Origin: a virus
Length of the DNA stretch: 64,000 nt
Strand: one strand, 5' to 3'
Virus record (IMG/VR): IMGVR_UViG_3300045988_089740
Shown here: positions 1 to 64,000 of the stretch, in pieces
Layout: each line of letters starts with the position of its first letter
How positions within the stretch are numbered: the first letter of the stretch is position 1
Notes under the pieces: generated by a model
Databases searched by the model: none
The model's input: only the letters and a program-made list of their open reading frames with translations
What the model was told of the DNA's origin: nothing
Made by a program: the position numbers and the translations under genes

Positions 1-14
1 CGGTGTTCGCCCAG
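1..14 (+). repeat. 3' end of a second DGR variable repeat (VR0, truncated by window)
   Basis: cggtgttcgccca equals the TR 3' end (1111-1123) and the VR1 3' end (603-615). Confidence 0.6.
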
Positions 15-61
15 TTTGTATCTTAAAATCCAATCTCTTTGTATCTAAAACGGAGGAATGA
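1..61 (+). CDS. 3' end of an upstream DGR target paralog (partial, runs off window start)
   Basis: Frame 2-61 reads GVRPVCILKSNLFVSKTEE*. Nt 1-24 are identical to 603-626, the end of the VR and following codons of the next gene. Stop 59-61 overlaps the next ATG at 58. Confidence 0.6.
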   Translation, partial: GVRPVCILKSNLFVSKTEE

Positions 62-663
62 AAATGAAGAAAAATCTGAAATATTTTGAAAATGAATTAA
101 ACCGGATCAATAAAGAATTTGCTGAATATAAAAAGCAGCATATGGAAAAACCGGAAATTGGTAAAACGGTAGAAATCGCCGGAATGGAATGGATGATTTT
201 GGACAAGACAGAAAAAGGATATTTTGCCGTTTTGAATGGATTTGATGGAGAAGAAAGAACATTTGATTCAGATTCAAATAACTGGATTTCAAGTAAACTT
301 CGAGAAGAATTAAATACTAAATTCTTGAAAAAGATTGCGGACGAATTAGGAGAGGATGCAGTCGTCGGATTTGATCGTGATTTACTTTCTCTGGATGGTC
401 AGACAGAATACGGACATTGCGAAGATAAGATTTCACTTTTGACTGTGGATGAGTACCGGAAATATCGTAAATTACTGCCGAACATGCCGAAATGGTGGTG
501 GTTGATTACGCCATGGAGTACACCAGTAAATGATTACAATTCAACACTTACCGTTGTTTCGCCTTCCGGCTGCATCAGCGACAGTAACTACGGCAGCAGT
601 AACGGTGTTCGCCCAGTTTGTATCTTTTCTTCTTCAATCTTTGAATCAGAGAATGATAAATGA
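58..663 (+). CDS. DGR target protein (coiled-coil N-terminus, C-terminal WWW...GVRP variable module)
   Basis: 201-aa ORF with VR1 in its last ~40 codons (LTVVSPSGCISDSNYGSSNGVRPVC). The SD at 50-57 may favour the ATG at 64 as the true start. Confidence 0.85.
   Translation: MKMKKNLKYFENELNRINKEFAEYKKQHMEKPEIGKTVEIAGMEWMILDKTEKGYFAVLNGFDGEERTFDSDSNNWISSKLREELNTKFLKKIADELGEDAVVGFDRDLLSLDGQTEYGHCEDKISLLTVDEYRKYRKLLPNMPKWWWLITPWSTPVNDYNSTLTVVSPSGCISDSNYGSSNGVRPVCIFSSSIFESENDK
547..616 (+). repeat. DGR variable repeat VR1
   Basis: Aligns to 1055-1124 at an offset of 508. There are 10 mismatches and every one has A in the TR copy. Confidence 0.9.
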
Positions 664-1034
664 TGGCAAATGAAGATTTAAGAGTTATCACAAAAGCGAA
701 GCAATTAGCCAAGCATACGTTAATTATGACCAGCAATGCACGTAGATATCCAAAGAAATTCAGATTTTCTCTTGTGGATAAAATACAAAATAAAGCCCTG
801 GAAATATATGAAATGCTTTTTGAAGCTAACCGAACAGACATAAAAGATTATAAAAGAGAAAGATTGGAGCTTCAGACAAAAGCAATTACACATTGCGATG
901 AACTTATGTATTTTATAGAGCTTTCTTATGAACTGAATATCATAAATTCAGGGAGTATGGAAGCGTGGTCAAAAATGGTCATGGATGTGAAACATATGGC
1001 GATTGCTTGGAGGTCAAAAGACAGAAGCAGGTAA
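660..1034 (+). CDS. avd: Accessory variability determinant (Avd-like four-helix-bundle protein)
   Basis: 124-aa basic helical protein sitting between target and TR, the canonical DGR position. It resembles the 23S-IVS/Avd family (KAKQLAKHT...FRFSLVDKIQNKALEIYE). Start overlaps the target stop. Confidence 0.75.
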   Translation: MMANEDLRVITKAKQLAKHTLIMTSNARRYPKKFRFSLVDKIQNKALEIYEMLFEANRTDIKDYKRERLELQTKAITHCDELMYFIELSYELNIINSGSMEAWSKMVMDVKHMAIAWRSKDRSR

Positions 1035-1054
1035 CAACTTAGGTTATGCGTTGC

Positions 1055-1124
1055 AATACCGTTGTTTCGCCTTCCGGCTACATCAACAACAATAACTACA
1101 ACAACAGTAACGGTGTTCGCCCAA
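1055..1124 (+). repeat. DGR template repeat (TR)
   Basis: Non-coding copy of the VR, rich in AAC/AAT (reads ...SGYINNNNYNNSNGVRP). Lies in the avd-RT spacer. Confidence 0.9.
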
Positions 1125-1227
1125 CCTGGATCACAGGCAGACAGAGTAAGCACAAAGCTGAAATCAGTAAAGATACAAGTAAATGCATAACCTTTCCGGA
1201 ATGGATAAATATAAAGGAACAAAAACA

Positions 1228-2247
1228 ATGGATAAAGAAATTGTTGCAAATTTTGAGAATTTATATCGTTCTTACAAGAAGGTTAAAAGCGGTAAAAAAT
1301 TTAACTCAGGAACTGCAAGGTTTTCTAATTTATCTCTTGAAGGCATTCACCTTCTAAAAGAACAGTTGGAAAGCCAAACGTATACCATAAATCCATATAA
1401 TAAGTTTCAAATCCACGAGCCAAAAGAACGTACAATAGAATCATGTGCATTCAAGGATAAAGTAGTGCAGAGATGCTTTTCCGATTATGTTCTGACTCCG
1501 AAGCTTGAAAAAATTCTGATTAAATGGAATACCGCTGGACAACAGGGAAAAGGACAACATATGGCAATGGACGGTTTAAAGGAGCAGATGTTGGATTTCT
1601 ATGAAAAGAATGGAATAAATGGATGGATTGTAAAATGTGATATTCATAAATATTTTTACAGCATAGATCATGAAATAATGAAAGACGTACTTGACTACTA
1701 TTTTGATGATGATTTTGCAATCTGGCTGAATCATTTATTTATTGATAGCACAGGAAATCCAGGACTACCATTAGGGAACCAGGTCAACCTGAAATATGCA
1801 TTGCTACTACTTCATTCGCTAGATCAGATGATAACGATTGAGTTTGGAAATCCATATTATGGACGATATAACGATGATTTTTATGTGTTGTGCAAAACAA
1901 AAGACATCGCCAGAGAAATTCTTGAAGCAATTCGAATGATGGTTAAAAGTCTCGGGCTGGAATTGAACCCAAAATCGCAAATTGTACCGTTCCGAATGGG
2001 ACTGTGTTATCTTGGATTCCACCATTACGTGACTGATGAGGGGAAATATATCAGAAAATTACGTGGTGACAGAAAAAGAAATACTCAGAAAAAGGTTCGT
2101 AGATGGGTTCGTGCAGTAAATGAAGAAAAGATGCCAGTGGAAAAATTCAACGAAAAATATGGAGCATGTAGGAACCATATGCTTCATGGAAACTGTATTA
2201 AATTATGCCACAGTATGGATTTGGAAATTGAAAGGAGAATGAAGTGA
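1228..2247 (+). CDS. DGR reverse transcriptase
   Basis: RT motifs present: KERTIESCAFKDKVVQ, LPLGNQVN (DGR-type GNxxxQ-like), YGRYNDDFYVL (YxDD box). The ORF opens at 1183 but the ATG at 1228 gives the typical MDKEI N-terminus. Confidence 0.85.
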   Translation: MDKEIVANFENLYRSYKKVKSGKKFNSGTARFSNLSLEGIHLLKEQLESQTYTINPYNKFQIHEPKERTIESCAFKDKVVQRCFSDYVLTPKLEKILIKWNTAGQQGKGQHMAMDGLKEQMLDFYEKNGINGWIVKCDIHKYFYSIDHEIMKDVLDYYFDDDFAIWLNHLFIDSTGNPGLPLGNQVNLKYALLLLHSLDQMITIEFGNPYYGRYNDDFYVLCKTKDIAREILEAIRMMVKSLGLELNPKSQIVPFRMGLCYLGFHHYVTDEGKYIRKLRGDRKRNTQKKVRRWVRAVNEEKMPVEKFNEKYGACRNHMLHGNCIKLCHSMDLEIERRMK

Positions 2248-2480
2248 GATTAATCAGTCAGGCAGGAGATATCGATATTCCTTACGAAAGCAGTACTGTT
2301 GTTCGTGCGGATGTACTGATTGCTGCTTTCTCTGTAAATGACAATTCTAAAAGAATTGTCATGGGGATGTATTCCACAGAAGAAAAAGCCAAGAAAGTCA
2401 TGGAAATGTTGAGTAACGTATATGCAGGATTTGAACCGGCAAACATTGTGTTCCGTTTTCCAAAGGATGATGAAATATGA
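2244..2480 (+). CDS. hypothetical protein
   Basis: 78-aa ORF with a GTG start overlapping the RT stop; operon packing. Confidence 0.5.
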   Translation: MRLISQAGDIDIPYESSTVVRADVLIAAFSVNDNSKRIVMGMYSTEEKAKKVMEMLSNVYAGFEPANIVFRFPKDDEI

Positions 2481-2680
2481 AGAGAGTAGACAGCAAGAAA
2501 GACTGGGAGCAGATAATAACCATTGAGCTTCCGCTTAAGCAGCTTAAATTACTGCGAGACTGCATGTGCAAAATAAGCTATGCGGAGCTAGAGGATCTAA
2601 ATAAAGGAAAAGACATTCCATATGCCTATTCCGATTTAGAAAAAACCATAGGTGAAGCTGAAGATATCTTGGATATATAA
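2477..2680 (+). CDS. hypothetical protein
   Basis: 67-aa ORF with an ATGA overlap to the previous gene. Confidence 0.5.
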   Translation: MKRVDSKKDWEQIITIELPLKQLKLLRDCMCKISYAELEDLNKGKDIPYAYSDLEKTIGEAEDILDI

Positions 2681-2711
2681 ATGCAGCATATAGAAAGTGA
2701 GGTGATGCCAT

Positions 2712-3461
2712 TTGTTCATGCGAGTAATTTCAACAGGAAGTACGAAAGGAAACTGTTACGCTTTGCAGTCAAGTACAGGCGAGATTGTTCTTCTTGACTG
2801 CGGATGCGATTACAAAAAGATTCTCAGAGGGATTGACTACCAGATAAACAATGTTTCCGGCGTGCTTCTTTCGCATGAACATGGCGATCACACCGAAGCT
2901 GTTCATGAAATCATGAATGCAGGAATCACGGTCTATACCGGCCAAGAAACAATCAAAAACTTAGGCATAACGGACGGAACTATAAAAGCTGTTGCTGAAA
3001 AGAAATACTTCAAAATCGGCTCGTTCAGCGCAGTTCCGTTCAGCTTGCCGCATACATCTGCAAATAAAGAGCCATGTTCGAACTTCGGGTATCTAGTAGA
3101 ACATGAGGAAATGGGAAAGCTTCTTTACCTGACAGACTTTGAGCATTGCCGGTACAAATTCAAATCAATGGAACTTAATCACTTGGTTATTGGTTGTAAT
3201 TACTGCGAGGAACTGATAGACAGAAACAACCCGAAGTGGAAGCATCAGATCACCGGGCATTGTTCTTTGTCAACTTGTAAGCAATTCATTAGGGAAAATC
3301 TCACAGAATCGCTTAAAACGGTAACGCTGGTACATTTGAGCGGTGATGCTTCAGATGCTGGGAAAATGCTTAAAGAAATTAAAGAAGTTGTCGGTGATGG
3401 TGTTCTGGTTCAGATTGGACAAGCCGGTTTGGAAGTTGATTTGAACTTGTTTCCATTTTGA
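2712..3461 (+). CDS. Metallo-beta-lactamase-fold hydrolase
   Basis: HEHGDH motif (HxHxDH). TTG start 6 nt after the GAGGTGA SD. Confidence 0.7.
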   Translation: MFMRVISTGSTKGNCYALQSSTGEIVLLDCGCDYKKILRGIDYQINNVSGVLLSHEHGDHTEAVHEIMNAGITVYTGQETIKNLGITDGTIKAVAEKKYFKIGSFSAVPFSLPHTSANKEPCSNFGYLVEHEEMGKLLYLTDFEHCRYKFKSMELNHLVIGCNYCEELIDRNNPKWKHQITGHCSLSTCKQFIRENLTESLKTVTLVHLSGDASDAGKMLKEIKEVVGDGVLVQIGQAGLEVDLNLFPF

Positions 3462-3475
3462 AAGGAGAAGGGAAT

Positions 3476-3574
3476 ATGGAAATGACAGATTGTAGCAAAT
3501 GCAGATTCCGTAATTGCTGCACATTAGCCTGGGATTACGGTTCGCTGTACTGCAATGACTATGAGGAGGAATGA
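3476..3574 (+). CDS. small Cys-rich protein
   Basis: 32 aa (MEMTDCSKCRFRNCC...), SD AAAGGAGAAGGG upstream. Below the ORF-track length cutoff. Confidence 0.4.
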   Translation: MEMTDCSKCRFRNCCTLAWDYGSLYCNDYEEE

Positions 3575-3578
3575 TGGG

Positions 3579-3929
3579 ATGCAGATTTTAATTAAAGTTC
3601 TGGACAAAACCAAAAAAGCAATTTCTCCAACATCTAGTCTGTACGACAGAGGATGGAATGATGCGCTGGAAAAGGCAAAGGAATATTTTACATCCTACAA
3701 TCCGGTGATTGAATGGATTCCGACAGAATTAATGTTACCACCGGAGCCAGACGAAGATGTTGATATCGAGGAACTTCCGCAGTACACGGTAACAATCAAG
3801 GGTGCTGAATGGCCAACATCTCTGAGATACATTGGAAACGGCGAATGGGCGGATGTTGGAGTCGGAAGAGAGATAAAATATACGGTTTCGGCGTGGATGC
3901 CGATGCCTAAAGCTTATAAGGAGAAATAG
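3579..3929 (+). CDS. DUF551-like phage protein
   Basis: WIPTE...LPPE...SAWMPMPKAYKE pattern, shared with 7477..7815. ATG 3579 lies 8 nt after the GAGGAGGA SD. Confidence 0.5.
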   Translation: MQILIKVLDKTKKAISPTSSLYDRGWNDALEKAKEYFTSYNPVIEWIPTELMLPPEPDEDVDIEELPQYTVTIKGAEWPTSLRYIGNGEWADVGVGREIKYTVSAWMPMPKAYKEK

Positions 3930-3930
3930 C

Positions 3931-4347
3931 ATGAACAAAGTAATTTTGATCGGTAGATTAGTGAAAGACCCGGACATACGTACCGGAACCAATAACATAA
4001 CCATTGCCAGATACGCTCTTGCAGTAGAAAGACAGTATCGCAAAGATAATGAACGAAAAGCAGATTTCATAAATTGTGTTGCCCTTGGTAAAAATGGAGA
4101 TTTTGCTGAAAAATACCTGCATAAGGGAATGAAAATCGCAGTTATCGGCAGCTGGCAGACTGGAAATTATACGGACACTGATGGAAAAAAGATTTACACA
4201 AATGACTGCCTGGTAGAAACACATGAGTTTGTGGAAAGCAAGGGTAGAAGCAACCAGCCTGAAAACATCGGCACAGTTCCACCGTCAGCACCGGCAAGTG
4301 ACACATTTGTTGAACCGGCTTACGATCCGGATTTACCGTTTTCGTAA
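3931..4347 (+). CDS. ssb: Single-stranded DNA-binding protein
   Basis: MNKVILIGRLVKDPD OB-fold N-terminus and an acidic DLPF C-terminal tail. Confidence 0.9.
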   Translation: MNKVILIGRLVKDPDIRTGTNNITIARYALAVERQYRKDNERKADFINCVALGKNGDFAEKYLHKGMKIAVIGSWQTGNYTDTDGKKIYTNDCLVETHEFVESKGRSNQPENIGTVPPSAPASDTFVEPAYDPDLPFS

Positions 4348-4363
4348 TTGAAAGGAATTTCAG

Positions 4364-4945
4364 TTGGATTACAAGAAATTCAGACAGGCGAAAGCCATTG
4401 AAGCTAGCAATAAGAAGAAACTTCTGAAAGTAAATCCGAAACTGGATGAAGGAACCGGAATATATATACTCTGGCGTACCGAAACTCATGGATATATCGG
4501 TCAGTCAGTAAAACTTCTTACCAGACTGGCACAACACATGTCAGGATACGAACAGCATATTGATCGCTCCATGAAAGCACATGGGCTGTATTCGGAAGAA
4601 AATAAGAACGGATACAAGATTGACTTCTTTCACTGTCCGGTATCACAGCTTGATGAAAAAGAACGAGAATACATCCAGAAAGCCATTGATGCCGGATGGA
4701 TTGTGAAAAACAAGACTGGCGGTGGACAGGATGAAGGAAAAGAAAAGATTGCTGATTACCGACCGGCAAAAGGATATCGTGATGGCATCCAACAAGGCAA
4801 GAAAGCTCTGGCTCGTGATTTATCACATATCATCGACACCCATCTTCAGATATCTTTGAAACCTGAAAAGCAGAACAATAAAACTTCAATCAAAGCTTTC
4901 GAGAAATTCAAAGAAATGCTTGATGAAAGGAACTACGAGAAATGA
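4364..4945 (+). CDS. GIY-YIG domain nuclease-like protein
   Basis: GIYILW ... GYIGQS ... EREYI motifs; TTG start. Confidence 0.6.
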   Translation: MDYKKFRQAKAIEASNKKKLLKVNPKLDEGTGIYILWRTETHGYIGQSVKLLTRLAQHMSGYEQHIDRSMKAHGLYSEENKNGYKIDFFHCPVSQLDEKEREYIQKAIDAGWIVKNKTGGGQDEGKEKIADYRPAKGYRDGIQQGKKALARDLSHIIDTHLQISLKPEKQNNKTSIKAFEKFKEMLDERNYEK

Positions 4946-5103
4946 CCACACGTGAAATAAAGAGCAGAAAGCACATGGAATACAAACAGAATCGTAAAGA
5001 TATTTATTATTTCATCGTGAAATACGAAAAACGCAAAGGCAAAATGCCACAGGTTAAAACGATAGCTGAGGAATTGGACTTGACTTACTCACATCGAAGT
5101 TGA
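4942..5103 (+). CDS. small hypothetical protein (possible wHTH)
   Basis: 53 aa with an ATGA overlap to the previous stop. Not in the ORF track because it is under 60 aa. Confidence 0.4.
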   Translation: MTTREIKSRKHMEYKQNRKDIYYFIVKYEKRKGKMPQVKTIAEELDLTYSHRS

Positions 5104-5131
5104 GAAAAATATTAAAAGTGGAGGGAAAATA

Positions 5132-5494
5132 ATGGCAGAGAATTGTAATGAATGTAGTATCGCATGGATACGTGGAAGTGATTATGCTGAGATATCGGCG
5201 TACAACGGAAGTACTTTAAAGAATCGAACACTTAAACTGAAAGAAGAAAACCCGGAAGATGTGAAGGTTATCGCAATTAACAAAGATGGCTCGATTTTCG
5301 CTCATGTTCCGAGAAAATACGTGCCAAATTTACGAGCCCCGAGAAAACTGACAGAAGAGCAGAGGGCAGAACTGGTTGAGCGAGGAAAGAACATGTCGAA
5401 ATGGAAAGTAACTGATGTAGAAGAAACGTCAGATTTCGATTTTGACGATGAAGATGTAGAAATCCTGGATGGTGAAGATAAAATTGGTTTTTAG
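5132..5494 (+). CDS. hypothetical protein (acidic C-terminus)
   Basis: 120-aa ORF with SD GGAGGG upstream. Confidence 0.6.
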   Translation: MAENCNECSIAWIRGSDYAEISAYNGSTLKNRTLKLKEENPEDVKVIAINKDGSIFAHVPRKYVPNLRAPRKLTEEQRAELVERGKNMSKWKVTDVEETSDFDFDDEDVEILDGEDKIGF

Positions 5495-5502
5495 GAGAAG
5501 AA

Positions 5503-5755
5503 ATGAGAGTAGATGTTCAGATGAGGAATAATGCTATAACGATTCAAGAATTGAGAGTGTATCTGGCAGAAAAGGTACGGGATCCGCAAAGGAAACCGTA
5601 TCAAGTACACAGAACGCGGAGATGAAAAAGTGGAACACATTTATGAGGTCGATGCGATTTATCCGCATTGTGTGTTGCTGCGAGATATTTTCGATAACAC
5701 AAGGATTTGCCCGTGTTACGGAAAATTAAGAATGATGTTGAATGAAATTGAATAA
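5503..5755 (+). pseudogene. small gene split by a 1-nt frame change at an A4 run
   Basis: Frame 1 (5503-5619) reads MRVDVQMRNNAITIQELRVYLAEK... and then stops. The +1 frame (open 5555-5755) reads ...YGIRKGNRIKYTERGDEKVEHIYEVDAIYPHCVLLRDIF...*. The junction is at gcagaaaagg, about 5567-5576. Confidence 0.5.
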
Positions 5756-5844
5756 GAATCTGGTTAAGAAAATGGGAGTATAAAATCATGGATGACTGCA
5801 CAATAGCGTGTCAGTTACTTACGTGGGGAAAGTGAGGATGGGAA

Positions 5845-6132
5845 ATGAAATTCAAAAGTAACGCTAAGTATAATGAAGAGCCCAAAACCGGAAGTATTTT
5901 CGCCTTAAACTACAATTCTTTAAAAATCGTTATTCACAAATACGTCGGCTATGGAGATACGCTGTTTCTCAACTGTAGTACATTGGGTATTTACAACTAC
6001 GATCTCAGAACAGAGGATTTTAAGGAAGCTGTCAGCAAAGCAAAAGAAGTCGTCATGCGTGAAGTTAAGAAAATCAGAGAAGATGCTTACAGATTCTATT
6101 CAGACAGCAACATTGAATTTGATAGATATTAG
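5845..6132 (+). CDS. hypothetical protein
   Basis: 95-aa ORF with an SD upstream. Preferred over the overlapping 5951..6199. Confidence 0.55.
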   Translation: MKFKSNAKYNEEPKTGSIFALNYNSLKIVIHKYVGYGDTLFLNCSTLGIYNYDLRTEDFKEAVSKAKEVVMREVKKIREDAYRFYSDSNIEFDRY

Positions 6133-6143
6133 GAGGACGCAAA

Positions 6144-6509
6144 ATGAAATTATATTTCTACATTTTGGACAGCAACAGAGAATTCAATCCAGAAACTAAA
6201 ACATTAGGAGACTACGTTTTCAAGATCAGAGTTGAGGAATGCGAGGTGGTTGAGAAACCAAAAACCTACAAAGCAGTAACTCGATTTCCAGACGGAATCT
6301 ACATTGGGTATGTGAAAAAGGAAGATATCGGAACAATTTCTGGTCATTCAACGCCGTACATTGTGTTGACAGTACCGAATTATCAGTTTGTAAAAGATAA
6401 ATTTTTAGAAAAATATAACGTTGAAATCTGCAGACTCAAAAAAGCAATCGCTATGTACGAGGATAAGATAGCTGCGGTTGAGAATTACAAGGAGGACGCG
6501 AAATGTTAA
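6144..6509 (+). CDS. hypothetical protein
   Basis: 121-aa ORF with SD AGGAGGA upstream. Confidence 0.6.
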   Translation: MKLYFYILDSNREFNPETKTLGDYVFKIRVEECEVVEKPKTYKAVTRFPDGIYIGYVKKEDIGTISGHSTPYIVLTVPNYQFVKDKFLEKYNVEICRLKKAIAMYEDKIAAVENYKEDAKC

Positions 6510-6527
6510 TCAGAAGTCAGAACAAGA

Positions 6528-6536
6528 GGGGGGGGG
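6528..6536 (+). repeat. poly-G(9) tract in the SD/spacer of the next gene
   Basis: gaGGGGGGGGGataaacATG, 6 nt upstream of the ATG at 6543. Confidence 0.9.
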
Positions 6537-6542
6537 ATAAAC

Positions 6543-7178
6543 ATGAGTAAGTTTGTAGACTTAACAGGAAAGCGTTTTGGAAGGTTAACAGTAATAAAGC
6601 GAAAAAAGACGAACGATACCAATAGAACATATTGGATATGCCAATGCGATTGCGGAAACATAAAAACCGTAGATGCGCACAGACTTAAAACGGGATACAC
6701 AAAATCGTGCGGTTGTTTAAGCGTTGATATTGCAAGGCAAAAAGCTACAAGACACGGATTAAGGCATACAAGGATATATAACATCTGGCGCAATATGAAA
6801 TACAGATGCGAGCACAAAGATCACCCACAATATATTGATTATGGCGGTCGTGGGATTTCTGTTTGCGAAGAATGGCATGATTTTATGATGTTTTATAAAT
6901 GGGCAACAGAGAATGGGTATCAAGACAATTTAACGATTGATCGCATTGATAATAATAACGGATATTCGCCTGATAACTGTAGATGGGTGGACGCAAAAAT
7001 ACAAGGAAATAATAAAAGAAATAATTTAATTGTAGAGTTCAAAGGAAAACTAATGACAATTTCTCAAATTTCCGATCTTACTGGAATCAATTACGAAAAA
7101 TTAAGAAAGGCATTTCATTCTGGCCACATATATAAAATACTTAATGACGTGCCAGAGGATAGTGAGGTGAAAGCATGA
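6543..7178 (+). CDS. putative DNA-binding / HNH_3-AP2-like phage protein
   Basis: FGRLTVI..YWICQCDCGN..KSCGC zinc-like N-terminus; YGGRGISVCEEW and LTIDRIDNNNGYSPDNCRWV motifs. Confidence 0.45.
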   Translation: MSKFVDLTGKRFGRLTVIKRKKTNDTNRTYWICQCDCGNIKTVDAHRLKTGYTKSCGCLSVDIARQKATRHGLRHTRIYNIWRNMKYRCEHKDHPQYIDYGGRGISVCEEWHDFMMFYKWATENGYQDNLTIDRIDNNNGYSPDNCRWVDAKIQGNNKRNNLIVEFKGKLMTISQISDLTGINYEKLRKAFHSGHIYKILNDVPEDSEVKA

Positions 7179-7480
7179 AATACAGGAAGAAACCAGTCGT
7201 AATTGATGCTGTCCAGTGGACTGGTACAAATCATCGAGAAATATTTGATTTTCTGACAAATGGCAATTGCCCGGAGGAGTATATGGCATCTGATTTCCCG
7301 ATTGTATCTGATAACTTCTATATCGACAAATGGAAGGTTCCGGGCGGTCTGGTTATTAAGACACTTGAGGGCGAGCATCTGGCGAATATTGGTGATTATA
7401 TTATCAGAGGTGTTTGCGGAGAATTTTATCCGTGTAAACCAGATATATTCAGAAAAACTTATGAGAAGGTGGAAGTATGA
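7175..7480 (+). CDS. hypothetical phage protein
   Basis: 101-aa ORF with ATGA overlap. The GDYIIRGVCGEFYPCKPDIF motif is common in phage proteins. Confidence 0.6.
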   Translation: MKYRKKPVVIDAVQWTGTNHREIFDFLTNGNCPEEYMASDFPIVSDNFYIDKWKVPGGLVIKTLEGEHLANIGDYIIRGVCGEFYPCKPDIFRKTYEKVEV

Positions 7481-7815
7481 GCCATATCAAAGACAGATTG
7501 TCCAGTTATCATGATTGGATGCAAGATATTGTAAAAAGATATGAATTGGTTACTGCTAGAGATTTTCTAGAAATGATAGAACAGCTTCAAGAGGATCTGG
7601 AACAGGATGAGAAAGAAAACGGATGGATTCCAGTCAGTGAGAGATTTCCGGAATCAAGCGGTACGTATCAAGTAACCTGCATGGACGGAAGAATATATCG
7701 TTCAACCTATGCAAAATTTCAAAGCAGATTGAAACGCTGGGAACTAACTGGTGCTAGGGCGTATTGGAAAGTCACGGCATGGCGACCACTTCCAGAACCA
7801 TATAAGGAGGATTAA
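7477..7815 (+). CDS. DUF551-like phage protein
   Basis: GWIPVSERFPE...WRPLPEPYKED; paralogous pattern to 3579..3929. Confidence 0.55.
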   Translation: MSHIKDRLSSYHDWMQDIVKRYELVTARDFLEMIEQLQEDLEQDEKENGWIPVSERFPESSGTYQVTCMDGRIYRSTYAKFQSRLKRWELTGARAYWKVTAWRPLPEPYKED

Positions 7816-7816
7816 A

Positions 7817-7990
7817 TATGATTGAATATATTGATAAAGACGTCGAAAAAATTGGAGATGACCTGAACACGTTGGTTCAAAAATGCGCAGAAGCAGGGGG
7901 CCATGAACTTGAATGCACCATATCTTACGACGGTGATCTAAAACTTGATTGTTATTTTACTTTTGAGGAGCACAAGGAGGATGAGCCATG
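7817..7990 (+). CDS. small hypothetical protein
   Basis: 57 aa (MIEYIDKDVEKIGDDL...), SD AAGGAGGA upstream. Below the track cutoff. Confidence 0.4.
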
Positions 7991-8089
7991 ATTACATTCT
8001 TATTAGTATTCGCCCTTGGAGCTATATTCGGAGTGGCTGGTCTTGTATGTGCAGCGATCATGTACGACAAACACCACCCAGACGATTAG
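7988..8089 (+). CDS. small membrane peptide
   Basis: 33 aa (MITFLLVFALGAIFGVAGLVCAAIMYDKHHPDD), one TM segment, ATGA overlap. Confidence 0.35.
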   Translation: MITFLLVFALGAIFGVAGLVCAAIMYDKHHPDD

Positions 8090-8099
8090 AAAGGAAGCT

Positions 8100-9008
8100 A
8101 TGAGAATACAACTTATAGATGTTGATGGTCATAATTTCCCGAATTTGCCATTGATGAAAATATCGGCATGGCATAAGGGAAAAGGCGATTCCGTAGAATG
8201 GTACGACCCATTGACAGCATGGATAAATCCACCAGATAAGGTGTATATGAGCAAGGTGTTTACGTTTACGCCGGATTATCCACATCCTGTATGTGGATCA
8301 GAAATCATAAAGGGCGGTACAGGGTACGAGTATCCGTCTGGTGGGGAACCATTACCAAGTGAAATTGAACATATTTATCCTGATTATGGCCTCTATCCAG
8401 AGCTATGTAAAGATACCGCTTATGGTTTTCTTACAAGAGGATGCCCTAGAGGGTGCGATTTCTGTATCGTAAAAGATAAAGAAGGAAAGAAAAGCTGTAA
8501 AGTATCAAATTTATCAGAATTTTGGAATGGTCAAAAGAATATAGTCTTGCTTGATCCGAACATGTTCGCTTGTACAGAATGGAAAAATCTATCTGAACAG
8601 TTGATAGACAGCAAAGCATATATAGATTTTTCACAAGGCTGCGATATTCGGATTATGACCGAAGAAAAGGCAAATTACATTAAGCAAATGAAAATAAAAC
8701 AGATTCATTTTGCATGGGACAGATATGAAGATAAAAACATGATTATGCCAAAATTCCAGATGTTCAAGAAAATAACCGAATGGGATCGCAGAAAGATGCC
8801 TGTATATGTGCTGACAAATTTTAATACCACATTTGAACAGGATTTGGAAAGAGTATACACACTTCGGGATTTAGGGTATTGGCCCTACGTGATGATTTTT
8901 GATAAGCAAAACACAAAACCTACCGATTCCGTCAGGAGATTACAACGATGGGTAAATATGAGAGCTACGTTTGAAAGCGTAAGAAAGTTTGAAGATTATA
9001 CAGGATAG
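8100..9008 (+). CDS. Radical SAM domain protein
   Basis: CxxxCxxC cluster motif in GFLTRGCPRGCDFCIV. ATG 8100 follows the GAAAGGAAG SD; the ORF opens at 8016. Confidence 0.65.
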   Translation: MRIQLIDVDGHNFPNLPLMKISAWHKGKGDSVEWYDPLTAWINPPDKVYMSKVFTFTPDYPHPVCGSEIIKGGTGYEYPSGGEPLPSEIEHIYPDYGLYPELCKDTAYGFLTRGCPRGCDFCIVKDKEGKKSCKVSNLSEFWNGQKNIVLLDPNMFACTEWKNLSEQLIDSKAYIDFSQGCDIRIMTEEKANYIKQMKIKQIHFAWDRYEDKNMIMPKFQMFKKITEWDRRKMPVYVLTNFNTTFEQDLERVYTLRDLGYWPYVMIFDKQNTKPTDSVRRLQRWVNMRATFESVRKFEDYTG

Positions 9009-9021
9009 AAAGGAGAACGGT

Positions 9022-9339
9022 ATGCTGACAAGGAATAAAAAACTGAAAGACTACGGTATTCCGCCGGAGGACATAGAAAAACTGAATACGATGCTGAAAG
9101 ACTTCCCGGCAGAGTACGGATACCTGCTTTCCGGTGCCGCCTTGTCAGCTTGCCCGAAAAACACGGTGATAGCGGATATGGTTATTGAGAATATCCTGCA
9201 CCGGAAAAGTTACAGGAAAATCAGTAAAGAAAGATATATCCCGATGAATCCGAAGGACTTTTATGGATACAGGCGCAAGACCGTTGCTGTACTGTATGAG
9301 AGGATGCGGTTGTTGGGAGTGTGGGAGGATGAAAAATGA
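9022..9339 (+). CDS. hypothetical protein
   Basis: ATG 9022 follows the AAAGGAGAA SD; the ORF opens at 8989. Confidence 0.5.
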   Translation: MLTRNKKLKDYGIPPEDIEKLNTMLKDFPAEYGYLLSGAALSACPKNTVIADMVIENILHRKSYRKISKERYIPMNPKDFYGYRRKTVAVLYERMRLLGVWEDEK

Positions 9340-9476
9340 CTGAAAATCCTAATTACGATCCAGACTACTGCTATGAATGTGGTGGGTATGGAGATGACTA
9401 CTACATAGACGAAGACGGAGAACTGGTTTGCAGGTGTCCAGAATGTCCGTTTAGCGAATTTTGGGAGGATAAATAA
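9336..9476 (+). CDS. small Cys-rich (zinc-ribbon-like) protein
   Basis: 46 aa with CYECGG...CRCPECP; overlaps the previous stop. Confidence 0.4.
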   Translation: MTENPNYDPDYCYECGGYGDDYYIDEDGELVCRCPECPFSEFWEDK

Positions 9477-9692
9477 ATGAAATTAATTGATTTGATAGCA
9501 GCAATTGGCGGTGATCCTGAAAGTGAAGATAAAATTCAGATATGCCACCCGGGAAGAAACTGGGATAATTACGATACATTCAATGCCGGTTCGAAGCTGC
9601 TGAAACCATTTTACGACTTGAAAGTAAGCTGCCTTTCAGCGATAGAAACAGATGTGATTAGAGTTGACTTGGATTTTAATGAGAAAGGTTGA
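9477..9692 (+). CDS. hypothetical protein
   Basis: 71-aa ORF, tightly packed. Confidence 0.5.
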   Translation: MKLIDLIAAIGGDPESEDKIQICHPGRNWDNYDTFNAGSKLLKPFYDLKVSCLSAIETDVIRVDLDFNEKG

Positions 9693-9955
9693 TGGAAATG
9701 CGCTTAATAGATGCTGATAAAATTATTGATTCACTTGGCTTTTCGGATATAGATTTTGCAATAGGTGCAGTAATTGATGAACAGCCGACAGTTTTTGACG
9801 TGAACAAGGTTGTGGAGCAGTTAAAAGATTTAAAAGCAATGTACTGGGTTTCAATTGCAAATACGGGAGATGAAAAGTTGGATGTTGCTTACGAAAAGGT
9901 AGGAAATGCATTGGACAGGGCAATAGAAATCGTAAAGGAGAATGGAGCTGAATGA
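9689..9955 (+). CDS. hypothetical protein
   Basis: 88-aa ORF with ATGA overlap. Confidence 0.5.
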   Translation: MMEMRLIDADKIIDSLGFSDIDFAIGAVIDEQPTVFDVNKVVEQLKDLKAMYWVSIANTGDEKLDVAYEKVGNALDRAIEIVKENGAE

Positions 9956-10434
9956 GAGAAATTCTTTTCAAGGCAAAGCGGATTGATAATGGCGAATGGG
10001 TTGAGGGATGTTATGTGACATCTGATGGTAAATCTTTTATTTGTATGGATATAGTAGAACATTATTGTGTTATTGCACTTAGATGGTTCGAAATTGATCC
10101 AGAAACCATCTGCCAGTTCACGGGACTTTGCGACAAGAACGGGAAGAAAATTTGGGAAAATGACATTTTGATGTGTCATGGAACCCCAGAAGACCTTGTA
10201 AAAGCGGTATTTGGAGAATTTGGTGTAAGAGATATTGAAACCGGATCCATAGTAGATAAAGTTATCGGATGGCATTACGAAGTTGTCCCAACAGATGCAA
10301 TCAGTAAGTGCGAACCATTCTGTTGGTCAATGCCCCTGACAGAATATTATATCGACAGGTGCGAAATGGAAGTAGTTGACAACCCAGAATTATTACAGGA
10401 GGAATGGATTAATGGCATGTGCAAAGAAATGTGA
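9952..10434 (+). CDS. YopX-family protein
   Basis: MREILFKAKRIDNGEWVEG...QFTGLCDKNGKKIWENDIL matches the YopX pattern. Confidence 0.7.
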   Translation: MREILFKAKRIDNGEWVEGCYVTSDGKSFICMDIVEHYCVIALRWFEIDPETICQFTGLCDKNGKKIWENDILMCHGTPEDLVKAVFGEFGVRDIETGSIVDKVIGWHYEVVPTDAISKCEPFCWSMPLTEYYIDRCEMEVVDNPELLQEEWINGMCKEM

Positions 10435-10606
10435 TAGATGTGGAAAGCTGTATGAGCAGTACAATTCTAAAAACGATAGAAAAAATCCTAATGAGATCAT
10501 GGTATTAAATTTAGATGCCCAGAGAAAATATTATTCGCATGGTGCTATAGATTTGTGCCCTGGTTGTATGAAAGAATTTCAGGATTGGATGGAAGAGGTG
10601 AAGTAG
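10412..10606 (+). CDS. small zinc-ribbon protein
   Basis: MACAKKCDRCGK...CPGC. AGGAGG lies 9 nt upstream of ATG 10412. Confidence 0.5.
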   Translation: MACAKKCDRCGKLYEQYNSKNDRKNPNEIMVLNLDAQRKYYSHGAIDLCPGCMKEFQDWMEEVK

Positions 10607-11113
10607 ATGGAGAGATTAACAGAAAGAATAAAAAGACTGCAAAAGGATGACTTGATTGTGTATACAAATGGGAAATATGAAGATACGATTCCAGCAGAAA
10701 TGACAAATGACGATATAAGGGCAGTATTGAAAAAACTTGCTGATTATGAAGACTTAGAAGAACAGGGCTTACTTGTGAGGTTGCCGTGTAAGGTTGGAGA
10801 TATTATTTATGTAGATAGCGCAATACTTCCGATAGAGGATATGGAAGGCTATGAAGACATAGACAATAAGCTTCCCTCATATTTTCAAGGCCGAGTTGTT
10901 TCATTCCGGTTTGCGAAAAGGAACTGGGTAAAGATTGCGGTTAAGGCGAAGTGGTTGTATGAATGGATTGATGATGAGACTGGGCCAGAAAGTGATTATA
11001 TAGAGTATGAGAAAAAATTTTCAATCTTATTGTCAATGATTGGGAAATATATATTCCTCACTCGTGAAGAAGCTGAGAAGAAGCTGGAGGAGATGAAGAA
11101 GGATGGCGAATAA
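10607..11113 (+). CDS. hypothetical protein
   Basis: 168-aa ORF. Confidence 0.6.
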   Translation: MERLTERIKRLQKDDLIVYTNGKYEDTIPAEMTNDDIRAVLKKLADYEDLEEQGLLVRLPCKVGDIIYVDSAILPIEDMEGYEDIDNKLPSYFQGRVVSFRFAKRNWVKIAVKAKWLYEWIDDETGPESDYIEYEKKFSILLSMIGKYIFLTREEAEKKLEEMKKDGE

Positions 11114-11402
11114 AATGGAAAAAGCAAGTATTCCTGTTAAAGTCGAAAAGGAAATTGTAACGGAATTAGAACAGATTTTTAGAATCGTAGATGACAAGCC
11201 ATATTTTGAATTAAAATACAAGAAAGTTGGCGAGGATTATTACCACGTAGGATATAGTTCGTTCGATTTCCATAATGTTCTGAAATGGGAAAAAGAATAT
11301 TTTGAGTTGGCTAATTGTATTGAATGTAAGTTCGGACAGAAAAATGTTGCAGGTAGAAAGTGTCAAGCGTGCATAAATAAAAATATGTTCGAGAAAATCT
11401 GA
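11103..11402 (+). CDS. hypothetical protein
   Basis: 99-aa ORF overlapping the previous gene end. Confidence 0.5.
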   Translation: MANKMEKASIPVKVEKEIVTELEQIFRIVDDKPYFELKYKKVGEDYYHVGYSSFDFHNVLKWEKEYFELANCIECKFGQKNVAGRKCQACINKNMFEKI

Positions 11403-11468
11403 AACGGCAGTTTCATGGAAATAATAAAACCATGACAGAAGCGAGAGAAGCAGAAAGGATGGAAAAGA

Positions 11469-12590
11469 ATGAATAAGAAAGAAATCGCAGAAATTAAGAA
11501 ACAGTTTACTCCAGCCAATTGCACAATCACACGCATTTGTGGTTGTTATGTGGACGCAGAAAAGAACAAGAAAACCAAAATTAAAGAAGCATTCCTGTCT
11601 CTTCCAGAGGAAGAAATGTTTAAGTATTTTGACATTTTCAAGAAAACTATGTCTGGCAGACTTGGAAAAAACCTTATGAACCTTGATTTTCCATTATCAC
11701 AGGAAAAAGAGGGTGGAACGCAGGAATTTCTTATGCGGGTCAGAGCAAGCAGGCTTAAAAATGATGAGCTTTTGGACGAGTTCTACGACAAAGTGATTGA
11801 AAATTACGATTATCACGAAAATTACTACATAGTTCTCATTCATGCAGTGTATGACGTTCCGGGAAAAGCTTCTGATGGAACCGAAATGCACGATGCATCA
11901 GAAGAAATTTATGAACACATTCTGTGCAGCATTTGTCCAGTAAATCTTTCAAAGGCTGGGCTTAGCTATGATGCGGCTGAAAATAACATCAAAGACAGAA
12001 TTCGTGATTGGGTAGTCTCAAGACCAGAAACAGGATTCTTATTCCCTGTATTCAATGACAGAAGCACTGATATTCATGGAACCTTGTATTTCAACAAAAA
12101 CATAAAGAATATTCATCCCGACTTCATTGAAAACGTTCTTGGCACACCAATTCCCCGTATACCCGGCAACGAGATCAATGTCTTTTCAGATTTTATCATG
12201 GACAATTTCGAAAGAAATACAACATTCAATTTCGCGGAAAGTCTGGTTGAATCTTTGCAGGAAGTAAGAGAACAGAAGAAAGACATCCCGGAGATGGTAA
12301 CTGTGTCATGTGATGAAATGGAACAGATTTTTGGATATTGCGGAGTTCCAGACGAGAAATTGTCGGATTTCAAAGAAAACTGGGAAATGTATTTCAGCAA
12401 TGAGCCTGTTGCTCTTGACAATATTCATAATTCAAAAACTGCAAAAATTGTAACACCAGATGCAACAATCTGCATCCAGCCAGATAAAATTGCTCTGATT
12501 GAACTGAAAGAAATAAACGGCGTTCCATCTCTTGTAATTCCGGTAAATGGAGAACTGAAAATCAATGGAATTGAAGTTGAATTAAAATAA
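11469..12590 (+). CDS. DUF4317-like protein
   Basis: N-terminus MNKKEIAEIKKQFTPANCTITRICGCYVD recalls the DUF4317 family. This is from memory, not a search. Confidence 0.5.
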   Translation: MNKKEIAEIKKQFTPANCTITRICGCYVDAEKNKKTKIKEAFLSLPEEEMFKYFDIFKKTMSGRLGKNLMNLDFPLSQEKEGGTQEFLMRVRASRLKNDELLDEFYDKVIENYDYHENYYIVLIHAVYDVPGKASDGTEMHDASEEIYEHILCSICPVNLSKAGLSYDAAENNIKDRIRDWVVSRPETGFLFPVFNDRSTDIHGTLYFNKNIKNIHPDFIENVLGTPIPRIPGNEINVFSDFIMDNFERNTTFNFAESLVESLQEVREQKKDIPEMVTVSCDEMEQIFGYCGVPDEKLSDFKENWEMYFSNEPVALDNIHNSKTAKIVTPDATICIQPDKIALIELKEINGVPSLVIPVNGELKINGIEVELK

Positions 12591-12647
12591 ACACTTTTGA
12601 AAAACCAGAAATTGGAGAAAGGAATTTTAGAATTGGCAAATAAAAGA

Positions 12648-13133
12648 ATGTTCACAATGAAAATTGTTGACAGTGATAACTTTTTAAATATGTCAGCTAA
12701 CTCGCAAGCAATCTACTTTCAACTGTGTATGCGATCTGACAATAATGGCCGCTTAAGACGCTGGAAGCGAATTTTTCAAATTATAAGTATAAATGAAAAA
12801 GATGTATCTGAGTTAATCGAAAATGGGTATTTAAAAAAAACGGCAAATGGTGTATATGAATTACCTCTGTTTAAAGAGACCACAGGATATGGAGAACAAG
12901 AAAAAGGAAGGCACACAAAAGAATATAAAAAATGGAGAAAAGGAGTTTTGGAACGCGATAAATACATTTGCCAGATGTGCGGAAGCCCAAACTCAAACAT
13001 AGTTCACCATAAAATAAGATTCAGAGATTGCTATGATAATGAAAATATTGCTTATGATGTAAACAACGTAATTTGCTTATGCGAAAGATGTCACAAGATG
13101 GTACATGGAGGTGGAAATTATATAAATGGCTAA
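12648..13133 (+). CDS. replisome-organizer-like N-domain fused to an HNH endonuclease
   Basis: MFTMKIVDSDNFLNMSANSQAIYFQL N-terminus; C-terminal CQMCG...HHKIRF...CLCERCHKMVH HNH motif. The ORF opens at 12597. Confidence 0.6.
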   Translation: MFTMKIVDSDNFLNMSANSQAIYFQLCMRSDNNGRLRRWKRIFQIISINEKDVSELIENGYLKKTANGVYELPLFKETTGYGEQEKGRHTKEYKKWRKGVLERDKYICQMCGSPNSNIVHHKIRFRDCYDNENIAYDVNNVICLCERCHKMVHGGGNYING

Positions 13134-14022
13134 AGTAAGCTGGATCAAAATTGAAACAGAGATGTTTAATAATGTTAAAATCGGTCATATCAGAAAGCTT
13201 CCAGAAGGAAACAACATAGTTCTTATTTGGGTTATGCTTCTGACGATGGCCGGAAGATGCAATGCTAATGGACTTATCTTTCTGACAGAAAACATTCCGT
13301 ATAATGAAAAGCTGCTGGCAGATGAACTTGGCTTTGATGAAAGTGTAATACAACTTGCATTGACTGCTTTGGAAAATTTTGGAATGATTACCAGAGATGG
13401 AAATATGCTTGCAATTCCAGGATGGGAAGAACATCAGAATATCGAAGGCATGGACAAGATCAGAGAACAGAATAGAATTAGGAAACAGAAACAGAGAGAA
13501 CGGCAGAAACTTGCAATTGAACAAGATATGTCACGTGACAGTTCACGTGACGTCACGCAACAGAATAAGATAAAGAATAAGAAAGAAGAATTAGATAAAG
13601 ATAAAGATAATAATTTAATAGTATCTAAAGATACTATTCGTCAGACAGATGTCCGACGTGTTATTGAGGAATGGAACAAATTACAGGACGTTGGCATTGC
13701 TCCTATCAGGGATATCAAACCAGCATCAAAGAGATGCCAGTTACTTAAAGGCCGAATAAGAGAGTATGGCATGGATGATCTCTTAAAGGCTATGGACAAC
13801 ATCCGCCACAGCGATTTCCTGAGAGGCGAAAACAAAAATGGATGGATGATTACTTTTGACTGGTTTGTAAAACCGAATAGTTTCTTAAAGGTTTTGGAGG
13901 GTAACTACAATGGGGACAGGAAACATGGATCTGGTGCAAAAACTCAAAGAAAAGTCGAGCCACTTATCCCGTTCGGAACGCTCAGTGATGACGGAGACTC
14001 AGACACATTGCCGTTTATGTGA
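13126..14022 (+). CDS. Phage replisome organizer (DnaD-like)
   Basis: MAKVSWIKIETEMFNNVKI...LPEGNNIVLIWVMLLTMAGRCNANG is the typical N-terminal domain. Confidence 0.7.
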   Translation: MAKVSWIKIETEMFNNVKIGHIRKLPEGNNIVLIWVMLLTMAGRCNANGLIFLTENIPYNEKLLADELGFDESVIQLALTALENFGMITRDGNMLAIPGWEEHQNIEGMDKIREQNRIRKQKQRERQKLAIEQDMSRDSSRDVTQQNKIKNKKEELDKDKDNNLIVSKDTIRQTDVRRVIEEWNKLQDVGIAPIRDIKPASKRCQLLKGRIREYGMDDLLKAMDNIRHSDFLRGENKNGWMITFDWFVKPNSFLKVLEGNYNGDRKHGSGAKTQRKVEPLIPFGTLSDDGDSDTLPFM

Positions 14023-14761
14023 TGATTCCGGATGGGTCTGGAGCCGTGATCAATATGGAGTTCCGTATTGCCAGGAGTGTTCCTGCGGTATCCGTAAAAA
14101 AACGATTCATAGAAATCAACTTAAATTTGCAGAGATTCCAGATATCTACAAGGACGCAATGTTTAATAACTTCCGGTCGGCAGTATACCAGCTGCCGGAG
14201 AGCCGGGAAACAATAAAGCAAGCTGCAAAAGCTGTTCGATACTGGGTAGAAAATATCAATGACATGCAGAAACAGGGAATCGGACTGTATTTTTACTCTA
14301 GCACGAAAGGCTCTGGAAAAACCCGAATGGTATGCAGCCTGGCGAATGAACTGATTGAAAAGCATCAGAAACAGGTAAAATTTTCAACGTCTATGAAAAT
14401 CCTTGACGAGATCAAGTCCACATGGGGGAAAAGATACAGTCCGGATAAAACGGAAGAACAGTTGATTGATGAACTTGCCAGAGCAGATATTCTAATCATT
14501 GATGATTTCGGCACAGAAACCGAAAAGGACTGGGTAAATGAAAAATACTATGAAATTATCGACGGACGCTATACAAGCCGAAAAATCACGATTTTCACAA
14601 GTAATTACTGTATTTCTCGGCTAAATTATGATGAACGTATCACCAACCGGATTCTGGAGCGGTCACTTGAAATCCCATTTCCGGAAGAATCTGTCCGGGA
14701 GCACATAGCGGAAACAATGAAACAGCAAATGATAGCAGGTATCATGGGAGGGGCAAAATGA
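13988..14761 (+). CDS. DnaC/IstB-like helicase loader ATPase
   Basis: Walker A KGSGKT, Walker B ILIIDDFG, N-terminal Cys cluster. Start is uncertain (13910, 13925 or 13988). Confidence 0.75.
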   Translation: MTETQTHCRLCDDSGWVWSRDQYGVPYCQECSCGIRKKTIHRNQLKFAEIPDIYKDAMFNNFRSAVYQLPESRETIKQAAKAVRYWVENINDMQKQGIGLYFYSSTKGSGKTRMVCSLANELIEKHQKQVKFSTSMKILDEIKSTWGKRYSPDKTEEQLIDELARADILIIDDFGTETEKDWVNEKYYEIIDGRYTSRKITIFTSNYCISRLNYDERITNRILERSLEIPFPEESVREHIAETMKQQMIAGIMGGAK

Positions 14762-15288
14762 ACAGCGTGGTGTTAAAAAGAAAATTCGCAGGGAAACCGG
14801 TAACTATGCCTTATTCAGCTGCAAAGATTGAAAGAATGCAGCGGATGTTTGATGAGTCCAGAGAAAAAGTTCTGGCAGCTAGAAATGAAGAAATTGAAAA
14901 AGCGTATCAGAAAGGCAAGGAAGACGGGATCAGTAGAAGCGTGAGCGTTTTAAACAAAGTTGTAGAAAACGCAAGGGAAGAAGAAAGAGAGAAAAGCTAC
15001 AACGCCGGTTTCGAACAAGGATTTACGGATGGACAGGACTGGGCGAATGTTGAGAACAGCGTAACATTGCTTTTGGCACTGCATAGAGCGTACGACTTTG
15101 AACCGGATCAGCTGATGAACGTAGTGGAAAAGAGTAACAAATATGTGCATCAGGCAAATGAAGGAAAACCAACTATCGGTACTCTTGCACGACAGTTGTA
15201 CAATGAATGCCAGATAAAGTTGTGCGAACACGAAGTGGAAATTTTAAGAAAGTACAGTTTGTTTGAAGAGGGTGATCCATATGATTAA
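14758..15288 (+). CDS. hypothetical protein
   Basis: 176-aa ORF with ATGA overlap. Confidence 0.6.
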   Translation: MNSVVLKRKFAGKPVTMPYSAAKIERMQRMFDESREKVLAARNEEIEKAYQKGKEDGISRSVSVLNKVVENAREEEREKSYNAGFEQGFTDGQDWANVENSVTLLLALHRAYDFEPDQLMNVVEKSNKYVHQANEGKPTIGTLARQLYNECQIKLCEHEVEILRKYSLFEEGDPYD

Positions 15289-15496
15289 GATAAGCGCAAT
15301 GTACAAAGATTCCGGCGGAACAAATCCGTATCACCGATGTGAGGAATGTTTGAGGTACCGGTCTGGAAAACATCCGAGGTGCCTGAACTACAATGGAGAT
15401 GTGGATTGGAAACCAAACTACATTGCTTGCAAATTTTTCGCAGATGAAAAGAAAGATGAAATCAAAGGACAGATGGATATATTTGATTTGTTGTAA
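15281..15496 (+). CDS. small Cys-rich hypothetical protein
   Basis: ATG 15281 follows the GAAGAGGGTGA SD; the ORF opens at 15263. Confidence 0.5.
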   Translation: MIKISAMYKDSGGTNPYHRCEECLRYRSGKHPRCLNYNGDVDWKPNYIACKFFADEKKDEIKGQMDIFDLL

Positions 15497-15617
15497 AATA
15501 AAGTAATTGATTGACTAAAAAACGCTAGAATCCATTTTGAGTAAGCTTGCATAGAAATATATGCCTAAGATATTTTGAAAGGATTTTAGACCTTTTCAGC
15601 AAAGGAAGGAGTTTGGC

Positions 15618-15725
15618 ATGAACAAAGCGTTATTACTGGCATTGAACGAACACATATACCTTCAGGGACTAATCAGCAAAGAAATGAAAGAAAAAATTGA
15701 TATTGAGATTCTTTCTGAAAATTAA
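15618..15725 (+). CDS. small hypothetical protein
   Basis: 35 aa (MNKALLLALNEHIYLQGLISKEMKEKIDIEILSEN) with SD AAGGAAGGAG upstream. Confidence 0.35.
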   Translation: MNKALLLALNEHIYLQGLISKEMKEKIDIEILSEN

Positions 15726-15737
15726 TTCAAAACTATT

Positions 15738-15780
15738 GAGCGGAGATGAGATAGAAGTTATAATAATCTTATCTCTGCTC
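15738..15780. promoter_or_regulatory. 43-bp imperfect dyad immediately upstream of the integrase (candidate attP core or hairpin)
   Basis: gagcggagatgagat-N13-atcttatctctgctc: 15-nt arms where 13 positions pair as Watson-Crick and two as G:T. No T-run follows the dyad. Confidence 0.45.
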
Positions 15781-15805
15781 TTCCAAACAGAAGGGAGAAC
15801 GGGGC

Positions 15806-17530
15806 ATGAACGTTTATCGCACTAGAGAAATACTGAAGACTTGCAGTATTTTCGATCTAAAATTAAAGGTGGCGTTTTACGCAAGAGTAAGCACAGAATC
15901 AGAAGACCAACAAGTTTCCATCCATCACCAGGATGAATATTACAGAAACTTCATTGCTCAAAATAGAAACTGGGTATTTGTTGGGGCGTACATTGACAAT
16001 GGAATATCGGGAATACGAACTGAGAAAAGAGACGAATTTCAACGTATGATGGCAGACGCCAAAGCTGGGAAAATTGATATGATCGTAACGAAAGAAATTA
16101 CCAGGTTTGCGAGAAATACCTTAGACAGCATAAAATATACAAGAGAATTACTGATGTATGGCGTATGCGTATGGTTTCAAAACGACAACATCAATACGAT
16201 TGACGAAGATAGTGAATTAAGACTTACCATAATGTCCGGAATTGCCCAAGATGAATCAAGAAAACTCTCCAATCGAATAAAATTCGGACATGCGCAGTCA
16301 ATAAAAAATGGGGTAGTCCTTGGATCCCGAATATACGGGTACATCAAGAAAGACGGAAAGCTTACGATCGACCCCAAAACAGCTCCGATGATAAAAGAAA
16401 TATTCGAAAAGTATTCTACGGGAGAATGGTCCACATCCGCCATTGAGAAATATCTATACAAAAAAGGATATCGAAATTACAAAGGCGGAAAACTCAGCCG
16501 AGATAATATCAAAAAGATAATCAAGAATCCGAAATACAAAGGCTATTATTGCGGCGGAAAAGTAAAAATTGTCGATATGTTCACTAAAAAGCAAGAGTTT
16601 TTGCCAGAGGACGAATGGACAATGTACAAAGATGACGGGAACCATGTTCCGCAGATTGTAGATGAATCCGTATGGGATAAGGCAAATGTCATTATGCAAA
16701 CACGGAGCGATGCGATCAAATCCCACAGAACGTCTTTCAAACAAAATAATTTATTCACTGGATATATCTTTTGCGGTAATGATGGAGCACCGTACTGGAT
16801 GAAGCAGCACACTATAAGAGGGCGTGAAGATGCAAGATGGGTATGTAGCTATCGTATAAAAAACGGAGCGCAAAGCTGTAACTCTTTTGGGATACGTGAG
16901 AGAGAATTAAGGGTGATGCTTGCAGACCTTATCAATAAATCCGGGGATATCCAAACAGCTATTGAAAAATATATAAGCTTGGTTGAAAAGAACATAGACT
17001 TCAGCAACGATGGGGCTGAGATAAGCCGACTTAAAAACATGATTCTCCAGATAGAGAAAAAGAAAGACAAGCTTCTTGACCTGAATCTGGATGGAATCAT
17101 AACAAACTCTGAATACATTGAAAAAAGTGAAAAATTCAAGGATGAAATTGAAAGCATAAACAATAAACTTTCCGAACTGGAATCAAAAGAAGAAGCCAGC
17201 AAAGATTTTCATTTGAAATTAAAAGAAATCGGTATGATATTAAACGATCTACAAGGAGTTTGCCCAGAAGACATCACCAAAACGGTTCTGGGAGAATTTT
17301 TGGACAAAATATTAATAAATCCAAAGGGCCCACAGGAGTGCGAAATTTTGTTCTTTTTAAAGACCGGAGATGTAAAAAAAAAGTCAATAACCGAGCGGGA
17401 TAAACCGGGCTGTTCTGAATATTTTTTTTTAAATAAGTTCTCAGAACGACACGCCGTATTTTACAGGAAAATCAACTATGTGGATGGATGCGAAAAGGAA
17501 TTTAACTACACTTACGCATTTGCAATCTAA
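15806..17530 (+). CDS. Large serine recombinase (phage integrase type)
   Basis: N-terminal resolvase domain (VAFYARVSTESEDQ, IDMIVTKEITRFARN), recombinase domain, Cys-containing zinc-ribbon region and coiled coil; 574 aa. Confidence 0.9.
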   Translation: MNVYRTREILKTCSIFDLKLKVAFYARVSTESEDQQVSIHHQDEYYRNFIAQNRNWVFVGAYIDNGISGIRTEKRDEFQRMMADAKAGKIDMIVTKEITRFARNTLDSIKYTRELLMYGVCVWFQNDNINTIDEDSELRLTIMSGIAQDESRKLSNRIKFGHAQSIKNGVVLGSRIYGYIKKDGKLTIDPKTAPMIKEIFEKYSTGEWSTSAIEKYLYKKGYRNYKGGKLSRDNIKKIIKNPKYKGYYCGGKVKIVDMFTKKQEFLPEDEWTMYKDDGNHVPQIVDESVWDKANVIMQTRSDAIKSHRTSFKQNNLFTGYIFCGNDGAPYWMKQHTIRGREDARWVCSYRIKNGAQSCNSFGIRERELRVMLADLINKSGDIQTAIEKYISLVEKNIDFSNDGAEISRLKNMILQIEKKKDKLLDLNLDGIITNSEYIEKSEKFKDEIESINNKLSELESKEEASKDFHLKLKEIGMILNDLQGVCPEDITKTVLGEFLDKILINPKGPQECEILFFLKTGDVKKKSITERDKPGCSEYFFLNKFSERHAVFYRKINYVDGCEKEFNYTYAFAI

Positions 17531-17550
17531 ATAATATACAAAAGATGAAC

Positions 17551-17564
17551 GGAAGAGCAGAGAT
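17551..17564. repeat. inverted copy of the integrase-upstream motif
   Basis: ggaagagcagagat is the exact reverse complement of atctctgctcttcc at 15771-15784. Confidence 0.8.
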
Positions 17565-17572
17565 GTAATTTT

Positions 17573-17655
17573 TTGACATTTAAGAGAATATCTGATAGTA
17601 TGAAAACATACTAATGACGACATCGGTTCCAATTCCCGGAACAGGATGTCTTTTT
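17573..17655 (+). promoter_or_regulatory. sigma-A-type promoter followed by a leader hairpin with T-run
   Basis: TTGACA (17573) -17 nt- TAGTAT (17596); hairpin gacatc/ggttcc...ggaac/gatgtc at 17619-17650, then TTTTT. Confidence 0.5.
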
Positions 17656-17677
17656 GTGTTTTTAAGGGGTGATAACC

Positions 17678-18346
17678 ATGAATCATACCGCATATGACGT
17701 AATGAGAGAATATATGATCGAGGGAGCAGAGCTGGACGGACCATACCAGTTCCCCATGATGCCACGGTATACCGGCAGACCTGGAACAGATACTGTCGAC
17801 TTCAAAGACAGCTTTGACCGGCGGATAAAGAACTACAGGGACTTGACTGTCAATTTCTATATCCATGACAACGAATTTGAAAAAATCTGGAATTGTCCGG
17901 ATAAATATATCGAGCATCTAAAATGCTTTAACAGTGTGATCGCACCGGATTTCAGCATGGCAGTTGGAGAAGGTGGTATGCCATTTGCTATGAACATCTG
18001 GCAGAAGTACCGCAATCATGCGATAGCGCATTATCTGCATATGAACGGAATTCGTGTGATTCCAAACGTGAACATACCACCGGAATACTGCTATGATTGG
18101 ATTTTTGACGGAATACCAAAAAAAAGCACGGTTGCCTGCTGCACCAATGGGCGAGTGAAGTCGAAAGCATCACGACTGGAATTTTGCAAGGGATTTCAAG
18201 AGATGGTCCGTAGATTAGAACCACTGAGAGTTATCATCGTCGGACGGATGCCACAGGAACTGCAAACAGATATAGAAATTATCAACTTCAAAAGCAGAAA
18301 CCAGAAGATCAAGGATAGGGAGGGAAAATATGGGATTCTCAACTGA
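17678..18346 (+). CDS. DUF4417-like protein
   Basis: The FYIHDNEFEKIW...VIAPDFS...YRNHAIAHYL...GIRVIPNV pattern recalls DUF4417 (from memory). ATG lies 6 nt after the AAGGGGTGA SD. Confidence 0.45.
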   Translation: MNHTAYDVMREYMIEGAELDGPYQFPMMPRYTGRPGTDTVDFKDSFDRRIKNYRDLTVNFYIHDNEFEKIWNCPDKYIEHLKCFNSVIAPDFSMAVGEGGMPFAMNIWQKYRNHAIAHYLHMNGIRVIPNVNIPPEYCYDWIFDGIPKKSTVACCTNGRVKSKASRLEFCKGFQEMVRRLEPLRVIIVGRMPQELQTDIEIINFKSRNQKIKDREGKYGILN

Positions 18347-19220
18347 GCGATCAGCGCACAATAAAGTTCGTAGGAAGAAAGATAAAACGGAACAGAAGGT
18401 AAAAGTTCGGAAACAGCGGACCACATACAAAACGAAGAATACAGCAAGGAGAAAATCTGAGGGATTAAATAAATTAAATTGATTCGTGTTTTTTCATAGT
18501 CCCACGGAAGATGCTATGGATTAATATATGCAAGATAAACAAAATGGAAATCCGGAAAAGAAGTTATTTTTGAGCCGTTCCATTTTTGTGCCGGTTTTTC
18601 GGGACCTTTCTGAGTCTGAATATTGCGAATATTCAAGAGCCAGCAGAAATATTGTTCGTTTCACAACCAGTATGACCAATTCTGCAAAAGGCTGTGGATC
18701 ACCTGCGGACCGGTGCCGGGGATTTTCCAGACGTCAATAACTGACGCTCTAATTTCGCCCACAACGACCACAAAACAAATAAGGCTATAACTTCTTCAAC
18801 CGGAATCTAAACGTCCGTTTAAAAGCCAAATAGGACGGTTGTGCAGCACGCCCAAAACAGAACATATTTTCGTCACTGTTCGGACACTGCGTCCCAGATC
18901 GGCGCCAGCTGCACAGAAGCACGACAAAAAGAGCCGGAAACGGCTATATATAATCATAGTATCATCATGCTGGAATCCTGTCAACTGTGAGTGTTGATTG
19001 ATAGAAGCGCACAAAAACGGCTCAAAAATCCGGCAATGGTAAAAACATCAAGGAACGCCAAAAAGACGAAAAGCGACGAAAAAGCAAATCAACAACCGCA
19101 TTTCTGGGCAAGCAAAAGTTAAGTTATCAAGGTACACGGCTTGTAGATAGATTTCACAAGCCTGATTCGCTCCACAGGCCGTGAACCTGGCGCCGGACTG
19201 GATACCGGAAGAGCAGCAGA

Positions 19221-19245
19221 AAAAGAGCAGTGTTTTTACTGCTCT
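19221..19245 (-). terminator. hairpin terminator at the end of the minus-strand operon
   Basis: agagcagt/actgctct 8-bp stem flanked by A and T runs; overlaps the stop of 19236..19628. Confidence 0.5.
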
Positions 19246-19628
19246 AAAAAATTAACATTAACTGACCGGGGCAAGTCCCGGAAAAACTCCGAAAAACCGC
19301 CGTCAGTGGTGTTGTACTGCCTGTCGGAAGTCGGGATGATCTGCCCGGCCTTCAGCTCCATGCAAGACAGCTGTAAAAAACCGGCTTGTTTCGTTGACCG
19401 GTGCAGGGTGTACCGCATGACGGACACCGCCCCAGACTGACACCGCACCGGCGGAAGGTCGTACCAGATCAACGGCACAGAACCGGAAGCGACCGCATGA
19501 AAAACTTTCGCCGCTTCCTGGCGTGCTGCATTCTCTATCTTTTTGACTTCCGAAAAATCGCCGCTTTTTATAGCGGCGACGGTTTGTTTTTGCGTGGGTT
19601 TTCTAATTTCGATTATTTTTTCACTCAT
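19236..19628 (-). CDS. hypothetical protein
   Basis: 130-aa ORF, translationally coupled to the upstream minus-strand gene. Confidence 0.55.
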   Translation of the reverse strand: MSEKIIEIRKPTQKQTVAAIKSGDFSEVKKIENAARQEAAKVFHAVASGSVPLIWYDLPPVRCQSGAVSVMRYTLHRSTKQAGFLQLSCMELKAGQIIPTSDRQYNTTDGGFSEFFRDLPRSVNVNFLEQ

Positions 19629-19858
19629 CAGCAGAACACCTCCCCGAACATATAAGAGCCATTATTTTTGAAACATTCGTTCCAGGCTGTAACAACTTCT
19701 TCAGCTTCTTTCCTGGATCCGCAAAGGTTAGCCGCTGCGATGCCTTTGATCGCCAATTTCGAAAGCAAGTTATCACTTTCAGAAACCTTGACGACATAAG
19801 CATAGTTTTTTTTGTTCTCTGTCACCTGTACGGCGATATAACTAATTTTCTTCTTCAT
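19628..19858 (-). CDS. hypothetical protein
   Basis: 76-aa ORF with SD AGGGAAGAAAG upstream on the minus strand. Confidence 0.55.
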   Translation of the reverse strand: MKKKISYIAVQVTENKKNYAYVVKVSESDNLLSKLAIKGIAAANLCGSRKEAEEVVTAWNECFKNNGSYMFGEVFC

Positions 19859-19921
19859 ATTTTTTCTTTCTTCCCTGTACCCATGGGAGCGGGTATTTTT
19901 TTGCTAAATACAAAAAAAGTA

Positions 19922-20028
19922 TTGACTATCTAAGGGGAAAATGCTATATTGTAATAGCTGGATGCTATTCGATTTTCGAATGCATTTTCTGGAGCGGTCT
20001 AACGTGCGTTGTTAGATCGCTTTTTTTT
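19922..20028 (+). ncRNA. candidate small RNA unit (promoter to terminator) between minus-strand genes
   Basis: TTGACT (19922) -17 nt- TGcTATATT (19945); internal hairpin attcga/tcgaat; terminator gcggtctaac/gttagatcgc (19994-20020) followed by T8. Confidence 0.35.
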
Positions 20029-20232
20029 ATCGGTCCGTTAATTTAACTTGACTTTTCCAGCTGCATGATGTATTATAGTTGTATCAGCTAGCAACAGTTG
20101 CTGGTCCTTAACGTACCATGATTTCGTTGAGGGTCGTCTTGGTCTACGGCAAGGCGTTGAGTTGAAAAATATTATTATATATTTGCTAAAATGCAAAAAG
20201 CGGGAAGGCGTGACAGATGTCACGCCTTTTCA

Positions 20233-20589
20233 CTATTCTGAAAACCGCGGAACAAGAACCCCGTCTTTTGTTTTTCGGCTTCTGGTTACCTTATACCCGT
20301 TTTCTGATACAGTTTCGCGAATATATTCTGCTCCTTCTTCGTTCCACTCAATAACTTTATTCAATTTTTCAATATAGACTGCGTTGTTGTCTACCATTTC
20401 CGCACCGGTAGAAGCTTTTCCTTTCTGATATGCGGTGCTGATTGCCTGCATAACAAGTGCAAGCTGCGCGCCGGTTAATTCGTTAACCAGTTTTTCGGGA
20501 AGCTGGTTTTCTACTTCGGAATATGTGCCTGCTCCCTTGAAACCTGTGTAAAGCTCCATTGCTCTGTTTAATTTTATACTGTGCTTCAT
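20233..20589 (-). CDS. hypothetical protein
   Basis: The ORF opens at 20604. ATG 20589 has GGAGGAAAAG upstream. A terminator hairpin ggcgtgac/gtcacgcc lies just downstream, around 20205-20228. Confidence 0.55.
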   Translation of the reverse strand: MKHSIKLNRAMELYTGFKGAGTYSEVENQLPEKLVNELTGAQLALVMQAISTAYQKGKASTGAEMVDNNAVYIEKLNKVIEWNEEGAEYIRETVSENGYKVTRSRKTKDGVLVPRFSE

Positions 20590-20641
20590 TTTCTTTTCCT
20601 CCATTTTCTATTATTATACCAGTTTCCCACCGGTATTTAAA

Positions 20642-20666
20642 GGGCGCTGCCGGGAATCGAACCCGG
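20642..20666 (-). other. orphan tRNA 3' fragment (T-arm plus 3' acceptor strand)
   Basis: Minus strand reads ccggg-TTCGATT-cccgg-cagcgcc-c. No matching 5' acceptor strand (ggcgctg) is present nearby. Confidence 0.6.
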
Positions 20667-20675
20667 CCGGAACCA

Positions 20676-20885
20676 TTACGCCTGATTCAAACAATCATTG
20701 ATTTTCTTTTTCAGATGTGGAAATGCTTCACAAATTTCCTGCACGCTGTCGGCGTAATAATCGCCCACTATTTTTCCAAAAATTGTAATATTTCCAGAAT
20801 AAAAACAGCCAAGATTATTAAACCAGATGTCAAGTCCTGTTGCCTGTTCCTTTTTGTCACCATACCACATGTCAATTTTAATCAT
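20676..20885 (-). CDS. hypothetical protein
   Basis: MIKIDMWYGDKKEQ...; ATG 20885 is preceded by CAGGAGGAAAA. The ORF opens at 20972. Confidence 0.55.
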   Translation of the reverse strand: MIKIDMWYGDKKEQATGLDIWFNNLGCFYSGNITIFGKIVGDYYADSVQEICEAFPHLKKKINDCLNQA

Positions 20886-20952
20886 TTTATTTTCCTCCTG
20901 ATTTTGTTTTTTAAAGGCCGCCGGGGAAATGCTCCCCGGTACGCTTGCCGGC

Positions 20953-21909
20953 CTAATTGCATTTAACTTCAAGCGGCTTTATAATTCCGTTTCTCAATTC
21001 TTCCAGCGCGATTTTATTAACTTCATTTGTAAAATAATCCACCTCGTAAGAATCAATAATTTTGTTTTGAATGTTCATTCTTGCATAAAATTCTTGTGTA
21101 TTATCTTCCCAGTACCACACAAAATAAGTATGCAAGATGTAATTCTTATCATCATAGACACGTTTACAACGTCTTTTACTGCCGTTCATCAAGAAAATAT
21201 CTTCTTGCGCGTTTAATGCGTCAAATTCTATATTAGAAAGATGATGTTCTATTTCTTTGTATGTCCAGATAACAGCACCGCCCCATGTATTTTTTTCGGT
21301 CGCAACTGCTCTTTTAGTTCTCAACCATGCTTGCATATCTTCCTCAGTTCTCCATGCATAGCTACTCATTCCAGCTTTAGAAGCAAAATATTGATAATCT
21401 CCGTTGTTTTCTGCTTTTCTATATGACAAATAATATTTATCATGTGTTTTTGTGGAAAACATTTCTTTATTATCGTTACACTCCCACAAATTAACTGTTG
21501 CAGTAAAATAAATTCCACCATTTGCGCGAGCCCCAGCACTTCCCCAAGTCCAAAAAGTCTTGCTTGACATGCCTTTATATGCAAATTCGTTTTCTTTGTG
21601 ATGGCTGAATGCACCGCCTGAAGCGCTACCGCATAACTTACTATCGCAAATACTCAAATGCACTCCGGCGTTTTCACAAAGTTCTATATTTTCCCCGCTC
21701 TTCATTGTCGCGGTTGCTTTTGGAAAATATTCCCCGTATTCGTTTGTGTACTCTACTACATCATATTGTTGAATAACGTTTACAGAGCGTGATCTTTCAA
21801 TCATTTCGATAATGCGGTTAACTTTTTCTACATCTGATTCATCAATCACGTAATAGATGTCGAAAAGCTCGTTTTCTTTCTTTAATGTTTCAAGTGTATA
21901 CTTTTTCAT
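20953..21909 (-). CDS. hypothetical protein (318 aa)
   Basis: Long clean ORF with an SD on the minus strand. I do not recognise the family. Confidence 0.65.
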   Translation of the reverse strand: MKKYTLETLKKENELFDIYYVIDESDVEKVNRIIEMIERSRSVNVIQQYDVVEYTNEYGEYFPKATATMKSGENIELCENAGVHLSICDSKLCGSASGGAFSHHKENEFAYKGMSSKTFWTWGSAGARANGGIYFTATVNLWECNDNKEMFSTKTHDKYYLSYRKAENNGDYQYFASKAGMSSYAWRTEEDMQAWLRTKRAVATEKNTWGGAVIWTYKEIEHHLSNIEFDALNAQEDIFLMNGSKRRCKRVYDDKNYILHTYFVWYWEDNTQEFYARMNIQNKIIDSYEVDYFTNEVNKIALEELRNGIIKPLEVKCN

Positions 21910-21997
21910 AGTTCATTTACCTCTCTTTTTATTTTTTTAAAGTCCGGCGGTTGCGTTGGGGCTACGGCTTGACCGCCGCCGGAAAGGTTAGAACTTT

Positions 21998-22309
21998 TTA
22001 GCAAGTTCTAATGAATCCGAAAGATACAGTATCTTCAAATCCAAAAGGCTGTTCTGCCTTATATGTTGTTTTACGAGTTAATATAATGTCGTAAAACAGT
22101 TCGTGTTCTTTGATTGCTTCCGGCGTTTCTCGGTATAATTTCAGCGGCTGGATGGTACAAAATTCGTTTTCAACAGTTCCGCCGCTTAAAATGTCGATGC
22201 TTTCAACGTGCTGTGCTGAAAAATAATATCTTGCTATTTCTTCAAGATCGGCATTGATTTTTGTATAGAAATAATCGCCGTTAATTTCGTTTACTTTTAT
22301 TTCAAACAT
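21998..22309 (-). CDS. hypothetical protein
   Basis: 103-aa ORF, first gene of the minus-strand block. Confidence 0.55.
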   Translation of the reverse strand: MFEIKVNEINGDYFYTKINADLEEIARYYFSAQHVESIDILSGGTVENEFCTIQPLKLYRETPEAIKEHELFYDIILTRKTTYKAEQPFGFEDTVSFGFIRTC

Positions 22310-22378
22310 ATTCCCTCTCTTTCTCCCGGATCAGCGTCCGGGGTGAATGTTTTTTGTTTTCCTTTGATGGTTATATAA

Positions 22379-22492
22379 TACACTAAAATTTAATGTATGT
22401 CTATTGACATTATACACTAAATTATGAAGTATATAAAAACAGTGCTTTGTGCATATTGTACATTGCGTTTTAGTGTATAAAAATGATATAAT
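22379..22492. promoter_or_regulatory. divergent control region with three copies of a 9-mer operator and an extended -10 promoter
   Basis: TACACTAAA at 22379-22387 and 22413-22421; inverted copy TTTAGTGTA at 22469-22477; TTGACA at 22404; TGaTATAAT at 22484-22492 upstream of the HTH gene. Confidence 0.55.
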
Positions 22493-22518
22493 AATCCATA
22501 TAATAAGGAGGTAAGAAC

Positions 22519-22770
22519 ATGATTAAATATAAACGAAATATAATTGATATGATGACAAAAAAAGGGGTTACTACTTATATAATAAGGAAAAACAAGATAT
22601 TTACGGAAAGCCAGTTGCAGCAACTCCGCAATGATCGCCTTGTGACACAGGAAACACTTGATAAATTATGTACTATATTAGAATGTCAGCCGGGTTATTT
22701 GCTGGAGTATTTGCCCGATGAAAATACAAAAGATTTTGAAGAAAAGGTATTGACATACATTAAAAATTGA
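22519..22770 (+). CDS. XRE/Cro-like helix-turn-helix regulator
   Basis: 83 aa. The TQETLDKLCTILECQPGYLLEY segment is a typical HTH_XRE C-terminal half. SD AAGGAGG. Confidence 0.6.
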   Translation: MIKYKRNIIDMMTKKGVTTYIIRKNKIFTESQLQQLRNDRLVTQETLDKLCTILECQPGYLLEYLPDENTKDFEEKVLTYIKN

Positions 22771-22838
22771 TGTATACTAAAGATAGTTAAAGAAGAACAG
22801 CACATAGCCCCCAGGACGGGGCGGATCAGGAGGAAAAA

Positions 22839-23084
22839 ATGATTAGAGTAAACGGATGGACCAATCACATGGAGAAAATCGGAAACAAGGAATACCATGT
22901 TTCTGTAGACAGCTATAAAAACTATCTTGTTAAGATTTACAACGGGGCGGAAATATTTCCATCCCAGACGGTTACCTTTGGGGATCTCGGCAAAGTAGAA
23001 AGCTTCCTGAATGAGGAAGCGAGAAAAAGCGGAAATGAAAGACGTTTCCGTGGTACATATGAATGGGGAGGAAGTAAGAAATGA
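22839..23084 (+). CDS. hypothetical protein
   Basis: 81-aa ORF with SD AGGAGGA. Confidence 0.5.
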   Translation: MIRVNGWTNHMEKIGNKEYHVSVDSYKNYLVKIYNGAEIFPSQTVTFGDLGKVESFLNEEARKSGNERRFRGTYEWGGSKK

Positions 23085-23110
23085 AGAGAAGCTAAGAAAT
23101 CAGAATCCTG

Positions 23111-23341
23111 ATGCAGGACTACTGCACCAGGGAAGAAGCAAAAAAGCACCTCGACAACGGCTCTATTGTGATTTCAAAAAGAGCCTTTAAAAAAGATTTC
23201 GAAAGCTATATGTCCGAATGGGACTATAGTGACGAGGAAGTTGAGGAAATCCGGGAAATGATCCGGACAGAAAAGCCGCTTCCGGACTGGGGAGTAGTTA
23301 AATATAACGGCAGTACTTACTTTATCGCTTACGTTTTGTAG
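23111..23341 (+). CDS. hypothetical protein
   Basis: 76-aa ORF. Confidence 0.45.
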   Translation: MQDYCTREEAKKHLDNGSIVISKRAFKKDFESYMSEWDYSDEEVEEIREMIRTEKPLPDWGVVKYNGSTYFIAYVL

Positions 23342-23421
23342 GTAACTGTTCACATGTGCATATTGAACTCCTTGAGGTTTGCGGCTAAAATAGTTGTATA
23401 AACTTCAAGGAGGAAAAACAC

Positions 23422-23673
23422 ATGAAAAACATTGACAAGATGAAGAACAGCATAATTGAGCAGATCAAAGGAATGGATCTGGAAGAATTTAAGGATTTCA
23501 ATTATGCGATGCTTGGCGGCGAGGCAGTCCCGGACGGCTTGATAGATACATCAGAGCTTTTTGACTGCGAGCTTTGCCGCAAACACTTTAATTGCACCGG
23601 CACCGGCAACGGTGACTTTGACGAATGCAGTCGAAATTATGAAAAATACGCACTGTCAGAAACAGAAAGTTAA
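23422..23673 (+). CDS. hypothetical protein
   Basis: 83-aa ORF with SD AAGGAGGA. Confidence 0.55.
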   Translation: MKNIDKMKNSIIEQIKGMDLEEFKDFNYAMLGGEAVPDGLIDTSELFDCELCRKHFNCTGTGNGDFDECSRNYEKYALSETES

Positions 23674-23838
23674 TAGTCCCATTGTGGAAAAGAAAAACCC
23701 CTGGAGATTATCCAAGGGCTTAAAATCTTTTTTTATGGCGGCTAACGAGGGGAGAACAGACCCGCCGCCGAAGTCTGTTAAATTATTCATAGCACACAAA
23801 CGTTTGCTTTGTCAAGAAAAATATTTTTTGCTTTTGGC

Positions 23839-23966
23839 TTGACAGGTTTTTATAAAATGTGCTATCGTGTCACTAACGAGGAACTCAGGAGGGGCGAGCC
23901 AATCGGAAATTAATAAAGATCATTCAGCCAGGTAACCGGATCAGACGCCGGAAACCTGGCTTTTTC
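23839..23966 (+). ncRNA. candidate small RNA or leader (promoter to terminator) upstream of the AT-rich region and TerS
   Basis: TTGACA (23839) -18 nt- TATCGT; no ATG in the ~90-nt transcript; terminator agccaggt/acctggct (23926-23961) with an inner ccgg/ccgg hairpin, then TTTTT. Confidence 0.4.
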
Positions 23967-24416
23967 TGTGTCAGAACACCCCTGTAATTATATTATATAT
24001 AATCCCCTATTAATTAATTCTATACAGTATCGTATAATAACATCTTTTAAGCCCCTCCTAGATTCTGAGTTTATTAATATATACTTAGATACACTATATT
24101 ATAATATATATAGCTCTATAACACTGTATATTGAACTATAACGGATTATTTTATCAATAGGTCTTTTATTATACCTTGAGTAATAAAAATAAATTTATGC
24201 TTGCATTAACAGTTTATATGTGCTATTGTAAATGGCAGATAAGCAAATACATTTACGATTTTTAAACAAAGGACGATATAAAAACTGAAAAGCATTTACG
24301 GAACTTCCGGCACTGATCGCAGCTGCTGGGTGTGTTCTTCGATTGCTGACCGGTTTATTATCGTCCTTTTTATTTCACTAAATTAATAGATTAACGTTGT
24401 AAAGTGAGGCGATACA

Positions 24417-25010
24417 GTGAAAGATAATACTATCAAAACGGAAAAGGAAACAGAAGTATATTTGAGCAATATTAATATATATGCTGATGAATATATTAAC
24501 ACAGTGTTATGTGTATCACCTGATAGTGAGAATTACAGAAAAGAAGTAGCTGATAGTTTTGTCGATATGATATTTTATATTGCTGATCACATACAGAAAC
24601 CTAGCAACGATGATATAGAATTATTAGATCATATGTTTAGCGTGTTTGTAAGGTTGTGCAGCAAGTATCATGTTTTACCGACTCTGGAAGTATTTAGCTT
24701 TCTGGTAGGGATTAACCGCTCAACGTTTAGCGATTGGATGCGCGGGGACTATAGAACCGCCACAGCACATAGCAACACGGTGAAAAAATGGTTCGATATT
24801 TGCAAAAACTGTACGCTTAATAGATTGCATAACCAGCCCGGAACAAACGCAAACCTGATCTTCGTTGCGAAGGCTGCATACGGCATGGCAGAGACAGCAC
24901 CAGTCCAGGCGGATCATGTGCAAGGCATCCCGCAACAGTCAGCGCAGCAGATCGCGGACAAGTACAAGGACGCGCTGGAACTACCGGAGATGGAACGACC
25001 GAAACTGTGA
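24417..25010 (+). CDS. Terminase small subunit (putative)
   Basis: LPTLEVFSFLVGINRSTFSDWMRG (HTH) and GTNANLIFVAKAAYGMAE resemble TerS families. GTG start; preceded by a 400-bp AT-rich region. Confidence 0.5.
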   Translation: MKDNTIKTEKETEVYLSNINIYADEYINTVLCVSPDSENYRKEVADSFVDMIFYIADHIQKPSNDDIELLDHMFSVFVRLCSKYHVLPTLEVFSFLVGINRSTFSDWMRGDYRTATAHSNTVKKWFDICKNCTLNRLHNQPGTNANLIFVAKAAYGMAETAPVQADHVQGIPQQSAQQIADKYKDALELPEMERPKL

Positions 25011-25169
25011 ACTACCTCCCGGAAACGTCCACGAGGTGCGGACAAAAGGCGGTAGTTAGCACGAAAACAGCGATATTTATACAATGTGTATAGTTACAAC
25101 ACCAGTATTTGTGCATGTTGTATAGCGATCTATAAAGAAAACGAGAGTTTGTCGTATAGATGAAATGAT

Positions 25170-25345
25170 GAGACTATCACAGTGTCCTCTGACTACTGCC
25201 GAAGGCCGAACAACGACAGCGTGATCCGGTGCAGCGGGTCCCATGGGGCGGCGGGCTGACCGGATAGCGTACGGGGGAGACGGGGACCCCCTTGGAGGGA
25301 AAGCCACCAGGAGCCGGGTGAGCCCCCAAAGCAAATGAAATAACA
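25170..25345. ncRNA. GC-rich, highly self-complementary non-coding segment (structured RNA candidate, identity unknown)
   Basis: ccggtgcagc (25226-25235) pairs with gctgaccgg (25255-25263); ggggg (25273-25277) with ccccc (25287-25291); cacc/ggtg around 25305-25320. GC content is far above the flanks and there is no credible ORF. Confidence 0.4.
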
Positions 25346-25362
25346 AAAAGGCCCTTTTCACA

Positions 25363-25418
25363 TGGCAGAGATAGTGATTCGAACACGACAAGCCGTAAGC
25401 CTTAACGGTTTCTCTGCC
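25363..25418 (-). other. tRNA-like minihelix (acceptor stem, one hairpin, T-arm; no D-arm)
   Basis: Minus strand: GGCAGAGA-aa-CCGT-taaggctt-ACGG-cttgtc-GTG-TTCGAAT-CAC-ta-TCTCTGCC-a. 56 nt, which is too short for a tRNA. Confidence 0.35.
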
Positions 25419-25459
25419 AACACAAAATAAGGCAATACCAAGAAAGGCAGGTATATGAA

Positions 25460-25864
25460 ATGAAAATTGGATATATAAGAAAAGTAAGATTTGGAATTGA
25501 CATTGATATTAAACGTGAACTTTTGTTTTGCAAAGGGATATCTGAAATTTACACAGATTCCGAAAACAGTAGAGATGAATACCGCAAAATGATGTCAATT
25601 CTGTCTGATTCCGATGAGTTATATATTTGGTCTATTGAAGAGCTTGGAGATGAGCAGGAATAAATTCTTGAACAATGGAGATCTATAACAAGCGGCATTG
25701 GAACAAATGTTACAGTTATCAGTTGCCCTGCTATAAAAAGCAAAAGAGATGTGACATTAGAAGAGAAAATGGTGAGCGATATGGCGTTAAAGATTCTCTC
25801 GTATAACGCTGAAACGTCAATTAAAGAGTTGAAAAAATTGGAGATATTTTATGACGAAGAATAG
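25460..25864 (+). pseudogene. degenerate small serine recombinase (resolvase-like) with an in-frame TAA
   Basis: MKIGYIRKVRFG replaces the canonical MKIGYARVST, so the catalytic Ser context is lost. TAA at 25661-25663 is followed in the same frame by ILEQWRSITSGIGTNVTVIS... Confidence 0.5.
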
Positions 25865-26003
25865 AGGTTGTCAAGGTGAATCCATCCGCATCCGGTTACC
25901 GTACCAATTGGAGCAAAGACTTATAGCCGAAAAGAACCGAACCGGTAAAAGCGTGTCACAGATCACCCGTGAAGCCTTGACACAGTATTTTCGGAAAAGG
26001 TAG
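25851..26003 (+). CDS. ribbon-helix-helix (CopG/Arc-like) protein
   Basis: 50 aa: ESIRIRLPYQLEQRLIAEKNRTGKSVSQITREALTQYF matches the RHH pattern. Confidence 0.5.
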   Translation: MTKNRGCQGESIRIRLPYQLEQRLIAEKNRTGKSVSQITREALTQYFRKR

Positions 26004-26013
26004 GTAAAAGACG

Positions 26014-26442
26014 ATGCTTGAAAAAATTTTAAAAAAACAAAAAAGGTCTTCTGAATGCCATCCGCTTGAAAAGCCTTTAGCTCATGATCGGACGTACGAG
26101 TATCATCACAAGAAAGCTGTTCTGGAGGACGAAAGACTGTACGACACGGAATCGGCGAAAAAGGTTTTTACGGACAAAGCTAGTTTGGAATATATCGCAC
26201 TCGGAAGAGCAGTGCAAAGAGCTTACTTCTTAACTCCGAACGGGAATTGGTTTTCAGCTGAAGAAAAAATCGAGACTGAAAGCGGAATCACTGATGTCGG
26301 CGATTATCGTATACAGGTCACAAAAACCATTTACACATACAGTGATCTTCGGATAGAGCAAAAATGCAAGGTTAAAGACCTGATTGGAAGAAATGACTAT
26401 GAGTTATACAAAGAATATTTTGGAGAGGTAAAAGAGGCATGA
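26014..26442 (+). CDS. hypothetical protein
   Basis: 142-aa ORF. Confidence 0.55.
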   Translation: MLEKILKKQKRSSECHPLEKPLAHDRTYEYHHKKAVLEDERLYDTESAKKVFTDKASLEYIALGRAVQRAYFLTPNGNWFSAEEKIETESGITDVGDYRIQVTKTIYTYSDLRIEQKCKVKDLIGRNDYELYKEYFGEVKEA

Positions 26443-26699
26443 ATAAAGAAAAAGGAATCTATGAGCTGTTACCGTCAGAACCAGTTGATGTAGCAGCTAT
26501 GCTGATAAAAGCAACGGTTATTACAGACGCACCGGTATTCGCACTGTCCCCAATGCTTGAAGGCAAAATGGTTGCAATTCCGAAATACGATCCGGTTCAG
26601 CTTCAGGAAATCGCAGAGCATCTTCTGGTGTACTGCAATGCACAGGAAAGGGGATATGAAAATGTCTGTTGTGAAGATTGTAAATCCGAATCCGTATGA
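26439..26699 (+). CDS. hypothetical protein
   Basis: 86-aa ORF with ATGA overlap. Confidence 0.5.
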   Translation: MNKEKGIYELLPSEPVDVAAMLIKATVITDAPVFALSPMLEGKMVAIPKYDPVQLQEIAEHLLVYCNAQERGYENVCCEDCKSESV

Positions 26700-27045
26700 C
26701 TGGAGGGGGACACAGTACTTTATTGACGAACATAAAGTACCGAGGGTAAAATCGGTTGATTTTCATGTTTCGGTCGATGAAGTACCGACGTTTAACTTTG
26801 AAATGATGGGAAGACCAGATATTGAAATGGAATGTCTAGCACAGATTAGTGTTAGTTCTCAATCAATTACTGATGCAATTTCAATTTTAAGACACGAACT
26901 GCTTCAACGTGGAGAAATATACCAAGGCTTCAAATCAAGCCTGAAATCGGCTCTGGAAATCTATTCTACATGTGGACTTCCATTTGAGCCTGAAGAAGAG
27001 ACAGCAGAAAAGATTCTTGATTTCATGATTGGAGAAAAACGATGA
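26662..27045 (+). CDS. hypothetical protein
   Basis: ATG 26662 follows AGGAAAGGGGA; the ORF opens at 26557. Confidence 0.5.
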   Translation: MSVVKIVNPNPYDWRGTQYFIDEHKVPRVKSVDFHVSVDEVPTFNFEMMGRPDIEMECLAQISVSSQSITDAISILRHELLQRGEIYQGFKSSLKSALEIYSTCGLPFEPEEETAEKILDFMIGEKR

Positions 27046-27212
27046 GGACGATATTTACGATAATCGCACTTGTCATCAACATCCTGATGTTCGCTTCGGC
27101 AAGTTTTGAGATCGTGACAAATAACAACAAAGATAAATGGGAATCTGCCGCTTGTTCGATGATTTTTATTGGAACCGGAATAAGCGTGATTTTATTTTTA
27201 ACATCCCTGTGA
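27042..27212 (+). CDS. small membrane protein
   Basis: 56 aa with two hydrophobic segments and an ATGA overlap. Below the track cutoff. Confidence 0.4.
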   Translation: MRTIFTIIALVINILMFASASFEIVTNNNKDKWESAACSMIFIGTGISVILFLTSL

Positions 27213-27527
27213 GGTGAAATAAATGTTACTGGCATTTCCGATGGTTTTAATTCCGCTGATATTGGTCGAGTGGATTAAAATAATAAAAGCAAAGGTACAG
27301 CCCTCGCCGTGTGGACTTGGAGGAAGGTTCATCACAGACAGGACGAGGCATGAAATTCCTAGATAGCCTGTATCAGTACGGATTTATGATAATGAAATAG
27401 ATATCCAAAACCAAATTTCCTCCAAATGAGTTACGACTGATACAGGCGTTCCAGGATAAACATAAATATAGCAATGGTGTTTTTGAAGTATATCACGTGC
27501 GGCAGGGTTGAGCGACTGCCGCAACAT

Positions 27528-27599
27528 AGCGCATTGGCGAAGCGGTAACGCACCGGACTTTGACTCCGTTATGCGTGGGTTCGAATCCCACATGCGCCG
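27528..27599 (+). tRNA. tRNA-Gln (anticodon TTG)
   Basis: Cloverleaf: acceptor agcgcat/atgcgcc (A1:C72 mismatch); D-arm GCGAAGCGGTAACGC; anticodon loop ctTTGac; T-arm gtggg-TTCGAAT-cccac. Confidence 0.8.
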
Positions 27600-27673
27600 T
27601 TCTGCATCGAGTTTATATCTTTTTCTTGGTGCAGATTGGATTTTCTTTTTCCTTTTTTAACGAAATACCCTTT

Positions 27674-27728
27674 AACCACCTATCGCAACGGCGATGACTA
27701 AAGGAACAGTCAAACGTTCCGGGTGGTT
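27674..27728 (+). other. three-way-junction structured element in a tRNA spacer
   Basis: aaccacc/ggtggtt closing stem encloses hairpins tcgc-aacg-gcga and tgact-aaaggaac-agtca. No T-loop is present. Confidence 0.3.
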
Positions 27729-27815
27729 TTAACCTTTGTTGCGGCTGGTGGCCAAGAACTGCAACAGTAGTAAAAAGACAGATATCACATCGACCCTGTA
27801 TCTTTTTGCTACTCA

Positions 27816-27889
27816 GGAAGCTTAGCTCAGTTGGTCAGAGTAACCGGCTCATAACCGGTCGGTCCTGGGTTCGAACCCCAGAGCTTCCA
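27816..27889 (+). tRNA. tRNA-Met (CAT anticodon; elongator Met and Ile2-type cannot be told apart by eye)
   Basis: Perfect 74-nt cloverleaf: ggaagct/agcttcc, gctc-agttggtca-gagt, accgg-ctCATaa-ccggt, ctggg-TTCGAAC-cccag. Confidence 0.9.
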
Positions 27890-28188
27890 TTTCTCCCGAA
27901 GCTGTCCATCCGTTTTGTGGATAGAAAAAACTGCCGAATGTGTGTATGTGGGTTGTTTTTCAGAAGGTACGTAACGGCGTAGCCGGATTTGAAAAAGCAA
28001 CTTCCCGTTCGGTTCTGTCTCTGAGTTGAATATGTCGCCAATGAGTGCACGTTGACGACAGGGAGTTTTCAAGAGGCATTTCAGGAATAATCCTCCGAAA
28101 CAACTCCGTGGGACTGGCACGGATGAAAACAGTCTAGTGGAAAGCATAACACGATAAACCTATTGCTAACCCGGGAATCCGGGTTATT

Positions 28189-28260
28189 CGGAATGTGCAA
28201 GTAACTGGGAACGACCTGGTCGTAGACTAGGTCTTGATGGTTCGAATCCATCCGTTCCGC
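28189..28260 (+). tRNA. degenerate tRNA-like sequence (GTA/Tyr-type anticodon; probable pseudo-tRNA)
   Basis: Acceptor cggaatg/cgttccg, T-arm gatgg-TTCGAAT-ccatc, anticodon arm cctgg-tcGTAga-ctagg. There is no pairable D-stem and position 33 is C. Confidence 0.3.
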
Positions 28261-28423
28261 TTGTCTGGAGCCTGAAAGTTTGGCGTGGGAATAGCGCAGG
28301 GCAGCGCATGGGAATGTAATTCCGAGTTCCGGACATGTTTGCTGCCTATCGGATTGTAAAGTGGTCTCCCTTAAAGTAGGCAATAAGTGAACGTGTTGAA
28401 ATGGTTCTTCCAGATATGTACAT

Positions 28424-28495
28424 CGCAGGATGGAGAAGCGGAATCTCGCAAGGTTCATACCCTTGAGAACGGCGGTTCAAATCCGTCTCCTGCAA
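28424..28495 (+). tRNA. tRNA-Met (CAT), initiator-like
   Basis: C1:A72 mismatch (cgcagga/tcctgca), A73, T-loop TTCAAAT, anticodon loop ttCATac, D-arm gaga-agcggaa-tctc. Only two of the three G-C pairs expected for an initiator are in the anticodon stem. Confidence 0.75.
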
Positions 28496-28611
28496 TTAAT
28501 CCGTCTATCGTTCAGCGGATTAAAGCAAATTCTCAATATACCTTCTTTCTATGAATGTGGAACTCAACCCAATTGCTCTTTCATTAGAACAATTGACCGT
28601 GACAGACGTCA

Positions 28612-28682
28612 TGGAATGTAGCTCAGTGGTAGAGCAGTGACTTACAAGTCATGTGTCGCAGGTTCGATTCCTGCCTTTCCGA
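28612..28682 (+). tRNA. atypical tRNA-Val(TAC)-like gene with a non-7-nt anticodon loop
   Basis: Normal D-arm (gctc-agtggta-gagc) and T-arm (gcagg-TTCGATT-cctgc). The anticodon stem gtgac/gtcat leaves a 6-nt loop ttacaa (8 nt if the closing C-G opens). T:T mismatch in the acceptor stem. Confidence 0.45.
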
Positions 28683-28745
28683 TTCCGGTAAATTGCCATT
28701 ATCGGAAAGCATTTCCAAAATGCTCAAATTTACCTTCTGATTGGT

Positions 28746-28797
28746 TCCGGTGGTTCACGTTGGGTGACGATGCGTGGTTCAAGTCCACCCACCGGAC
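28746..28797 (+). other. tRNA-like minihelix followed by a T-run
   Basis: TCCGGTGG-ttcacgttgggtgacgatgc-GTGG-TTCAAGT-CCAC-CCACCGGA-c-ttttt. It has an 8-bp acceptor-like stem and a T-arm, with only a small hairpin (tcac/gtga) between them. Confidence 0.35.
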
Positions 28798-28858
28798 TTT
28801 TTATTTTATAGAAAAAGGTTACTTGGTGATAGCTGTGAATGTTGGGAGGGTGTAAAAA

Positions 28859-29134
28859 ATGAAAATTCATGAAGTGATACGTCTGAGAAATGTATACGGT
28901 GGAGAAACGACTCTTAATGACCTTGTAAGTCTAATACAAGGAAATAGAATTCATAGATGCCCGAAATGCGGCGGAAGTGGAACTACTATCAAAAGAGTAA
29001 ATCGTGCACAATACTGGGAGTGTTGCGATGATTACAAAGAAGTGGAAGTCACTTGCGACCTATGCAACGGTGAAGGATACACTGAGAAAAGATACGAGCC
29101 TAGAATGGTGCAGGATGGATGGAAATGCGAATAG
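28859..29134 (+). CDS. zinc-finger protein (DnaJ-type CxxCxGxG repeats)
   Basis: CPKCGGSG and CDLCNGEG motifs. Confidence 0.55.
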   Translation: MKIHEVIRLRNVYGGETTLNDLVSLIQGNRIHRCPKCGGSGTTIKRVNRAQYWECCDDYKEVEVTCDLCNGEGYTEKRYEPRMVQDGWKCE

Positions 29135-29286
29135 CAGGTAAAGAAATCAAAGATGAATGCTCCAAATGCGGAAATATCCTCGAATGCGAATTGTTCCGTC
29201 AGGGGCATGGAATAAAACAGGAACGTGAGAATATAGCAAAGATGATCAAGTGCCAGATGAAGCACAGGGAGGAAAGAGAGAAATGA
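29125..29286 (+). CDS. small Cys-containing protein
   Basis: 53 aa (MRIAGKEIKDECSKCGNILECE...); ATGA overlap with the next gene. Below the track cutoff. Confidence 0.4.
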   Translation: MRIAGKEIKDECSKCGNILECELFRQGHGIKQERENIAKMIKCQMKHREEREK

Positions 29287-29996
29287 ACGAATTGAAGGTA
29301 TTAAATGAGCAGGAAGTGTTAGGAAAACAGTTTAAGGTTTACGGAACAGCAGAGGAACCACTGTTCCTGGCTAAAGATGTAGCGGAGTGGATTGAGTATG
29401 ACACATCATCAGTGCATAAGATGCTTACCAATGTAGACGATGATGAAAAGGTTCGGAAGAATGTTCCGACCCTTGGAGGAACACAGGAATCATGGTGCCT
29501 TACCGAGAACGGACTTTACGAAGTCCTGATGCAATCCAGAAAGCCGATCGCAAAGCAATTTAAGAAAGAAGTCAAAGAGATTTTGAAAACCATCCGTAAG
29601 CATGGCATATATGCTACAGACAATGTTATCGACAATATTCTCAATAATCCAGACTTTGGCATCGAACTTCTGACCAAACTGAAAGAGGAACGTGCTGCAA
29701 GAGTAGAAGCTGAGAGAAAGAACGCTATTCTGATGCACGTCAATAAGACGTATACCATTACTGAGATTGCTAAAGAACTGGGACTGAAATCAGCGATGCA
29801 GCTAAACCGGATTCTGGCAGAAAAGAAAATCCAGTATCAGGTGAACGGTACGTGGTTGATGTACTCCAACTACAGTGACTGCGGATATGAAGAAATCAAA
29901 CAGGAAGTATTGGATTCTGGAAAAGTAATCTACCACAGGCGAATCACACAGATGGGACGGGAGTTTATTCTTGATTTGTTTGAGAAAACAGCATAA
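29283..29996 (+). CDS. Phage antirepressor (Bro-N plus KilAC-like domains)
   Basis: FKVYGTAEEPLFLAKDVAEWIEY...TENGLYEVLMQSRKPIAKQFKKEV matches Bro-N; C-terminal ITEIAKELGLKSAMQLNRILAEKKIQY matches KilAC. Confidence 0.75.
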   Translation: MNELKVLNEQEVLGKQFKVYGTAEEPLFLAKDVAEWIEYDTSSVHKMLTNVDDDEKVRKNVPTLGGTQESWCLTENGLYEVLMQSRKPIAKQFKKEVKEILKTIRKHGIYATDNVIDNILNNPDFGIELLTKLKEERAARVEAERKNAILMHVNKTYTITEIAKELGLKSAMQLNRILAEKKIQYQVNGTWLMYSNYSDCGYEEIKQEVLDSGKVIYHRRITQMGREFILDLFEKTA

Positions 29997-30013
29997 TTAA
30001 AAGGAGAATCGCC

Positions 30014-30253
30014 ATGATTAAAAAACTCTGCAATCTATACATAAAACACAAGACAAAGAACCTCACAAGGATTCCACTGTTTACAATGACTTTTAACTGG
30101 CGGAAATTCCAGAAAGAAGGAAAAAAAGGCAGTTGCATAATGTGCACGATACATCCAGACATTGCAAAAGACCCAATCTTAAAAGAAAAACTCAGTGAAT
30201 GTGTAGATCATATCCGCAACAATTACGATATGGAAATATTTACCAAGATTTGA
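30014..30253 (+). CDS. hypothetical protein (start uncertain)
   Basis: 79-aa ORF. The N-terminal half looks non-genic, so an internal Met start is possible. Confidence 0.3.
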   Translation: MIKKLCNLYIKHKTKNLTRIPLFTMTFNWRKFQKEGKKGSCIMCTIHPDIAKDPILKEKLSECVDHIRNNYDMEIFTKI

Positions 30254-30265
30254 GGGGAGGAAACC

Positions 30266-30604
30266 ATGAGGATTGAAGATATGAAGAACTGGACGGTAGA
30301 TCAGCTGAAGAAAGAAGTTGTCCGACTATCTGAAGAATGTGAGAAAAGACAGCATGAAATTTTGGATTTACAAGAACACCAGATTGAGCTGGAAAGAGAT
30401 TGTGATGTGATGATGATGTATGGAGAACCTGAATTAATTAACGATGCGCAACCAGATAAAAAGGAGACAGATTTTGCTGCAAGCTTAAAAATGTATAAAG
30501 ATCAGCATCAGTCTGACTGTATCACAATCAACCAGCTTCAGACCGCATTGGACGTAATGGTCGACCGATATGCAAATCTGAGAAAGATTCATGGGGTGAG
30601 TTGA
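30266..30604 (+). CDS. hypothetical coiled-coil protein
   Basis: 112-aa ORF with SD GAGGGGAGGA. Confidence 0.55.
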   Translation: MRIEDMKNWTVDQLKKEVVRLSEECEKRQHEILDLQEHQIELERDCDVMMMYGEPELINDAQPDKKETDFAASLKMYKDQHQSDCITINQLQTALDVMVDRYANLRKIHGVS

Positions 30605-30605
30605 T

Positions 30606-30767
30606 ATGGGCGTAGAAACAAAAAAGTTAGCCAGAACGAAGGGCGAGCCTGTCAAAGAAATTGCTGACTTTGCAAAAACACATCCGTACGAGTATATGAG
30701 AAAATGCTTAGAGCAATATCCGTATTGGGGAAACAAGGACAATGGTTTTAATCGACAGAAATTTTAA
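30606..30767 (+). CDS. small hypothetical protein
   Basis: 53 aa (MGVETKKLARTKGEPVKEIADFAK...). Below the track cutoff. Confidence 0.4.
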   Translation: MGVETKKLARTKGEPVKEIADFAKTHPYEYMRKCLEQYPYWGNKDNGFNRQKF

Positions 30768-30778
30768 GGAGATTTTAA

Positions 30779-31012
30779 ATGAGTATCAAATCAGCATTTG
30801 AATCTGAGGGAATAGATTTCTCTCAGGTAATGAATCCACCGGAGCCGTGGGACGGACGGGCATTAATAAAGAACATCAATGGCAAACTGTGGTATTGTTG
30901 CCCTTTTTGCGAGAAGAAAGCACTTCTGATTAGCCCAGAGACAAAAATTCAGCATCTTAAATTGAAATGCAAGGGTAGCAACTGTAATAAAGAATTTGAG
31001 GTGAATGTATGA
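30779..31012 (+). CDS. zinc-ribbon protein
   Basis: CCPFCEKK...CKGSNCNKE. Confidence 0.5.
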   Translation: MSIKSAFESEGIDFSQVMNPPEPWDGRALIKNINGKLWYCCPFCEKKALLISPETKIQHLKLKCKGSNCNKEFEVNV

Positions 31013-31530
31013 AAATTGTGGTTAAAAGGATTCCGATTGAGATCATCGAACTTGGAATAGAAACATATGCGCAGATTGATATCGAGGAAATTCTTCTTAC
31101 ATCTTATCCGCCAATTACAAAGACCGTTTTAAAATTTTATACTGAGTACACTGCATTTGAATTCCAAAAGGAATATTCAGTAAAAATAAAAAATGATGAT
31201 ATGGTCATAAAATGTTATATTGGAAGACTTTCAAATATTCTAATTCAAAAAGACGCAGGAGAAAGAACTGCTGTTGAATGGTATCCGGTTATATGCGATT
31301 CGGAGGTACATAATGAAAATAATCCTTTGACTTGTTATATAAACCCACCTTATCCAGAAACAAAACTTGATAAAACTATAAAAAGAATCAATGAATCACA
31401 GAAATTTGATTCAGTATTCAAAATTGACTTTGATGAATTTTTTGAGCGACATACCAGAATGGAATTGGCACATATCGCACATGAAATTATCAATTATTTG
31501 GAGGAACCAGATGAATATAAAACGGATTAA
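31009..31530 (+). CDS. hypothetical protein
   Basis: 173-aa ORF with ATGA overlap. Confidence 0.55.
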   Translation: MKIVVKRIPIEIIELGIETYAQIDIEEILLTSYPPITKTVLKFYTEYTAFEFQKEYSVKIKNDDMVIKCYIGRLSNILIQKDAGERTAVEWYPVICDSEVHNENNPLTCYINPPYPETKLDKTIKRINESQKFDSVFKIDFDEFFERHTRMELAHIAHEIINYLEEPDEYKTD

Positions 31531-31684
31531 ATGTATTTTAACAGGCGGATGTAGATTCCGGGATTCAGCTATTTCAGAGTGCGACGATAAAGAAAAGACC
31601 TGTACCATTACGGAAACTTGCTGCAAGTGTGGGAAGAAATATACAGCCGTATTTACTTACAAACAATTAGGGATTCCAGATTGA
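31511..31684 (+). CDS. small Cys-rich protein
   Basis: ATG 31511 follows TTGGAGGAA; the ORF opens at 31391. Confidence 0.45.
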   Translation: MNIKRIKCILTGGCRFRDSAISECDDKEKTCTITETCCKCGKKYTAVFTYKQLGIPD

Positions 31685-31693
31685 GGTGAATAT

Positions 31694-32005
31694 ATGAAAT
31701 ATGGTGTAGTGAATTATCCCGTTAAGGTTATTGATGAAGAAATCATTAATGCACTGGCAGACATTGAAATACATCATGAAGAAGATAAACGAATTGTTTT
31801 GGTAGAATGCGTCATGAATTACACTGATCTTCCGGAGGAATGCATTCTTGAAATTGGATATCTTAAAAGAAAATTCAAACTCATGCATACTGAATCTGTT
31901 GCATCAGAATCAGATATTTATAAGTTGAAATTTATGTTCGAACGAGTAGAAGATATAAATAAAAAAGACGAGTGGTGGGATTCACTTAGAAGCATCGTGA
32001 GGTAA
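31694..32005 (+). CDS. hypothetical protein
   Basis: 103-aa ORF. Confidence 0.55.
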   Translation: MKYGVVNYPVKVIDEEIINALADIEIHHEEDKRIVLVECVMNYTDLPEECILEIGYLKRKFKLMHTESVASESDIYKLKFMFERVEDINKKDEWWDSLRSIVR

Positions 32006-32008
32006 TGT

Positions 32009-32293
32009 ATGATATGGAACGAAGAAATATCCTTTGATGGATTTCAAAAGAAGATTGATGAGTGGTACAAGGATAAAGACTTTGAACTGTGCGACCCACC
32101 TATCAGCGCTCAGTTTGCCTTAGACTTAATTTTCAAGACATTAGTAGATGATAGAGAAGATTATCCGTATCTCACAACTATGTCAGAAAACACAGAACAA
32201 ACAAATAGCATCATGCTTGATTTGATTCTTCGGAAATACAGTCGCAAATACAGAAAATACTTGAAATCAAAAAGAAAGATGGTAAGCAAATGA
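32009..32293 (+). CDS. hypothetical protein
   Basis: 94-aa ORF. Confidence 0.55.
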   Translation: MIWNEEISFDGFQKKIDEWYKDKDFELCDPPISAQFALDLIFKTLVDDREDYPYLTTMSENTEQTNSIMLDLILRKYSRKYRKYLKSKRKMVSK

Positions 32294-32389
32294 AAAAGAT
32301 ACCAACATTATTTGAGCGAGAATTCAAATACCACAATGTAAAATCAAGCGTTCAGATTTTGGCTTTGAATGGCCAGTAAAGGGGAATTT

Positions 32390-32554
32390 ATGAATCAAGT
32401 ATTTATATTTCTAGTGATATGTGGAGCGGTAGTAGTATGGTTTCTGCTTTACAAATTATTTCAGCCACTAGGTAAATTATTGAATCACATTGGCAGAAAT
32501 GCTATTGATGAGTTAAATAAAGACGAAAGTCAAAAAGAGGAGGACAAAAAATGA
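32390..32554 (+). CDS. small single-pass membrane protein
   Basis: MNQVFIFLVICGAVVVWFLLYKLF...; ATGA overlap with the SPFH gene. Confidence 0.5.
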   Translation: MNQVFIFLVICGAVVVWFLLYKLFQPLGKLLNHIGRNAIDELNKDESQKEEDKK

Positions 32555-33504
32555 AGAAAGGACTTTTAGGTGGAATTGGATTAGCTGTTGCGATCATTGC
32601 AGGGCTTATATGCGTTGCGAAGTGTAGCGTAAGGGTTCCGGCTGGTTACATTGCAGTAGAGTACAAAATGAACGGAGGGATTTCCAAGAATGTACTTACA
32701 CAGGGATGGCATTTGATTTCACCTACAGTAAAAACTTCACTGTATTCTGTTGGAATCGAACAGTCTTATCTTACATCTGAGGATAAAGGCGATTCTCCAA
32801 AAGACGAAAGTTTTAAGACGCCAACAGCAGATGGCAAATCTCTTTTAGTTGATTTGGAATTTTCGTACAAATTCGACCAAAACAGAGTAACCGATGTATT
32901 TACTCAGTTTAAAGGTCAATCCGGGGAATCCGTGAAAAATACCTTTATTAAACCCAAGATGAAAGCATGGACACAGGAAGTAACTGCAAAGTATCCAGTA
33001 ACAGATGTTTTCGGTGATAAGCGTCAGGAACTGAATGAAGCACTTGACGAATATCTTAAACAGAAGTTTGAACCATACGGAATTATTATTGATACAGTAA
33101 ACTTTACTTCTATTTCCACCGATGATGAAACACAGGCTGCAATCCAAAAGAAAGTAAATGCACAGCAAGAGCTTGAATTGGCCAACATTGAAGCTAAAAC
33201 AGCCAAAGTACAAGCCGATAAAGATAAAGAAGTTGCACTGATTGCTGCTGAACAGGAAAAAGAAAGAGCAGCTATTCAGGCAGAACAAGCCAAAATTGAT
33301 GCAAAAGGCAAAGCTGAAGCTATTAAGATTAAAGCTGAAGCCGAAGCGGAAGCTAACAGAAAGATTGCAGAATCACTTACCCCTGAACTGATTGAAAAAC
33401 AGAAGATTGATAAATGGAATGGCGAGGTTCCGAAGATTCAGGGAAGCAACACTTCTACTATCGTAGACACAAGAGATATGACAGTTGATGAGAATGCTGA
33501 ATAA
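32551..33504 (+). CDS. SPFH/Band-7 (prohibitin/HflC-like) membrane protein
   Basis: N-terminal TM segment, SPFH core (VRVPAGYIAVEYKMNGG...LVDLEFSYKF...) and an Ala/Glu/Lys-rich coiled-coil tail. Confidence 0.75.
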   Translation: MKKGLLGGIGLAVAIIAGLICVAKCSVRVPAGYIAVEYKMNGGISKNVLTQGWHLISPTVKTSLYSVGIEQSYLTSEDKGDSPKDESFKTPTADGKSLLVDLEFSYKFDQNRVTDVFTQFKGQSGESVKNTFIKPKMKAWTQEVTAKYPVTDVFGDKRQELNEALDEYLKQKFEPYGIIIDTVNFTSISTDDETQAAIQKKVNAQQELELANIEAKTAKVQADKDKEVALIAAEQEKERAAIQAEQAKIDAKGKAEAIKIKAEAEAEANRKIAESLTPELIEKQKIDKWNGEVPKIQGSNTSTIVDTRDMTVDENAE

Positions 33505-33531
33505 TAAATAAATCAGTCAGAGAGCCACGTG

Positions 33532-33577
33532 AGAGCCAGACTAAATCCTAAAAGAAAGGAGGTCTGGCTCTATTTTT
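33532..33577 (+). terminator. terminator-like hairpin abutting the TerL start, with the TerL SD in its loop
   Basis: agagccagac (33532-33541) pairs with gtctggctct (33562-33571), then aTTTTTa. The loop carries AAGGAGG. Confidence 0.5.
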
Positions 33578-35320
33578 ATGTCAAAAATTACAGAAGGCTC
33601 ATTTGAATGGTATCGGGCAGTCTTAAATCAAATCATCAGCGGAGATATGTCTGTTTACCAGAATCAGAAAGACTGCCTTGATCTGTTGTTAAACATGAAC
33701 ATTGATTTACCGTTTACGGAGAATCCGGAAGCACAGCAAATGGCAATAAAAGTAAGTAAGTATACTCATAACGTAGCCGCAAGACAAGCTGCACTGACGG
33801 GAAGCGGTAATTTTGATGATATCTACTGGCAGTGTTTGCTGTTGGAAGCACAGAACTATCAGGTTGACAGCGGACTCCTTTACCTTGAAAAGAACCGAAT
33901 CCCGAAAGAACGATTCTACGAACCACGAAGAAATGTGTTCTTACAACATAACATCATAGGGTCACTGCAAGACCTGATGGATGACAAATTAGATATATTT
34001 GCATTAAGCGTACCTCCGGGTTGTGGCAAGAGTACTCTGGAAGATTTCTTTTTATCATTGGTAGGTGGATGGTTCCCGAATGACTTTAACCTGTCTTCAG
34101 CACACAGTAGCATTTTGACACGTTCCCTTTATGATGGCGTTCTGGAAATTATCAATGATCCCGTGGAATACACGTGGCATGAAATATTCCCGAACGTAGA
34201 AATTCAAGGAACAAACGCAAAGGAAACTACAGTCAATCTCGAAAGAAACGGACGATTTAAGACATGGACATTTCGTTCTATTGATGGTTCTTTGACTGGT
34301 GCCACTAGATGCAATAGATTTCTTACTGCCGATGACCTTGTGTCTGGTATTGAAGAAGCTTTGAATAAGAACCGACTTGATACCTTATGGACAAAAGTGG
34401 TAAATGACTTACGTTCCCGTAGACTTGAGGGATGCAAAGAGTTTTATATTGCCACCAGATGGTCAGTACATGACCCTATTGGAAAACTGCAACAACTGTA
34501 TGCCGGAAACCCACGGGCAAGGTTTATTGCAGTGCCAGCACTTGATGAAAATGGAAAGAGCAATTTTCTGTTTACGGTAAATGGATTCTCCGAGAAATAT
34601 TTCAATGATGCTAAGGAATCCATGGATGAAATTTCTTACAACTGTCTTTATCAGCAACAACCGGTAGAACGTGAGGGATTATTATTACCGCCAGATAAAT
34701 TAAAACGATTCTTTTTCAGTAAAGAAGACGTGCCGGATGGATGCGCGGATGAATACATCATCATTCCAGATAAAGATGCAGATGCAATATGGGCGGTATG
34801 CGATACAAAAGATAAAGGAACTGACTTCGAATCATTACCGATTGCATACCAATACGGAGATAAATTTTTCTTTCCTGATGTGGTGTTTGATGACACTACA
34901 GACTATGACATTCTGGATAGAAAGACAGCAGATATTTTGATAAGACATAACCCACATAAGATTCGTTTCGAATCAAATAATGTCGGAAACCGCGTGGCAC
35001 ACAATATTCAGAAAATGATTACTGGAAAGTGCAGAGCTGAAATTGAGACAAAACCAACGTCGGCAAATAAAGAAACAAAGATTCTCGTAAATTCGGACTA
35101 TATAGCAAAACATTTTTATTTTCTGCATCCAAGTCAGTACAAAGCAAAGTCTGATTACGGATTATTTATGGCTAATGTAACTACGTACACTACTAGGGCA
35201 AAAGTACCACATGATGATGGAATCGATTCTTTGGCTATGATGGCTGAGTACACACAAAATCCATTAGGCGGTAAAGCGACAGCAATGCAGAATCCATTAT
35301 GGGGAGGGAGAATGAGATGA
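33578..35320 (+). CDS. Terminase large subunit
   Basis: 580 aa. Walker-A-like PPGCGKS; C-terminal nuclease region with HDDGIDSLAMM. Confidence 0.85.
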   Translation: MSKITEGSFEWYRAVLNQIISGDMSVYQNQKDCLDLLLNMNIDLPFTENPEAQQMAIKVSKYTHNVAARQAALTGSGNFDDIYWQCLLLEAQNYQVDSGLLYLEKNRIPKERFYEPRRNVFLQHNIIGSLQDLMDDKLDIFALSVPPGCGKSTLEDFFLSLVGGWFPNDFNLSSAHSSILTRSLYDGVLEIINDPVEYTWHEIFPNVEIQGTNAKETTVNLERNGRFKTWTFRSIDGSLTGATRCNRFLTADDLVSGIEEALNKNRLDTLWTKVVNDLRSRRLEGCKEFYIATRWSVHDPIGKLQQLYAGNPRARFIAVPALDENGKSNFLFTVNGFSEKYFNDAKESMDEISYNCLYQQQPVEREGLLLPPDKLKRFFFSKEDVPDGCADEYIIIPDKDADAIWAVCDTKDKGTDFESLPIAYQYGDKFFFPDVVFDDTTDYDILDRKTADILIRHNPHKIRFESNNVGNRVAHNIQKMITGKCRAEIETKPTSANKETKILVNSDYIAKHFYFLHPSQYKAKSDYGLFMANVTTYTTRAKVPHDDGIDSLAMMAEYTQNPLGGKATAMQNPLWGGRMR

Positions 35321-35736
35321 ATACACGACAATATCTTGAGCAAGTGCAAGATTCTGATAGAAAAATACAGAATAAAATACAGGAAGAATACCGCTTAAGG
35401 CTTTTGGCAACCAGTATATCTTCTTTTTCAAATGGAGATAAAGTGCAGACTTCCGGCGGAAAAGACCGTGTTGGTGATGCTGTAACCAGAATTGTTGAAT
35501 TGCAGCAGGAAATAGCATCTGATGTCAAGGAACTGGCAGAATTGCAAATGAAAGTTTCCGGAGATATCAATGACATGGAAAACTCCATGTACTCATCCTT
35601 ACTTCATAAGAGATACATAGAATTTAAAAATCTGGTCACGGTCGCAGACGAGATGGGATATTCCGTACAGCATATCCGTTCCTGCCATGGAAAAGCCATT
35701 GAAGCTTTGCGGAAACAAAAGCATTTTGAAAGTTAA
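35317..35736 (+). CDS. sigma-70 region-4-like late regulator (DUF1492/ArpU-RinA-like)
   Basis: C-terminus LLHKRYIEFKNLVTVADEMGYSVQHIRSCHGKAIEALRK is an HTH. Coiled N-terminal half. ATGA overlap with the TerL stop. Confidence 0.55.
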   Translation: MNTRQYLEQVQDSDRKIQNKIQEEYRLRLLATSISSFSNGDKVQTSGGKDRVGDAVTRIVELQQEIASDVKELAELQMKVSGDINDMENSMYSSLLHKRYIEFKNLVTVADEMGYSVQHIRSCHGKAIEALRKQKHFES

Positions 35737-35744
35737 TATGTTTT

Positions 35745-35822
35745 AATATGGAATCATATGTTCTATGTATAATATAATGTAACCTGTAAAACGAGCATCG
35801 GAGAGTAATCCGGTGCTTTTTT
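35745..35822 (+). promoter_or_regulatory. conserved composite element, copy 1 (15-mer, -10 box, leader hairpin with T-run)
   Basis: AATATGGAATCATAT (35745-35759); GGAATC -17 nt- TATAAT (35773-35778); hairpin agcatcgga/tccggtgct (35794-35817) then T6. Confidence 0.6.
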
Positions 35823-35849
35823 AATGCCCAAAAATGGGAGGTGTAGGCA

Positions 35850-37343
35850 GTGGGCAGAAATAAAATGAATTTCATTGACTTATGCCGGGGCGAATTTGGC
35901 CGCAAAATTGCCTATACCGGTGTAAGCCAGATCACAACAGCAAATGTCATAAAAGTTATTTCTAATACAATCGGCATTCATAATAGAAACAGAACTTTGA
36001 TCGATTACTTGTACCGGTACTACAAAGGAGATCAGCCGATCCTTTATAGAGAGAAGTTGGTTCGTCCGGAAATTAATAACCGAGTGTGTGAAAATCATGC
36101 ACTTGAAGTTGTTCGCTTTAAATCATCTCAGACATATGGAGAACCTATTCAGTATGTATGTAAAAAGAGCAGGGCTACAGAACGGGTGAATAAACAGGTC
36201 GATTTATTCAATGATTACTTAAAAGAAGCAAATGCAGAAGCACGTAACATTGAACTTGGAACCTATCAGAGTGCCGTAGGAACTGCATATAAAGCTATTC
36301 TAAAAGAGGATGATTGGACGAGCGACAGTGATATTTCTCCATTCAACATTTTTATACCATATCCTAGCGATTGCTATATTGTTTACTCTCGTAAGAACGG
36401 AAAGCCAATGCTCTCAGTGCAGATTCTTAAGGATGAAAACGAACAGCAGTATTATTTATGCTTTTCAGCAAAACAATATTTCGAGATTCAGAATGGACAG
36501 ATTACAAAAACCGGCATCAATGGTTTTGGTGGCATCCCGGTAGTTGAGTACCCGAATAACCACGATCGTCTTTCTGATATCGAGATTGCGATAACCATGT
36601 TTGACACTATGAACAACATGCAGTCAAACAGGATGGATGGCGTAGAACAGTTCGTGCAAGCCCTTATGAAGTTTAAGAACTGTGAGATTGATGAAAGCGA
36701 ATTTTTGAAAATGATCAAGCTCGGCGCTATCTCTGTAAAGGATACTGGAAATGGTTGCCAGTCAGATGTTGACCTGATGACCGCTGAACTGAATCAAACA
36801 GAAAGCCAAGTTGCAAAAGACGATATCTACAGCAACATGCTTATTGTTGAAGGTATGCCGGACAGGCAGCAACAATCTTCTGGCGATACCGGCCAAGCTG
36901 TATATCTCAGAAATGGATGGGATTTTGCAGAACGTAGAGCAAAACTGGATGAACCATTTATCCGGGAAGCTGAGAAAGCAAGTGCCAGAATCATTCTGAA
37001 TATCATCCGACAGACCACAAAGGATATTTCAATCTCAACAAGAGATTTTGATGTAAAGATAACCAGAAACCCGACAGATAACATGCTTGTCAAAGCACAG
37101 GCTCTTGACTATCTGTTTAAGAATAAAATTCATCCGCTGATTGCACTGATTACTTGCGGATTATTTAGTGATCCACAAAAGGTATATGAAATGAGTTTGC
37201 CTTACTTGGGAACTGTATATCCCGAACTGGCAGACCCGGACGCGGAAATGCAGAAAGCACAACAATTGATTGATAAAAACGGTAAGAATTCGGCTGAAAT
37301 TGATTCAACGGTAAATTCTTCGGCTATCAATCAAAACTCGTAA
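35850..37343 (+). CDS. Portal protein (SPP1 gp6-like)
   Basis: 497 aa following TerL. YRYYKGDQPILYRE motif. GTG start 6 nt after GGGAGGTG. Confidence 0.85.
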   Translation: MGRNKMNFIDLCRGEFGRKIAYTGVSQITTANVIKVISNTIGIHNRNRTLIDYLYRYYKGDQPILYREKLVRPEINNRVCENHALEVVRFKSSQTYGEPIQYVCKKSRATERVNKQVDLFNDYLKEANAEARNIELGTYQSAVGTAYKAILKEDDWTSDSDISPFNIFIPYPSDCYIVYSRKNGKPMLSVQILKDENEQQYYLCFSAKQYFEIQNGQITKTGINGFGGIPVVEYPNNHDRLSDIEIAITMFDTMNNMQSNRMDGVEQFVQALMKFKNCEIDESEFLKMIKLGAISVKDTGNGCQSDVDLMTAELNQTESQVAKDDIYSNMLIVEGMPDRQQQSSGDTGQAVYLRNGWDFAERRAKLDEPFIREAEKASARIILNIIRQTTKDISISTRDFDVKITRNPTDNMLVKAQALDYLFKNKIHPLIALITCGLFSDPQKVYEMSLPYLGTVYPELADPDAEMQKAQQLIDKNGKNSAEIDSTVNSSAINQNS

Positions 37344-37355
37344 ATTCAATTATCA

Positions 37356-37392
37356 AAGGAACCAAGGAATAACATCCAAGGTTCCTTTTTTA
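37356..37392 (+). terminator. intrinsic terminator after the portal gene
   Basis: aaggaacc/ggttcctt stem followed by TTTTTT. Confidence 0.6.
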
Positions 37393-37499
37393 ATACAAAA
37401 AAAATAATGCAACAGCCCGTGAGCGTAAATCGGGTACAGATCATGTGCGGAGCGAACCGTGTGAAAAAAGTGTGATGGTCTGAAAGAAAGGAGATTTCT

Positions 37500-38159
37500 A
37501 TGACAAGAGAACAGGCAAAACAGGTACTTATCGGCTTTGGAATCGAGGAACCGTCTGAAGATCAGGTGACTAAATATCTTGATTCTGTTGAAACAGAGAC
37601 AAAAAAAGTGAAGGAAAAAAACACTTCTCTGAAAGAAAGAGCTGATAAAGCAGATTCCCTTCAAAAGGAACTGGATGATTTGAAAGCCCAGAATATGACG
37701 GATGCCGAAAGGCAGGAAGCAGAGCGACAGAAGGAAAAAGCAGAAAACGAAAAGAGGATTTCCGACCTGGAAAAAGCACTTGCTGAATCTAACAGGAAAG
37801 CACTTTCCAGTGAGATTACGTCTGCTTTCGCTAATGCGGGCCTTTCTACAGAAACGTATGCAAGCGCTATCAAAGCATTTGCGTCTATGCCAGCAGACAA
37901 ATCTGAAGACGTAATGAAGGAAGTCAAAACTTTTGTTGATGGAATTTCCGAAGCAAATAAAGCGGCTCTGGATAACGCAAAATCTGAATGGGAGAAAGCA
38001 GTTCTTAACGATACTCCGAATCCAGGTGGCGGAAATTCAGACAAGGGACAGAAAAAAGATGATAACGATAGTCCAGCAGCTAAGTACGCAAAAGCTTACT
38101 CAGCACGCATGAACCCCAAAACAGAACCGGCAGACGATAACGCACCGGTTAATTTTTAA
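37500..38159 (+). CDS. Scaffolding protein
   Basis: 219 aa, charged coiled coil, sitting between portal and capsid genes. Confidence 0.7.
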   Translation: MTREQAKQVLIGFGIEEPSEDQVTKYLDSVETETKKVKEKNTSLKERADKADSLQKELDDLKAQNMTDAERQEAERQKEKAENEKRISDLEKALAESNRKALSSEITSAFANAGLSTETYASAIKAFASMPADKSEDVMKEVKTFVDGISEANKAALDNAKSEWEKAVLNDTPNPGGGNSDKGQKKDDNDSPAAKYAKAYSARMNPKTEPADDNAPVNF

Positions 38160-38181
38160 GTAAGTAAAGGAGATTTAGATT

Positions 38182-38526
38182 ATGGCTTTTATGAAAACAA
38201 AACAGTATGAGTCAACTCCTAACATTCTCGAATCCGAGGTTGGGCTTGTACTGAAAACTTACACAGCAGACGCAACAAATGCAACGGCAGTAAATGATAA
38301 AAAAATCATCAAAGCAGGTTCCGTGTATCCGACAAATGGGACTGGTGCAAAAGGAATCGTATTTGAAGATGTTGATATGACAGATGATGCTAAAAGACCG
38401 ATTTCCGTGATTGTAGCAGGACGTGTCCTTGAGAAAAGACTACCAGTTACAGTCGACGAAACTGCAAAAACAGAGCTTACCGCGCAGGGAATTGTTTTTG
38501 TAACCACAACAGACCCAGTATTTTAA
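38182..38526 (+). CDS. Head decoration protein (lambda gpD-position)
   Basis: 114 aa immediately upstream of an E-like capsid gene, the same arrangement as lambda D-E. Confidence 0.5.
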   Translation: MAFMKTKQYESTPNILESEVGLVLKTYTADATNATAVNDKKIIKAGSVYPTNGTGAKGIVFEDVDMTDDAKRPISVIVAGRVLEKRLPVTVDETAKTELTAQGIVFVTTTDPVF

Positions 38527-38541
38527 GGAGGTATAGCCAAT

Positions 38542-39576
38542 ATGCCATACAATGTATTAGAAGCTATCACAGCAGAAGAAAGATTGAATTTTGCTCAGAA
38601 TTTTTCTGTGGCAAGACCTGGTATTCTCGATACCATTTTCCCGGATGTAAAGACACCGTTTTGGAAAGCCGAATATTACAGACTTATGGCTGGACAACGA
38701 CTGCCGGAGGTAGCGTTCGTTCATGCACTCGATACTGAAGCAGAGATCGGCTCCAGACCAGGATTTGAGAAAGTTCTGACTGAAAAACTCTTTATCAAGA
38801 GGAAAATCAATCAGTCAGAGCGTCTCCAGGAAGCTATCGAAAATGGTGTTCCGGATGATGAAACTCTTACAAACTTTGTTTTTGACGATGCGACAAACCT
38901 GTTTGAAGGTGTTGTTGGAAGGGCAAACATCATGAAAGGCCAATTCCTTTCAACCGGTATGGTAAAAATTGATGAAAACAATGTGAAAATGAATATCGAT
39001 TATGGCGTACCAAGTAATGCAAAGGTTGATCTTACCGACTGGTCCGCAGCAGACGCAGATATCATGGGCGATATTCAGAAGATGGTAACTGTAGCCGAGG
39101 ATTCTGGATATGTAGTGACAAATGCAGTCACATCTCTGAAGATGATCAACTATATGAGAAACAACACAGCTATGCAGACGGCTGTTCTGGGAGCTGCGAA
39201 TAAACGTCTCCTTACCAGACAGGAGCTTGCAAATCTGCTCATGCAGGAGTACGGAATCACCATTGGTCGTTGCGATGAGAAATTCTGTTACAGAAAAGCA
39301 GACGGAACTCGGTCAACTGGAAGATACTTTAAGGAGGATGTATTTACTCTTTACGAAGCTGATGCAGGCGGTTCTTTCGGTACTGGACTTTGGGGACCAA
39401 CACCGGAAGAGAATGAATACAGACAGTTCATCCAGGAAGAGAACCGTTCTTTCGTTACTCTTTCCATGTGGGCTACACAGGATCCAGTTGCCGTATGGAC
39501 AAAAGCATCCGGTATGTTCATCCCGGTAGCACCGAAAGCCAACGGCGGTATCGTTATCGGTACAAAGGGGGAATAA
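38542..39576 (+). CDS. Major capsid protein (lambda gpE-like)
   Basis: 344 aa; position and size fit. Family assignment is from memory of the E-like N-terminus and overall pattern. Confidence 0.8.
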   Translation: MPYNVLEAITAEERLNFAQNFSVARPGILDTIFPDVKTPFWKAEYYRLMAGQRLPEVAFVHALDTEAEIGSRPGFEKVLTEKLFIKRKINQSERLQEAIENGVPDDETLTNFVFDDATNLFEGVVGRANIMKGQFLSTGMVKIDENNVKMNIDYGVPSNAKVDLTDWSAADADIMGDIQKMVTVAEDSGYVVTNAVTSLKMINYMRNNTAMQTAVLGAANKRLLTRQELANLLMQEYGITIGRCDEKFCYRKADGTRSTGRYFKEDVFTLYEADAGGSFGTGLWGPTPEENEYRQFIQEENRSFVTLSMWATQDPVAVWTKASGMFIPVAPKANGGIVIGTKGE

Positions 39577-39764
39577 GCGGGCATAGCCTTGATGAAAACA
39601 GCCAGTCACCGTCTGTAGCTAGTGTTACACATAAGTATACAGAAAGCGAGCTGTCCAGTATGACAGTGGCTCAACTGAGACAGCTTGCAAGTGACAATGG
39701 TTATGCCCTGACTTCCACAAACAAGGCTGGTATCATATCAGAGATTATAGCACAGCAAGGGTAG
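39570..39764 (+). CDS. putative -1 frameshift extension of the capsid protein carrying a HeH (Rho-N/SAP-like) domain
   Basis: Slippery A_AAG_GGG at 39564-39570, 2 codons before the MCP stop. The -1 frame is open to 39764 and encodes ...ELSSMTVAQLRQLASDNGYALTSTNKAGIISEIIAQQG. There is no SD or start for an independent gene before the ATG at 39660. Confidence 0.45.
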   Translation, partial: GISGHSLDENSQSPSVASVTHKYTESELSSMTVAQLRQLASDNGYALTSTNKAGIISEIIAQQG

Positions 39765-39774
39765 GTGAAATGGC

Positions 39775-40098
39775 ATGGACGAACAGCTTACAAGTGATCT
39801 AGCAATGTATCTGGAAGGTGATGAACAGACTGCAAGGATGATTCCTTTGGCAGTCAAAAGAGCTATTCGGTCATTCCAGAAAAAACGCAATTATCCTGAG
39901 AGTTATACGGAAGAAAACATCAATAAAGATATGGACAAATGCTATGATTGTATTTTCGATTTGGCTCTTTATTTTCTTGTGAAACAGGGAGTTGAGTTTG
40001 AAACATCTCATTCGGAAAATTCTGTAAATGCAGGATGGAACTCCGAAACAGAGATATTTGTCAATCATGGCGTTTTTCCATTTGCCAGAGGAATCTGA
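39775..40098 (+). CDS. Head-tail connector (gp6-like) protein
   Basis: 107 aa directly after the capsid gene. Confidence 0.5.
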   Translation: MDEQLTSDLAMYLEGDEQTARMIPLAVKRAIRSFQKKRNYPESYTEENINKDMDKCYDCIFDLALYFLVKQGVEFETSHSENSVNAGWNSETEIFVNHGVFPFARGI

Positions 40099-40210
40099 CA
40101 AGAAAAGTCGGTTGAGAACGTGGCACATTTCCTCCCGTGTGCCGCAGGGATGTTCTATTATGAGGTGGGAAAGAACATATAGTACAAAATGGGAGTGAAG
40201 GAGAGCAGCG

Positions 40211-40522
40211 ATGGGATGTGAACAGAATTGCTTTAACGAACACCGCTTAGAAGAATTGGAAAAAGTTGTTCACGAAATGAAAGAGAAACATTCTAAACGT
40301 GACGGAATTTTTTTTGAACGTATCAATGCGCTTGAGACCAAAATCGTTCTTTACAACAATAATCTCGGACACATAAAAAAAACGGTAGATGAAATGAATG
40401 ATAATTTAAAATCCCTTATGGAAGCCCCGGCAAAACGCTACGATACGATTGTTGTTTGCGTTATCACAGCAGTAATCGGGGCTATTGTAGGGTTTGCGTT
40501 AAGCGGTATTTTTCCGGTATAA
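40211..40522 (+). CDS. XhlA-like protein (coiled coil plus C-terminal TM)
   Basis: 103 aa. N-terminal coiled coil and C-terminal TM segment TIVVCVITAVIGAIVGFALSGIF. Confidence 0.45.
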   Translation: MGCEQNCFNEHRLEELEKVVHEMKEKHSKRDGIFFERINALETKIVLYNNNLGHIKKTVDEMNDNLKSLMEAPAKRYDTIVVCVITAVIGAIVGFALSGIFPV

Positions 40523-40560
40523 CAAGCAATTCCACTTGTAAGGGAGGATGGTGGAATTAT

Positions 40561-40815
40561 ATGAATTATACAGACTTTTCAGAAGATGAAAGAAAGTTTT
40601 ATCTAAGTGAATCCGGGTTTGATTCCCGAGAAAAAGAGTTTTTCCGGTTGAGAGTTTATGAGGAAAAGACGTTGTTTGAAACAGCAGAGATTATGGGGTA
40701 TAGTCCTAGAACCATTGACCGTATAAACCGAAAAGTAAAAAAGAAGATTGTTAAAGTTGCCCCGATGTACTATCGGGGCTTTTCTTTGTATCATGGCGAA
40801 AACATGGCGAAATAG
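40561..40815 (+). CDS. sigma-70 region-4-like HTH protein
   Basis: SREKEFFRLRVYEEKTLFETAEIMGYSPRTIDRINRKVKKKI. ATG 40561 follows AAGGGAGGA. Confidence 0.55.
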   Translation: MNYTDFSEDERKFYLSESGFDSREKEFFRLRVYEEKTLFETAEIMGYSPRTIDRINRKVKKKIVKVAPMYYRGFSLYHGENMAK

Positions 40816-40891
40816 TGTCGTTTAAATACTTAAGTTTCTCCCCTATAATATAAGTATAGAGAAAAGCTTACAGAGATGGGAGGAACACACT

Positions 40892-41392
40892 ATGGCATTT
40901 TATCCATATTATCCACAACCATTGAACCCATATCCACAAACACCGGTACAACCGTATCAAGATAGATTGGCACAGTTGCAGAACAACTACCAACAGGCAA
41001 TGCCTTATGGACAGACACAAATACAACAACCGGTACAACAGATGCCACAGGTTGCCATGCTTCCGGGACAGATGGTTGATGGTATTGACACTGTAAAAGC
41101 AAAGGATGTGGATATGACCGGGAATCCTGTCTATTATCCAAAAACAGATGGTACAGAAATATATAAAAAGCAACTACAGGCAGACGGAAAAAGCAGAATT
41201 TTTGTTTACCGGATTATTGATCCAGACGAACAGCAGCAACCAAAGCCCGAAGAAAAACCGATTGACATAGAAGCTATGTTTAATCAGCTGCGGAACGATG
41301 TTTGTTCTGAGATTTCTGAAATAAAGAGCATGTTCCCAACGCAGATGCCGGGAACACCGGAACCCAAACAGAATGGAGGGAAACAGAGATGA
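40892..41392 (+). CDS. P/Q/Y-rich low-complexity protein with a small globular C-terminal half
   Basis: MAFYPYYPQPLNPYPQTPVQPYQDRLAQLQNNYQQAMPYGQTQIQQPVQQMPQ... Confidence 0.6.
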   Translation: MAFYPYYPQPLNPYPQTPVQPYQDRLAQLQNNYQQAMPYGQTQIQQPVQQMPQVAMLPGQMVDGIDTVKAKDVDMTGNPVYYPKTDGTEIYKKQLQADGKSRIFVYRIIDPDEQQQPKPEEKPIDIEAMFNQLRNDVCSEISEIKSMFPTQMPGTPEPKQNGGKQR

Positions 41393-41634
41393 GCTTCAAC
41401 CCAAACGCCATGATGAAAATGCAAGTTGAAAGAATGATTTCTCAGAGGTTCGGAAGTGTTGATAACATGATGAACGATATGAGTAAATTTGCAGGAAATA
41501 ATCCAACATTGAAAAATGCTTTGGATTTGTATAAAAAAGGTGACACAAACCAGTTACATCAAATACAGCAAAATGTATTTAATGAAAAACACTTATCACC
41601 AGACGGAATTATCCAGAAATTCCTTGGATTATAA
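41389..41634 (+). CDS. hypothetical protein (Met/Asn-rich)
   Basis: 81-aa ORF with ATGA overlap. Confidence 0.55.
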   Translation: MSFNPNAMMKMQVERMISQRFGSVDNMMNDMSKFAGNNPTLKNALDLYKKGDTNQLHQIQQNVFNEKHLSPDGIIQKFLGL

Positions 41635-41730
41635 CACTTCCCCATGATTGGGTGATTTAAAATCGCTACAATTTGGGATGACAGCCGCGGATGTCTCCTA
41701 TTGTAAATAATATTTAAGGAGACTAAAAAC

Positions 41731-42543
41731 ATGATGAATGGTTCTAATTACAGTCTTAGCGACATTGCAGCTGCTACAGGCTCTAATAACCGTGCCAATG
41801 ACATGTGGGGCGGCGATGGTTTTTCACTTATTTGGCTCGTGCTGATCTTCGCAATCTTCGGATGGGGAGGTTTCGGCGGCTGGGGCGGTGGCTTCGGCGG
41901 TAATGGTGGAAATGGTGCAAACGGTGCCGGTTTCCAAGGATGGGCTACACGTGCCGATATCAATGAGAGCTTTGCTCTTAACGATATCCAGAACGGTATC
42001 AGAGGTATTCAGCAGGGTATCTGCGACAGCACATATGCGCTCAACAATACCATGCAGAGCGGTTTCAACGGCATGAACGTTGGAATGCTTCAGGGCTTCA
42101 ATGGCGTTCAGCAGGCAATCAATGCTGATACTGTAGCCGGTATGCAGAATACCAATGCATTACAGTCTCAGTTAGCAAACTGCTGTTGTGAAACCAGGGA
42201 AGCTATCCAGGGCATCAACTACAACCTGGCTACCAACACTTGTGCTCTTCAGAACACAATGAACAACAACACCAGAGATCTTCTGGAAAATCAGAACAGC
42301 AACACGAGAGCAATCCTTGATTTCCTGACAAATGATAAGATTGCAACATTACAGGCAGAGAACTCTGACCTGAAACGTGCTGCATCTCAGGATCGCCAGA
42401 GTGCACTGCTTACAACTGCAATGGCTTCTCAGACACAGCAGCTCATTAATGCAATCAATCCGGCAGCTATCCCGGCATACGTTGTTCCGAATCCAAACAC
42501 CTACTACGGTGGATGCAACGGATACAGCAACGGTTGCTGCTAA
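41731..42543 (+). CDS. Gly-rich membrane-anchored Q/N-rich protein with Cys-rich C-terminus
   Basis: TM segment FSLIWLVLIFAIFGW, then GGFGGWGGGFGGNGGNGANGAG, a long Q/N-rich helical region containing CCC, and a C-terminal GGCNGYSNGCC. Confidence 0.65.
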   Translation: MMNGSNYSLSDIAAATGSNNRANDMWGGDGFSLIWLVLIFAIFGWGGFGGWGGGFGGNGGNGANGAGFQGWATRADINESFALNDIQNGIRGIQQGICDSTYALNNTMQSGFNGMNVGMLQGFNGVQQAINADTVAGMQNTNALQSQLANCCCETREAIQGINYNLATNTCALQNTMNNNTRDLLENQNSNTRAILDFLTNDKIATLQAENSDLKRAASQDRQSALLTTAMASQTQQLINAINPAAIPAYVVPNPNTYYGGCNGYSNGCC

Positions 42544-42620
42544 GTAACTCACCCTTAGAGGTTGACTAATTCTAAGAGGTGGGTTGTGGCTCACCTCTTA
42601 TTTGATTGAGAGGTAGAAGT

Positions 42621-43046
42621 ATGAGTTGTAAAAACGTTTGTAAGCTCTGCAATCGTCTTGTGATAAGCCAAGCTGTTGCATTTACTGGTGGTAATCTTGT
42701 GATTACACTTCCAGCAGGTAGTTATAACAATGGTGAAAAATATTGCATTGTGATTGCACAGAGCATACCAGAAACCACTACGATTAACGCTCCGGTGATG
42801 ATTCAAATAGGAACGGGAACAACCCTGTATCCATTACAGAATCGTTGCTGTGCACAGGTTACGGCTTGTGGCGTAAGAACCAGAACGAAGTACGCAACCA
42901 GAGTAGCCACAAATGCAACCGGTGGAGTGTTCAAGATGTTAGGGAATCCGGCTTGTAGTCCGAGTAACAATTTGACAGCAATTAATGGTACAGCCCCAAC
43001 AGCAGATACACCTGTTACACAGGCTGTTAGAAAGGGGGCACTGTAA
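42621..43046 (+). CDS. Cys-rich beta-type protein
   Basis: MSCKNVCKLCNRL...RCCAQVTACG...; ATG 42621 follows GAGAGGTAGAAG. The ORF opens at 42606. Confidence 0.6.
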   Translation: MSCKNVCKLCNRLVISQAVAFTGGNLVITLPAGSYNNGEKYCIVIAQSIPETTTINAPVMIQIGTGTTLYPLQNRCCAQVTACGVRTRTKYATRVATNATGGVFKMLGNPACSPSNNLTAINGTAPTADTPVTQAVRKGAL

Positions 43047-43672
43047 TGCATAAAGTTGCAATGGAAATGGGAAAATGGGCTATGGAAAAAGCCAAGACAC
43101 ATGGCTTCGATAATCTCAGTGCTCAAGACTGGGACGATCTGAAGGACTGCATGGAATCCGTAAAGTGTGCGATTTGTGCAGATAAAGATTACAGAATCGT
43201 AGAAGCTATGGACGAATGCGAACAGGAAGAGAAGTATCTTGGACGCATGGGATATGACAGGTATCGTTACGCAAACGGCAGATTCGCCCCGAAAGGCAAA
43301 GGAAGTCGTATGGGATATAAACCATATCTGTACATGGAAGATGATGACTGGATGGACGAGTATCTGAACAATCCAGAGTTCGAACGTAATATATACCGCA
43401 TGGGTTATCATCCAGACCGTAGTGATATGAGGATGGATGGAATGAACCATAAGCAGTCCAGATACGGTGAAACCTACGACAGATACAGTGAAAATCGCAG
43501 GCATTACCACGATTCCAATGATACAGAATCCAAGAGAAAAATGGACGAGTCCATGAAAGAGTATACACAAGATGTCATCCGCACGATGTCTGAAATGTGG
43601 TCGGATGCAGACGCGAATCTCAAACAGCAGATAAGAACTGATCTGACCCGTCTGATACAGCAGATGAATTAA
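43046..43672 (+). CDS. Tyr/Arg/Asp/Met-rich protein with three RMGY repeats
   Basis: LGRMGYDRYRY, GSRMGYKPYLY, IYRMGYHPDRS. The strong antisense ORF 42803..43675 is treated as a shadow. Confidence 0.6.
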   Translation: MHKVAMEMGKWAMEKAKTHGFDNLSAQDWDDLKDCMESVKCAICADKDYRIVEAMDECEQEEKYLGRMGYDRYRYANGRFAPKGKGSRMGYKPYLYMEDDDWMDEYLNNPEFERNIYRMGYHPDRSDMRMDGMNHKQSRYGETYDRYSENRRHYHDSNDTESKRKMDESMKEYTQDVIRTMSEMWSDADANLKQQIRTDLTRLIQQMN

Positions 43673-43690
43673 CAAATAAGAATTAAATTT

Positions 43691-43725
43691 AGTCCTTGTT
43701 GCAGAAATGTGACAGGGACTTTTTA
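43691..43725 (+). terminator. intrinsic terminator closing the low-complexity gene block
   Basis: agtccttg/cagggact stem followed by TTTTT. Confidence 0.6.
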
Positions 43726-43741
43726 ATTACGGAGATTGATT

Positions 43742-44068
43742 ATGGAGAAATGCAAAATAAATGTTCTTGGAACGGATTACAGAATTATTCCGAAAGAATT
43801 AAAAAATGCAGATGTTGATGGTTATACAGACAATACATCAAAAGAAATTGTCATTAGAATAGACAATGCGAATAATGTTGGAGATTTTGATTTCTTACAG
43901 AAAAAACAGTTGAGGCATGAAATTATTCATGCATTCTTGTCGGAAAGCGGATTGCAGTGTAATTGGCAACATACAGAACAGTTCGGACATGACGAAACTA
44001 CTGTTGACTGGTTTGCAATTCAATCTCCAAAGATTTTTGAAGTATTCAAAGAGCTTGATTTAATTTGA
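43742..44068 (+). CDS. HExxH putative zinc metalloprotease-like protein
   Basis: QLRHEIIHAFL motif. Confidence 0.5.
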   Translation: MEKCKINVLGTDYRIIPKELKNADVDGYTDNTSKEIVIRIDNANNVGDFDFLQKKQLRHEIIHAFLSESGLQCNWQHTEQFGHDETTVDWFAIQSPKIFEVFKELDLI

Positions 44069-44086
44069 AAAGGATGGTGATAAACC

Positions 44087-44473
44087 ATGCTAAGACAATT
44101 TTACATGAACGGGGACTTATGGCGAGTTCACTTTGTTTCGCCTCATGATAGTGTTTTGTTTGACCGTACAGGGCAGAGGACACTTGCGGTATCAGATTAT
44201 TCTACAATGACAATTTCGATCGCAAATAATTTGTACGGAGAACTTCTGAACCGTGTGTTTATCCATGAATTAGGGCATTGCGTGATGTTCAGTTACGGCC
44301 TATTGCCAGAACTTCACCGCATGGTTAAGAAACGGTATTGGGTGGATGCAGAGGAATTTGTGTGCAATATGCTTGCCGATTACGGATGCTTTGTAATTGG
44401 CGTTGCAAAAGATGTTTTAGGAAACCGGTTCACATATGTAGCTCCTGTTGGGGCAGAAAGGATGATTGCATAG
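44087..44473 (+). CDS. HExxH putative zinc metalloprotease-like protein
   Basis: VFIHELGHCVM motif. Confidence 0.5.
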   Translation: MLRQFYMNGDLWRVHFVSPHDSVLFDRTGQRTLAVSDYSTMTISIANNLYGELLNRVFIHELGHCVMFSYGLLPELHRMVKKRYWVDAEEFVCNMLADYGCFVIGVAKDVLGNRFTYVAPVGAERMIA

Positions 44474-44716
44474 ATGGCAAAAGCAGAAAACACAGTTATT
44501 TTTGATGGAATCAAGTACAATCCCGGTGATGAATTGCCAGATTTAGGCAGCTGGGTATGTACAGGGGCAAAAGGCATGGTTCGTGATTACGAAGGCCTGT
44601 CAAAGGACGTATCAAAGCTCCCACATTATGTACAGAGCGGTTCTTCGGCGTTGTGCCTTGATACTTCTGAATTATACGAATATCACAAACCTACCGACAC
44701 ATGGTACAAACTGTAA
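44474..44716 (+). CDS. hypothetical protein
   Basis: 80-aa ORF abutting the previous stop. Confidence 0.5.
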   Translation: MAKAENTVIFDGIKYNPGDELPDLGSWVCTGAKGMVRDYEGLSKDVSKLPHYVQSGSSALCLDTSELYEYHKPTDTWYKL

Positions 44717-44727
44717 AGGAGAAACGC

Positions 44728-46350
44728 ATGGCATTAACAGCAAAAAAAGTATATGCAATTTTAAAACGCCAGATTTCTGATATGGAAGCAAAGTTAAACA
44801 GCCCTGTAAGGTACAGAGGTACAGTCGCAACCGCTGATTTGCTTCCATTAAACCCGGATATCGGAGATATGTACAATATCGAGTCTAAATCTATTTACGG
44901 CGAAGCAGGAATGAATGTGGCATGGAACGGCGTAGTTTGGGACACTATGGGCGCTCCGATTGATATGTCGCTGTATTTCACAAAAGAAGAAGCAGAGGCG
45001 GTAATACAAAGATTAGTTACGGAATATTTTGAAAAGAATCCGGTCAAGCCCGGAGCCACGGCAGAACAGGTACAGCAGATCGAGCAGAACAAGACAGACA
45101 TTGCTTCACTGAAAACGGAAACTGGTTCACTAAAGGAAGATATATCCAACAAAATTACAAAGTTCTATGCATCGAATCAGGGTGAAACTCACATCACTGA
45201 TTCCGACAATGGAAAGATTCAAGATATGATGCTGTATGGAAAGAGTGAGCAGAACCAATACAAAGGGATAAATTTACTTCCTACTGGCATTAGTTATGGG
45301 GAAATAATAGAAGTTTCGATTCCAAAAGGAACACGCATTTTTTGGGCTACAGACGGTACACCTGCTATAGGCGGTAATTTCAAGTTCTATAATGAAGATA
45401 AAACTCAAGTGATGTGGTTCGGAGTTGATGCTGGCAAGACTGCAATGACAATGACAACATATATTGATGCTAAATATATGGAGTTCCTTATTAACGAAAC
45501 CAGCTTAGTTAAAATATGTTTAGGCATTGGAGATGATCCAGTATATGAACCCTACACAGGCGGTCAGCCGTCACCCTCTCCTGATTATCCACAGGAGATT
45601 AAGAGTGTGGTGAATCCGACAGTGAAGGTGTCAAACGAAGATGGAACAAAATCTCAGACCGTCACTCTCCTAGATACATTGAATGCAATCCCTGTAAGTT
45701 CAGGTGGTAACGTCACAATCGATGGACAGCAGTATGTTGCGGATTATGTGGATGTGGAGCGTGGGAAAATAGTTAGAAACGTTGAAAATGTAACATTTAA
45801 TGGCGCAGAGAATGAAAACTGGGAACTGTGGAATGCGGACAAAGAAAAAATATGGTCATTTATGTTTGTAAATTCATTAAAAACATTTACAAACGAAAGT
45901 GTTTCAAAATGCAACAGATTTGAGTTTAATGTTAATGAAAGCATTGATAGAACGTTTTGGCTATGTAATCCTAGTGGAATGCCATCATTACAGATTAAAA
46001 ATAGAATAATTGGAAAAGACATAACTGCATTTAAATCGTGGTTATCAAACAATCCAATCAACGTAATTTATCCTTTGCGAATACCGATTGAAGAAGAACT
46101 TACAGCAGAACATGCGCAAGCGTTGAAAGAACTTGCTACTTACTATCCAGTAACGAATATTTCAATTGGTTCAGAACAGCTTGACGGATATACAGTATTC
46201 AACTATCCGATTTCAATGAAAAACGGATGGGATTATGTTAAGAAACAGCTCAATGACAATCGTGATTACATCTATGACATGGATATACAATCAGCAGAAG
46301 CCTATGTCAACAGTGAATATGCAGTAGCATTAACAGAATTGGAGGTATGA
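44728..46350 (+). CDS. putative tail fibre / receptor-binding protein
   Basis: 540 aa. N-terminus YRGTVATADLLPLNPDIGDMYNI...WNGVVWDTMG is typical of fibre N-domains. Followed by an XkdX-like gene. ATG 44728 follows AAAGGAGAA. Confidence 0.5.
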   Translation: MALTAKKVYAILKRQISDMEAKLNSPVRYRGTVATADLLPLNPDIGDMYNIESKSIYGEAGMNVAWNGVVWDTMGAPIDMSLYFTKEEAEAVIQRLVTEYFEKNPVKPGATAEQVQQIEQNKTDIASLKTETGSLKEDISNKITKFYASNQGETHITDSDNGKIQDMMLYGKSEQNQYKGINLLPTGISYGEIIEVSIPKGTRIFWATDGTPAIGGNFKFYNEDKTQVMWFGVDAGKTAMTMTTYIDAKYMEFLINETSLVKICLGIGDDPVYEPYTGGQPSPSPDYPQEIKSVVNPTVKVSNEDGTKSQTVTLLDTLNAIPVSSGGNVTIDGQQYVADYVDVERGKIVRNVENVTFNGAENENWELWNADKEKIWSFMFVNSLKTFTNESVSKCNRFEFNVNESIDRTFWLCNPSGMPSLQIKNRIIGKDITAFKSWLSNNPINVIYPLRIPIEEELTAEHAQALKELATYYPVTNISIGSEQLDGYTVFNYPISMKNGWDYVKKQLNDNRDYIYDMDIQSAEAYVNSEYAVALTELEV

Positions 46351-46352
46351 TT

Positions 46353-46517
46353 ATGTTATATAGAACATTACTGAAACTTAAAGAAAGAAATGGACTTACA
46401 GATGATTTAAAGAATAAGATTGATATTTTCTTTGCAACTGGCAGGATTACCGAGGAACAGTATAATGAGCTGATGGATGTTAATAAGGAAGAAGAACCGA
46501 AAGCAGAAAATAATTAA
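46353..46517 (+). CDS. XkdX-like small protein
   Basis: 54 aa with GRITEEQYNELM as in the XkdX family. Below the track cutoff. Confidence 0.5.
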   Translation: MLYRTLLKLKERNGLTDDLKNKIDIFFATGRITEEQYNELMDVNKEEEPKAENN

Positions 46518-46809
46518 CTAAAGCAGATGGCTCTGGCAATAGCAATAGATATAAGGAAATCCCTGTATTTACAAGGGTTTACGGCTCATGGACTTTTGGG
46601 ACGAAAGCTTTAGTGAATTAATTTTAAGCAAAAATCGAATAAAAGATACCCATTTCACATGGGGCGTGTTATAATAAACACAACACAATAAAAAGGGAGC
46701 TGAACTCCCACCTACCAAGTAAAAAGTTCAGCTCCAAGCACCACGAAGGGTACGGGTATATTATAGCACAGTACCTTCCCTTTGTGAACCCAAAAGGAGG
46801 GTATTTTTT

Positions 46810-46956
46810 ATGAGAGAACAGTTTATTGACGGGTTCATGGCAGAGCTGAACGGAGAAGTGCCAGATGAATATTTGCGAAAAATCACAAAAGAAAAAGTTG
46901 AAAATATGAAGGTTTTAACAGATGCTGAAAAACAGTATATTTTAAGAAGTGAATAA
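46810..46956 (+). CDS. small hypothetical protein
   Basis: 48 aa with SD AAAGGAGGG 10 nt upstream; ends at the bidirectional terminator. Confidence 0.35.
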   Translation: MREQFIDGFMAELNGEVPDEYLRKITKEKVENMKVLTDAEKQYILRSE

Positions 46957-46960
46957 AAAA

Positions 46961-46989
46961 AGAAGGGGAGTTTTCTCTCTCCCTTCTTT
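46961..46989. terminator. bidirectional terminator between convergent genes
   Basis: agaaggggag/ctcccttct stem flanked by A6 and T3 runs. Confidence 0.6.
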
Positions 46990-46997
46990 AGTACGGA

Positions 46998-47237
46998 TTA
47001 CAGATACTCACCAGATTCAGCATCGGTGATCTCGATTGGATTCTCAATGTCGTAGGATTCCAGATCGTTACTATCAAACAGCTTGTAAACCAGGACTACC
47101 TCTTTTCCATCCTCACGTGTTGCAATTCCTGAAAGTGTTTGTGTATCAGGATCGTGTGTGAGCTGATGAGCAATAGTATACTTGATGCCTTTGATAGCTA
47201 CAGTTTCATTGAGTAAATCGTTAAGCTGATTATTCAT
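46998..47237 (-). CDS. hypothetical protein (lone antisense gene in the structural region)
   Basis: MNNQLNDLLNETVAIKG...; ATG 47237 is preceded by AAAGGAGG. The ORF opens at 47279. Confidence 0.55.
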   Translation of the reverse strand: MNNQLNDLLNETVAIKGIKYTIAHQLTHDPDTQTLSGIATREDGKEVVLVYKLFDSNDLESYDIENPIEITDAESGEYL

Positions 47238-47424
47238 ATAAAAACCTCCTTTTATAATATAGCTTAAATTATACATCATAGATTACCAACACACAATAAA
47301 AAAGCCCCCAGAATCTGAGGAAAAACTGGGTACTGGAAGATTTGAAATCTGGGGCTATGCCGTTCCCAAATTTCTATATAAAAATAACACAAAAAAAATA
47401 ATCTTGTCAATGGAGGAAGAATAT

Positions 47425-47817
47425 ATGAGAGGTAGAACACGGCAAAAACAGCCTATATGGATTTCAACAATAACAGAAAAAAACAATGGAATCGACAAAG
47501 CTCTTGTCTACTCAAATCCACAAAAGAAGGACATTTCAGTGTCAGCAACAGCAGGTACACCGGAAGAATTATCCGCCGGAATTGTTCCCGACTATGACCG
47601 ATATATCACGGTTTTTGACCGAACATTTCAGCCAAAAGAGTGTGATGTTCTGTGGATTGATACTGTGCCGGAAGTTGGGAAAGATGGAACATTAGTTCTC
47701 GATGAAGACAACAGTCCAACGGTTCTTCCTGATTACAGACTTAAAAGAATCCTTGATACTCAAAAAGGGCAAGTTGCCAGATATGGCATAGCAAAGATAG
47801 GCGGAAATAATGAGTAG
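47425..47817 (+). CDS. head-tail joining protein (putative)
   Basis: Position upstream of a gp10-like gene. ATG 47425 lies 7 nt after GGAGGA. Confidence 0.35.
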   Translation: MRGRTRQKQPIWISTITEKNNGIDKALVYSNPQKKDISVSATAGTPEELSAGIVPDYDRYITVFDRTFQPKECDVLWIDTVPEVGKDGTLVLDEDNSPTVLPDYRLKRILDTQKGQVARYGIAKIGGNNE

Positions 47818-48322
47818 GAAAACGATCCAGTGTAGTTTGAACCACGATTCTTTGCAGTCAGCGATTCAACGGTTAGAAGCATACCAGAAAGATATTCAAA
47901 GGAAGAACCAGATTTTCATTGACAAATTGGCTCAAGAGGGGATACAGGTTATTCAAACTACGATGGAATCTGTTCCGGCTGAGGAAAAAGGTTCTTACTA
48001 CACGGAAGTTATCAATAACGGACACGGTGATATTGTTGGCGCAGCAATCCGATTGTCTGGCGATAAAGTCCTTTTTCTTGAATTTAGCGCAGGCATTACT
48101 TACGGGACAGACAGTTATCCATTGCCGTCCGGTACGGACTATGGAGTTGGAACTTATCCGGAGCAGAAACATGCTTACGACCCGAATGGATGGTGGTACG
48201 TAGATGAAAGCGGTCAGAAACACCATTCTTATGGAAACAGATCTTATATGCCGATGTATCACGCAGAAGAAGCTATTATTATGCAGTTACGACATATCGC
48301 AAAAGAAGTGTTTGGAAGATAG
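47810..48322 (+). CDS. HK97 gp10-like tail/neck component (putative)
   Basis: 170 aa; position and the N-terminal pattern LQSAIQRLEAYQKDIQRK... Confidence 0.4.
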   Translation: MSRKTIQCSLNHDSLQSAIQRLEAYQKDIQRKNQIFIDKLAQEGIQVIQTTMESVPAEEKGSYYTEVINNGHGDIVGAAIRLSGDKVLFLEFSAGITYGTDSYPLPSGTDYGVGTYPEQKHAYDPNGWWYVDESGQKHHSYGNRSYMPMYHAEEAIIMQLRHIAKEVFGR

Positions 48323-48327
48323 AACGG

Positions 48328-48358
48328 AGCCCGGGATTTTCCGGGCTTCTATTTTTTT
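48328..48358 (+). terminator. intrinsic terminator
   Basis: agcccgg/ccgggct stem followed by a T-run. Confidence 0.6.
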
Positions 48359-48412
48359 ACCTTAAAACTAGATAAAAATAATCTAGTTTATTATACGATT
48401 TGCCTATGCAAA

Positions 48413-48486
48413 AATATGGAATCATATGGCTTGTTTTTTGTACAATTAAGATGCGAAGCATCTACCGGAAAGGTAGGTGCTTTTTT
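48413..48486 (+). promoter_or_regulatory. conserved composite element, copy 2
   Basis: AATATGGAATCATAT (48413-48427); GGAATC -17 nt- TACAAT (48441-48446); hairpin agcatctacc/ggtaggtgct (48457-48481) then T6. Confidence 0.6.
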
Positions 48487-48537
48487 CATGCCAAAAAAAT
48501 AAATCATAAAAGATAATTGAACAGGCAAGGTGATTAA

Positions 48538-48945
48538 ATGCCGGAAATATTAAAAAACCCAATATCCGAGATATATGAACGTTGGAATAAAGCTATCGCG
48601 CCTGTAGTTGGCAAGGGGAATTTCTCTATGGACAGAAGCCAAACCCTTGCGTCTGGAAAGAAAACCTATGCAAGGCTCTACATGTTGGGAAACGTTCTGA
48701 CAGAAGGAGACCTTGAAGGCGATGAATGCGCTACGGTTCCAACTATCCAGATTGAGTGCTTTGCCACAGGTACGGCTCCGCTTGCAAAAGTATATCAGAT
48801 TGACGAAAAAAGTCATCAGTCCATGATCGATATGGGATTTCGTAGAACCTACGGCCCCGAACTCATGGGGAACGCTGATGACAGTATTAAACGGCTTGTT
48901 AGCCGATACACAAGAATTTATGCCGGGCAGTTGCTCGGCGAGTGA
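48538..48945 (+). CDS. tail completion/terminator-like protein (putative)
   Basis: 135 aa; assigned by position upstream of the major tail gene. Confidence 0.35.
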   Translation: MPEILKNPISEIYERWNKAIAPVVGKGNFSMDRSQTLASGKKTYARLYMLGNVLTEGDLEGDECATVPTIQIECFATGTAPLAKVYQIDEKSHQSMIDMGFRRTYGPELMGNADDSIKRLVSRYTRIYAGQLLGE

Positions 48946-48960
48946 AAGGGGTGAGATAGA

Positions 48961-49254
48961 ATGGATCAGATCATGAACTATGTGAAACCGGAACTTCTGG
49001 TTGTAGCTGTAGTCCTGTATTTTGTAGGCGTATTTCTCAAACAGGCTGAAACCGTAGCTGACAAATACATTCCTGGAATCCTTGGACTTCTGGGTGTGGT
49101 TATTTGTGGAATCTATGTTTTCGCTACATCTACAGTCACAGGCGGTCAGGAAGTTGCAATGGCAATCTTTACCGCAATCACACAAGGTATTCTTGTTGCA
49201 GGGCTGAGCACTTATGTGAATCAGGTCATTAAACAAGTAAGCAAAGAAGAGTAG
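48961..49254 (+). CDS. holin-like three-TM membrane protein
   Basis: 97 aa with three hydrophobic segments and a charged C-terminus (KQVSKEE). Confidence 0.45.
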   Translation: MDQIMNYVKPELLVVAVVLYFVGVFLKQAETVADKYIPGILGLLGVVICGIYVFATSTVTGGQEVAMAIFTAITQGILVAGLSTYVNQVIKQVSKEE

Positions 49255-49297
49255 AAGGAGGTGATCCTTTTATCTCCCGGGCACAGGGTTACGTGTC

Positions 49298-49320
49298 AGA
49301 GCCATTACGGCTCTTTTTTA
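49298..49320 (+). terminator. intrinsic terminator
   Basis: agagcc/ggctct stem followed by TTTTTT. Confidence 0.55.
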
Positions 49321-49359
49321 TTGCAATAATTTATAGCCGAAAGGCGGAAAGGAGCCAAT

Positions 49360-49848
49360 ATGGCATCAGGAAATATCGCAGGAATCAGTACCGTTGGTGC
49401 TCTTACCGGTTATGCAGTAGAAACGGTGGCGGGAACAAAACCGACAAAATTTAAACAGCTTCACAGAATAAACGCTTCTGATGAAATTAATATCGACGTT
49501 GAGACTATCGATGCATCTGCTCTCGAAGACGAAATCGAGAGAACTATCGCAGGTCGTGGTTCAACCGGCGGTACGTTTAATGTAACCGTAAACGTTACAG
49601 ATGAAACAATCAAAGAGTGGGAAGACCTTATCTCCGCTTACAAAACAGCTCACGCGAGCGGTCTGTCTATGTGGTATGAGGAATATTACCCTGCACTTCA
49701 GAAAGCATTCTTCACCAAAATCGAGCCGCCGACTATCATTCCAAAACCGGCAAGAGACCAGAACGGTCTTCTTACTGTTGACATGTCCCTGACTATCAAT
49801 GAGTATGTCGGCCCAGACACAGCAATCAAGCCAACTGAAGGCGAATAA
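49360..49848 (+). CDS. Major tail protein
   Basis: 162 aa directly upstream of the chaperone pair and tape measure. Confidence 0.6.
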   Translation: MASGNIAGISTVGALTGYAVETVAGTKPTKFKQLHRINASDEINIDVETIDASALEDEIERTIAGRGSTGGTFNVTVNVTDETIKEWEDLISAYKTAHASGLSMWYEEYYPALQKAFFTKIEPPTIIPKPARDQNGLLTVDMSLTINEYVGPDTAIKPTEGE

Positions 49849-49881
49849 CAAATATATCTAAAACTGGGAGGAAAAGATATC

Positions 49882-50358
49882 ATGTATAAACTTTTAAAGA
49901 TTGGTAGCAAAGAGTATAAACTGGAATACGGCATTGAAGCATCTTTGTATGATGATTGTGTCAAGAGTGTAATGAACACACTTCTGGCAACAAGCGGTGG
50001 TGTGGACAAAACGCCGGAAGAAATGATTTCCGGCATGGCAAATATTCCGAGCACAGCATTAACCGTGTTTTATGCAGGACTTCTTCAGTATCATGGCGAC
50101 AACCCGGATGCAGACGGTTCTGTTCCGACTCTTGCAACTGCGAAGAAACTTGCAGCACAATTTATTCAGGAACATAAGGACGATGAGCAGGGTAACTTTT
50201 ACGGTATCTTTACCATGTGTCTTGACCAGATGGAGGAAGACGGTTTTTTCAAACTGACCGGTCTGGAGACGTTCATGGGCGATCTGAACGTAGCAGCCAA
50301 ACCGAAGAAAACTCCGAAGAAGCCGACAGATCACCAGAAAAAAGCTACAGCGAAATAA
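49882..50358 (+). CDS. Tail assembly chaperone (gpG-like)
   Basis: Position before the tape measure; acidic/Lys-rich C-terminus. Confidence 0.6.
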   Translation: MYKLLKIGSKEYKLEYGIEASLYDDCVKSVMNTLLATSGGVDKTPEEMISGMANIPSTALTVFYAGLLQYHGDNPDADGSVPTLATAKKLAAQFIQEHKDDEQGNFYGIFTMCLDQMEEDGFFKLTGLETFMGDLNVAAKPKKTPKKPTDHQKKATAK

Positions 50359-50756
50359 TCTGGACAGAGTTATATCCGGCGGCAGTTCGCATCGGAATGA
50401 GCCGGAAAGAATTTCTCAGAAGTACCATACGTGACCTTCAAGTAAGGATACGTGAGTACGAGAAAGGTAAACGTGATGAAATAGAAACTCAGGTAAAACT
50501 GATTGAATATCAGTCATGGCTTTCCGGCTTATATGTGAAATCTGCGGTATCAAGTGCACTTTCTGGCAAAGCAAAATATCCAGATAAACCAATCACAGAA
50601 AAAACAAAGAAACCACAGCTTGAAGAAAAAACAGATGTTCCGAAACGGTCTGAAGCTGAATTGAAGCAGGAAGAACGTTACTACGAACTTCTGATAAAAA
50701 AGGCAAATGCGAATATCGCTGAGATAGGAAGTGAAGAGGGCAGACAGGATGAATAA
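50343..50756 (+). CDS. gpT-like part of the chaperone, reached by a -1 frameshift
   Basis: G_AAA_AAA at 50337-50343. The -1 frame is open from at least 50283 and reads ...IIWTELYPAAVRIGMSRKEFLRSTIRDL... Confidence 0.5.
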   Translation, partial: SYSEIIWTELYPAAVRIGMSRKEFLRSTIRDLQVRIREYEKGKRDEIETQVKLIEYQSWLSGLYVKSAVSSALSGKAKYPDKPITEKTKKPQLEEKTDVPKRSEAELKQEERYYELLIKKANANIAEIGSEEGRQDE

Positions 50757-50784
50757 AAAGTCTTGTCTGCCCTTATTTTTTTTT
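50738..50784 (+). terminator. strong intrinsic terminator overlapping the chaperone stop, just upstream of the tape measure
   Basis: gggcagacagg/cttgtctgccc 11-bp stem followed by a 9-T run. Confidence 0.65.
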
Positions 50785-50804
50785 GATTAAAAGGAGGTGT
50801 TTTT

Positions 50805-53800
50805 ATGGCTGATAATACCATTGATACCCTTGATATACAAATAAATAGTAGTACCAGGAACGCTACAAAAGCATTGGGAAATCTGGCTAAAAAGTTAAAG
50901 GATGTTGACACAGCACTGGGAAACGTCAATACCGGCGGGCTTAGAAACTATGCTCGTGAAATCGGAAGAGTATCAGCGGCTTTACAGACATTAAGCAGGA
51001 CAAATGTTAGTGTGCCTAATTTGTCTGGATTAACCGGACAACTTCGTAGTTTATCGAAAGTTAATTTTTCGGAATTGGAAACAAGTGCAAAAAGCTTTCA
51101 AGAATTAGCTGTAGGATTGGGCTCTTTGAAAAATGTTTCTAGTGTTTCTATACCTAAAATAGATGCTAAAAACATCAATTCTGTGATTAATGTTATAAAT
51201 AAGTTTCAAACAATTGATACTGCAAAAATTCAACCATCCATAAATGCTATTAAAGAAATATCAAGAAGCATGTCGTTGCTGGGTAATTTGAATTTCAAAG
51301 AAAATGGTCTGATAAATGCGGCAAATGCATTAAGACGTTTATCACAATCAGACATTAAAAACTTTGATACAGACAAATTAATTTCCATATTCAGAAGTCT
51401 TCAGGCTTTTTCAACGCTTCCAGATATTTCATCAGGCATAAACAGATTGGTTTCATCTCTTGCAAAATTAGTGGCCGCAGGAGATAAATCGAATCAAGCG
51501 GCTAAAGGATTAGAATTACTTGGAATAAAATTAAACGGAGTCATAAGAAATATTTCATACGCAGGCGAAGTCTCTGATTCCATTAATTCGTTGATACAAG
51601 CCCTTGCAAAATTGGCATCAGCAGGAAATAAAACAGGCCAGACGGCATCGCAGTTAGCAAATCTTGCAGTAGAATTAAAGAAGTTTTTTGCAGCTATGAA
51701 AAACGCACCACAAATCAGTCAGAGCACTGTGCGCGTTATAGTTGCACTGGGACAGTTAGCGGCGGCTGGTGGTAAGGCTAGTGCATCAATGAATTCTGTA
51801 TCCAGATCCCTTGAAGGACTTTCTATGATAAGTTCTAGTTTATCAAGCGCCATGAGCTCACTTGCTAATATGGCAAAATCGGGATTTGGTACTTTAACAT
51901 CATCTATTTCAGGGCTGGTAAATAAGGGAAAAGAATTAAAAAGTACATCATTCAATATCAGCTCTTTGCTTAAAACCGTTCTTGGCTTCAAAGCGGCTTC
52001 GGCCGTGATGAGCAAATTCAGCGAAGCCATGGGTGGAAAAGGAATCCTTGAGATCGGTTCCGATATCGCTGAGGTCGAGAACGTTGTAGACGTTGCTTTT
52101 GGAAGCATGGCAGATCAGGCATACAAGTTTGCGTCCACGGCGACGAAACAGTTCGGACTGTCGGAACTGGCAGCAAAGAACTATTCCGGAACCATGATGG
52201 CAATGCTGAATGCTTCTGGTGTAGCACAGGAATCCGCTGCGAAGATGTCAACAACTCTTGCAGGATTAGCCGGAGATTTGGCATCTTTTTATAACATTGA
52301 TACTGATACCGCCTTCTACAAAATAAGGGCGGGCATTTCAGGTGAAATCGAGCCTTTAAAACAGCTCGGAATAAATCTTTCGATCGCAAATTTACAAGAG
52401 TATGCGTTGTCACAAGGAATTACGACAGCCTATAATTCCATGACGCAGGCTCAAAAAACGATGCTGCGCTATAACTACATCATGTCAGTTACAAGTGCGC
52501 AGCAGGGGGACTTCGCCAGGACCGCCGGATCTTGGGCCAATCAAGTACGTCTCCTTACTTTGAACATCCAGTCCCTTGCATCCGCCATAGGGCAGGGCTT
52601 AATCGCAGCGGTTCTTCCGGGAATCAAAGCTCTTAATGCCCTGATGTCCAAACTTATGCAGGCAGCAGAAACATTCAGAAACTTTATGTATGTTTTAATG
52701 GGTAAAAAAATCAAAGGATCTACCAGCGGAGTTGTGAATGATCTTGCCGGACTTGATAACGCAGCAACAGATCTTAGCAATATGGAAAATGCCGGAGATG
52801 ACGCAGCATCCGGACTTGATAACGCCACTTCATCAGCAAAAGCATTAAAGAAAGCCCTTTCAGTACTTCCTTTTGATGAATTAAATCAGCTTACTGATAA
52901 TTCGAGTAGTTCTGGATCAACGCCGAGTACCGGAACAAAGAAAACCAGTACCGGTGCAACACCTGACCTTGGGCTTGGTGGCATCACGGATCAGATTGAT
53001 GATGCGCTGAACAAAGAAGAAACCCCTATCAATAAATGGGCTGAAAAAATCCGCAAAGCTTTTCTTAACCATGACTGGAAAGGACTTGGAAAGACCATTG
53101 CAGATATGCTTAATATCGGAATCCGGAAGATTTATGATGTTATAAGTTGGAAAAATGTTGGCCCTAAAATCACGGCTTTCACAGACGCTTTTACAGAAAC
53201 ATTTAACAGTCTTGTTGATAATATTGACTGGAACCTGATGGGACGCACTTTGGGGGCTGGTCTTAACACCATCGTTAACACTATGAACCAGCTCCTTGAT
53301 GGAATTGATTGGTATAACTTAGGAGCCAAATTTGGAACCGGAATTACAGGACTTGTAAAAGAAGTAAATTGGACTAATCTTGGAAACCTTATTGGAAATT
53401 CATTTATGAAAGCCTGGGACATGTTCGCTGGCTTGGTAAATCATCTGCCCTATGCAGATATCGGAAAAGCATTTGCTGATTTATTAAATGGAGTTTTCGA
53501 AAAAATTAACTTCACAAACATAGCACACGTATTAGCTACTGGTTTAAACGGTGCGTTTGATTCTCTTAAATCATTTACTGTAAATTTCAAATGGGATGAT
53601 CTTGTCGATAACATTACTGGCGGCATCACCACATTCATGCAGCAATTTAAGTGGAAAGAAAACGGTCAGAAGCTTGAGGAATTTATAGATAACCTTTTGA
53701 CATCCCTTGTCGACATTGCGAACGGTGTAGATTGGGAAGCTTTTGGACATAATATAGGTGTTTTCCTTAGCGAAATAGACTGGTCGAAACACTTGTCACA

Positions 53801-55646
53801 AATCACAACAGTTATCAGCGAGGTTCTGGGCGGAATTTGGAATGGTCTTGGTACCACATCGGCAGGAACTTTTATTCAGGCTATAGCAACATTTGCCATT
53901 GGTATGAAATTAATGCCATTTGTCGATGGAATCGTAAAATTTTTCACAGGTGATACTGTAATTGGTTTGCTGTATTCAGCTGTTCGGAACATGTTAGGCC
54001 CAGCATTGGCTTCAGCAGCATCTACTACGATTCCAGCGTTTGGCTCATCACTCGCAGCTCTTGTAGGAACCGGTGGCGGAATAGCTATTGCTGCCGCAGG
54101 AGCAGTAATTCTTACCAAAAAACTTGTAGGGTTGTTTGAAACTATGCAAGGTGGAAATGGAATGTCTACTCAGTACGGCGGTTATCTGCATGACTATGCT
54201 GCAAAACTGAATGAATTAACCACAATCACAAATGATCAATCAGAAGCCCTGTGGAAAATGATTGAAAAAGATGAAGAGCTTGGTAAATCTCATGATGAAA
54301 TGTATTCTGATATGATTGAAAAGCTTAAAGAATACGGAGTTTCGACAGAACAAGCCAGAAGTGCTCTTGAACAATATGGTGCACAGGCTGGCGTTTCTGC
54401 TGAGTTTATCGATAGTATGACAGATAAGATTCAGGCATTAGGAAACGGCTTTTCTGAAAGTACGGGCCAGATTGATATGTCTTCTCTTAGTGCAAAAGAA
54501 GCTATTAGCACGCTTTCTGACACTTTGTACCTTTTAAGCTTAAAAGGTGATGAATTTAGTGGTACATATATCGGCGTAAGAGATCAGTTACAGAACACCG
54601 GAGGAAGCGTGCAAAGTGCAAACGAAGCGTTAAAAATAGTATACAATGCATTACAAAATGCAGGAGTACCTCTCGATGATTTGAATAAAAAATTATCGAA
54701 AGATTTTCCAAACGCTACCGGAGCTGTTACTACTGCGGTTAAAAATAATATTGTTGGTGCGCAACAAAAAATTTCCTCAACTATGATGACAGCAAGTGTT
54801 GATACAAAAAATGCAACAAATAAAATGGTAAGCACTACTACAAGCGATCTCGCTGAAATCCAGAAGCAAGCAGATGGCTATATGAAAGGTGTTGACACCA
54901 GCACGACAACTCACTGGGGAAATTCTTCCCGTGAAGTAACCAAAAATGTCCGTCAGATGAAGATTGATGCAAGTACAGAGCTTGGCAGAATGGACGAAAC
55001 CGTCCGCAGCCACTTTGGAAGCCAGTACAGGATTGCCTTAAGTAAATGGCAAGATCTTGGAAGAGATATTTCTTCCTACATCCGCGGAACTATGAACACA
55101 AGTATTGGAAGTGGAATTAATACTGTAGTTGATACGATTAAAAGAAATTTCAGTGATATGTACAGTGTTGGCCAGAATGCTATGCAGAATCTCCGAAACG
55201 GCATGGAGTCAATCAACATCAGAACTCCACATATTTCCATGGATTACACTGATTGGCAAGAGGGACGGACCCACAAGTGGCGGTACAATTCGAGAGTTGA
55301 CTGGTATGCCAAAGGCGGTCTTTTCAATGCAGCATCCGTGATCGGTGTCGGTGAAGCCGGAAAGGAAGCAGTCCTTCCGCTGACCAACAAACAGGCCATG
55401 AAGAGCATTGCTGACAGCATTACCGGAAACATGCCGGAAGGAAGCGTTGGACTGAGCAAGGAAGAAATGACACAGGCAGTGACACAGGGTGTTGCCATGG
55501 CAATGATGAACATGAACACCGGCGGAAGCACATCTCCGCAGTACATTTCCAACACGATCAATCTGGACGGCCGGGCGTTTGCGAAAGCTATCACAAAAGC
55601 CCAGCAGGACAACAACCGGCGTAAAAATCCGAGTCCGGCATGGTAG
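50805..55646 (+). CDS. Tape measure protein
   Basis: 1613 aa, Ala/Ser/Leu-rich helical repeats, with the expected position. Confidence 0.9.
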   Translation: MADNTIDTLDIQINSSTRNATKALGNLAKKLKDVDTALGNVNTGGLRNYAREIGRVSAALQTLSRTNVSVPNLSGLTGQLRSLSKVNFSELETSAKSFQELAVGLGSLKNVSSVSIPKIDAKNINSVINVINKFQTIDTAKIQPSINAIKEISRSMSLLGNLNFKENGLINAANALRRLSQSDIKNFDTDKLISIFRSLQAFSTLPDISSGINRLVSSLAKLVAAGDKSNQAAKGLELLGIKLNGVIRNISYAGEVSDSINSLIQALAKLASAGNKTGQTASQLANLAVELKKFFAAMKNAPQISQSTVRVIVALGQLAAAGGKASASMNSVSRSLEGLSMISSSLSSAMSSLANMAKSGFGTLTSSISGLVNKGKELKSTSFNISSLLKTVLGFKAASAVMSKFSEAMGGKGILEIGSDIAEVENVVDVAFGSMADQAYKFASTATKQFGLSELAAKNYSGTMMAMLNASGVAQESAAKMSTTLAGLAGDLASFYNIDTDTAFYKIRAGISGEIEPLKQLGINLSIANLQEYALSQGITTAYNSMTQAQKTMLRYNYIMSVTSAQQGDFARTAGSWANQVRLLTLNIQSLASAIGQGLIAAVLPGIKALNALMSKLMQAAETFRNFMYVLMGKKIKGSTSGVVNDLAGLDNAATDLSNMENAGDDAASGLDNATSSAKALKKALSVLPFDELNQLTDNSSSSGSTPSTGTKKTSTGATPDLGLGGITDQIDDALNKEETPINKWAEKIRKAFLNHDWKGLGKTIADMLNIGIRKIYDVISWKNVGPKITAFTDAFTETFNSLVDNIDWNLMGRTLGAGLNTIVNTMNQLLDGIDWYNLGAKFGTGITGLVKEVNWTNLGNLIGNSFMKAWDMFAGLVNHLPYADIGKAFADLLNGVFEKINFTNIAHVLATGLNGAFDSLKSFTVNFKWDDLVDNITGGITTFMQQFKWKENGQKLEEFIDNLLTSLVDIANGVDWEAFGHNIGVFLSEIDWSKHLSQITTVISEVLGGIWNGLGTTSAGTFIQAIATFAIGMKLMPFVDGIVKFFTGDTVIGLLYSAVRNMLGPALASAASTTIPAFGSSLAALVGTGGGIAIAAAGAVILTKKLVGLFETMQGGNGMSTQYGGYLHDYAAKLNELTTITNDQSEALWKMIEKDEELGKSHDEMYSDMIEKLKEYGVSTEQARSALEQYGAQAGVSAEFIDSMTDKIQALGNGFSESTGQIDMSSLSAKEAISTLSDTLYLLSLKGDEFSGTYIGVRDQLQNTGGSVQSANEALKIVYNALQNAGVPLDDLNKKLSKDFPNATGAVTTAVKNNIVGAQQKISSTMMTASVDTKNATNKMVSTTTSDLAEIQKQADGYMKGVDTSTTTHWGNSSREVTKNVRQMKIDASTELGRMDETVRSHFGSQYRIALSKWQDLGRDISSYIRGTMNTSIGSGINTVVDTIKRNFSDMYSVGQNAMQNLRNGMESINIRTPHISMDYTDWQEGRTHKWRYNSRVDWYAKGGLFNAASVIGVGEAGKEAVLPLTNKQAMKSIADSITGNMPEGSVGLSKEEMTQAVTQGVAMAMMNMNTGGSTSPQYISNTINLDGRAFAKAITKAQQDNNRRKNPSPAW

Positions 55647-55653
55647 AAAATCA

Positions 55654-55822
55654 TTGCTATTCCTGCTAGATTGCGGTATAATGAATGAGTAACAAGTAGC
55701 ACCTATATCTTGTTATATTGTGCGAAAAACAAAATATTGAGCAGACTTTTAAGATGATATTTACTTGGGTTGAAACAATGACCCGTTTCCCGTGATACCG
55801 TCTTGGAGTCTGCTCTTTTTTT
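55654..55822 (+). promoter_or_regulatory. promoter plus long leader hairpin with T-run at the start of the post-TMP island
   Basis: TTGCTA (55654) -17 nt- TATAAT (55677). gagcagact (55739-55747) pairs with agtctgctc (55807-55815), with inner aagatg/cgtctt and gggt/accc pairs, then T7. Confidence 0.45.
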
Positions 55823-55846
55823 GTTTTATAGAAGGGAATGAAGCAA

Positions 55847-56056
55847 ATGAAGCCATATGGATTAGTTGACAGAAATATTATACTCAACAATAGTCTATCG
55901 TTGGAAGCAAAAGGAATATACGGCATATTGATGAGCCTTGATGGAACAGACTTTGAACTGGATGAAATCTGCGAATATGTTTCAGAGAGCAAATCAGTTG
56001 TCGAAAAAGCTTTAAACGAATTGGTAAATCATGGATTTATTTCATTCGAAAAATAA
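55847..56056 (+). CDS. winged-HTH-like small protein
   Basis: LSLEAKGIYGILMSLDG...SESKSVVEKALNELVNHGFISFEK. The ORF opens at 55838. Confidence 0.45.
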   Translation: MKPYGLVDRNIILNNSLSLEAKGIYGILMSLDGTDFELDEICEYVSESKSVVEKALNELVNHGFISFEK

Positions 56057-56171
56057 TACGGTAAAACCAACAGGCTTACCCGACGGGGGACAAGCGGAAA
56101 TGCCTTGCCGCCTGCCTGTTGATTTACATACATTTCAAGGCATCTTATATACGAAAGGCAGGTATTTTTCT

Positions 56172-56537
56172 ATGGCAAAATCTTTTAATTACCGTAAATA
56201 TTACAAAGACTATTATGGGATTGATTTCGACAGTAGCTATGTAATCCACCATATTGACTTTGACAGAAGCAACAATGATATTAATAATTTAATTTTATTA
56301 CCTTCGAAGTTACATAGCCGATATCACTTTTTGTTAACTGGATTTAATCCTGATAAAAACAATAAAGGAATTGCAAGTCTTGATTTTAAAATCGTCTCAG
56401 AATGCGGGAGCATCCCTATGTTTGGAATAAACATGATGAAAAATTTGTGTGAAACAATGGTAGAAATTGATAAATGGGTAAGAATAAAATCCGACATGGA
56501 TAAAGAAAAATACAATAAAGAAAAGTACGGTATTTAA
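56172..56537 (+). CDS. HNH endonuclease
   Basis: VIHHIDFDRSNNDINNLILLPSKLHSRYH. The ORF opens at 56031. Confidence 0.6.
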   Translation: MAKSFNYRKYYKDYYGIDFDSSYVIHHIDFDRSNNDINNLILLPSKLHSRYHFLLTGFNPDKNNKGIASLDFKIVSECGSIPMFGINMMKNLCETMVEIDKWVRIKSDMDKEKYNKEKYGI

Positions 56538-56670
56538 TATTTAGTTAAATTCAGTAGGCTAGGTTGGCCGCCGAAAAGTGTAAACCTTGATGCACCTGCC
56601 TACTGTTTTTATAAATCAAGGATTCTGGCATATTATGGAGATGCCAACGACCAACAAGGAGGTTATCATT

Positions 56671-57648
56671 ATGAACAAAGAGTTTAATTATCCAAGAGAT
56701 TTTAAAGGAGTATGGATCCCGAAACAGGTTTTTCTTGATGAAAGATTAAATGCGATTGAAAAATTGATTCTGGCAGAAGTCGACAGTCTTGATGTAGAAG
56801 GAAGCGAAGGATGCTTTGCGAGCAATGAATATTTAGCAAATTTCTGTCAATGCAGTGTAACAAAAGTTTCTACTTCTGTTTCCAAGTTAATAAAGCTTGG
56901 ATATCTTTATGTGCTTAAAAATGACGGAAGAAAAAGGTACTTAAAGAGTAGGCTTTCAAATTTTGAAAGCCAGGAATTTAAAAACAGTAATTCAGACACG
57001 CCAAATATGAAACATAGTAATAATAGTTATGAATACAGTGTAGATGATATAGATAAAGACTTTATTTTATCAAATAAAGAGAAAAAGACTTTACCAAAGA
57101 ATGGTAAAGGTTCAAAGACTTCTGCTCCTAATAATATTAATATACTAGATATAAATAATATACCCTCACGGACAACTGAGCAGAAGGAAGTGTACCGCAA
57201 GCAAAAACAGAAAAATCGTTCTGAGAAATACCGGGACGAAGATGTACCACAGATTCTGTATAATGAGTTTGATTCACTGTATGGTGAACAGGAGAATATT
57301 CTGGAAGATCATGACATCTGTCTGACCATGGCAGTTATCGCTTATTACTTCAAGCAGTACCGGGAGCACATGGGCGAACAGCATATAATGATTTCAACCA
57401 AATACGCAAATCAGTTCATGGGAGTTATCATTGGCGATGATTCGCCACTTCTGAAAGCGGACGTGGAAGAAAAAGATGAACTCCGGTTCTATCAGGACAT
57501 GATAGACGAGTTTTTTAAATCAGACCTTGGTCAGCGAAATGGAAAAGACTTCGATCGTCATATCTGGCTGTTCTTCACTGAAGAGAATCAGAGAATCTTG
57601 TGTGAACGGGTAAAGCAGAAATGGGATAACCAAGAATACATTGACTAA
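56671..57648 (+). CDS. replisome-organizer/DnaD-like N-domain protein
   Basis: GVWIPKQVFLDERLNAIEKLILAEVDSL...NEYLANFCQCSVTKVSTSVSKLIKLGYL. ATG follows CAAGGAGG. Confidence 0.5.
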   Translation: MNKEFNYPRDFKGVWIPKQVFLDERLNAIEKLILAEVDSLDVEGSEGCFASNEYLANFCQCSVTKVSTSVSKLIKLGYLYVLKNDGRKRYLKSRLSNFESQEFKNSNSDTPNMKHSNNSYEYSVDDIDKDFILSNKEKKTLPKNGKGSKTSAPNNINILDINNIPSRTTEQKEVYRKQKQKNRSEKYRDEDVPQILYNEFDSLYGEQENILEDHDICLTMAVIAYYFKQYREHMGEQHIMISTKYANQFMGVIIGDDSPLLKADVEEKDELRFYQDMIDEFFKSDLGQRNGKDFDRHIWLFFTEENQRILCERVKQKWDNQEYID

Positions 57649-57759
57649 ATCAATCCAAAATCCGTTTGAAATACCGTAGGTGATAATTTCCTCACGCAAA
57701 CGATTCAAATTGATTCTGGCTTAAAATAATACAGTAATTAATTAGAAAGTGAGAAAGAA

Positions 57760-58614
57760 ATGAGTAGACTTGGAAAAGAAATGCCGGCAGAATATTCTGA
57801 TCAGTTTGATGAACTGAGACAAAACCGGTGCGAAACAAGCTTTTACAAATACGGCACTGCAAAAGATAATTTCGGCGAGAAATTGGTAAATGCCATAGAA
57901 TCTCATGATATGTGCATCAAAAAATATCTTAAAACCGGCAACACGGAGTATCTTTGCGATGCTGCAAATTATCTGATGTTCGAATTTATGTACCCACAAA
58001 AAGACGGTGCTTATTTCAAGGCTACTGATAGTGGTGAAAGTGCCGGATGCGCTCTGATGGACGATGCAGTTAATGACATCAAAGGCGATCTGGTTGGAAA
58101 TGGATATACAATCCGCACCTATAATAACTACGGTCAAAAGGTCATGACCACGGTCGGCGACAAGATCAATGTTCAAGGGAATCCGATTGAGACAACTTCT
58201 TACAACAGTGATGGAACTGTGATCAGCGGATATGAGCTGTCATCCGTGATCACGATCAATATTGATGGCAATGAAATCCAGAGCTGCGGCGACACCTGCA
58301 TATTTGAGCAAGATGGTCTGGAACCGGACGTGGATTTTGAGCAGACTGATATTTACAGTCAATCTACAGGAAAGCTTTCTGACAATACTTACGTTGCCGG
58401 GATCGTAAATCAGTACAAGAATTATTTTGGAAAATCCAGAGTTGTTGTGATTAAATCTCAGCTGGGGCAGCCTATTACAGCATATTCTGGTGACGAAGTA
58501 TACTGGAAGATTCCGAAGAAGTTGCCGAAAATGACAAAACTCATGATTGACGGGAAAGCCCTTTACATCCACCGGGCGAACTTTCAGATCATTGACACAG
58601 CCTTGCTCAAATAA
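57760..58614 (+). CDS. hypothetical protein
   Basis: 284-aa ORF. The N-terminal ~95 aa faintly resemble phage dNTP-pyrophosphohydrolase N-domains (weak, from memory). Confidence 0.55.
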   Translation: MSRLGKEMPAEYSDQFDELRQNRCETSFYKYGTAKDNFGEKLVNAIESHDMCIKKYLKTGNTEYLCDAANYLMFEFMYPQKDGAYFKATDSGESAGCALMDDAVNDIKGDLVGNGYTIRTYNNYGQKVMTTVGDKINVQGNPIETTSYNSDGTVISGYELSSVITINIDGNEIQSCGDTCIFEQDGLEPDVDFEQTDIYSQSTGKLSDNTYVAGIVNQYKNYFGKSRVVVIKSQLGQPITAYSGDEVYWKIPKKLPKMTKLMIDGKALYIHRANFQIIDTALLK

Positions 58615-58777
58615 AACGGCTTAAATACGGGCACGATTTTTTTAAACGATAAAACTCCACAGAAACACAAAAAATGGATTCTGCATGATTTTGCCTAATC
58701 AATTACTGCGATTCTCATTGTAGTTTCTCTTTATCAGATGTATAATTGGATTATCAATTAAAGGGAGGAAAAAGAAA

Positions 58778-59665
58778 ATGAAAAAGTGGAAAAAGTTTAC
58801 AGTGATTTTGCTGGCAATGATTATGGCACTTGCCATGGCGGTTCCGGCATCGGCGGCAACAGTTAAAATTAACAAAACAAAGGTGACGATTTGCACAGGA
58901 CAGACATTGCAGCTGAAGATGGTCGGAACGAAAGCGAAGCCAAAATGGTCTAGTAATTCAAGAAATGCAGTTGTGAACAGTACTGGGAAAGTTACCGCAA
59001 AGGCCCGGGGAAAAGCCACGATTACTGCTAAAATCGGGAAAAAGAGTTATAGATGCATGATAATAATAGAATCACCCAAAATTAGCAGCACAAGTGTTTC
59101 ACTGTACAAAGGAAAAACGGCGCAGCTTAAAATGCTGAATACGAAACAGAAATACAGATGGACATCTTCAAACGCCAAAGTTGCGACAGTTTCGTCAACC
59201 GGTAAGATTAGAGGAAAAAGTGCCGGGACTGCTTATGTTTCCGCCAGAAGTGCGTCTGGTAAAACATTTAAGTGCAAAGTCACGGTCAAGAACACACCTA
59301 GCAAACTTAAAATGCTTTTACCAAACCAAAAAGAGTGTGGAGATGCAGATTTCTTTATTGAATATAATTCTCAAAGAAGTACAAATGGTAAAACCGTACT
59401 TATGCAGTTATATAAACAATTCCCGATGGGGTATATTAACTTTTCGGCCAGTAATGTCGATCGTGGCTTAACGACATATATCTATATTGATGGAAAACTT
59501 TGGGATCAGAACAGAGGTACTTCTGTTAGCGGCGGGGGATCATTGGATGACATTTATATAAAACCTGGAACACATGTTGTTGAAATGGTGCAATTTGCGA
59601 ATAATAATCGTTATGGAAAAGTGAAGTCGTATCGTAGAGCGATGTACAAAGTGATTTACAAATAA
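58778..59665 (+). CDS. secreted Big_2 (bacterial Ig-like) domain protein
   Basis: Signal peptide MKKWKKFTVILLAMIMALAMAVPASA. Two repeats of the pattern W.SSN..VA.V...GK..AK..G.A. Confidence 0.7.
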   Translation: MKKWKKFTVILLAMIMALAMAVPASAATVKINKTKVTICTGQTLQLKMVGTKAKPKWSSNSRNAVVNSTGKVTAKARGKATITAKIGKKSYRCMIIIESPKISSTSVSLYKGKTAQLKMLNTKQKYRWTSSNAKVATVSSTGKIRGKSAGTAYVSARSASGKTFKCKVTVKNTPSKLKMLLPNQKECGDADFFIEYNSQRSTNGKTVLMQLYKQFPMGYINFSASNVDRGLTTYIYIDGKLWDQNRGTSVSGGGSLDDIYIKPGTHVVEMVQFANNNRYGKVKSYRRAMYKVIYK

Positions 59666-59725
59666 AGCTATGGACCGGGGAGAAATCTCCGGTTCTTTCT
59701 TTTTTGCTTGAATGCCATATGTAAA

Positions 59726-59800
59726 AATATGGAATCATATTATATTAAAAACGTATAATGAATAATCATAAAGCGTCTATCTTTTGATAGGCGCTTTTTT
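59726..59800 (+). promoter_or_regulatory. conserved composite element, copy 3
   Basis: AATATGGAATCATAT (59726-59740); GGAATC -17 nt- TATAAT (59754-59759); hairpin agcgtctat/ataggcgct (59772-59795) then T6. Confidence 0.6.
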
Positions 59801-59828
59801 CATGTACAAAAATGAGGTGATTATTCAT

Positions 59829-60194
59829 ATGGCAGACGTTTTTATAAAAATCAATGGTGCAGCGATGCCTTGCCCATCTTCTTTTACCTGGGGGCTGCAA
59901 GATATTTCAGCATCAGAATCTGGACGTACTGATGATACGATCATGCATAAAAACCGCGTTGGCCAGAAACGGAAACTGGCTGTTGGATGGAATGCACCGG
60001 ATTGGGATACTGCTTGCAAGATCGTACAGGCTGTAAACCCAGAGTATTTTTCCGTTGAATATCCTGATCTTTTATCTGGAAATAAACATGAAGTAAGAAC
60101 TTTTTATGTCGGTGACCGGTCTGCCCCGTTCAAATATTGGTGGGTAGGAAATCAGCGGATGGAAGGTTTGCAGTTTGATTTGATTGAAAAGTAG
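59829..60194 (+). CDS. distal-tail (Dit)-position small tail protein
   Basis: 121 aa between the TMP region and the tail fibre. ATG follows GAGGTGA. The ORF opens at 59784. Confidence 0.4.
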   Translation: MADVFIKINGAAMPCPSSFTWGLQDISASESGRTDDTIMHKNRVGQKRKLAVGWNAPDWDTACKIVQAVNPEYFSVEYPDLLSGNKHEVRTFYVGDRSAPFKYWWVGNQRMEGLQFDLIEK

Positions 60195-60205
60195 GAGGTG
60201 AGAAT

Positions 60206-63200
60206 TTGAGGTATGTTTCCAGCAGATTTAAAACTGAACAGAATAACGACAATAGGAACTATCTGAAATATGCGGATATCACATTGACAGATGGAACGGT
60301 TCTCAATCTTACCAATACGGATTTTTGGTCAAATGGAATGAAATTTGAAGATTCAGTATCCGATGATAGCGCTTTTACAATTGGATCTGCGAATATAAAC
60401 ACAGTAAATCTGTCAATTAATAACTTTGATGAAAAGTATACGGATTACGATTTCACAAATGCAGAAGTGATCTGTTATGTTGGACTTGAAGTGGAACCAA
60501 CATCCGGAACTGAAAAAGAAATAGAAAAAATCCGAATTTGCACCATGACCGTGGTTGATACACCATATCAGGATACTACGATCATTGAACTAACATGCGA
60601 GGATAATATGCGAAAATTTGATCGTGATTATTCTGAGAGTAAGCTCAAGTATCCGGCGACACGTCGGCAAATAATCCAAGACGCATGTAATGTATGTGGA
60701 GTAACACTGGATACATTATCGTTCGATCAAGATTCTTATCAAATCGTAACAAGGCCGGATGATGATGCATTAACTTTTCGTCAGGTGTTAGCATGGGTAT
60801 GCCAGATCGGATGTCAGTATGCCAGATGCGATAGATATGGCAGACTGACTATAAAATGGTACGATACGGAAATTGTTGATGCGAATAGAATTGAAATTAA
60901 TTCTACGAGCAAATTTACCCCAAATTTAGATGATGTGGTTATAACTGGCGTAAGGGTAACAGAATATATTGAGGCTACATCCGATGATAAAACCGCAAGT
61001 TCATACTTGTATGGAAATGAAGGATACGTCCTGGAAATCAGCGAAAATAAACTGATCCCACAGGGAACCGGTGAGACTGTAGCTGCAATGATCGGCGAAA
61101 AATGCGTTGGAATGTCGTTTCGCCCATTTGAAACGCAGTGCTTAACAGACATATCTATTGAAGCCGGGGACGCTGTTTTAATAACGGACAGAAAAGGTAA
61201 TAAATATAAAAGCTTTTTAACGAATGTTGTACTACAACCCGGAGTATTCGAACAAATTTCTTGCAATGCTGAGAGCGCAGCTAGAAACAGTTCAAAACAA
61301 TATTCTTTGATTACGCAAACAGTTGTTGATGCTAGAAAGTCAGTGCAAAAGGAAAAAGCGCAACGAGAGCTTGCACTTGAAGAATTTGAGAAAAGGCTTG
61401 ACAAATCATCAGGGGTTTTTACCACTATCGAAACTCAAGAGGACGGGAGTAAAATTTTTTATTTGCATGATAAGCCCAAATTAAGTGAATCGCAGGGAAT
61501 ATGGCGGATGACGGCGGAAGCCTGGGGCGTATCAAACGACGGCGGAAATACCTGGAACGGCGGAATGACTGTTGATGGAGACGCTATAGTTCGTATTTTG
61601 GAAGCGGTTGGAGTTAACGCAAATTGGATCAATGCCGGAGCCATTACCGTAAAAGACGCAGAAGGGAATCTTCTATTCTCTGTTGACATGGATACAAAAT
61701 CGGTATATATCAGCGGAAATGTGCAGATTGGCGGCGGAAAAACATTTGACGATACATTGAAAGAGTTTGCTGCATCTGCAAAAAATATGACCATTCAGCT
61801 GAGCAATGAATATCAGGGCATTCCTGTTAATTCTGATGGGAATTATATCAACTTTCCAGAATGCTCAACTCAGGTTACGGTGATGTACGGCGCACAGGAT
61901 ATCACGGAGAACTGTTCGTACACTATAACCGAATCTCAGAATATCTCGGGATCCTGGGACGAAGTTGAACACACGTATACAGTTGAAAGCTTAACTGCCG
62001 ACAGTGGCTGGATTGATATAAGAGCTACTTATCTTGAGAACCTGTCAGTATCGAAACGATTCACGATAGCTAAGCAGTATGCCGGAGAACAGGGTACAGC
62101 CGGAAGAACATATTTTATAAATGCCGATGCTGACATTTTGCTGATGGGGGCTGACAAGAAGATCACTCCGAATGTTCTGAACTTGAGGCCTTACTATAGA
62201 GATGGTCAGGAAGATGCTAAAAACTTTTATGCCTGGTGGACTATCGAAAAAAGCGTTGATAACGGCTCTTCCTGGGAAGATATAAGCACATACAGCACCT
62301 CGATGAAGCTGATCCAGATTCAGCTGAACGCGCTGTCTCTTGAAGCACATGACATGATAAGGGCCAGCGCTTATGCCGATAAAGAAAAAACTATACTATG
62401 TGATCAGCAGACGTTCCCGGTAGCACTTGACGTTTCTGCTCTGTCTCAGAAAGATATTGTAGAAATTCTGTCTAATAACGGAGCTTGGAAAGGACTATAC
62501 TATCTGAACAATGAGCTGTATGTTTCTTTCAATGCGGCGCTCGGAGGAATACTGACACTCGGTGGACAGAACAACGGGAACGGGCTTCTGATCCTTCTTG
62601 ACGACGAAGGGTCGGAGATAGGCCGGATGTCGTCCGGAGGAATGTCATTTCGAAATTCTGATAACAACATAGTCATAAGAATTAATAAGAGCGGAATGTT
62701 CTTCTATGATTCGACCGGTCAAAAAAGAAAAGTGCTTACTGACAGTTCCGGCATCACTATGTATACGGATTATACAGACGCAAACAACTGGAAAGCCATA
62801 AAAATCGGTAAGTACGGAATTTATGCAGCAGAAAAGAGCGGCGGAGCGGAAGATCTCTGGATGGAGGGTGATACCAGCCACCAATGGGATGGATATATTC
62901 TAAGATTTTTAAATGGTGCAGTTCGTTTAAATGCAAATGCAGTATATACAGACGGTTGTTCGATGGGAAAGAACCTGACTACTTCGGGAACTCTTTCAGT
63001 ATCTGGTGACACTGGCCTTAAAGGAGATGCTTACGTAGCTGGAAACTTTTCGTTCAGAGACTATAAAGAAGAAGAAGCCAATACAAGCACAAGAAGAAGA
63101 CCCGTATCATCGGCAAGCGCCGCATTGAACAGGGTAGCTTATCTGTCATCGGCAACACGATCAAATAAAGCCGCATTGACGGTATCGGCCCAGTGGGGTT

Positions 63201-63574
63201 CGAGTAACTATACTACAAACACTTTATATAACGATTCTGCTTCCGATATCCGATTAAAAGAGAATGTTTTAGACTGCGAAATTAATGCTCTTGATGCGGT
63301 CTGCAAAATGCCGGTATGCTCATTCGACTGGAAAGAAACTGGCGTCCATCAGCCGCTCGGACTTGTTGCAGATGATATTGAAAAAATAGATCCGTTACTG
63401 GCACTAGGCGGTGGTGAGAACGAAGACGGAAGCATGAATGTTAAGCAGATTGACAGGCTTCTTCTGACCGAATATGCAATTAAAGCAATCCAGGAACTGT
63501 CAGCTACAGTAAAAGAGCAGAGCTGCAAGATTAGAAAATTGGAGGGAAAATTGGATGGAATTAAAGGGAATTGA
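60206..63574 (+). CDS. Tail-associated fibre protein with C-terminal S74 intramolecular chaperone domain
   Basis: 1122 aa. C-terminal SDIRLKENV...LGLVADDIEKIDPLL is the S74 auto-cleaving chaperone signature. TTG start after GGAGGTGAG. Confidence 0.75.
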   Translation: MRYVSSRFKTEQNNDNRNYLKYADITLTDGTVLNLTNTDFWSNGMKFEDSVSDDSAFTIGSANINTVNLSINNFDEKYTDYDFTNAEVICYVGLEVEPTSGTEKEIEKIRICTMTVVDTPYQDTTIIELTCEDNMRKFDRDYSESKLKYPATRRQIIQDACNVCGVTLDTLSFDQDSYQIVTRPDDDALTFRQVLAWVCQIGCQYARCDRYGRLTIKWYDTEIVDANRIEINSTSKFTPNLDDVVITGVRVTEYIEATSDDKTASSYLYGNEGYVLEISENKLIPQGTGETVAAMIGEKCVGMSFRPFETQCLTDISIEAGDAVLITDRKGNKYKSFLTNVVLQPGVFEQISCNAESAARNSSKQYSLITQTVVDARKSVQKEKAQRELALEEFEKRLDKSSGVFTTIETQEDGSKIFYLHDKPKLSESQGIWRMTAEAWGVSNDGGNTWNGGMTVDGDAIVRILEAVGVNANWINAGAITVKDAEGNLLFSVDMDTKSVYISGNVQIGGGKTFDDTLKEFAASAKNMTIQLSNEYQGIPVNSDGNYINFPECSTQVTVMYGAQDITENCSYTITESQNISGSWDEVEHTYTVESLTADSGWIDIRATYLENLSVSKRFTIAKQYAGEQGTAGRTYFINADADILLMGADKKITPNVLNLRPYYRDGQEDAKNFYAWWTIEKSVDNGSSWEDISTYSTSMKLIQIQLNALSLEAHDMIRASAYADKEKTILCDQQTFPVALDVSALSQKDIVEILSNNGAWKGLYYLNNELYVSFNAALGGILTLGGQNNGNGLLILLDDEGSEIGRMSSGGMSFRNSDNNIVIRINKSGMFFYDSTGQKRKVLTDSSGITMYTDYTDANNWKAIKIGKYGIYAAEKSGGAEDLWMEGDTSHQWDGYILRFLNGAVRLNANAVYTDGCSMGKNLTTSGTLSVSGDTGLKGDAYVAGNFSFRDYKEEEANTSTRRRPVSSASAALNRVAYLSSATRSNKAALTVSAQWGSSNYTTNTLYNDSASDIRLKENVLDCEINALDAVCKMPVCSFDWKETGVHQPLGLVADDIEKIDPLLALGGGENEDGSMNVKQIDRLLLTEYAIKAIQELSATVKEQSCKIRKLEGKLDGIKGN

Positions 63575-64000
63575 CGTATCATCTAATCAGGGGAAACCGG
63601 ACTGGGCGAAAGTGGCTAAATCCGGCATTAAATTCGCCATTTTAAGAATCCATCAGAAAACAGGTGTTGACAGCTCATTCGAGTACAACTACAAGGGATG
63701 CAAGAGCAACGGAATTCTTGTCGGTGGATACAAATATTCTTACGCTCTGACACCGGCACAGGCGATTGACGAAGCAGAAGATGTGATTGCCGCACTGAAC
63801 GGGCGGGGACTGGACTTCCCAGTGTTCTATGACCTCGAGTGGTCTAATCAACGAAAGCTCGGCAAACAGGCAGTTGAAAACATTGCGGTCGCATTTCTGA
63901 CAAGGATGAAAAAAGCCGGTTATAAGGTCGGCATCTACTGCAATCTGGACTGGTATAATAACGTTCTGACTGATGCACTCAGAAAGTATGAGTGCTGGAT
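63555..64000 (+). CDS. GH25 lysozyme-type endolysin (partial, runs off window end)
   Basis: MELKGIDVSSNQGKPDWAKVAKSGIKFAILRI...VGGYKYSYA... matches the GH25 catalytic-domain pattern. Open-ended, so absent from the ORF track. Confidence 0.85.
   Translation, partial: MELKGIDVSSNQGKPDWAKVAKSGIKFAILRIHQKTGVDSSFEYNYKGCKSNGILVGGYKYSYALTPAQAIDEAEDVIAALNGRGLDFPVFYDLEWSNQRKLGKQAVENIAVAFLTRMKKAGYKVGIYCNLDWYNNVLTDALRKYECW

Follow-up and report, generated by a model that had tools for sequence, protein, structure and literature searches.

A widespread and mobile phage gene cassette that may build a membrane-anchored complex

The gene block at positions 40211–44473 of the window (the whole 64,000-nucleotide viral stretch analyzed here) is one copy of a very widespread and uncharacterized cassette, which moves horizontally among phages of gut anaerobes. 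Its gene order, (p1) p2 .. p3 p4 p5 slot p7 p8/9, was recovered at >45 other loci, with both order and counts obtained from iterative HMMs and from all-vs-all clustering on the fetched loci, two approaches that agreed. We tentatively propose that this cassette is a self-regulated accessory unit which may build a membrane-anchored rod-and-knob complex acting on the host envelope.

Gene content and candidate regulatory sites

All seven plus-strand ORFs initially predicted for this block (p1–p7) were found, between 40211 and 43672, although the HTH protein p2 counts 84 aa from its ATG and not 85 (Table 1). The block had also been described as closing at a terminator, with its end at 43725: the hairpin after p7 is real, but the functional unit stops at 44473, because two HExxH genes (p8 and p9) travel with the block in comparative synteny. 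The first of these has an ATG start with a GGAG, and is kept with the cassette in close relatives. The region is flanked by portal, scaffold, decoration, major capsid, and tail-terminator-like genes, and a variable 549-aa tail-fiber-like gene adjoins the cassette downstream. As for the “connector” (39775–40098) and “neck” (47404 onward) between which the block had been placed, these labels hold as positions only, and the proteins are not recognized by Pfam or PHROGs.

The skewed compositions reported for these proteins were borne out against the other ORFs of the window (background of C 1.6%, Q 3.8%, P 3.1%, and G 6.4%), with p3 rich in Q (15%) and P (13%), p4 in M (10%) and N (12%), p5 in G (13%), N (14%), and C (3%), p6 in C (5.7%), and p7 in Y (7.7%), R (8.7%), D (11.5%), and M (9%); the three RMGY motifs of p7 are likewise present. 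Among the seven proteins, only p1 (C-terminal, residues 79–97) and p5 (residues ~31–49; a transmembrane segment had been noted in this protein) include segments of transmembrane-strength hydrophobicity. The start and stop codons of p3/p4 and p6/p7 overlap or abut, which suggests co-translation.

The description of p1 as XhlA-like is backed by its architecture and by a PHROG match, but not by the Pfam XhlA model, which did not match it. Only 13 of the first 50 loci analyzed carry a relative of p1 ahead of the cassette, and relatives of p2 precede p3 in 29 loci. The latter gene, which TIGR02937 matches in its region-4 part only, is likely the regulator of the cassette. A scan for hairpins and T-runs yielded terminator-like sites at ~2× the shuffled expectation in the region (17 vs 8.8), promoter and terminator calls being consensus matches only. 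Some of these sites recur in other copies: an equivalent of the p2 hairpin lies just 3′ of p2 in Dulem virus 35 (locus L002, 7103–7134), a hairpin follows p7 at the same place in locus L014 (10038–10065), and the p5–p6 hairpin, for which no Rfam family matched, is conserved nearly base for base in loci L004–L008 and L014/L015, even though p5 is only ~50% identical in the last two. Together, the sigma-region-4 HTH, the promoter-like site, and the internal and terminal hairpins, some recurring in distant copies, support the earlier suggestion that the block has its own regulator. These hairpins may divide the cassette into four sub-units, i.e., p1–p2, p3–p4–p5, p6–p7, and p8–p9.

Table 1 Genes and candidate regulatory sites of the cassette in the window.
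Feature	Position	Strand	Size	Description	Basis or best match
p1	40211–40522	+	103 aa	XhlA-like: N-terminal coiled coil, C-terminal transmembrane anchor	phrog_937 “hemolysin”, E 8.4e-14
p2	40561–40815	+	84 aa	Sigma-70 region-4-type HTH	Pfam Sigma70_r4, E 1.6e-5, 24.8 bits (cut-off 24.1)
Hairpin + T-run	40759–40779	+		In non-conserved 3′ end of p2	Hairpin scan
Promoter-like site	40821–40849	+		TTTAAA-17-TATAAT, upstream of p3	Consensus match only
p3	40892–41392	+	166 aa	Core gene; P/Q/Y-rich N-terminus, small conserved domain, C-terminal helical tail	phrog_21718, E 7e-17
p4	41389–41634	+	81 aa	Core gene; Met/Asn/Gln-rich helical protein	
p5	41731–42543	+	270 aa	Core gene	phrog_16490, E 4.6e-67
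Hairpin	42573–42600	+		Between p5 and p6	Hairpin scan
p6	42621–43046	+	141 aa	Cys-rich all-beta protein in variable slot after p5	N-terminal CxxxCxxC, internal CC
p7	43046–43672	+	208 aa	Helical ends around Arg/Tyr/Asp/Met-rich disordered middle, 3× RMGY	
Terminator-like hairpin	43691–43720	+		After p7	Hairpin plus T-run
p8	43742–44068	+	108 aa	HExxH (HEIIH), zincin-like	phrog_1233, E 1.8e-20
p9	44087–44473	+	128 aa	HExxH (HELGH), zincin-like, paralogue of p8	phrog_1233, E 6e-8; phrog_13742 “peptidase”, E 1e-3

Distribution and mobility of the cassette

The p5 family comprises >7,980 clusters at 90% identity, a lower bound, and at 50% identity 2,697 clusters with E ≤ 1e-3, or 1,365 with E ≤ 1e-10. 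Across the loci analyzed, p5 was found in 45–48 and p3 in 45–46, directly upstream of p4/p5, while p4 was detected in 27–28 and an analogous family of ~70 aa (phrog_22984) in 12 more, so that p4 or its analogue is present in ~40. A slot protein of either kind follows in 38 loci, relatives of p7 come after the slot gene in 28–29, and the p9 family, with its HE.xH conserved, follows p7 in 20–24. Many of the carrier hosts are Clostridia, and the core family also occurs in phages isolated as lytic on C. perfringens; C. perfringens phage CPD1 encodes homologues of both p3 (E 6e-20) and p4 (E 3e-11). Beyond these hosts, the core protein is homologous (HMM E 1e-34 to 1e-41) to proteins of a Bacteroides uniformis phage and a crAss-like phage, in which the p5 homologue is followed by a small beta protein and a short Arg/Tyr/Asp-rich analogue of p7, and then, in the Bacteroides phage only, by a PolyVal metallopeptidase. 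The p5 match in Butyrivibrio virus Ceridwen is weaker (tblastn E 3e-6 over about half of the protein), with gene order conserved.

The genomic position of the cassette differs between these phages. It is flanked by minor capsid and scaffold genes in Dulem virus 35, and lies directly after a holin and a peptidase in bajarodcaudo virus 5, after the lysin in Ceridwen, between genes for a tail protein and for a virion structural protein in cr109_1, and between KilA/anti-repressor and Gam/recombinase genes in C. perfringens phages, while in a set of 60-kb phages it is split by an integrase and AntA. In Dulem virus 39, the homologue of the window’s “connector” gene is followed by holins and tail genes, and the cassette is found 39 kb away, beside an integrase. 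These varying positions, along with the cassette’s own regulator and hairpins, support the view that it is self-contained and distinct from ordinary head–tail joining genes. The block is indeed very frequent, though its positions are many and no function has been assigned to it, as opposed to being common at this position with an assigned structural one. In the window’s lineage, loci L014/15 and L020, and Dulem virus 35, the XhlA-like gene accompanied the cassette into the structural region, and the immediate neighbors are holin or lysis genes in bajarodcaudo virus 5, Ceridwen, cr109_1, and the L041 group. This proximity may only reflect the usual hotspot for accessory genes after the lysis cassette.

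Features of the core, slot, and HExxH proteins

Every PHROGs match of p3–p7 was to a family of “unknown function”, and searches of the same proteins against Pfam, NCBIfam, PADLOC, and PDB returned nothing; likewise, no cassette component matched any defense family. The p5 protein begins with an acidic N-tail and a single hydrophobic anchor, continues through a Gly/Trp/Phe-rich linker into a helical rod of ~160 residues that includes an invariant CCC, and closes with a Pro/Tyr/Cys-rich tail whose end reads GC..GCC. An AF2 model of low confidence (pLDDT 46) places helices at residues 32–42, 83–122, and 140–242. Weak charges on either side of the anchor leave the membrane topology ambiguous; N-tail charges average +1.1/−3.5 across the family.

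The slot after p5 is occupied by p6 here, and by an unrelated beta protein of ~143 aa in 25 loci. None of the 4,547 p6 homologues carries a Pfam domain or a name. The p6 AF2 model (pLDDT 64, all beta) matched C-terminal parts of tail fiber, collagen-repeat, and adhesin-stalk proteins in BFVD (probability ~1, TMq 0.40–0.46), and its comparison to PDB folds returned no significant match, the top one being a phage baseplate/fiber chain. The p6 protein models as a beta sandwich resembling phage fiber tip domains. The alternative slot profile matched only CsuA/B, non-significantly (E 0.07); by eye, this family resembles BclA C-terminal or BxpB-type beta domains. Variants of the p5 tail do not co-vary with the slot family, and a specific tail–knob interface is therefore not supported.

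Both p8 and p9 carry an HExxH helix in a domain of ~110–130 aa, as do MPTase-PolyVal and M78/ImmA-type peptidases, and matched Pfam below threshold only (M78 E 0.17, DUF6782 E 0.21). The p9 family shows a weak link (E 1e-3) to the equivalent gene of the Bacteroides phage copy, annotated as a PolyVal metallopeptidase. Unlike the domains of polyvalent proteins, p8 and p9 stand alone and are not parts of a larger protein. Such phage metallopeptidase domains have been proposed to process phage proteins or to target host proteins (PMC5512222).

Candidate functions

The predicted rod of p5 and the fiber-tip-like model of p6 are consistent with the surface structure originally suggested, and could correspond to an accessory virion fiber in which p5 would form a trimeric coiled-coil stalk tipped by p6 or by the alternative beta protein. 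This would be a non-essential decoration or adhesin on heads, necks, or tails, comparable to fibritin/whiskers, Hoc, or neck passage structures, with p3, p4, and p7 as assembly chaperones. Coiled-coil-stalk and collagen-repeat fibers such as T4 fibritin and reovirus sigma-1-type fibers offer parallels to both the rod and the p6 model, and “outer capsid protein/viral fiber” is the depositors’ annotation for the p5 homologues of the crAss-like and Bacteroides phages. Here and in several other lineages, the cassette is also part of the late structural operon, with the cr109_1 copy between two virion genes and the tail-fiber-like gene just downstream in the window. However, stalk and knob are encoded by separate genes, PDB fold matches were non-significant, and a conserved N-terminal membrane-type anchor is unexpected in a fiber of a tailed virion. 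In addition, the best-scoring cluster representatives of the p5 family are almost all stand-alone proteins of ~230–300 aa without a virion attachment domain, other phages carry the cassette among early, replication, or integrase genes, and p5-family carriers are annotated as sipho-, myo-, podo-, and crAss-like, so that the family is not tied to one virion architecture. Taken together, this makes a virion fiber unlikely.

The anchor and long helical region of p5 would also suit a membrane tether, in which a cytoplasmic rod organizes phage DNA replication, recombination, or assembly at the membrane and the Arg/Tyr/Asp-rich p7 binds nucleic acid. The acidic N-tail fits the corresponding N-out/C-in orientation, all partners are without export signals, and replication or recombination genes adjoin the cassette in phages of C. 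perfringens, in Bacteroides phage C3_41T2LP, and in the 60-kb phages. The closest parallel would be phi29 p16.7, which similarly combines an N-terminal anchor, a coiled coil, and a functional C-terminal end. Yet p5 is twice as long and ends in a Cys-rich rather than a DNA-binding region, no homology to p16.7 or p1 was detected in Pfam or PDB, no DNA-binding domain was detected in p5 or its partners (the separate p2 HTH excepted), and many copies are located in late or lysis regions. We thus regard a tether as distinctly unlikely.

Alternatively, the cassette could be no single system but unrelated accessory genes gathered in one recombination hotspot and sharing only inherited linkage. Insertions do interrupt the order with no obvious damage (HNH between p4 and p5 in CPD1, an integrase between p2 and p3, and AntA with small ORFs after p5 and ahead of the slot gene), unrelated families replace one another in the slot, and the XhlA, p2, and HExxH genes are each missing from many copies. 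Nevertheless, the p3–p4–p5–slot–p7 order persists down to ~25–35% p5 identity, across host phyla and otherwise unrelated genomes, which is hard to explain without functional coupling, and the suggested co-translation of p3/p4 and p6/p7 points the same way; mere linkage is accordingly improbable.

A cross-linked layer akin to spore coat or exosporium on the host spore, as first hypothesized, is now untenable and its probability close to nil: for all the Cys, Tyr, Gly, and Gln richness of these proteins, their fiber-plus-knob theme shared with BclA/BxpB, ExsY/CotY, CdeC, and Ena1A/B, a p6 N-terminal Cys cluster reminiscent of Ena connectors, the by-eye likeness of the alternative slot family, and the many clostridial hosts, Pfam, NCBIfam, and PDB, the latter by sequence and by fold, linked none of the seven proteins to any coat, exosporium, or Ena family, the p6 model matched no Ena or BclA structure in PDB, the alternative slot profile reached only CsuA/B, and core homologues occur in phages of C. 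perfringens (including the lytic isolates), Butyrivibrio (by the weaker match), and Bacteroides, and in a crAss-like phage, i.e., also with non-sporulating and Gram-negative hosts. Endospores are not formed by Bacteroides uniformis or Butyrivibrio fibrisolvens, nor by the host of the crAss-like phage.

In the membrane rod-and-knob complex which we tentatively favor, p5 would be a single-pass membrane protein with a flexible linker, forming coiled-coil oligomers on the cytoplasmic membrane of infected or lysogenic cells, and its rod would reach roughly 20–25 nm if extended. The small beta-sandwich slot protein would cap its Cys-rich tip, and the conserved CC/CCC motifs of p5 and p6 could join the two via disulfides or a shared metal site. 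As p3, p4, and p7 are without export signals, they would be partners or assembly factors located in the cytoplasm, and the Met-rich p4 may chaperone the hydrophobic/Gly-rich segment. For the same reason, and given the net acidic N-tail of p5, the rod more likely faces the cytoplasm (N-out/C-in). The p8 and p9 proteins would process a cassette component or a host target.

Several lysis and exclusion systems provide partial parallels for such a complex. PBSX/SPbeta-type lysis accessories (XhlA, holin XhlB, and amidase XlyA) recall the architecture and “hemolysin” match of p1 and the frequent location of the cassette beside holin or lysin genes in other phages, but the block is without a holin or endolysin (the window’s holin is at 48961–49254), p1 is not matched by the Pfam model, and p3–p7 have no counterpart in known lysis cassettes. 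The i-spanin Rz, the T4 holin T with RI/RIII, and exclusion proteins of the Sie2009/Imm type have in common with the proposed complex that a single N-terminal anchor precedes a long helical domain with conserved Cys, that the partners are small and soluble, that the genes sit close to lysis genes or at the ends of prophages, and that the site of action is the envelope. Unlike these systems of 1–3 genes, the cassette includes 6–9, shows no sequence or profile similarity to them, and has no outer-membrane lipoprotein partner; spanins are not known to have a role in monoderms, to which most of the hosts here belong. The cassette may serve to control an envelope-level step of infection, either by timing lysis with XhlA and the holin or by blocking the entry of superinfecting DNA.

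Gene content and boundaries of the cassette

The 40.2–44.5 kb region of the window contains nine genes (p1–p9), all in the same direction. The original prediction had singled out the first seven as an odd block bounded by a terminator, and the genes, the hairpins, and the compositional skews, which exceed those of the other window ORFs in a composition comparison, were all recovered here. The block is thus real, but rather than ending at 43725 it continues to 44473 and is subdivided internally. Its placement between "connector" and "neck" genes also stands only in part: portal (phrog_64), scaffold-like, decoration-like, and major capsid (Phage_cap_E) genes do lie 5′ of the cassette, and a tail-terminator-like gene is found downstream (from 48538), but these two labels are positional only, since neither Pfam nor PHROGs has a match for the "connector" (107 aa) or for the initial "neck" genes.

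Features of the cassette and of other regions of the window
Feature	Position	Strand	Description	Basis
p1	40211-40522	+	coiled coil, then C-terminal membrane anchor	
p2	40561-40815	+	84 aa, putative sigma-70 region-4 HTH	
Hairpin + T-run	40759-40779		non-conserved 3′ end of p2	pattern scan
Promoter-like TTTAAA-17-TATAAT	40821-40849		5′ of p3	consensus match only
p3	40892-41392	+	N-terminus rich in P/Q/Y	
p4	41389-41634	+	rich in Met/Asn/Gln	
p5	41731-42543	+	membrane-anchored, probable rod protein; cassette core	
Hairpin + T-run	42573-42600		3′ of p5	pattern scan
p6	42621-43046	+	Cys 5.7%	
p7	43046-43672	+	rich in Arg/Tyr/Asp/Met; RMGY x3	
Hairpin + T-run	43691-43720		3′ of p7	pattern scan
p8	43742-44068	+	HExxH motif (HEIIH)	
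p9	44087-44473	+	HExxH motif (HELGH)	
Holin	48961-49254	+	three hydrophobic segments	Phage_holin_5_2, E 1.3e-27
Reverse transcriptase	1183-2247	+	354 aa, near left end	Pfam RVT_1, E 3e-11
Large serine recombinase	15806-17530	+		Resolvase + Recombinase + Zn_ribbon_recom
SPFH/Band 7 domain protein	32551-33504	+	directly 5′ of large terminase	E 7e-21
Tail fibre	60206-63574	+	1,122 aa; C-terminal intramolecular chaperone domain	Peptidase_S74, E 2e-8

Among cassette proteins, only p1 and p5 include a hydrophobic segment of membrane strength, and neither a signal peptide nor a lipobox was found in any of the sequences or their hydrophobicity. For p3–p7, searches of Pfam, NCBIfam, PADLOC, and PDB sequences returned no match; p3 and p5 were nonetheless linked to PHROGs of unknown function, as were p4, p7, and the "slot" protein (the product of the gene following p5) via relatives. 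A defence system was rejected, as PADLOC defence and exclusion models gave nothing beyond coiled-coil noise (best E 0.0015, GajA against p1).

The p1 protein matched phrog_937 "hemolysin" (XhlA-type; E 8.4e-14) and phrog_1193 (E 8.6e-5), with no match to the Pfam XhlA model at E ≤ 1. It shares the XhlA architecture of an N-terminal coiled coil and a C-terminal anchor; however, no holin or endolysin gene adjoins p1 in the window, whereas a holin does so in other lineages. Here and in close relatives, the holin gene is instead flanked by tail-terminator-like and tail-tube-like genes, and with the holin among tail genes and the XhlA-like gene 8.4 kb upstream, the lysis genes of this phage are scattered.

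For p2, the match to a sigma-70 region-4 HTH is marginal but consistent, both in Pfam (PF04545, 24.8 bits for a cut-off of 24.1) and in NCBIfam, where the TIGR02937 alignment covers positions 116–163 of 165, i.e., the region-4 part. Since sigma region 2 was not found by either database in this 84-aa protein, for which region 4 alone aligns, p2 is a small DNA-binding HTH protein and not a sigma factor. The p2 hairpin has a counterpart in Dulem virus 35, and the p5–p6 hairpin is near-identical (one G-U change) in two homologous loci (L014 8850–8877 and L015 8848–8875) where p5 is ~50% identical, which suggests either that the element is functional, as an RNA or a terminator, or that gene conversion took place recently. 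A p7-type hairpin is also present 3′ of p7 in L014, and an Rfam search of the conserved hairpins returned no family. The cassette displays traits of a moron, i.e., a variable position along with a promoter-like site and hairpins (at the consensus level) that are partly conserved elsewhere. Together with p2, these elements fit a cassette with its own expression control, which would explain its tolerance of many genomic positions.

At the 3′ end, p8 and p9 belong to phrog_1233, with a weak match to phrog_13742 "peptidase" (E 1e-3), and the HE.xH motif is conserved over 28 members of their family. None of the curated peptidase families was significant (Peptidase_M78 E 0.17, DUF6782 E 0.21), and the p9 HMM weakly matched an annotated PolyVal protein of a Bacteroides phage (E 1e-3). 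Phage zincin domains have been proposed to process phage proteins or to target host proteins (PMC5512222), and by analogy the p8/p9 HExxH proteins may process a cassette component or a host target.

Close relatives (78–80 kb contigs) carry p1–p9 at the same site. The adjacent region (44474–47300) is variable among them: in the window it includes an 80-aa ORF, a 549-aa tail-fibre-like protein, a 93-aa gene on the minus strand, and several small ORFs. One relative has this region, with a 523-aa version of the 549-aa protein, and in three others the region is missing. The C-terminal third of the 549-aa protein matches phrog_6782 "tail fiber protein" (E 7e-14), and a neck fibre or a side fibre may be encoded here. 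Elsewhere in the window, the large serine recombinase indicates that the phage is temperate, the reverse transcriptase could be part of a diversity-generating retroelement or a retron/Abi-type enzyme, and the SPFH/Band 7 gene also occurs in L006, at least, among the four close relatives.

Gene order and distribution across phages

Using tblastn and genome scans, p5 relatives were detected both in records of gut phages and in MAGs from Clostridia, including Lachnospiraceae and Oscillospiraceae. Based on iterative HMMs and all-versus-all clustering of the fetched loci, a single gene order was obtained, (p1)-p2-p3-p4-p5-slot-p7-HExxH, with a papain-like peptidase between p2 and p3 in some loci. 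The most frequent members were p3 (45–46 loci) and p5 (45–48), followed by p4 or its ~70-aa analogue (about 40), the slot protein (38), p7 (28–29), p2 (25–29), HExxH proteins (20–24), and p1 (8–13). The slot is occupied by the p6 family in 13 loci and by a ~143-aa beta protein with its own CC motif in 25, and hhalign detected no relation between the two families (probability below 1%). The ~126-aa protein with a papain-like Cys/His pattern belongs to phrog_3754, of unknown function. Its gene, not found in the window, often separates p3 from the HTH gene in more divergent copies (L041 5975–6355, L036 6840–7229, and 17 other loci).

The genomic position of the cassette differs between carrier phages. 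It separates the minor capsid gene from the scaffold gene in Dulem virus 35 and is found directly after the holin and lysis peptidase in bajarodcaudo virus 5, where it ends the rightward genes, after the lysin and a terminator in Butyrivibrio virus Ceridwen, and 3′ of the holin, between KilA/anti-repressor and Gam/recombinase, in the C. perfringens phages CPD1 and HMD-PC1. The head-neck placement recurs in L014/L015 and L020 (p5 38–51% identical) and is lineage-specific, since in Dulem virus 39 the "connector" homologue is followed by holins and tail genes and the cassette is found 39 kb away, beside the integrase.

More distant homologues were identified with the p5 HMM in Bacteroides uniformis phage C3_41T2LP (305 aa, E 8e-41), the crAss-like phage cr109_1 (327 aa, E 1.5e-34), and CPD1 (E 2.8e-34; Z = 1000 for all three), each retaining the anchor, Gly/Trp linker, CCC, and Pro/Tyr/Cys tail. 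The Ceridwen match was weaker (tblastn E 3e-6), with the same gene order. In C3_41T2LP, the genes after p5 encode a small beta protein that has a CC motif, a protein combining beta structure with a coiled coil, an Arg/Tyr/Asp-rich protein of 77 aa, and a protein annotated as PolyVal metallopeptidase and carrying HHELGH. In cr109_1 the p5 homologue comes after genes for a holin, a protein resembling LysB/FtsL, and a protein rich in Arg/Tyr/Asp. Read with table 11, the cr109_1 cassette region (L056) includes in-frame stops, which fits a reassignment of stop codons in this phage. Overall, the cassette is autonomous and widely mobile, and at its core is a predicted rod protein, anchored in the membrane, whose partners are conserved.

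Predicted structure of the core and slot proteins

The p5 family included >7,900 clusters at 90% identity among the matches listed, and an exhaustive profile search yielded 2,697 clusters at 50% identity for E ≤ 1e-3 (1,365 for E ≤ 1e-10), nearly all of them stand-alone proteins of 230–300 aa. The family, whose clusters come from human and animal gut metagenomes, has neither a name nor a Pfam domain. In two metagenome contigs (P0048 and P0050), the first ~170 p5 residues are joined to a fibre-like region that bears an SGNH/GDSL hydrolase; these are probably chimeric assemblies, as both are singletons with abrupt junctions. At about 35% identity, the invariant residues are C98, CCC151–153, C171, and the terminal GC..GCC. 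The AF2 model of p5 (pLDDT 46, informative for secondary structure only) starts with a short helix at the N-terminus, followed by an anchor helix (32–42), a disordered Gly-rich linker, and two long helices (83–122 and 140–242), from which p5 is predicted to be an extended rod, probably requiring oligomerisation. A candidate N@d-type heptad pattern of "NT" motifs was dropped because of its irregular spacing. When p5, p6, and a profile of the alternative slot family were searched against PDB sequences, nothing significant was returned, and matches to CsuA/B (E 0.07) and Baculo_PEP_C (E 0.019) were regarded as noise.

The p6 protein is modelled by AF2 as an all-beta sandwich (pLDDT 64, core 72–84) with a conserved N-terminal Cys cluster (C3-x3-C7-x2-C10). 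This cluster resembles the Ena connector, a resemblance only: no cassette protein matches DUF3992 (Ena) in Pfam and Foldseek identified neither Ena nor BclA in the PDB, so that p6 was rejected as an Ena/DUF3992 subunit. As a test of contact, p5 tail variants were compared with the slot family, and no co-variation was found.

Possible roles and significance

We tentatively favour an explanation in which p5 and the slot protein would form, at the host membrane, a rod-and-knob complex acting on an envelope-level step, most plausibly lysis timing or exclusion. These two roles are preferred because the XhlA-like gene accompanied the cassette in its move to the structural region, because holin and lysis genes often adjoin the cassette, because p1 and p5 are its sole membrane proteins, and because it is independent of virion type. 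In general architecture p5, with an N-terminal anchor and a predicted helical rod, may resemble the i-spanin Rz, whose coiled coil is periplasmic, but no homology between the two was found. The outer-membrane lipoprotein partner of Rz/Rz1 spanins has no counterpart in the cassette, and spanins belong to diderm hosts, whereas cassette carriers are mostly phages of monoderm Clostridia.

An accessory virion fibre is unlikely. The p6 model had no significant neighbour in the PDB by Foldseek, the best being a phage baseplate/fibre chain (E 0.03), and in BFVD it matched its own family first, then C-terminal parts of tail fibre, collagen-repeat, and adhesin-stalk proteins. No virion proteomics of carrier phages was found in the literature searched.

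The positive-inside rule and N-tail-translocating phage coat proteins can be used as guides to membrane topology. In the p5 family, the N-tail is net acidic (+1.1/−3.5) and the downstream flank near neutral, which slightly favours an N-out/C-in topology without being decisive; the rod would then lie in the cytoplasm, alongside partners without signals. With this topology p5 could also tether replication or assembly to the cytoplasmic side of the membrane, which we consider quite unlikely. Simple linkage at an insertion hotspot, with no single system involved, is very unlikely given the single gene order, even if insertions do occur, with an HNH gene separating p4 and p5 in CPD1/HMD-PC1, and an integrase splitting p2/p3 and AntA and small ORFs splitting p5 from the slot gene in a 60-kb phage lineage. 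Finally, the analogy to spore coats first proposed for this block is untenable, and such a layer on the host scarcely credible, because p1–p9 have no match to coat or exosporium families (CotH, CotJ, CotY/Z-ExsY, BclA, BxpB, CdeC, GerQ; Pfam/NCBIfam, E ≤ 1) and no Ena homology, and because the cassette is not limited to elements of endospore-formers, with copies and neighbouring genes in Bacteroides, crAss-like, and (more weakly) Butyrivibrio phages, while neither Bacteroides nor Butyrivibrio forms endospores.

The rod-and-knob complex might further represent an undescribed supramolecular structure common to phages of Gram-positive and Gram-negative gut anaerobes, an extension that is speculative and improbable. 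In such a structure, anchored coiled-coil rods would form an array capped by interchangeable beta-sandwich knobs, CC/CCC motifs would hold it by disulfide or metal bridges, and the prion-like (P/Q/Y) and Arg/Tyr/Asp-rich disordered partners would act as assemblers. If true, its role would be one for which no phage module is known, for example as a surface or inner-face lattice governing phage exit, rival-phage entry, or progeny attachment.

Searches of the literature on the cassette, the XhlA context, phage-encoded coat proteins, C. perfringens carriers, and "viral fiber" annotations did not recover a description of this module, although PHROGs of unknown function already list its sequence families. 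One lesson for annotation is that odd genes in a head-tail operon can belong to an autonomous cassette inserted there instead of encoding parts of the virion. Under the best explanation, the cassette would be a multi-gene form of the autonomous accessory cassettes with which phages act at the host envelope. The p5 family spans Bacillota and Bacteroidota hosts and thousands of sequence clusters, and a cassette so common, order-conserved, and mobile is probably of general use to gut phages. Cultured carriers (CPD1/HMD-PC1, C3_41T2LP, and Ceridwen) permit direct testing, and its role, once identified, would annotate a sizeable part of gut-virome "dark matter" and could reveal a new mode of phage action on the host envelope.
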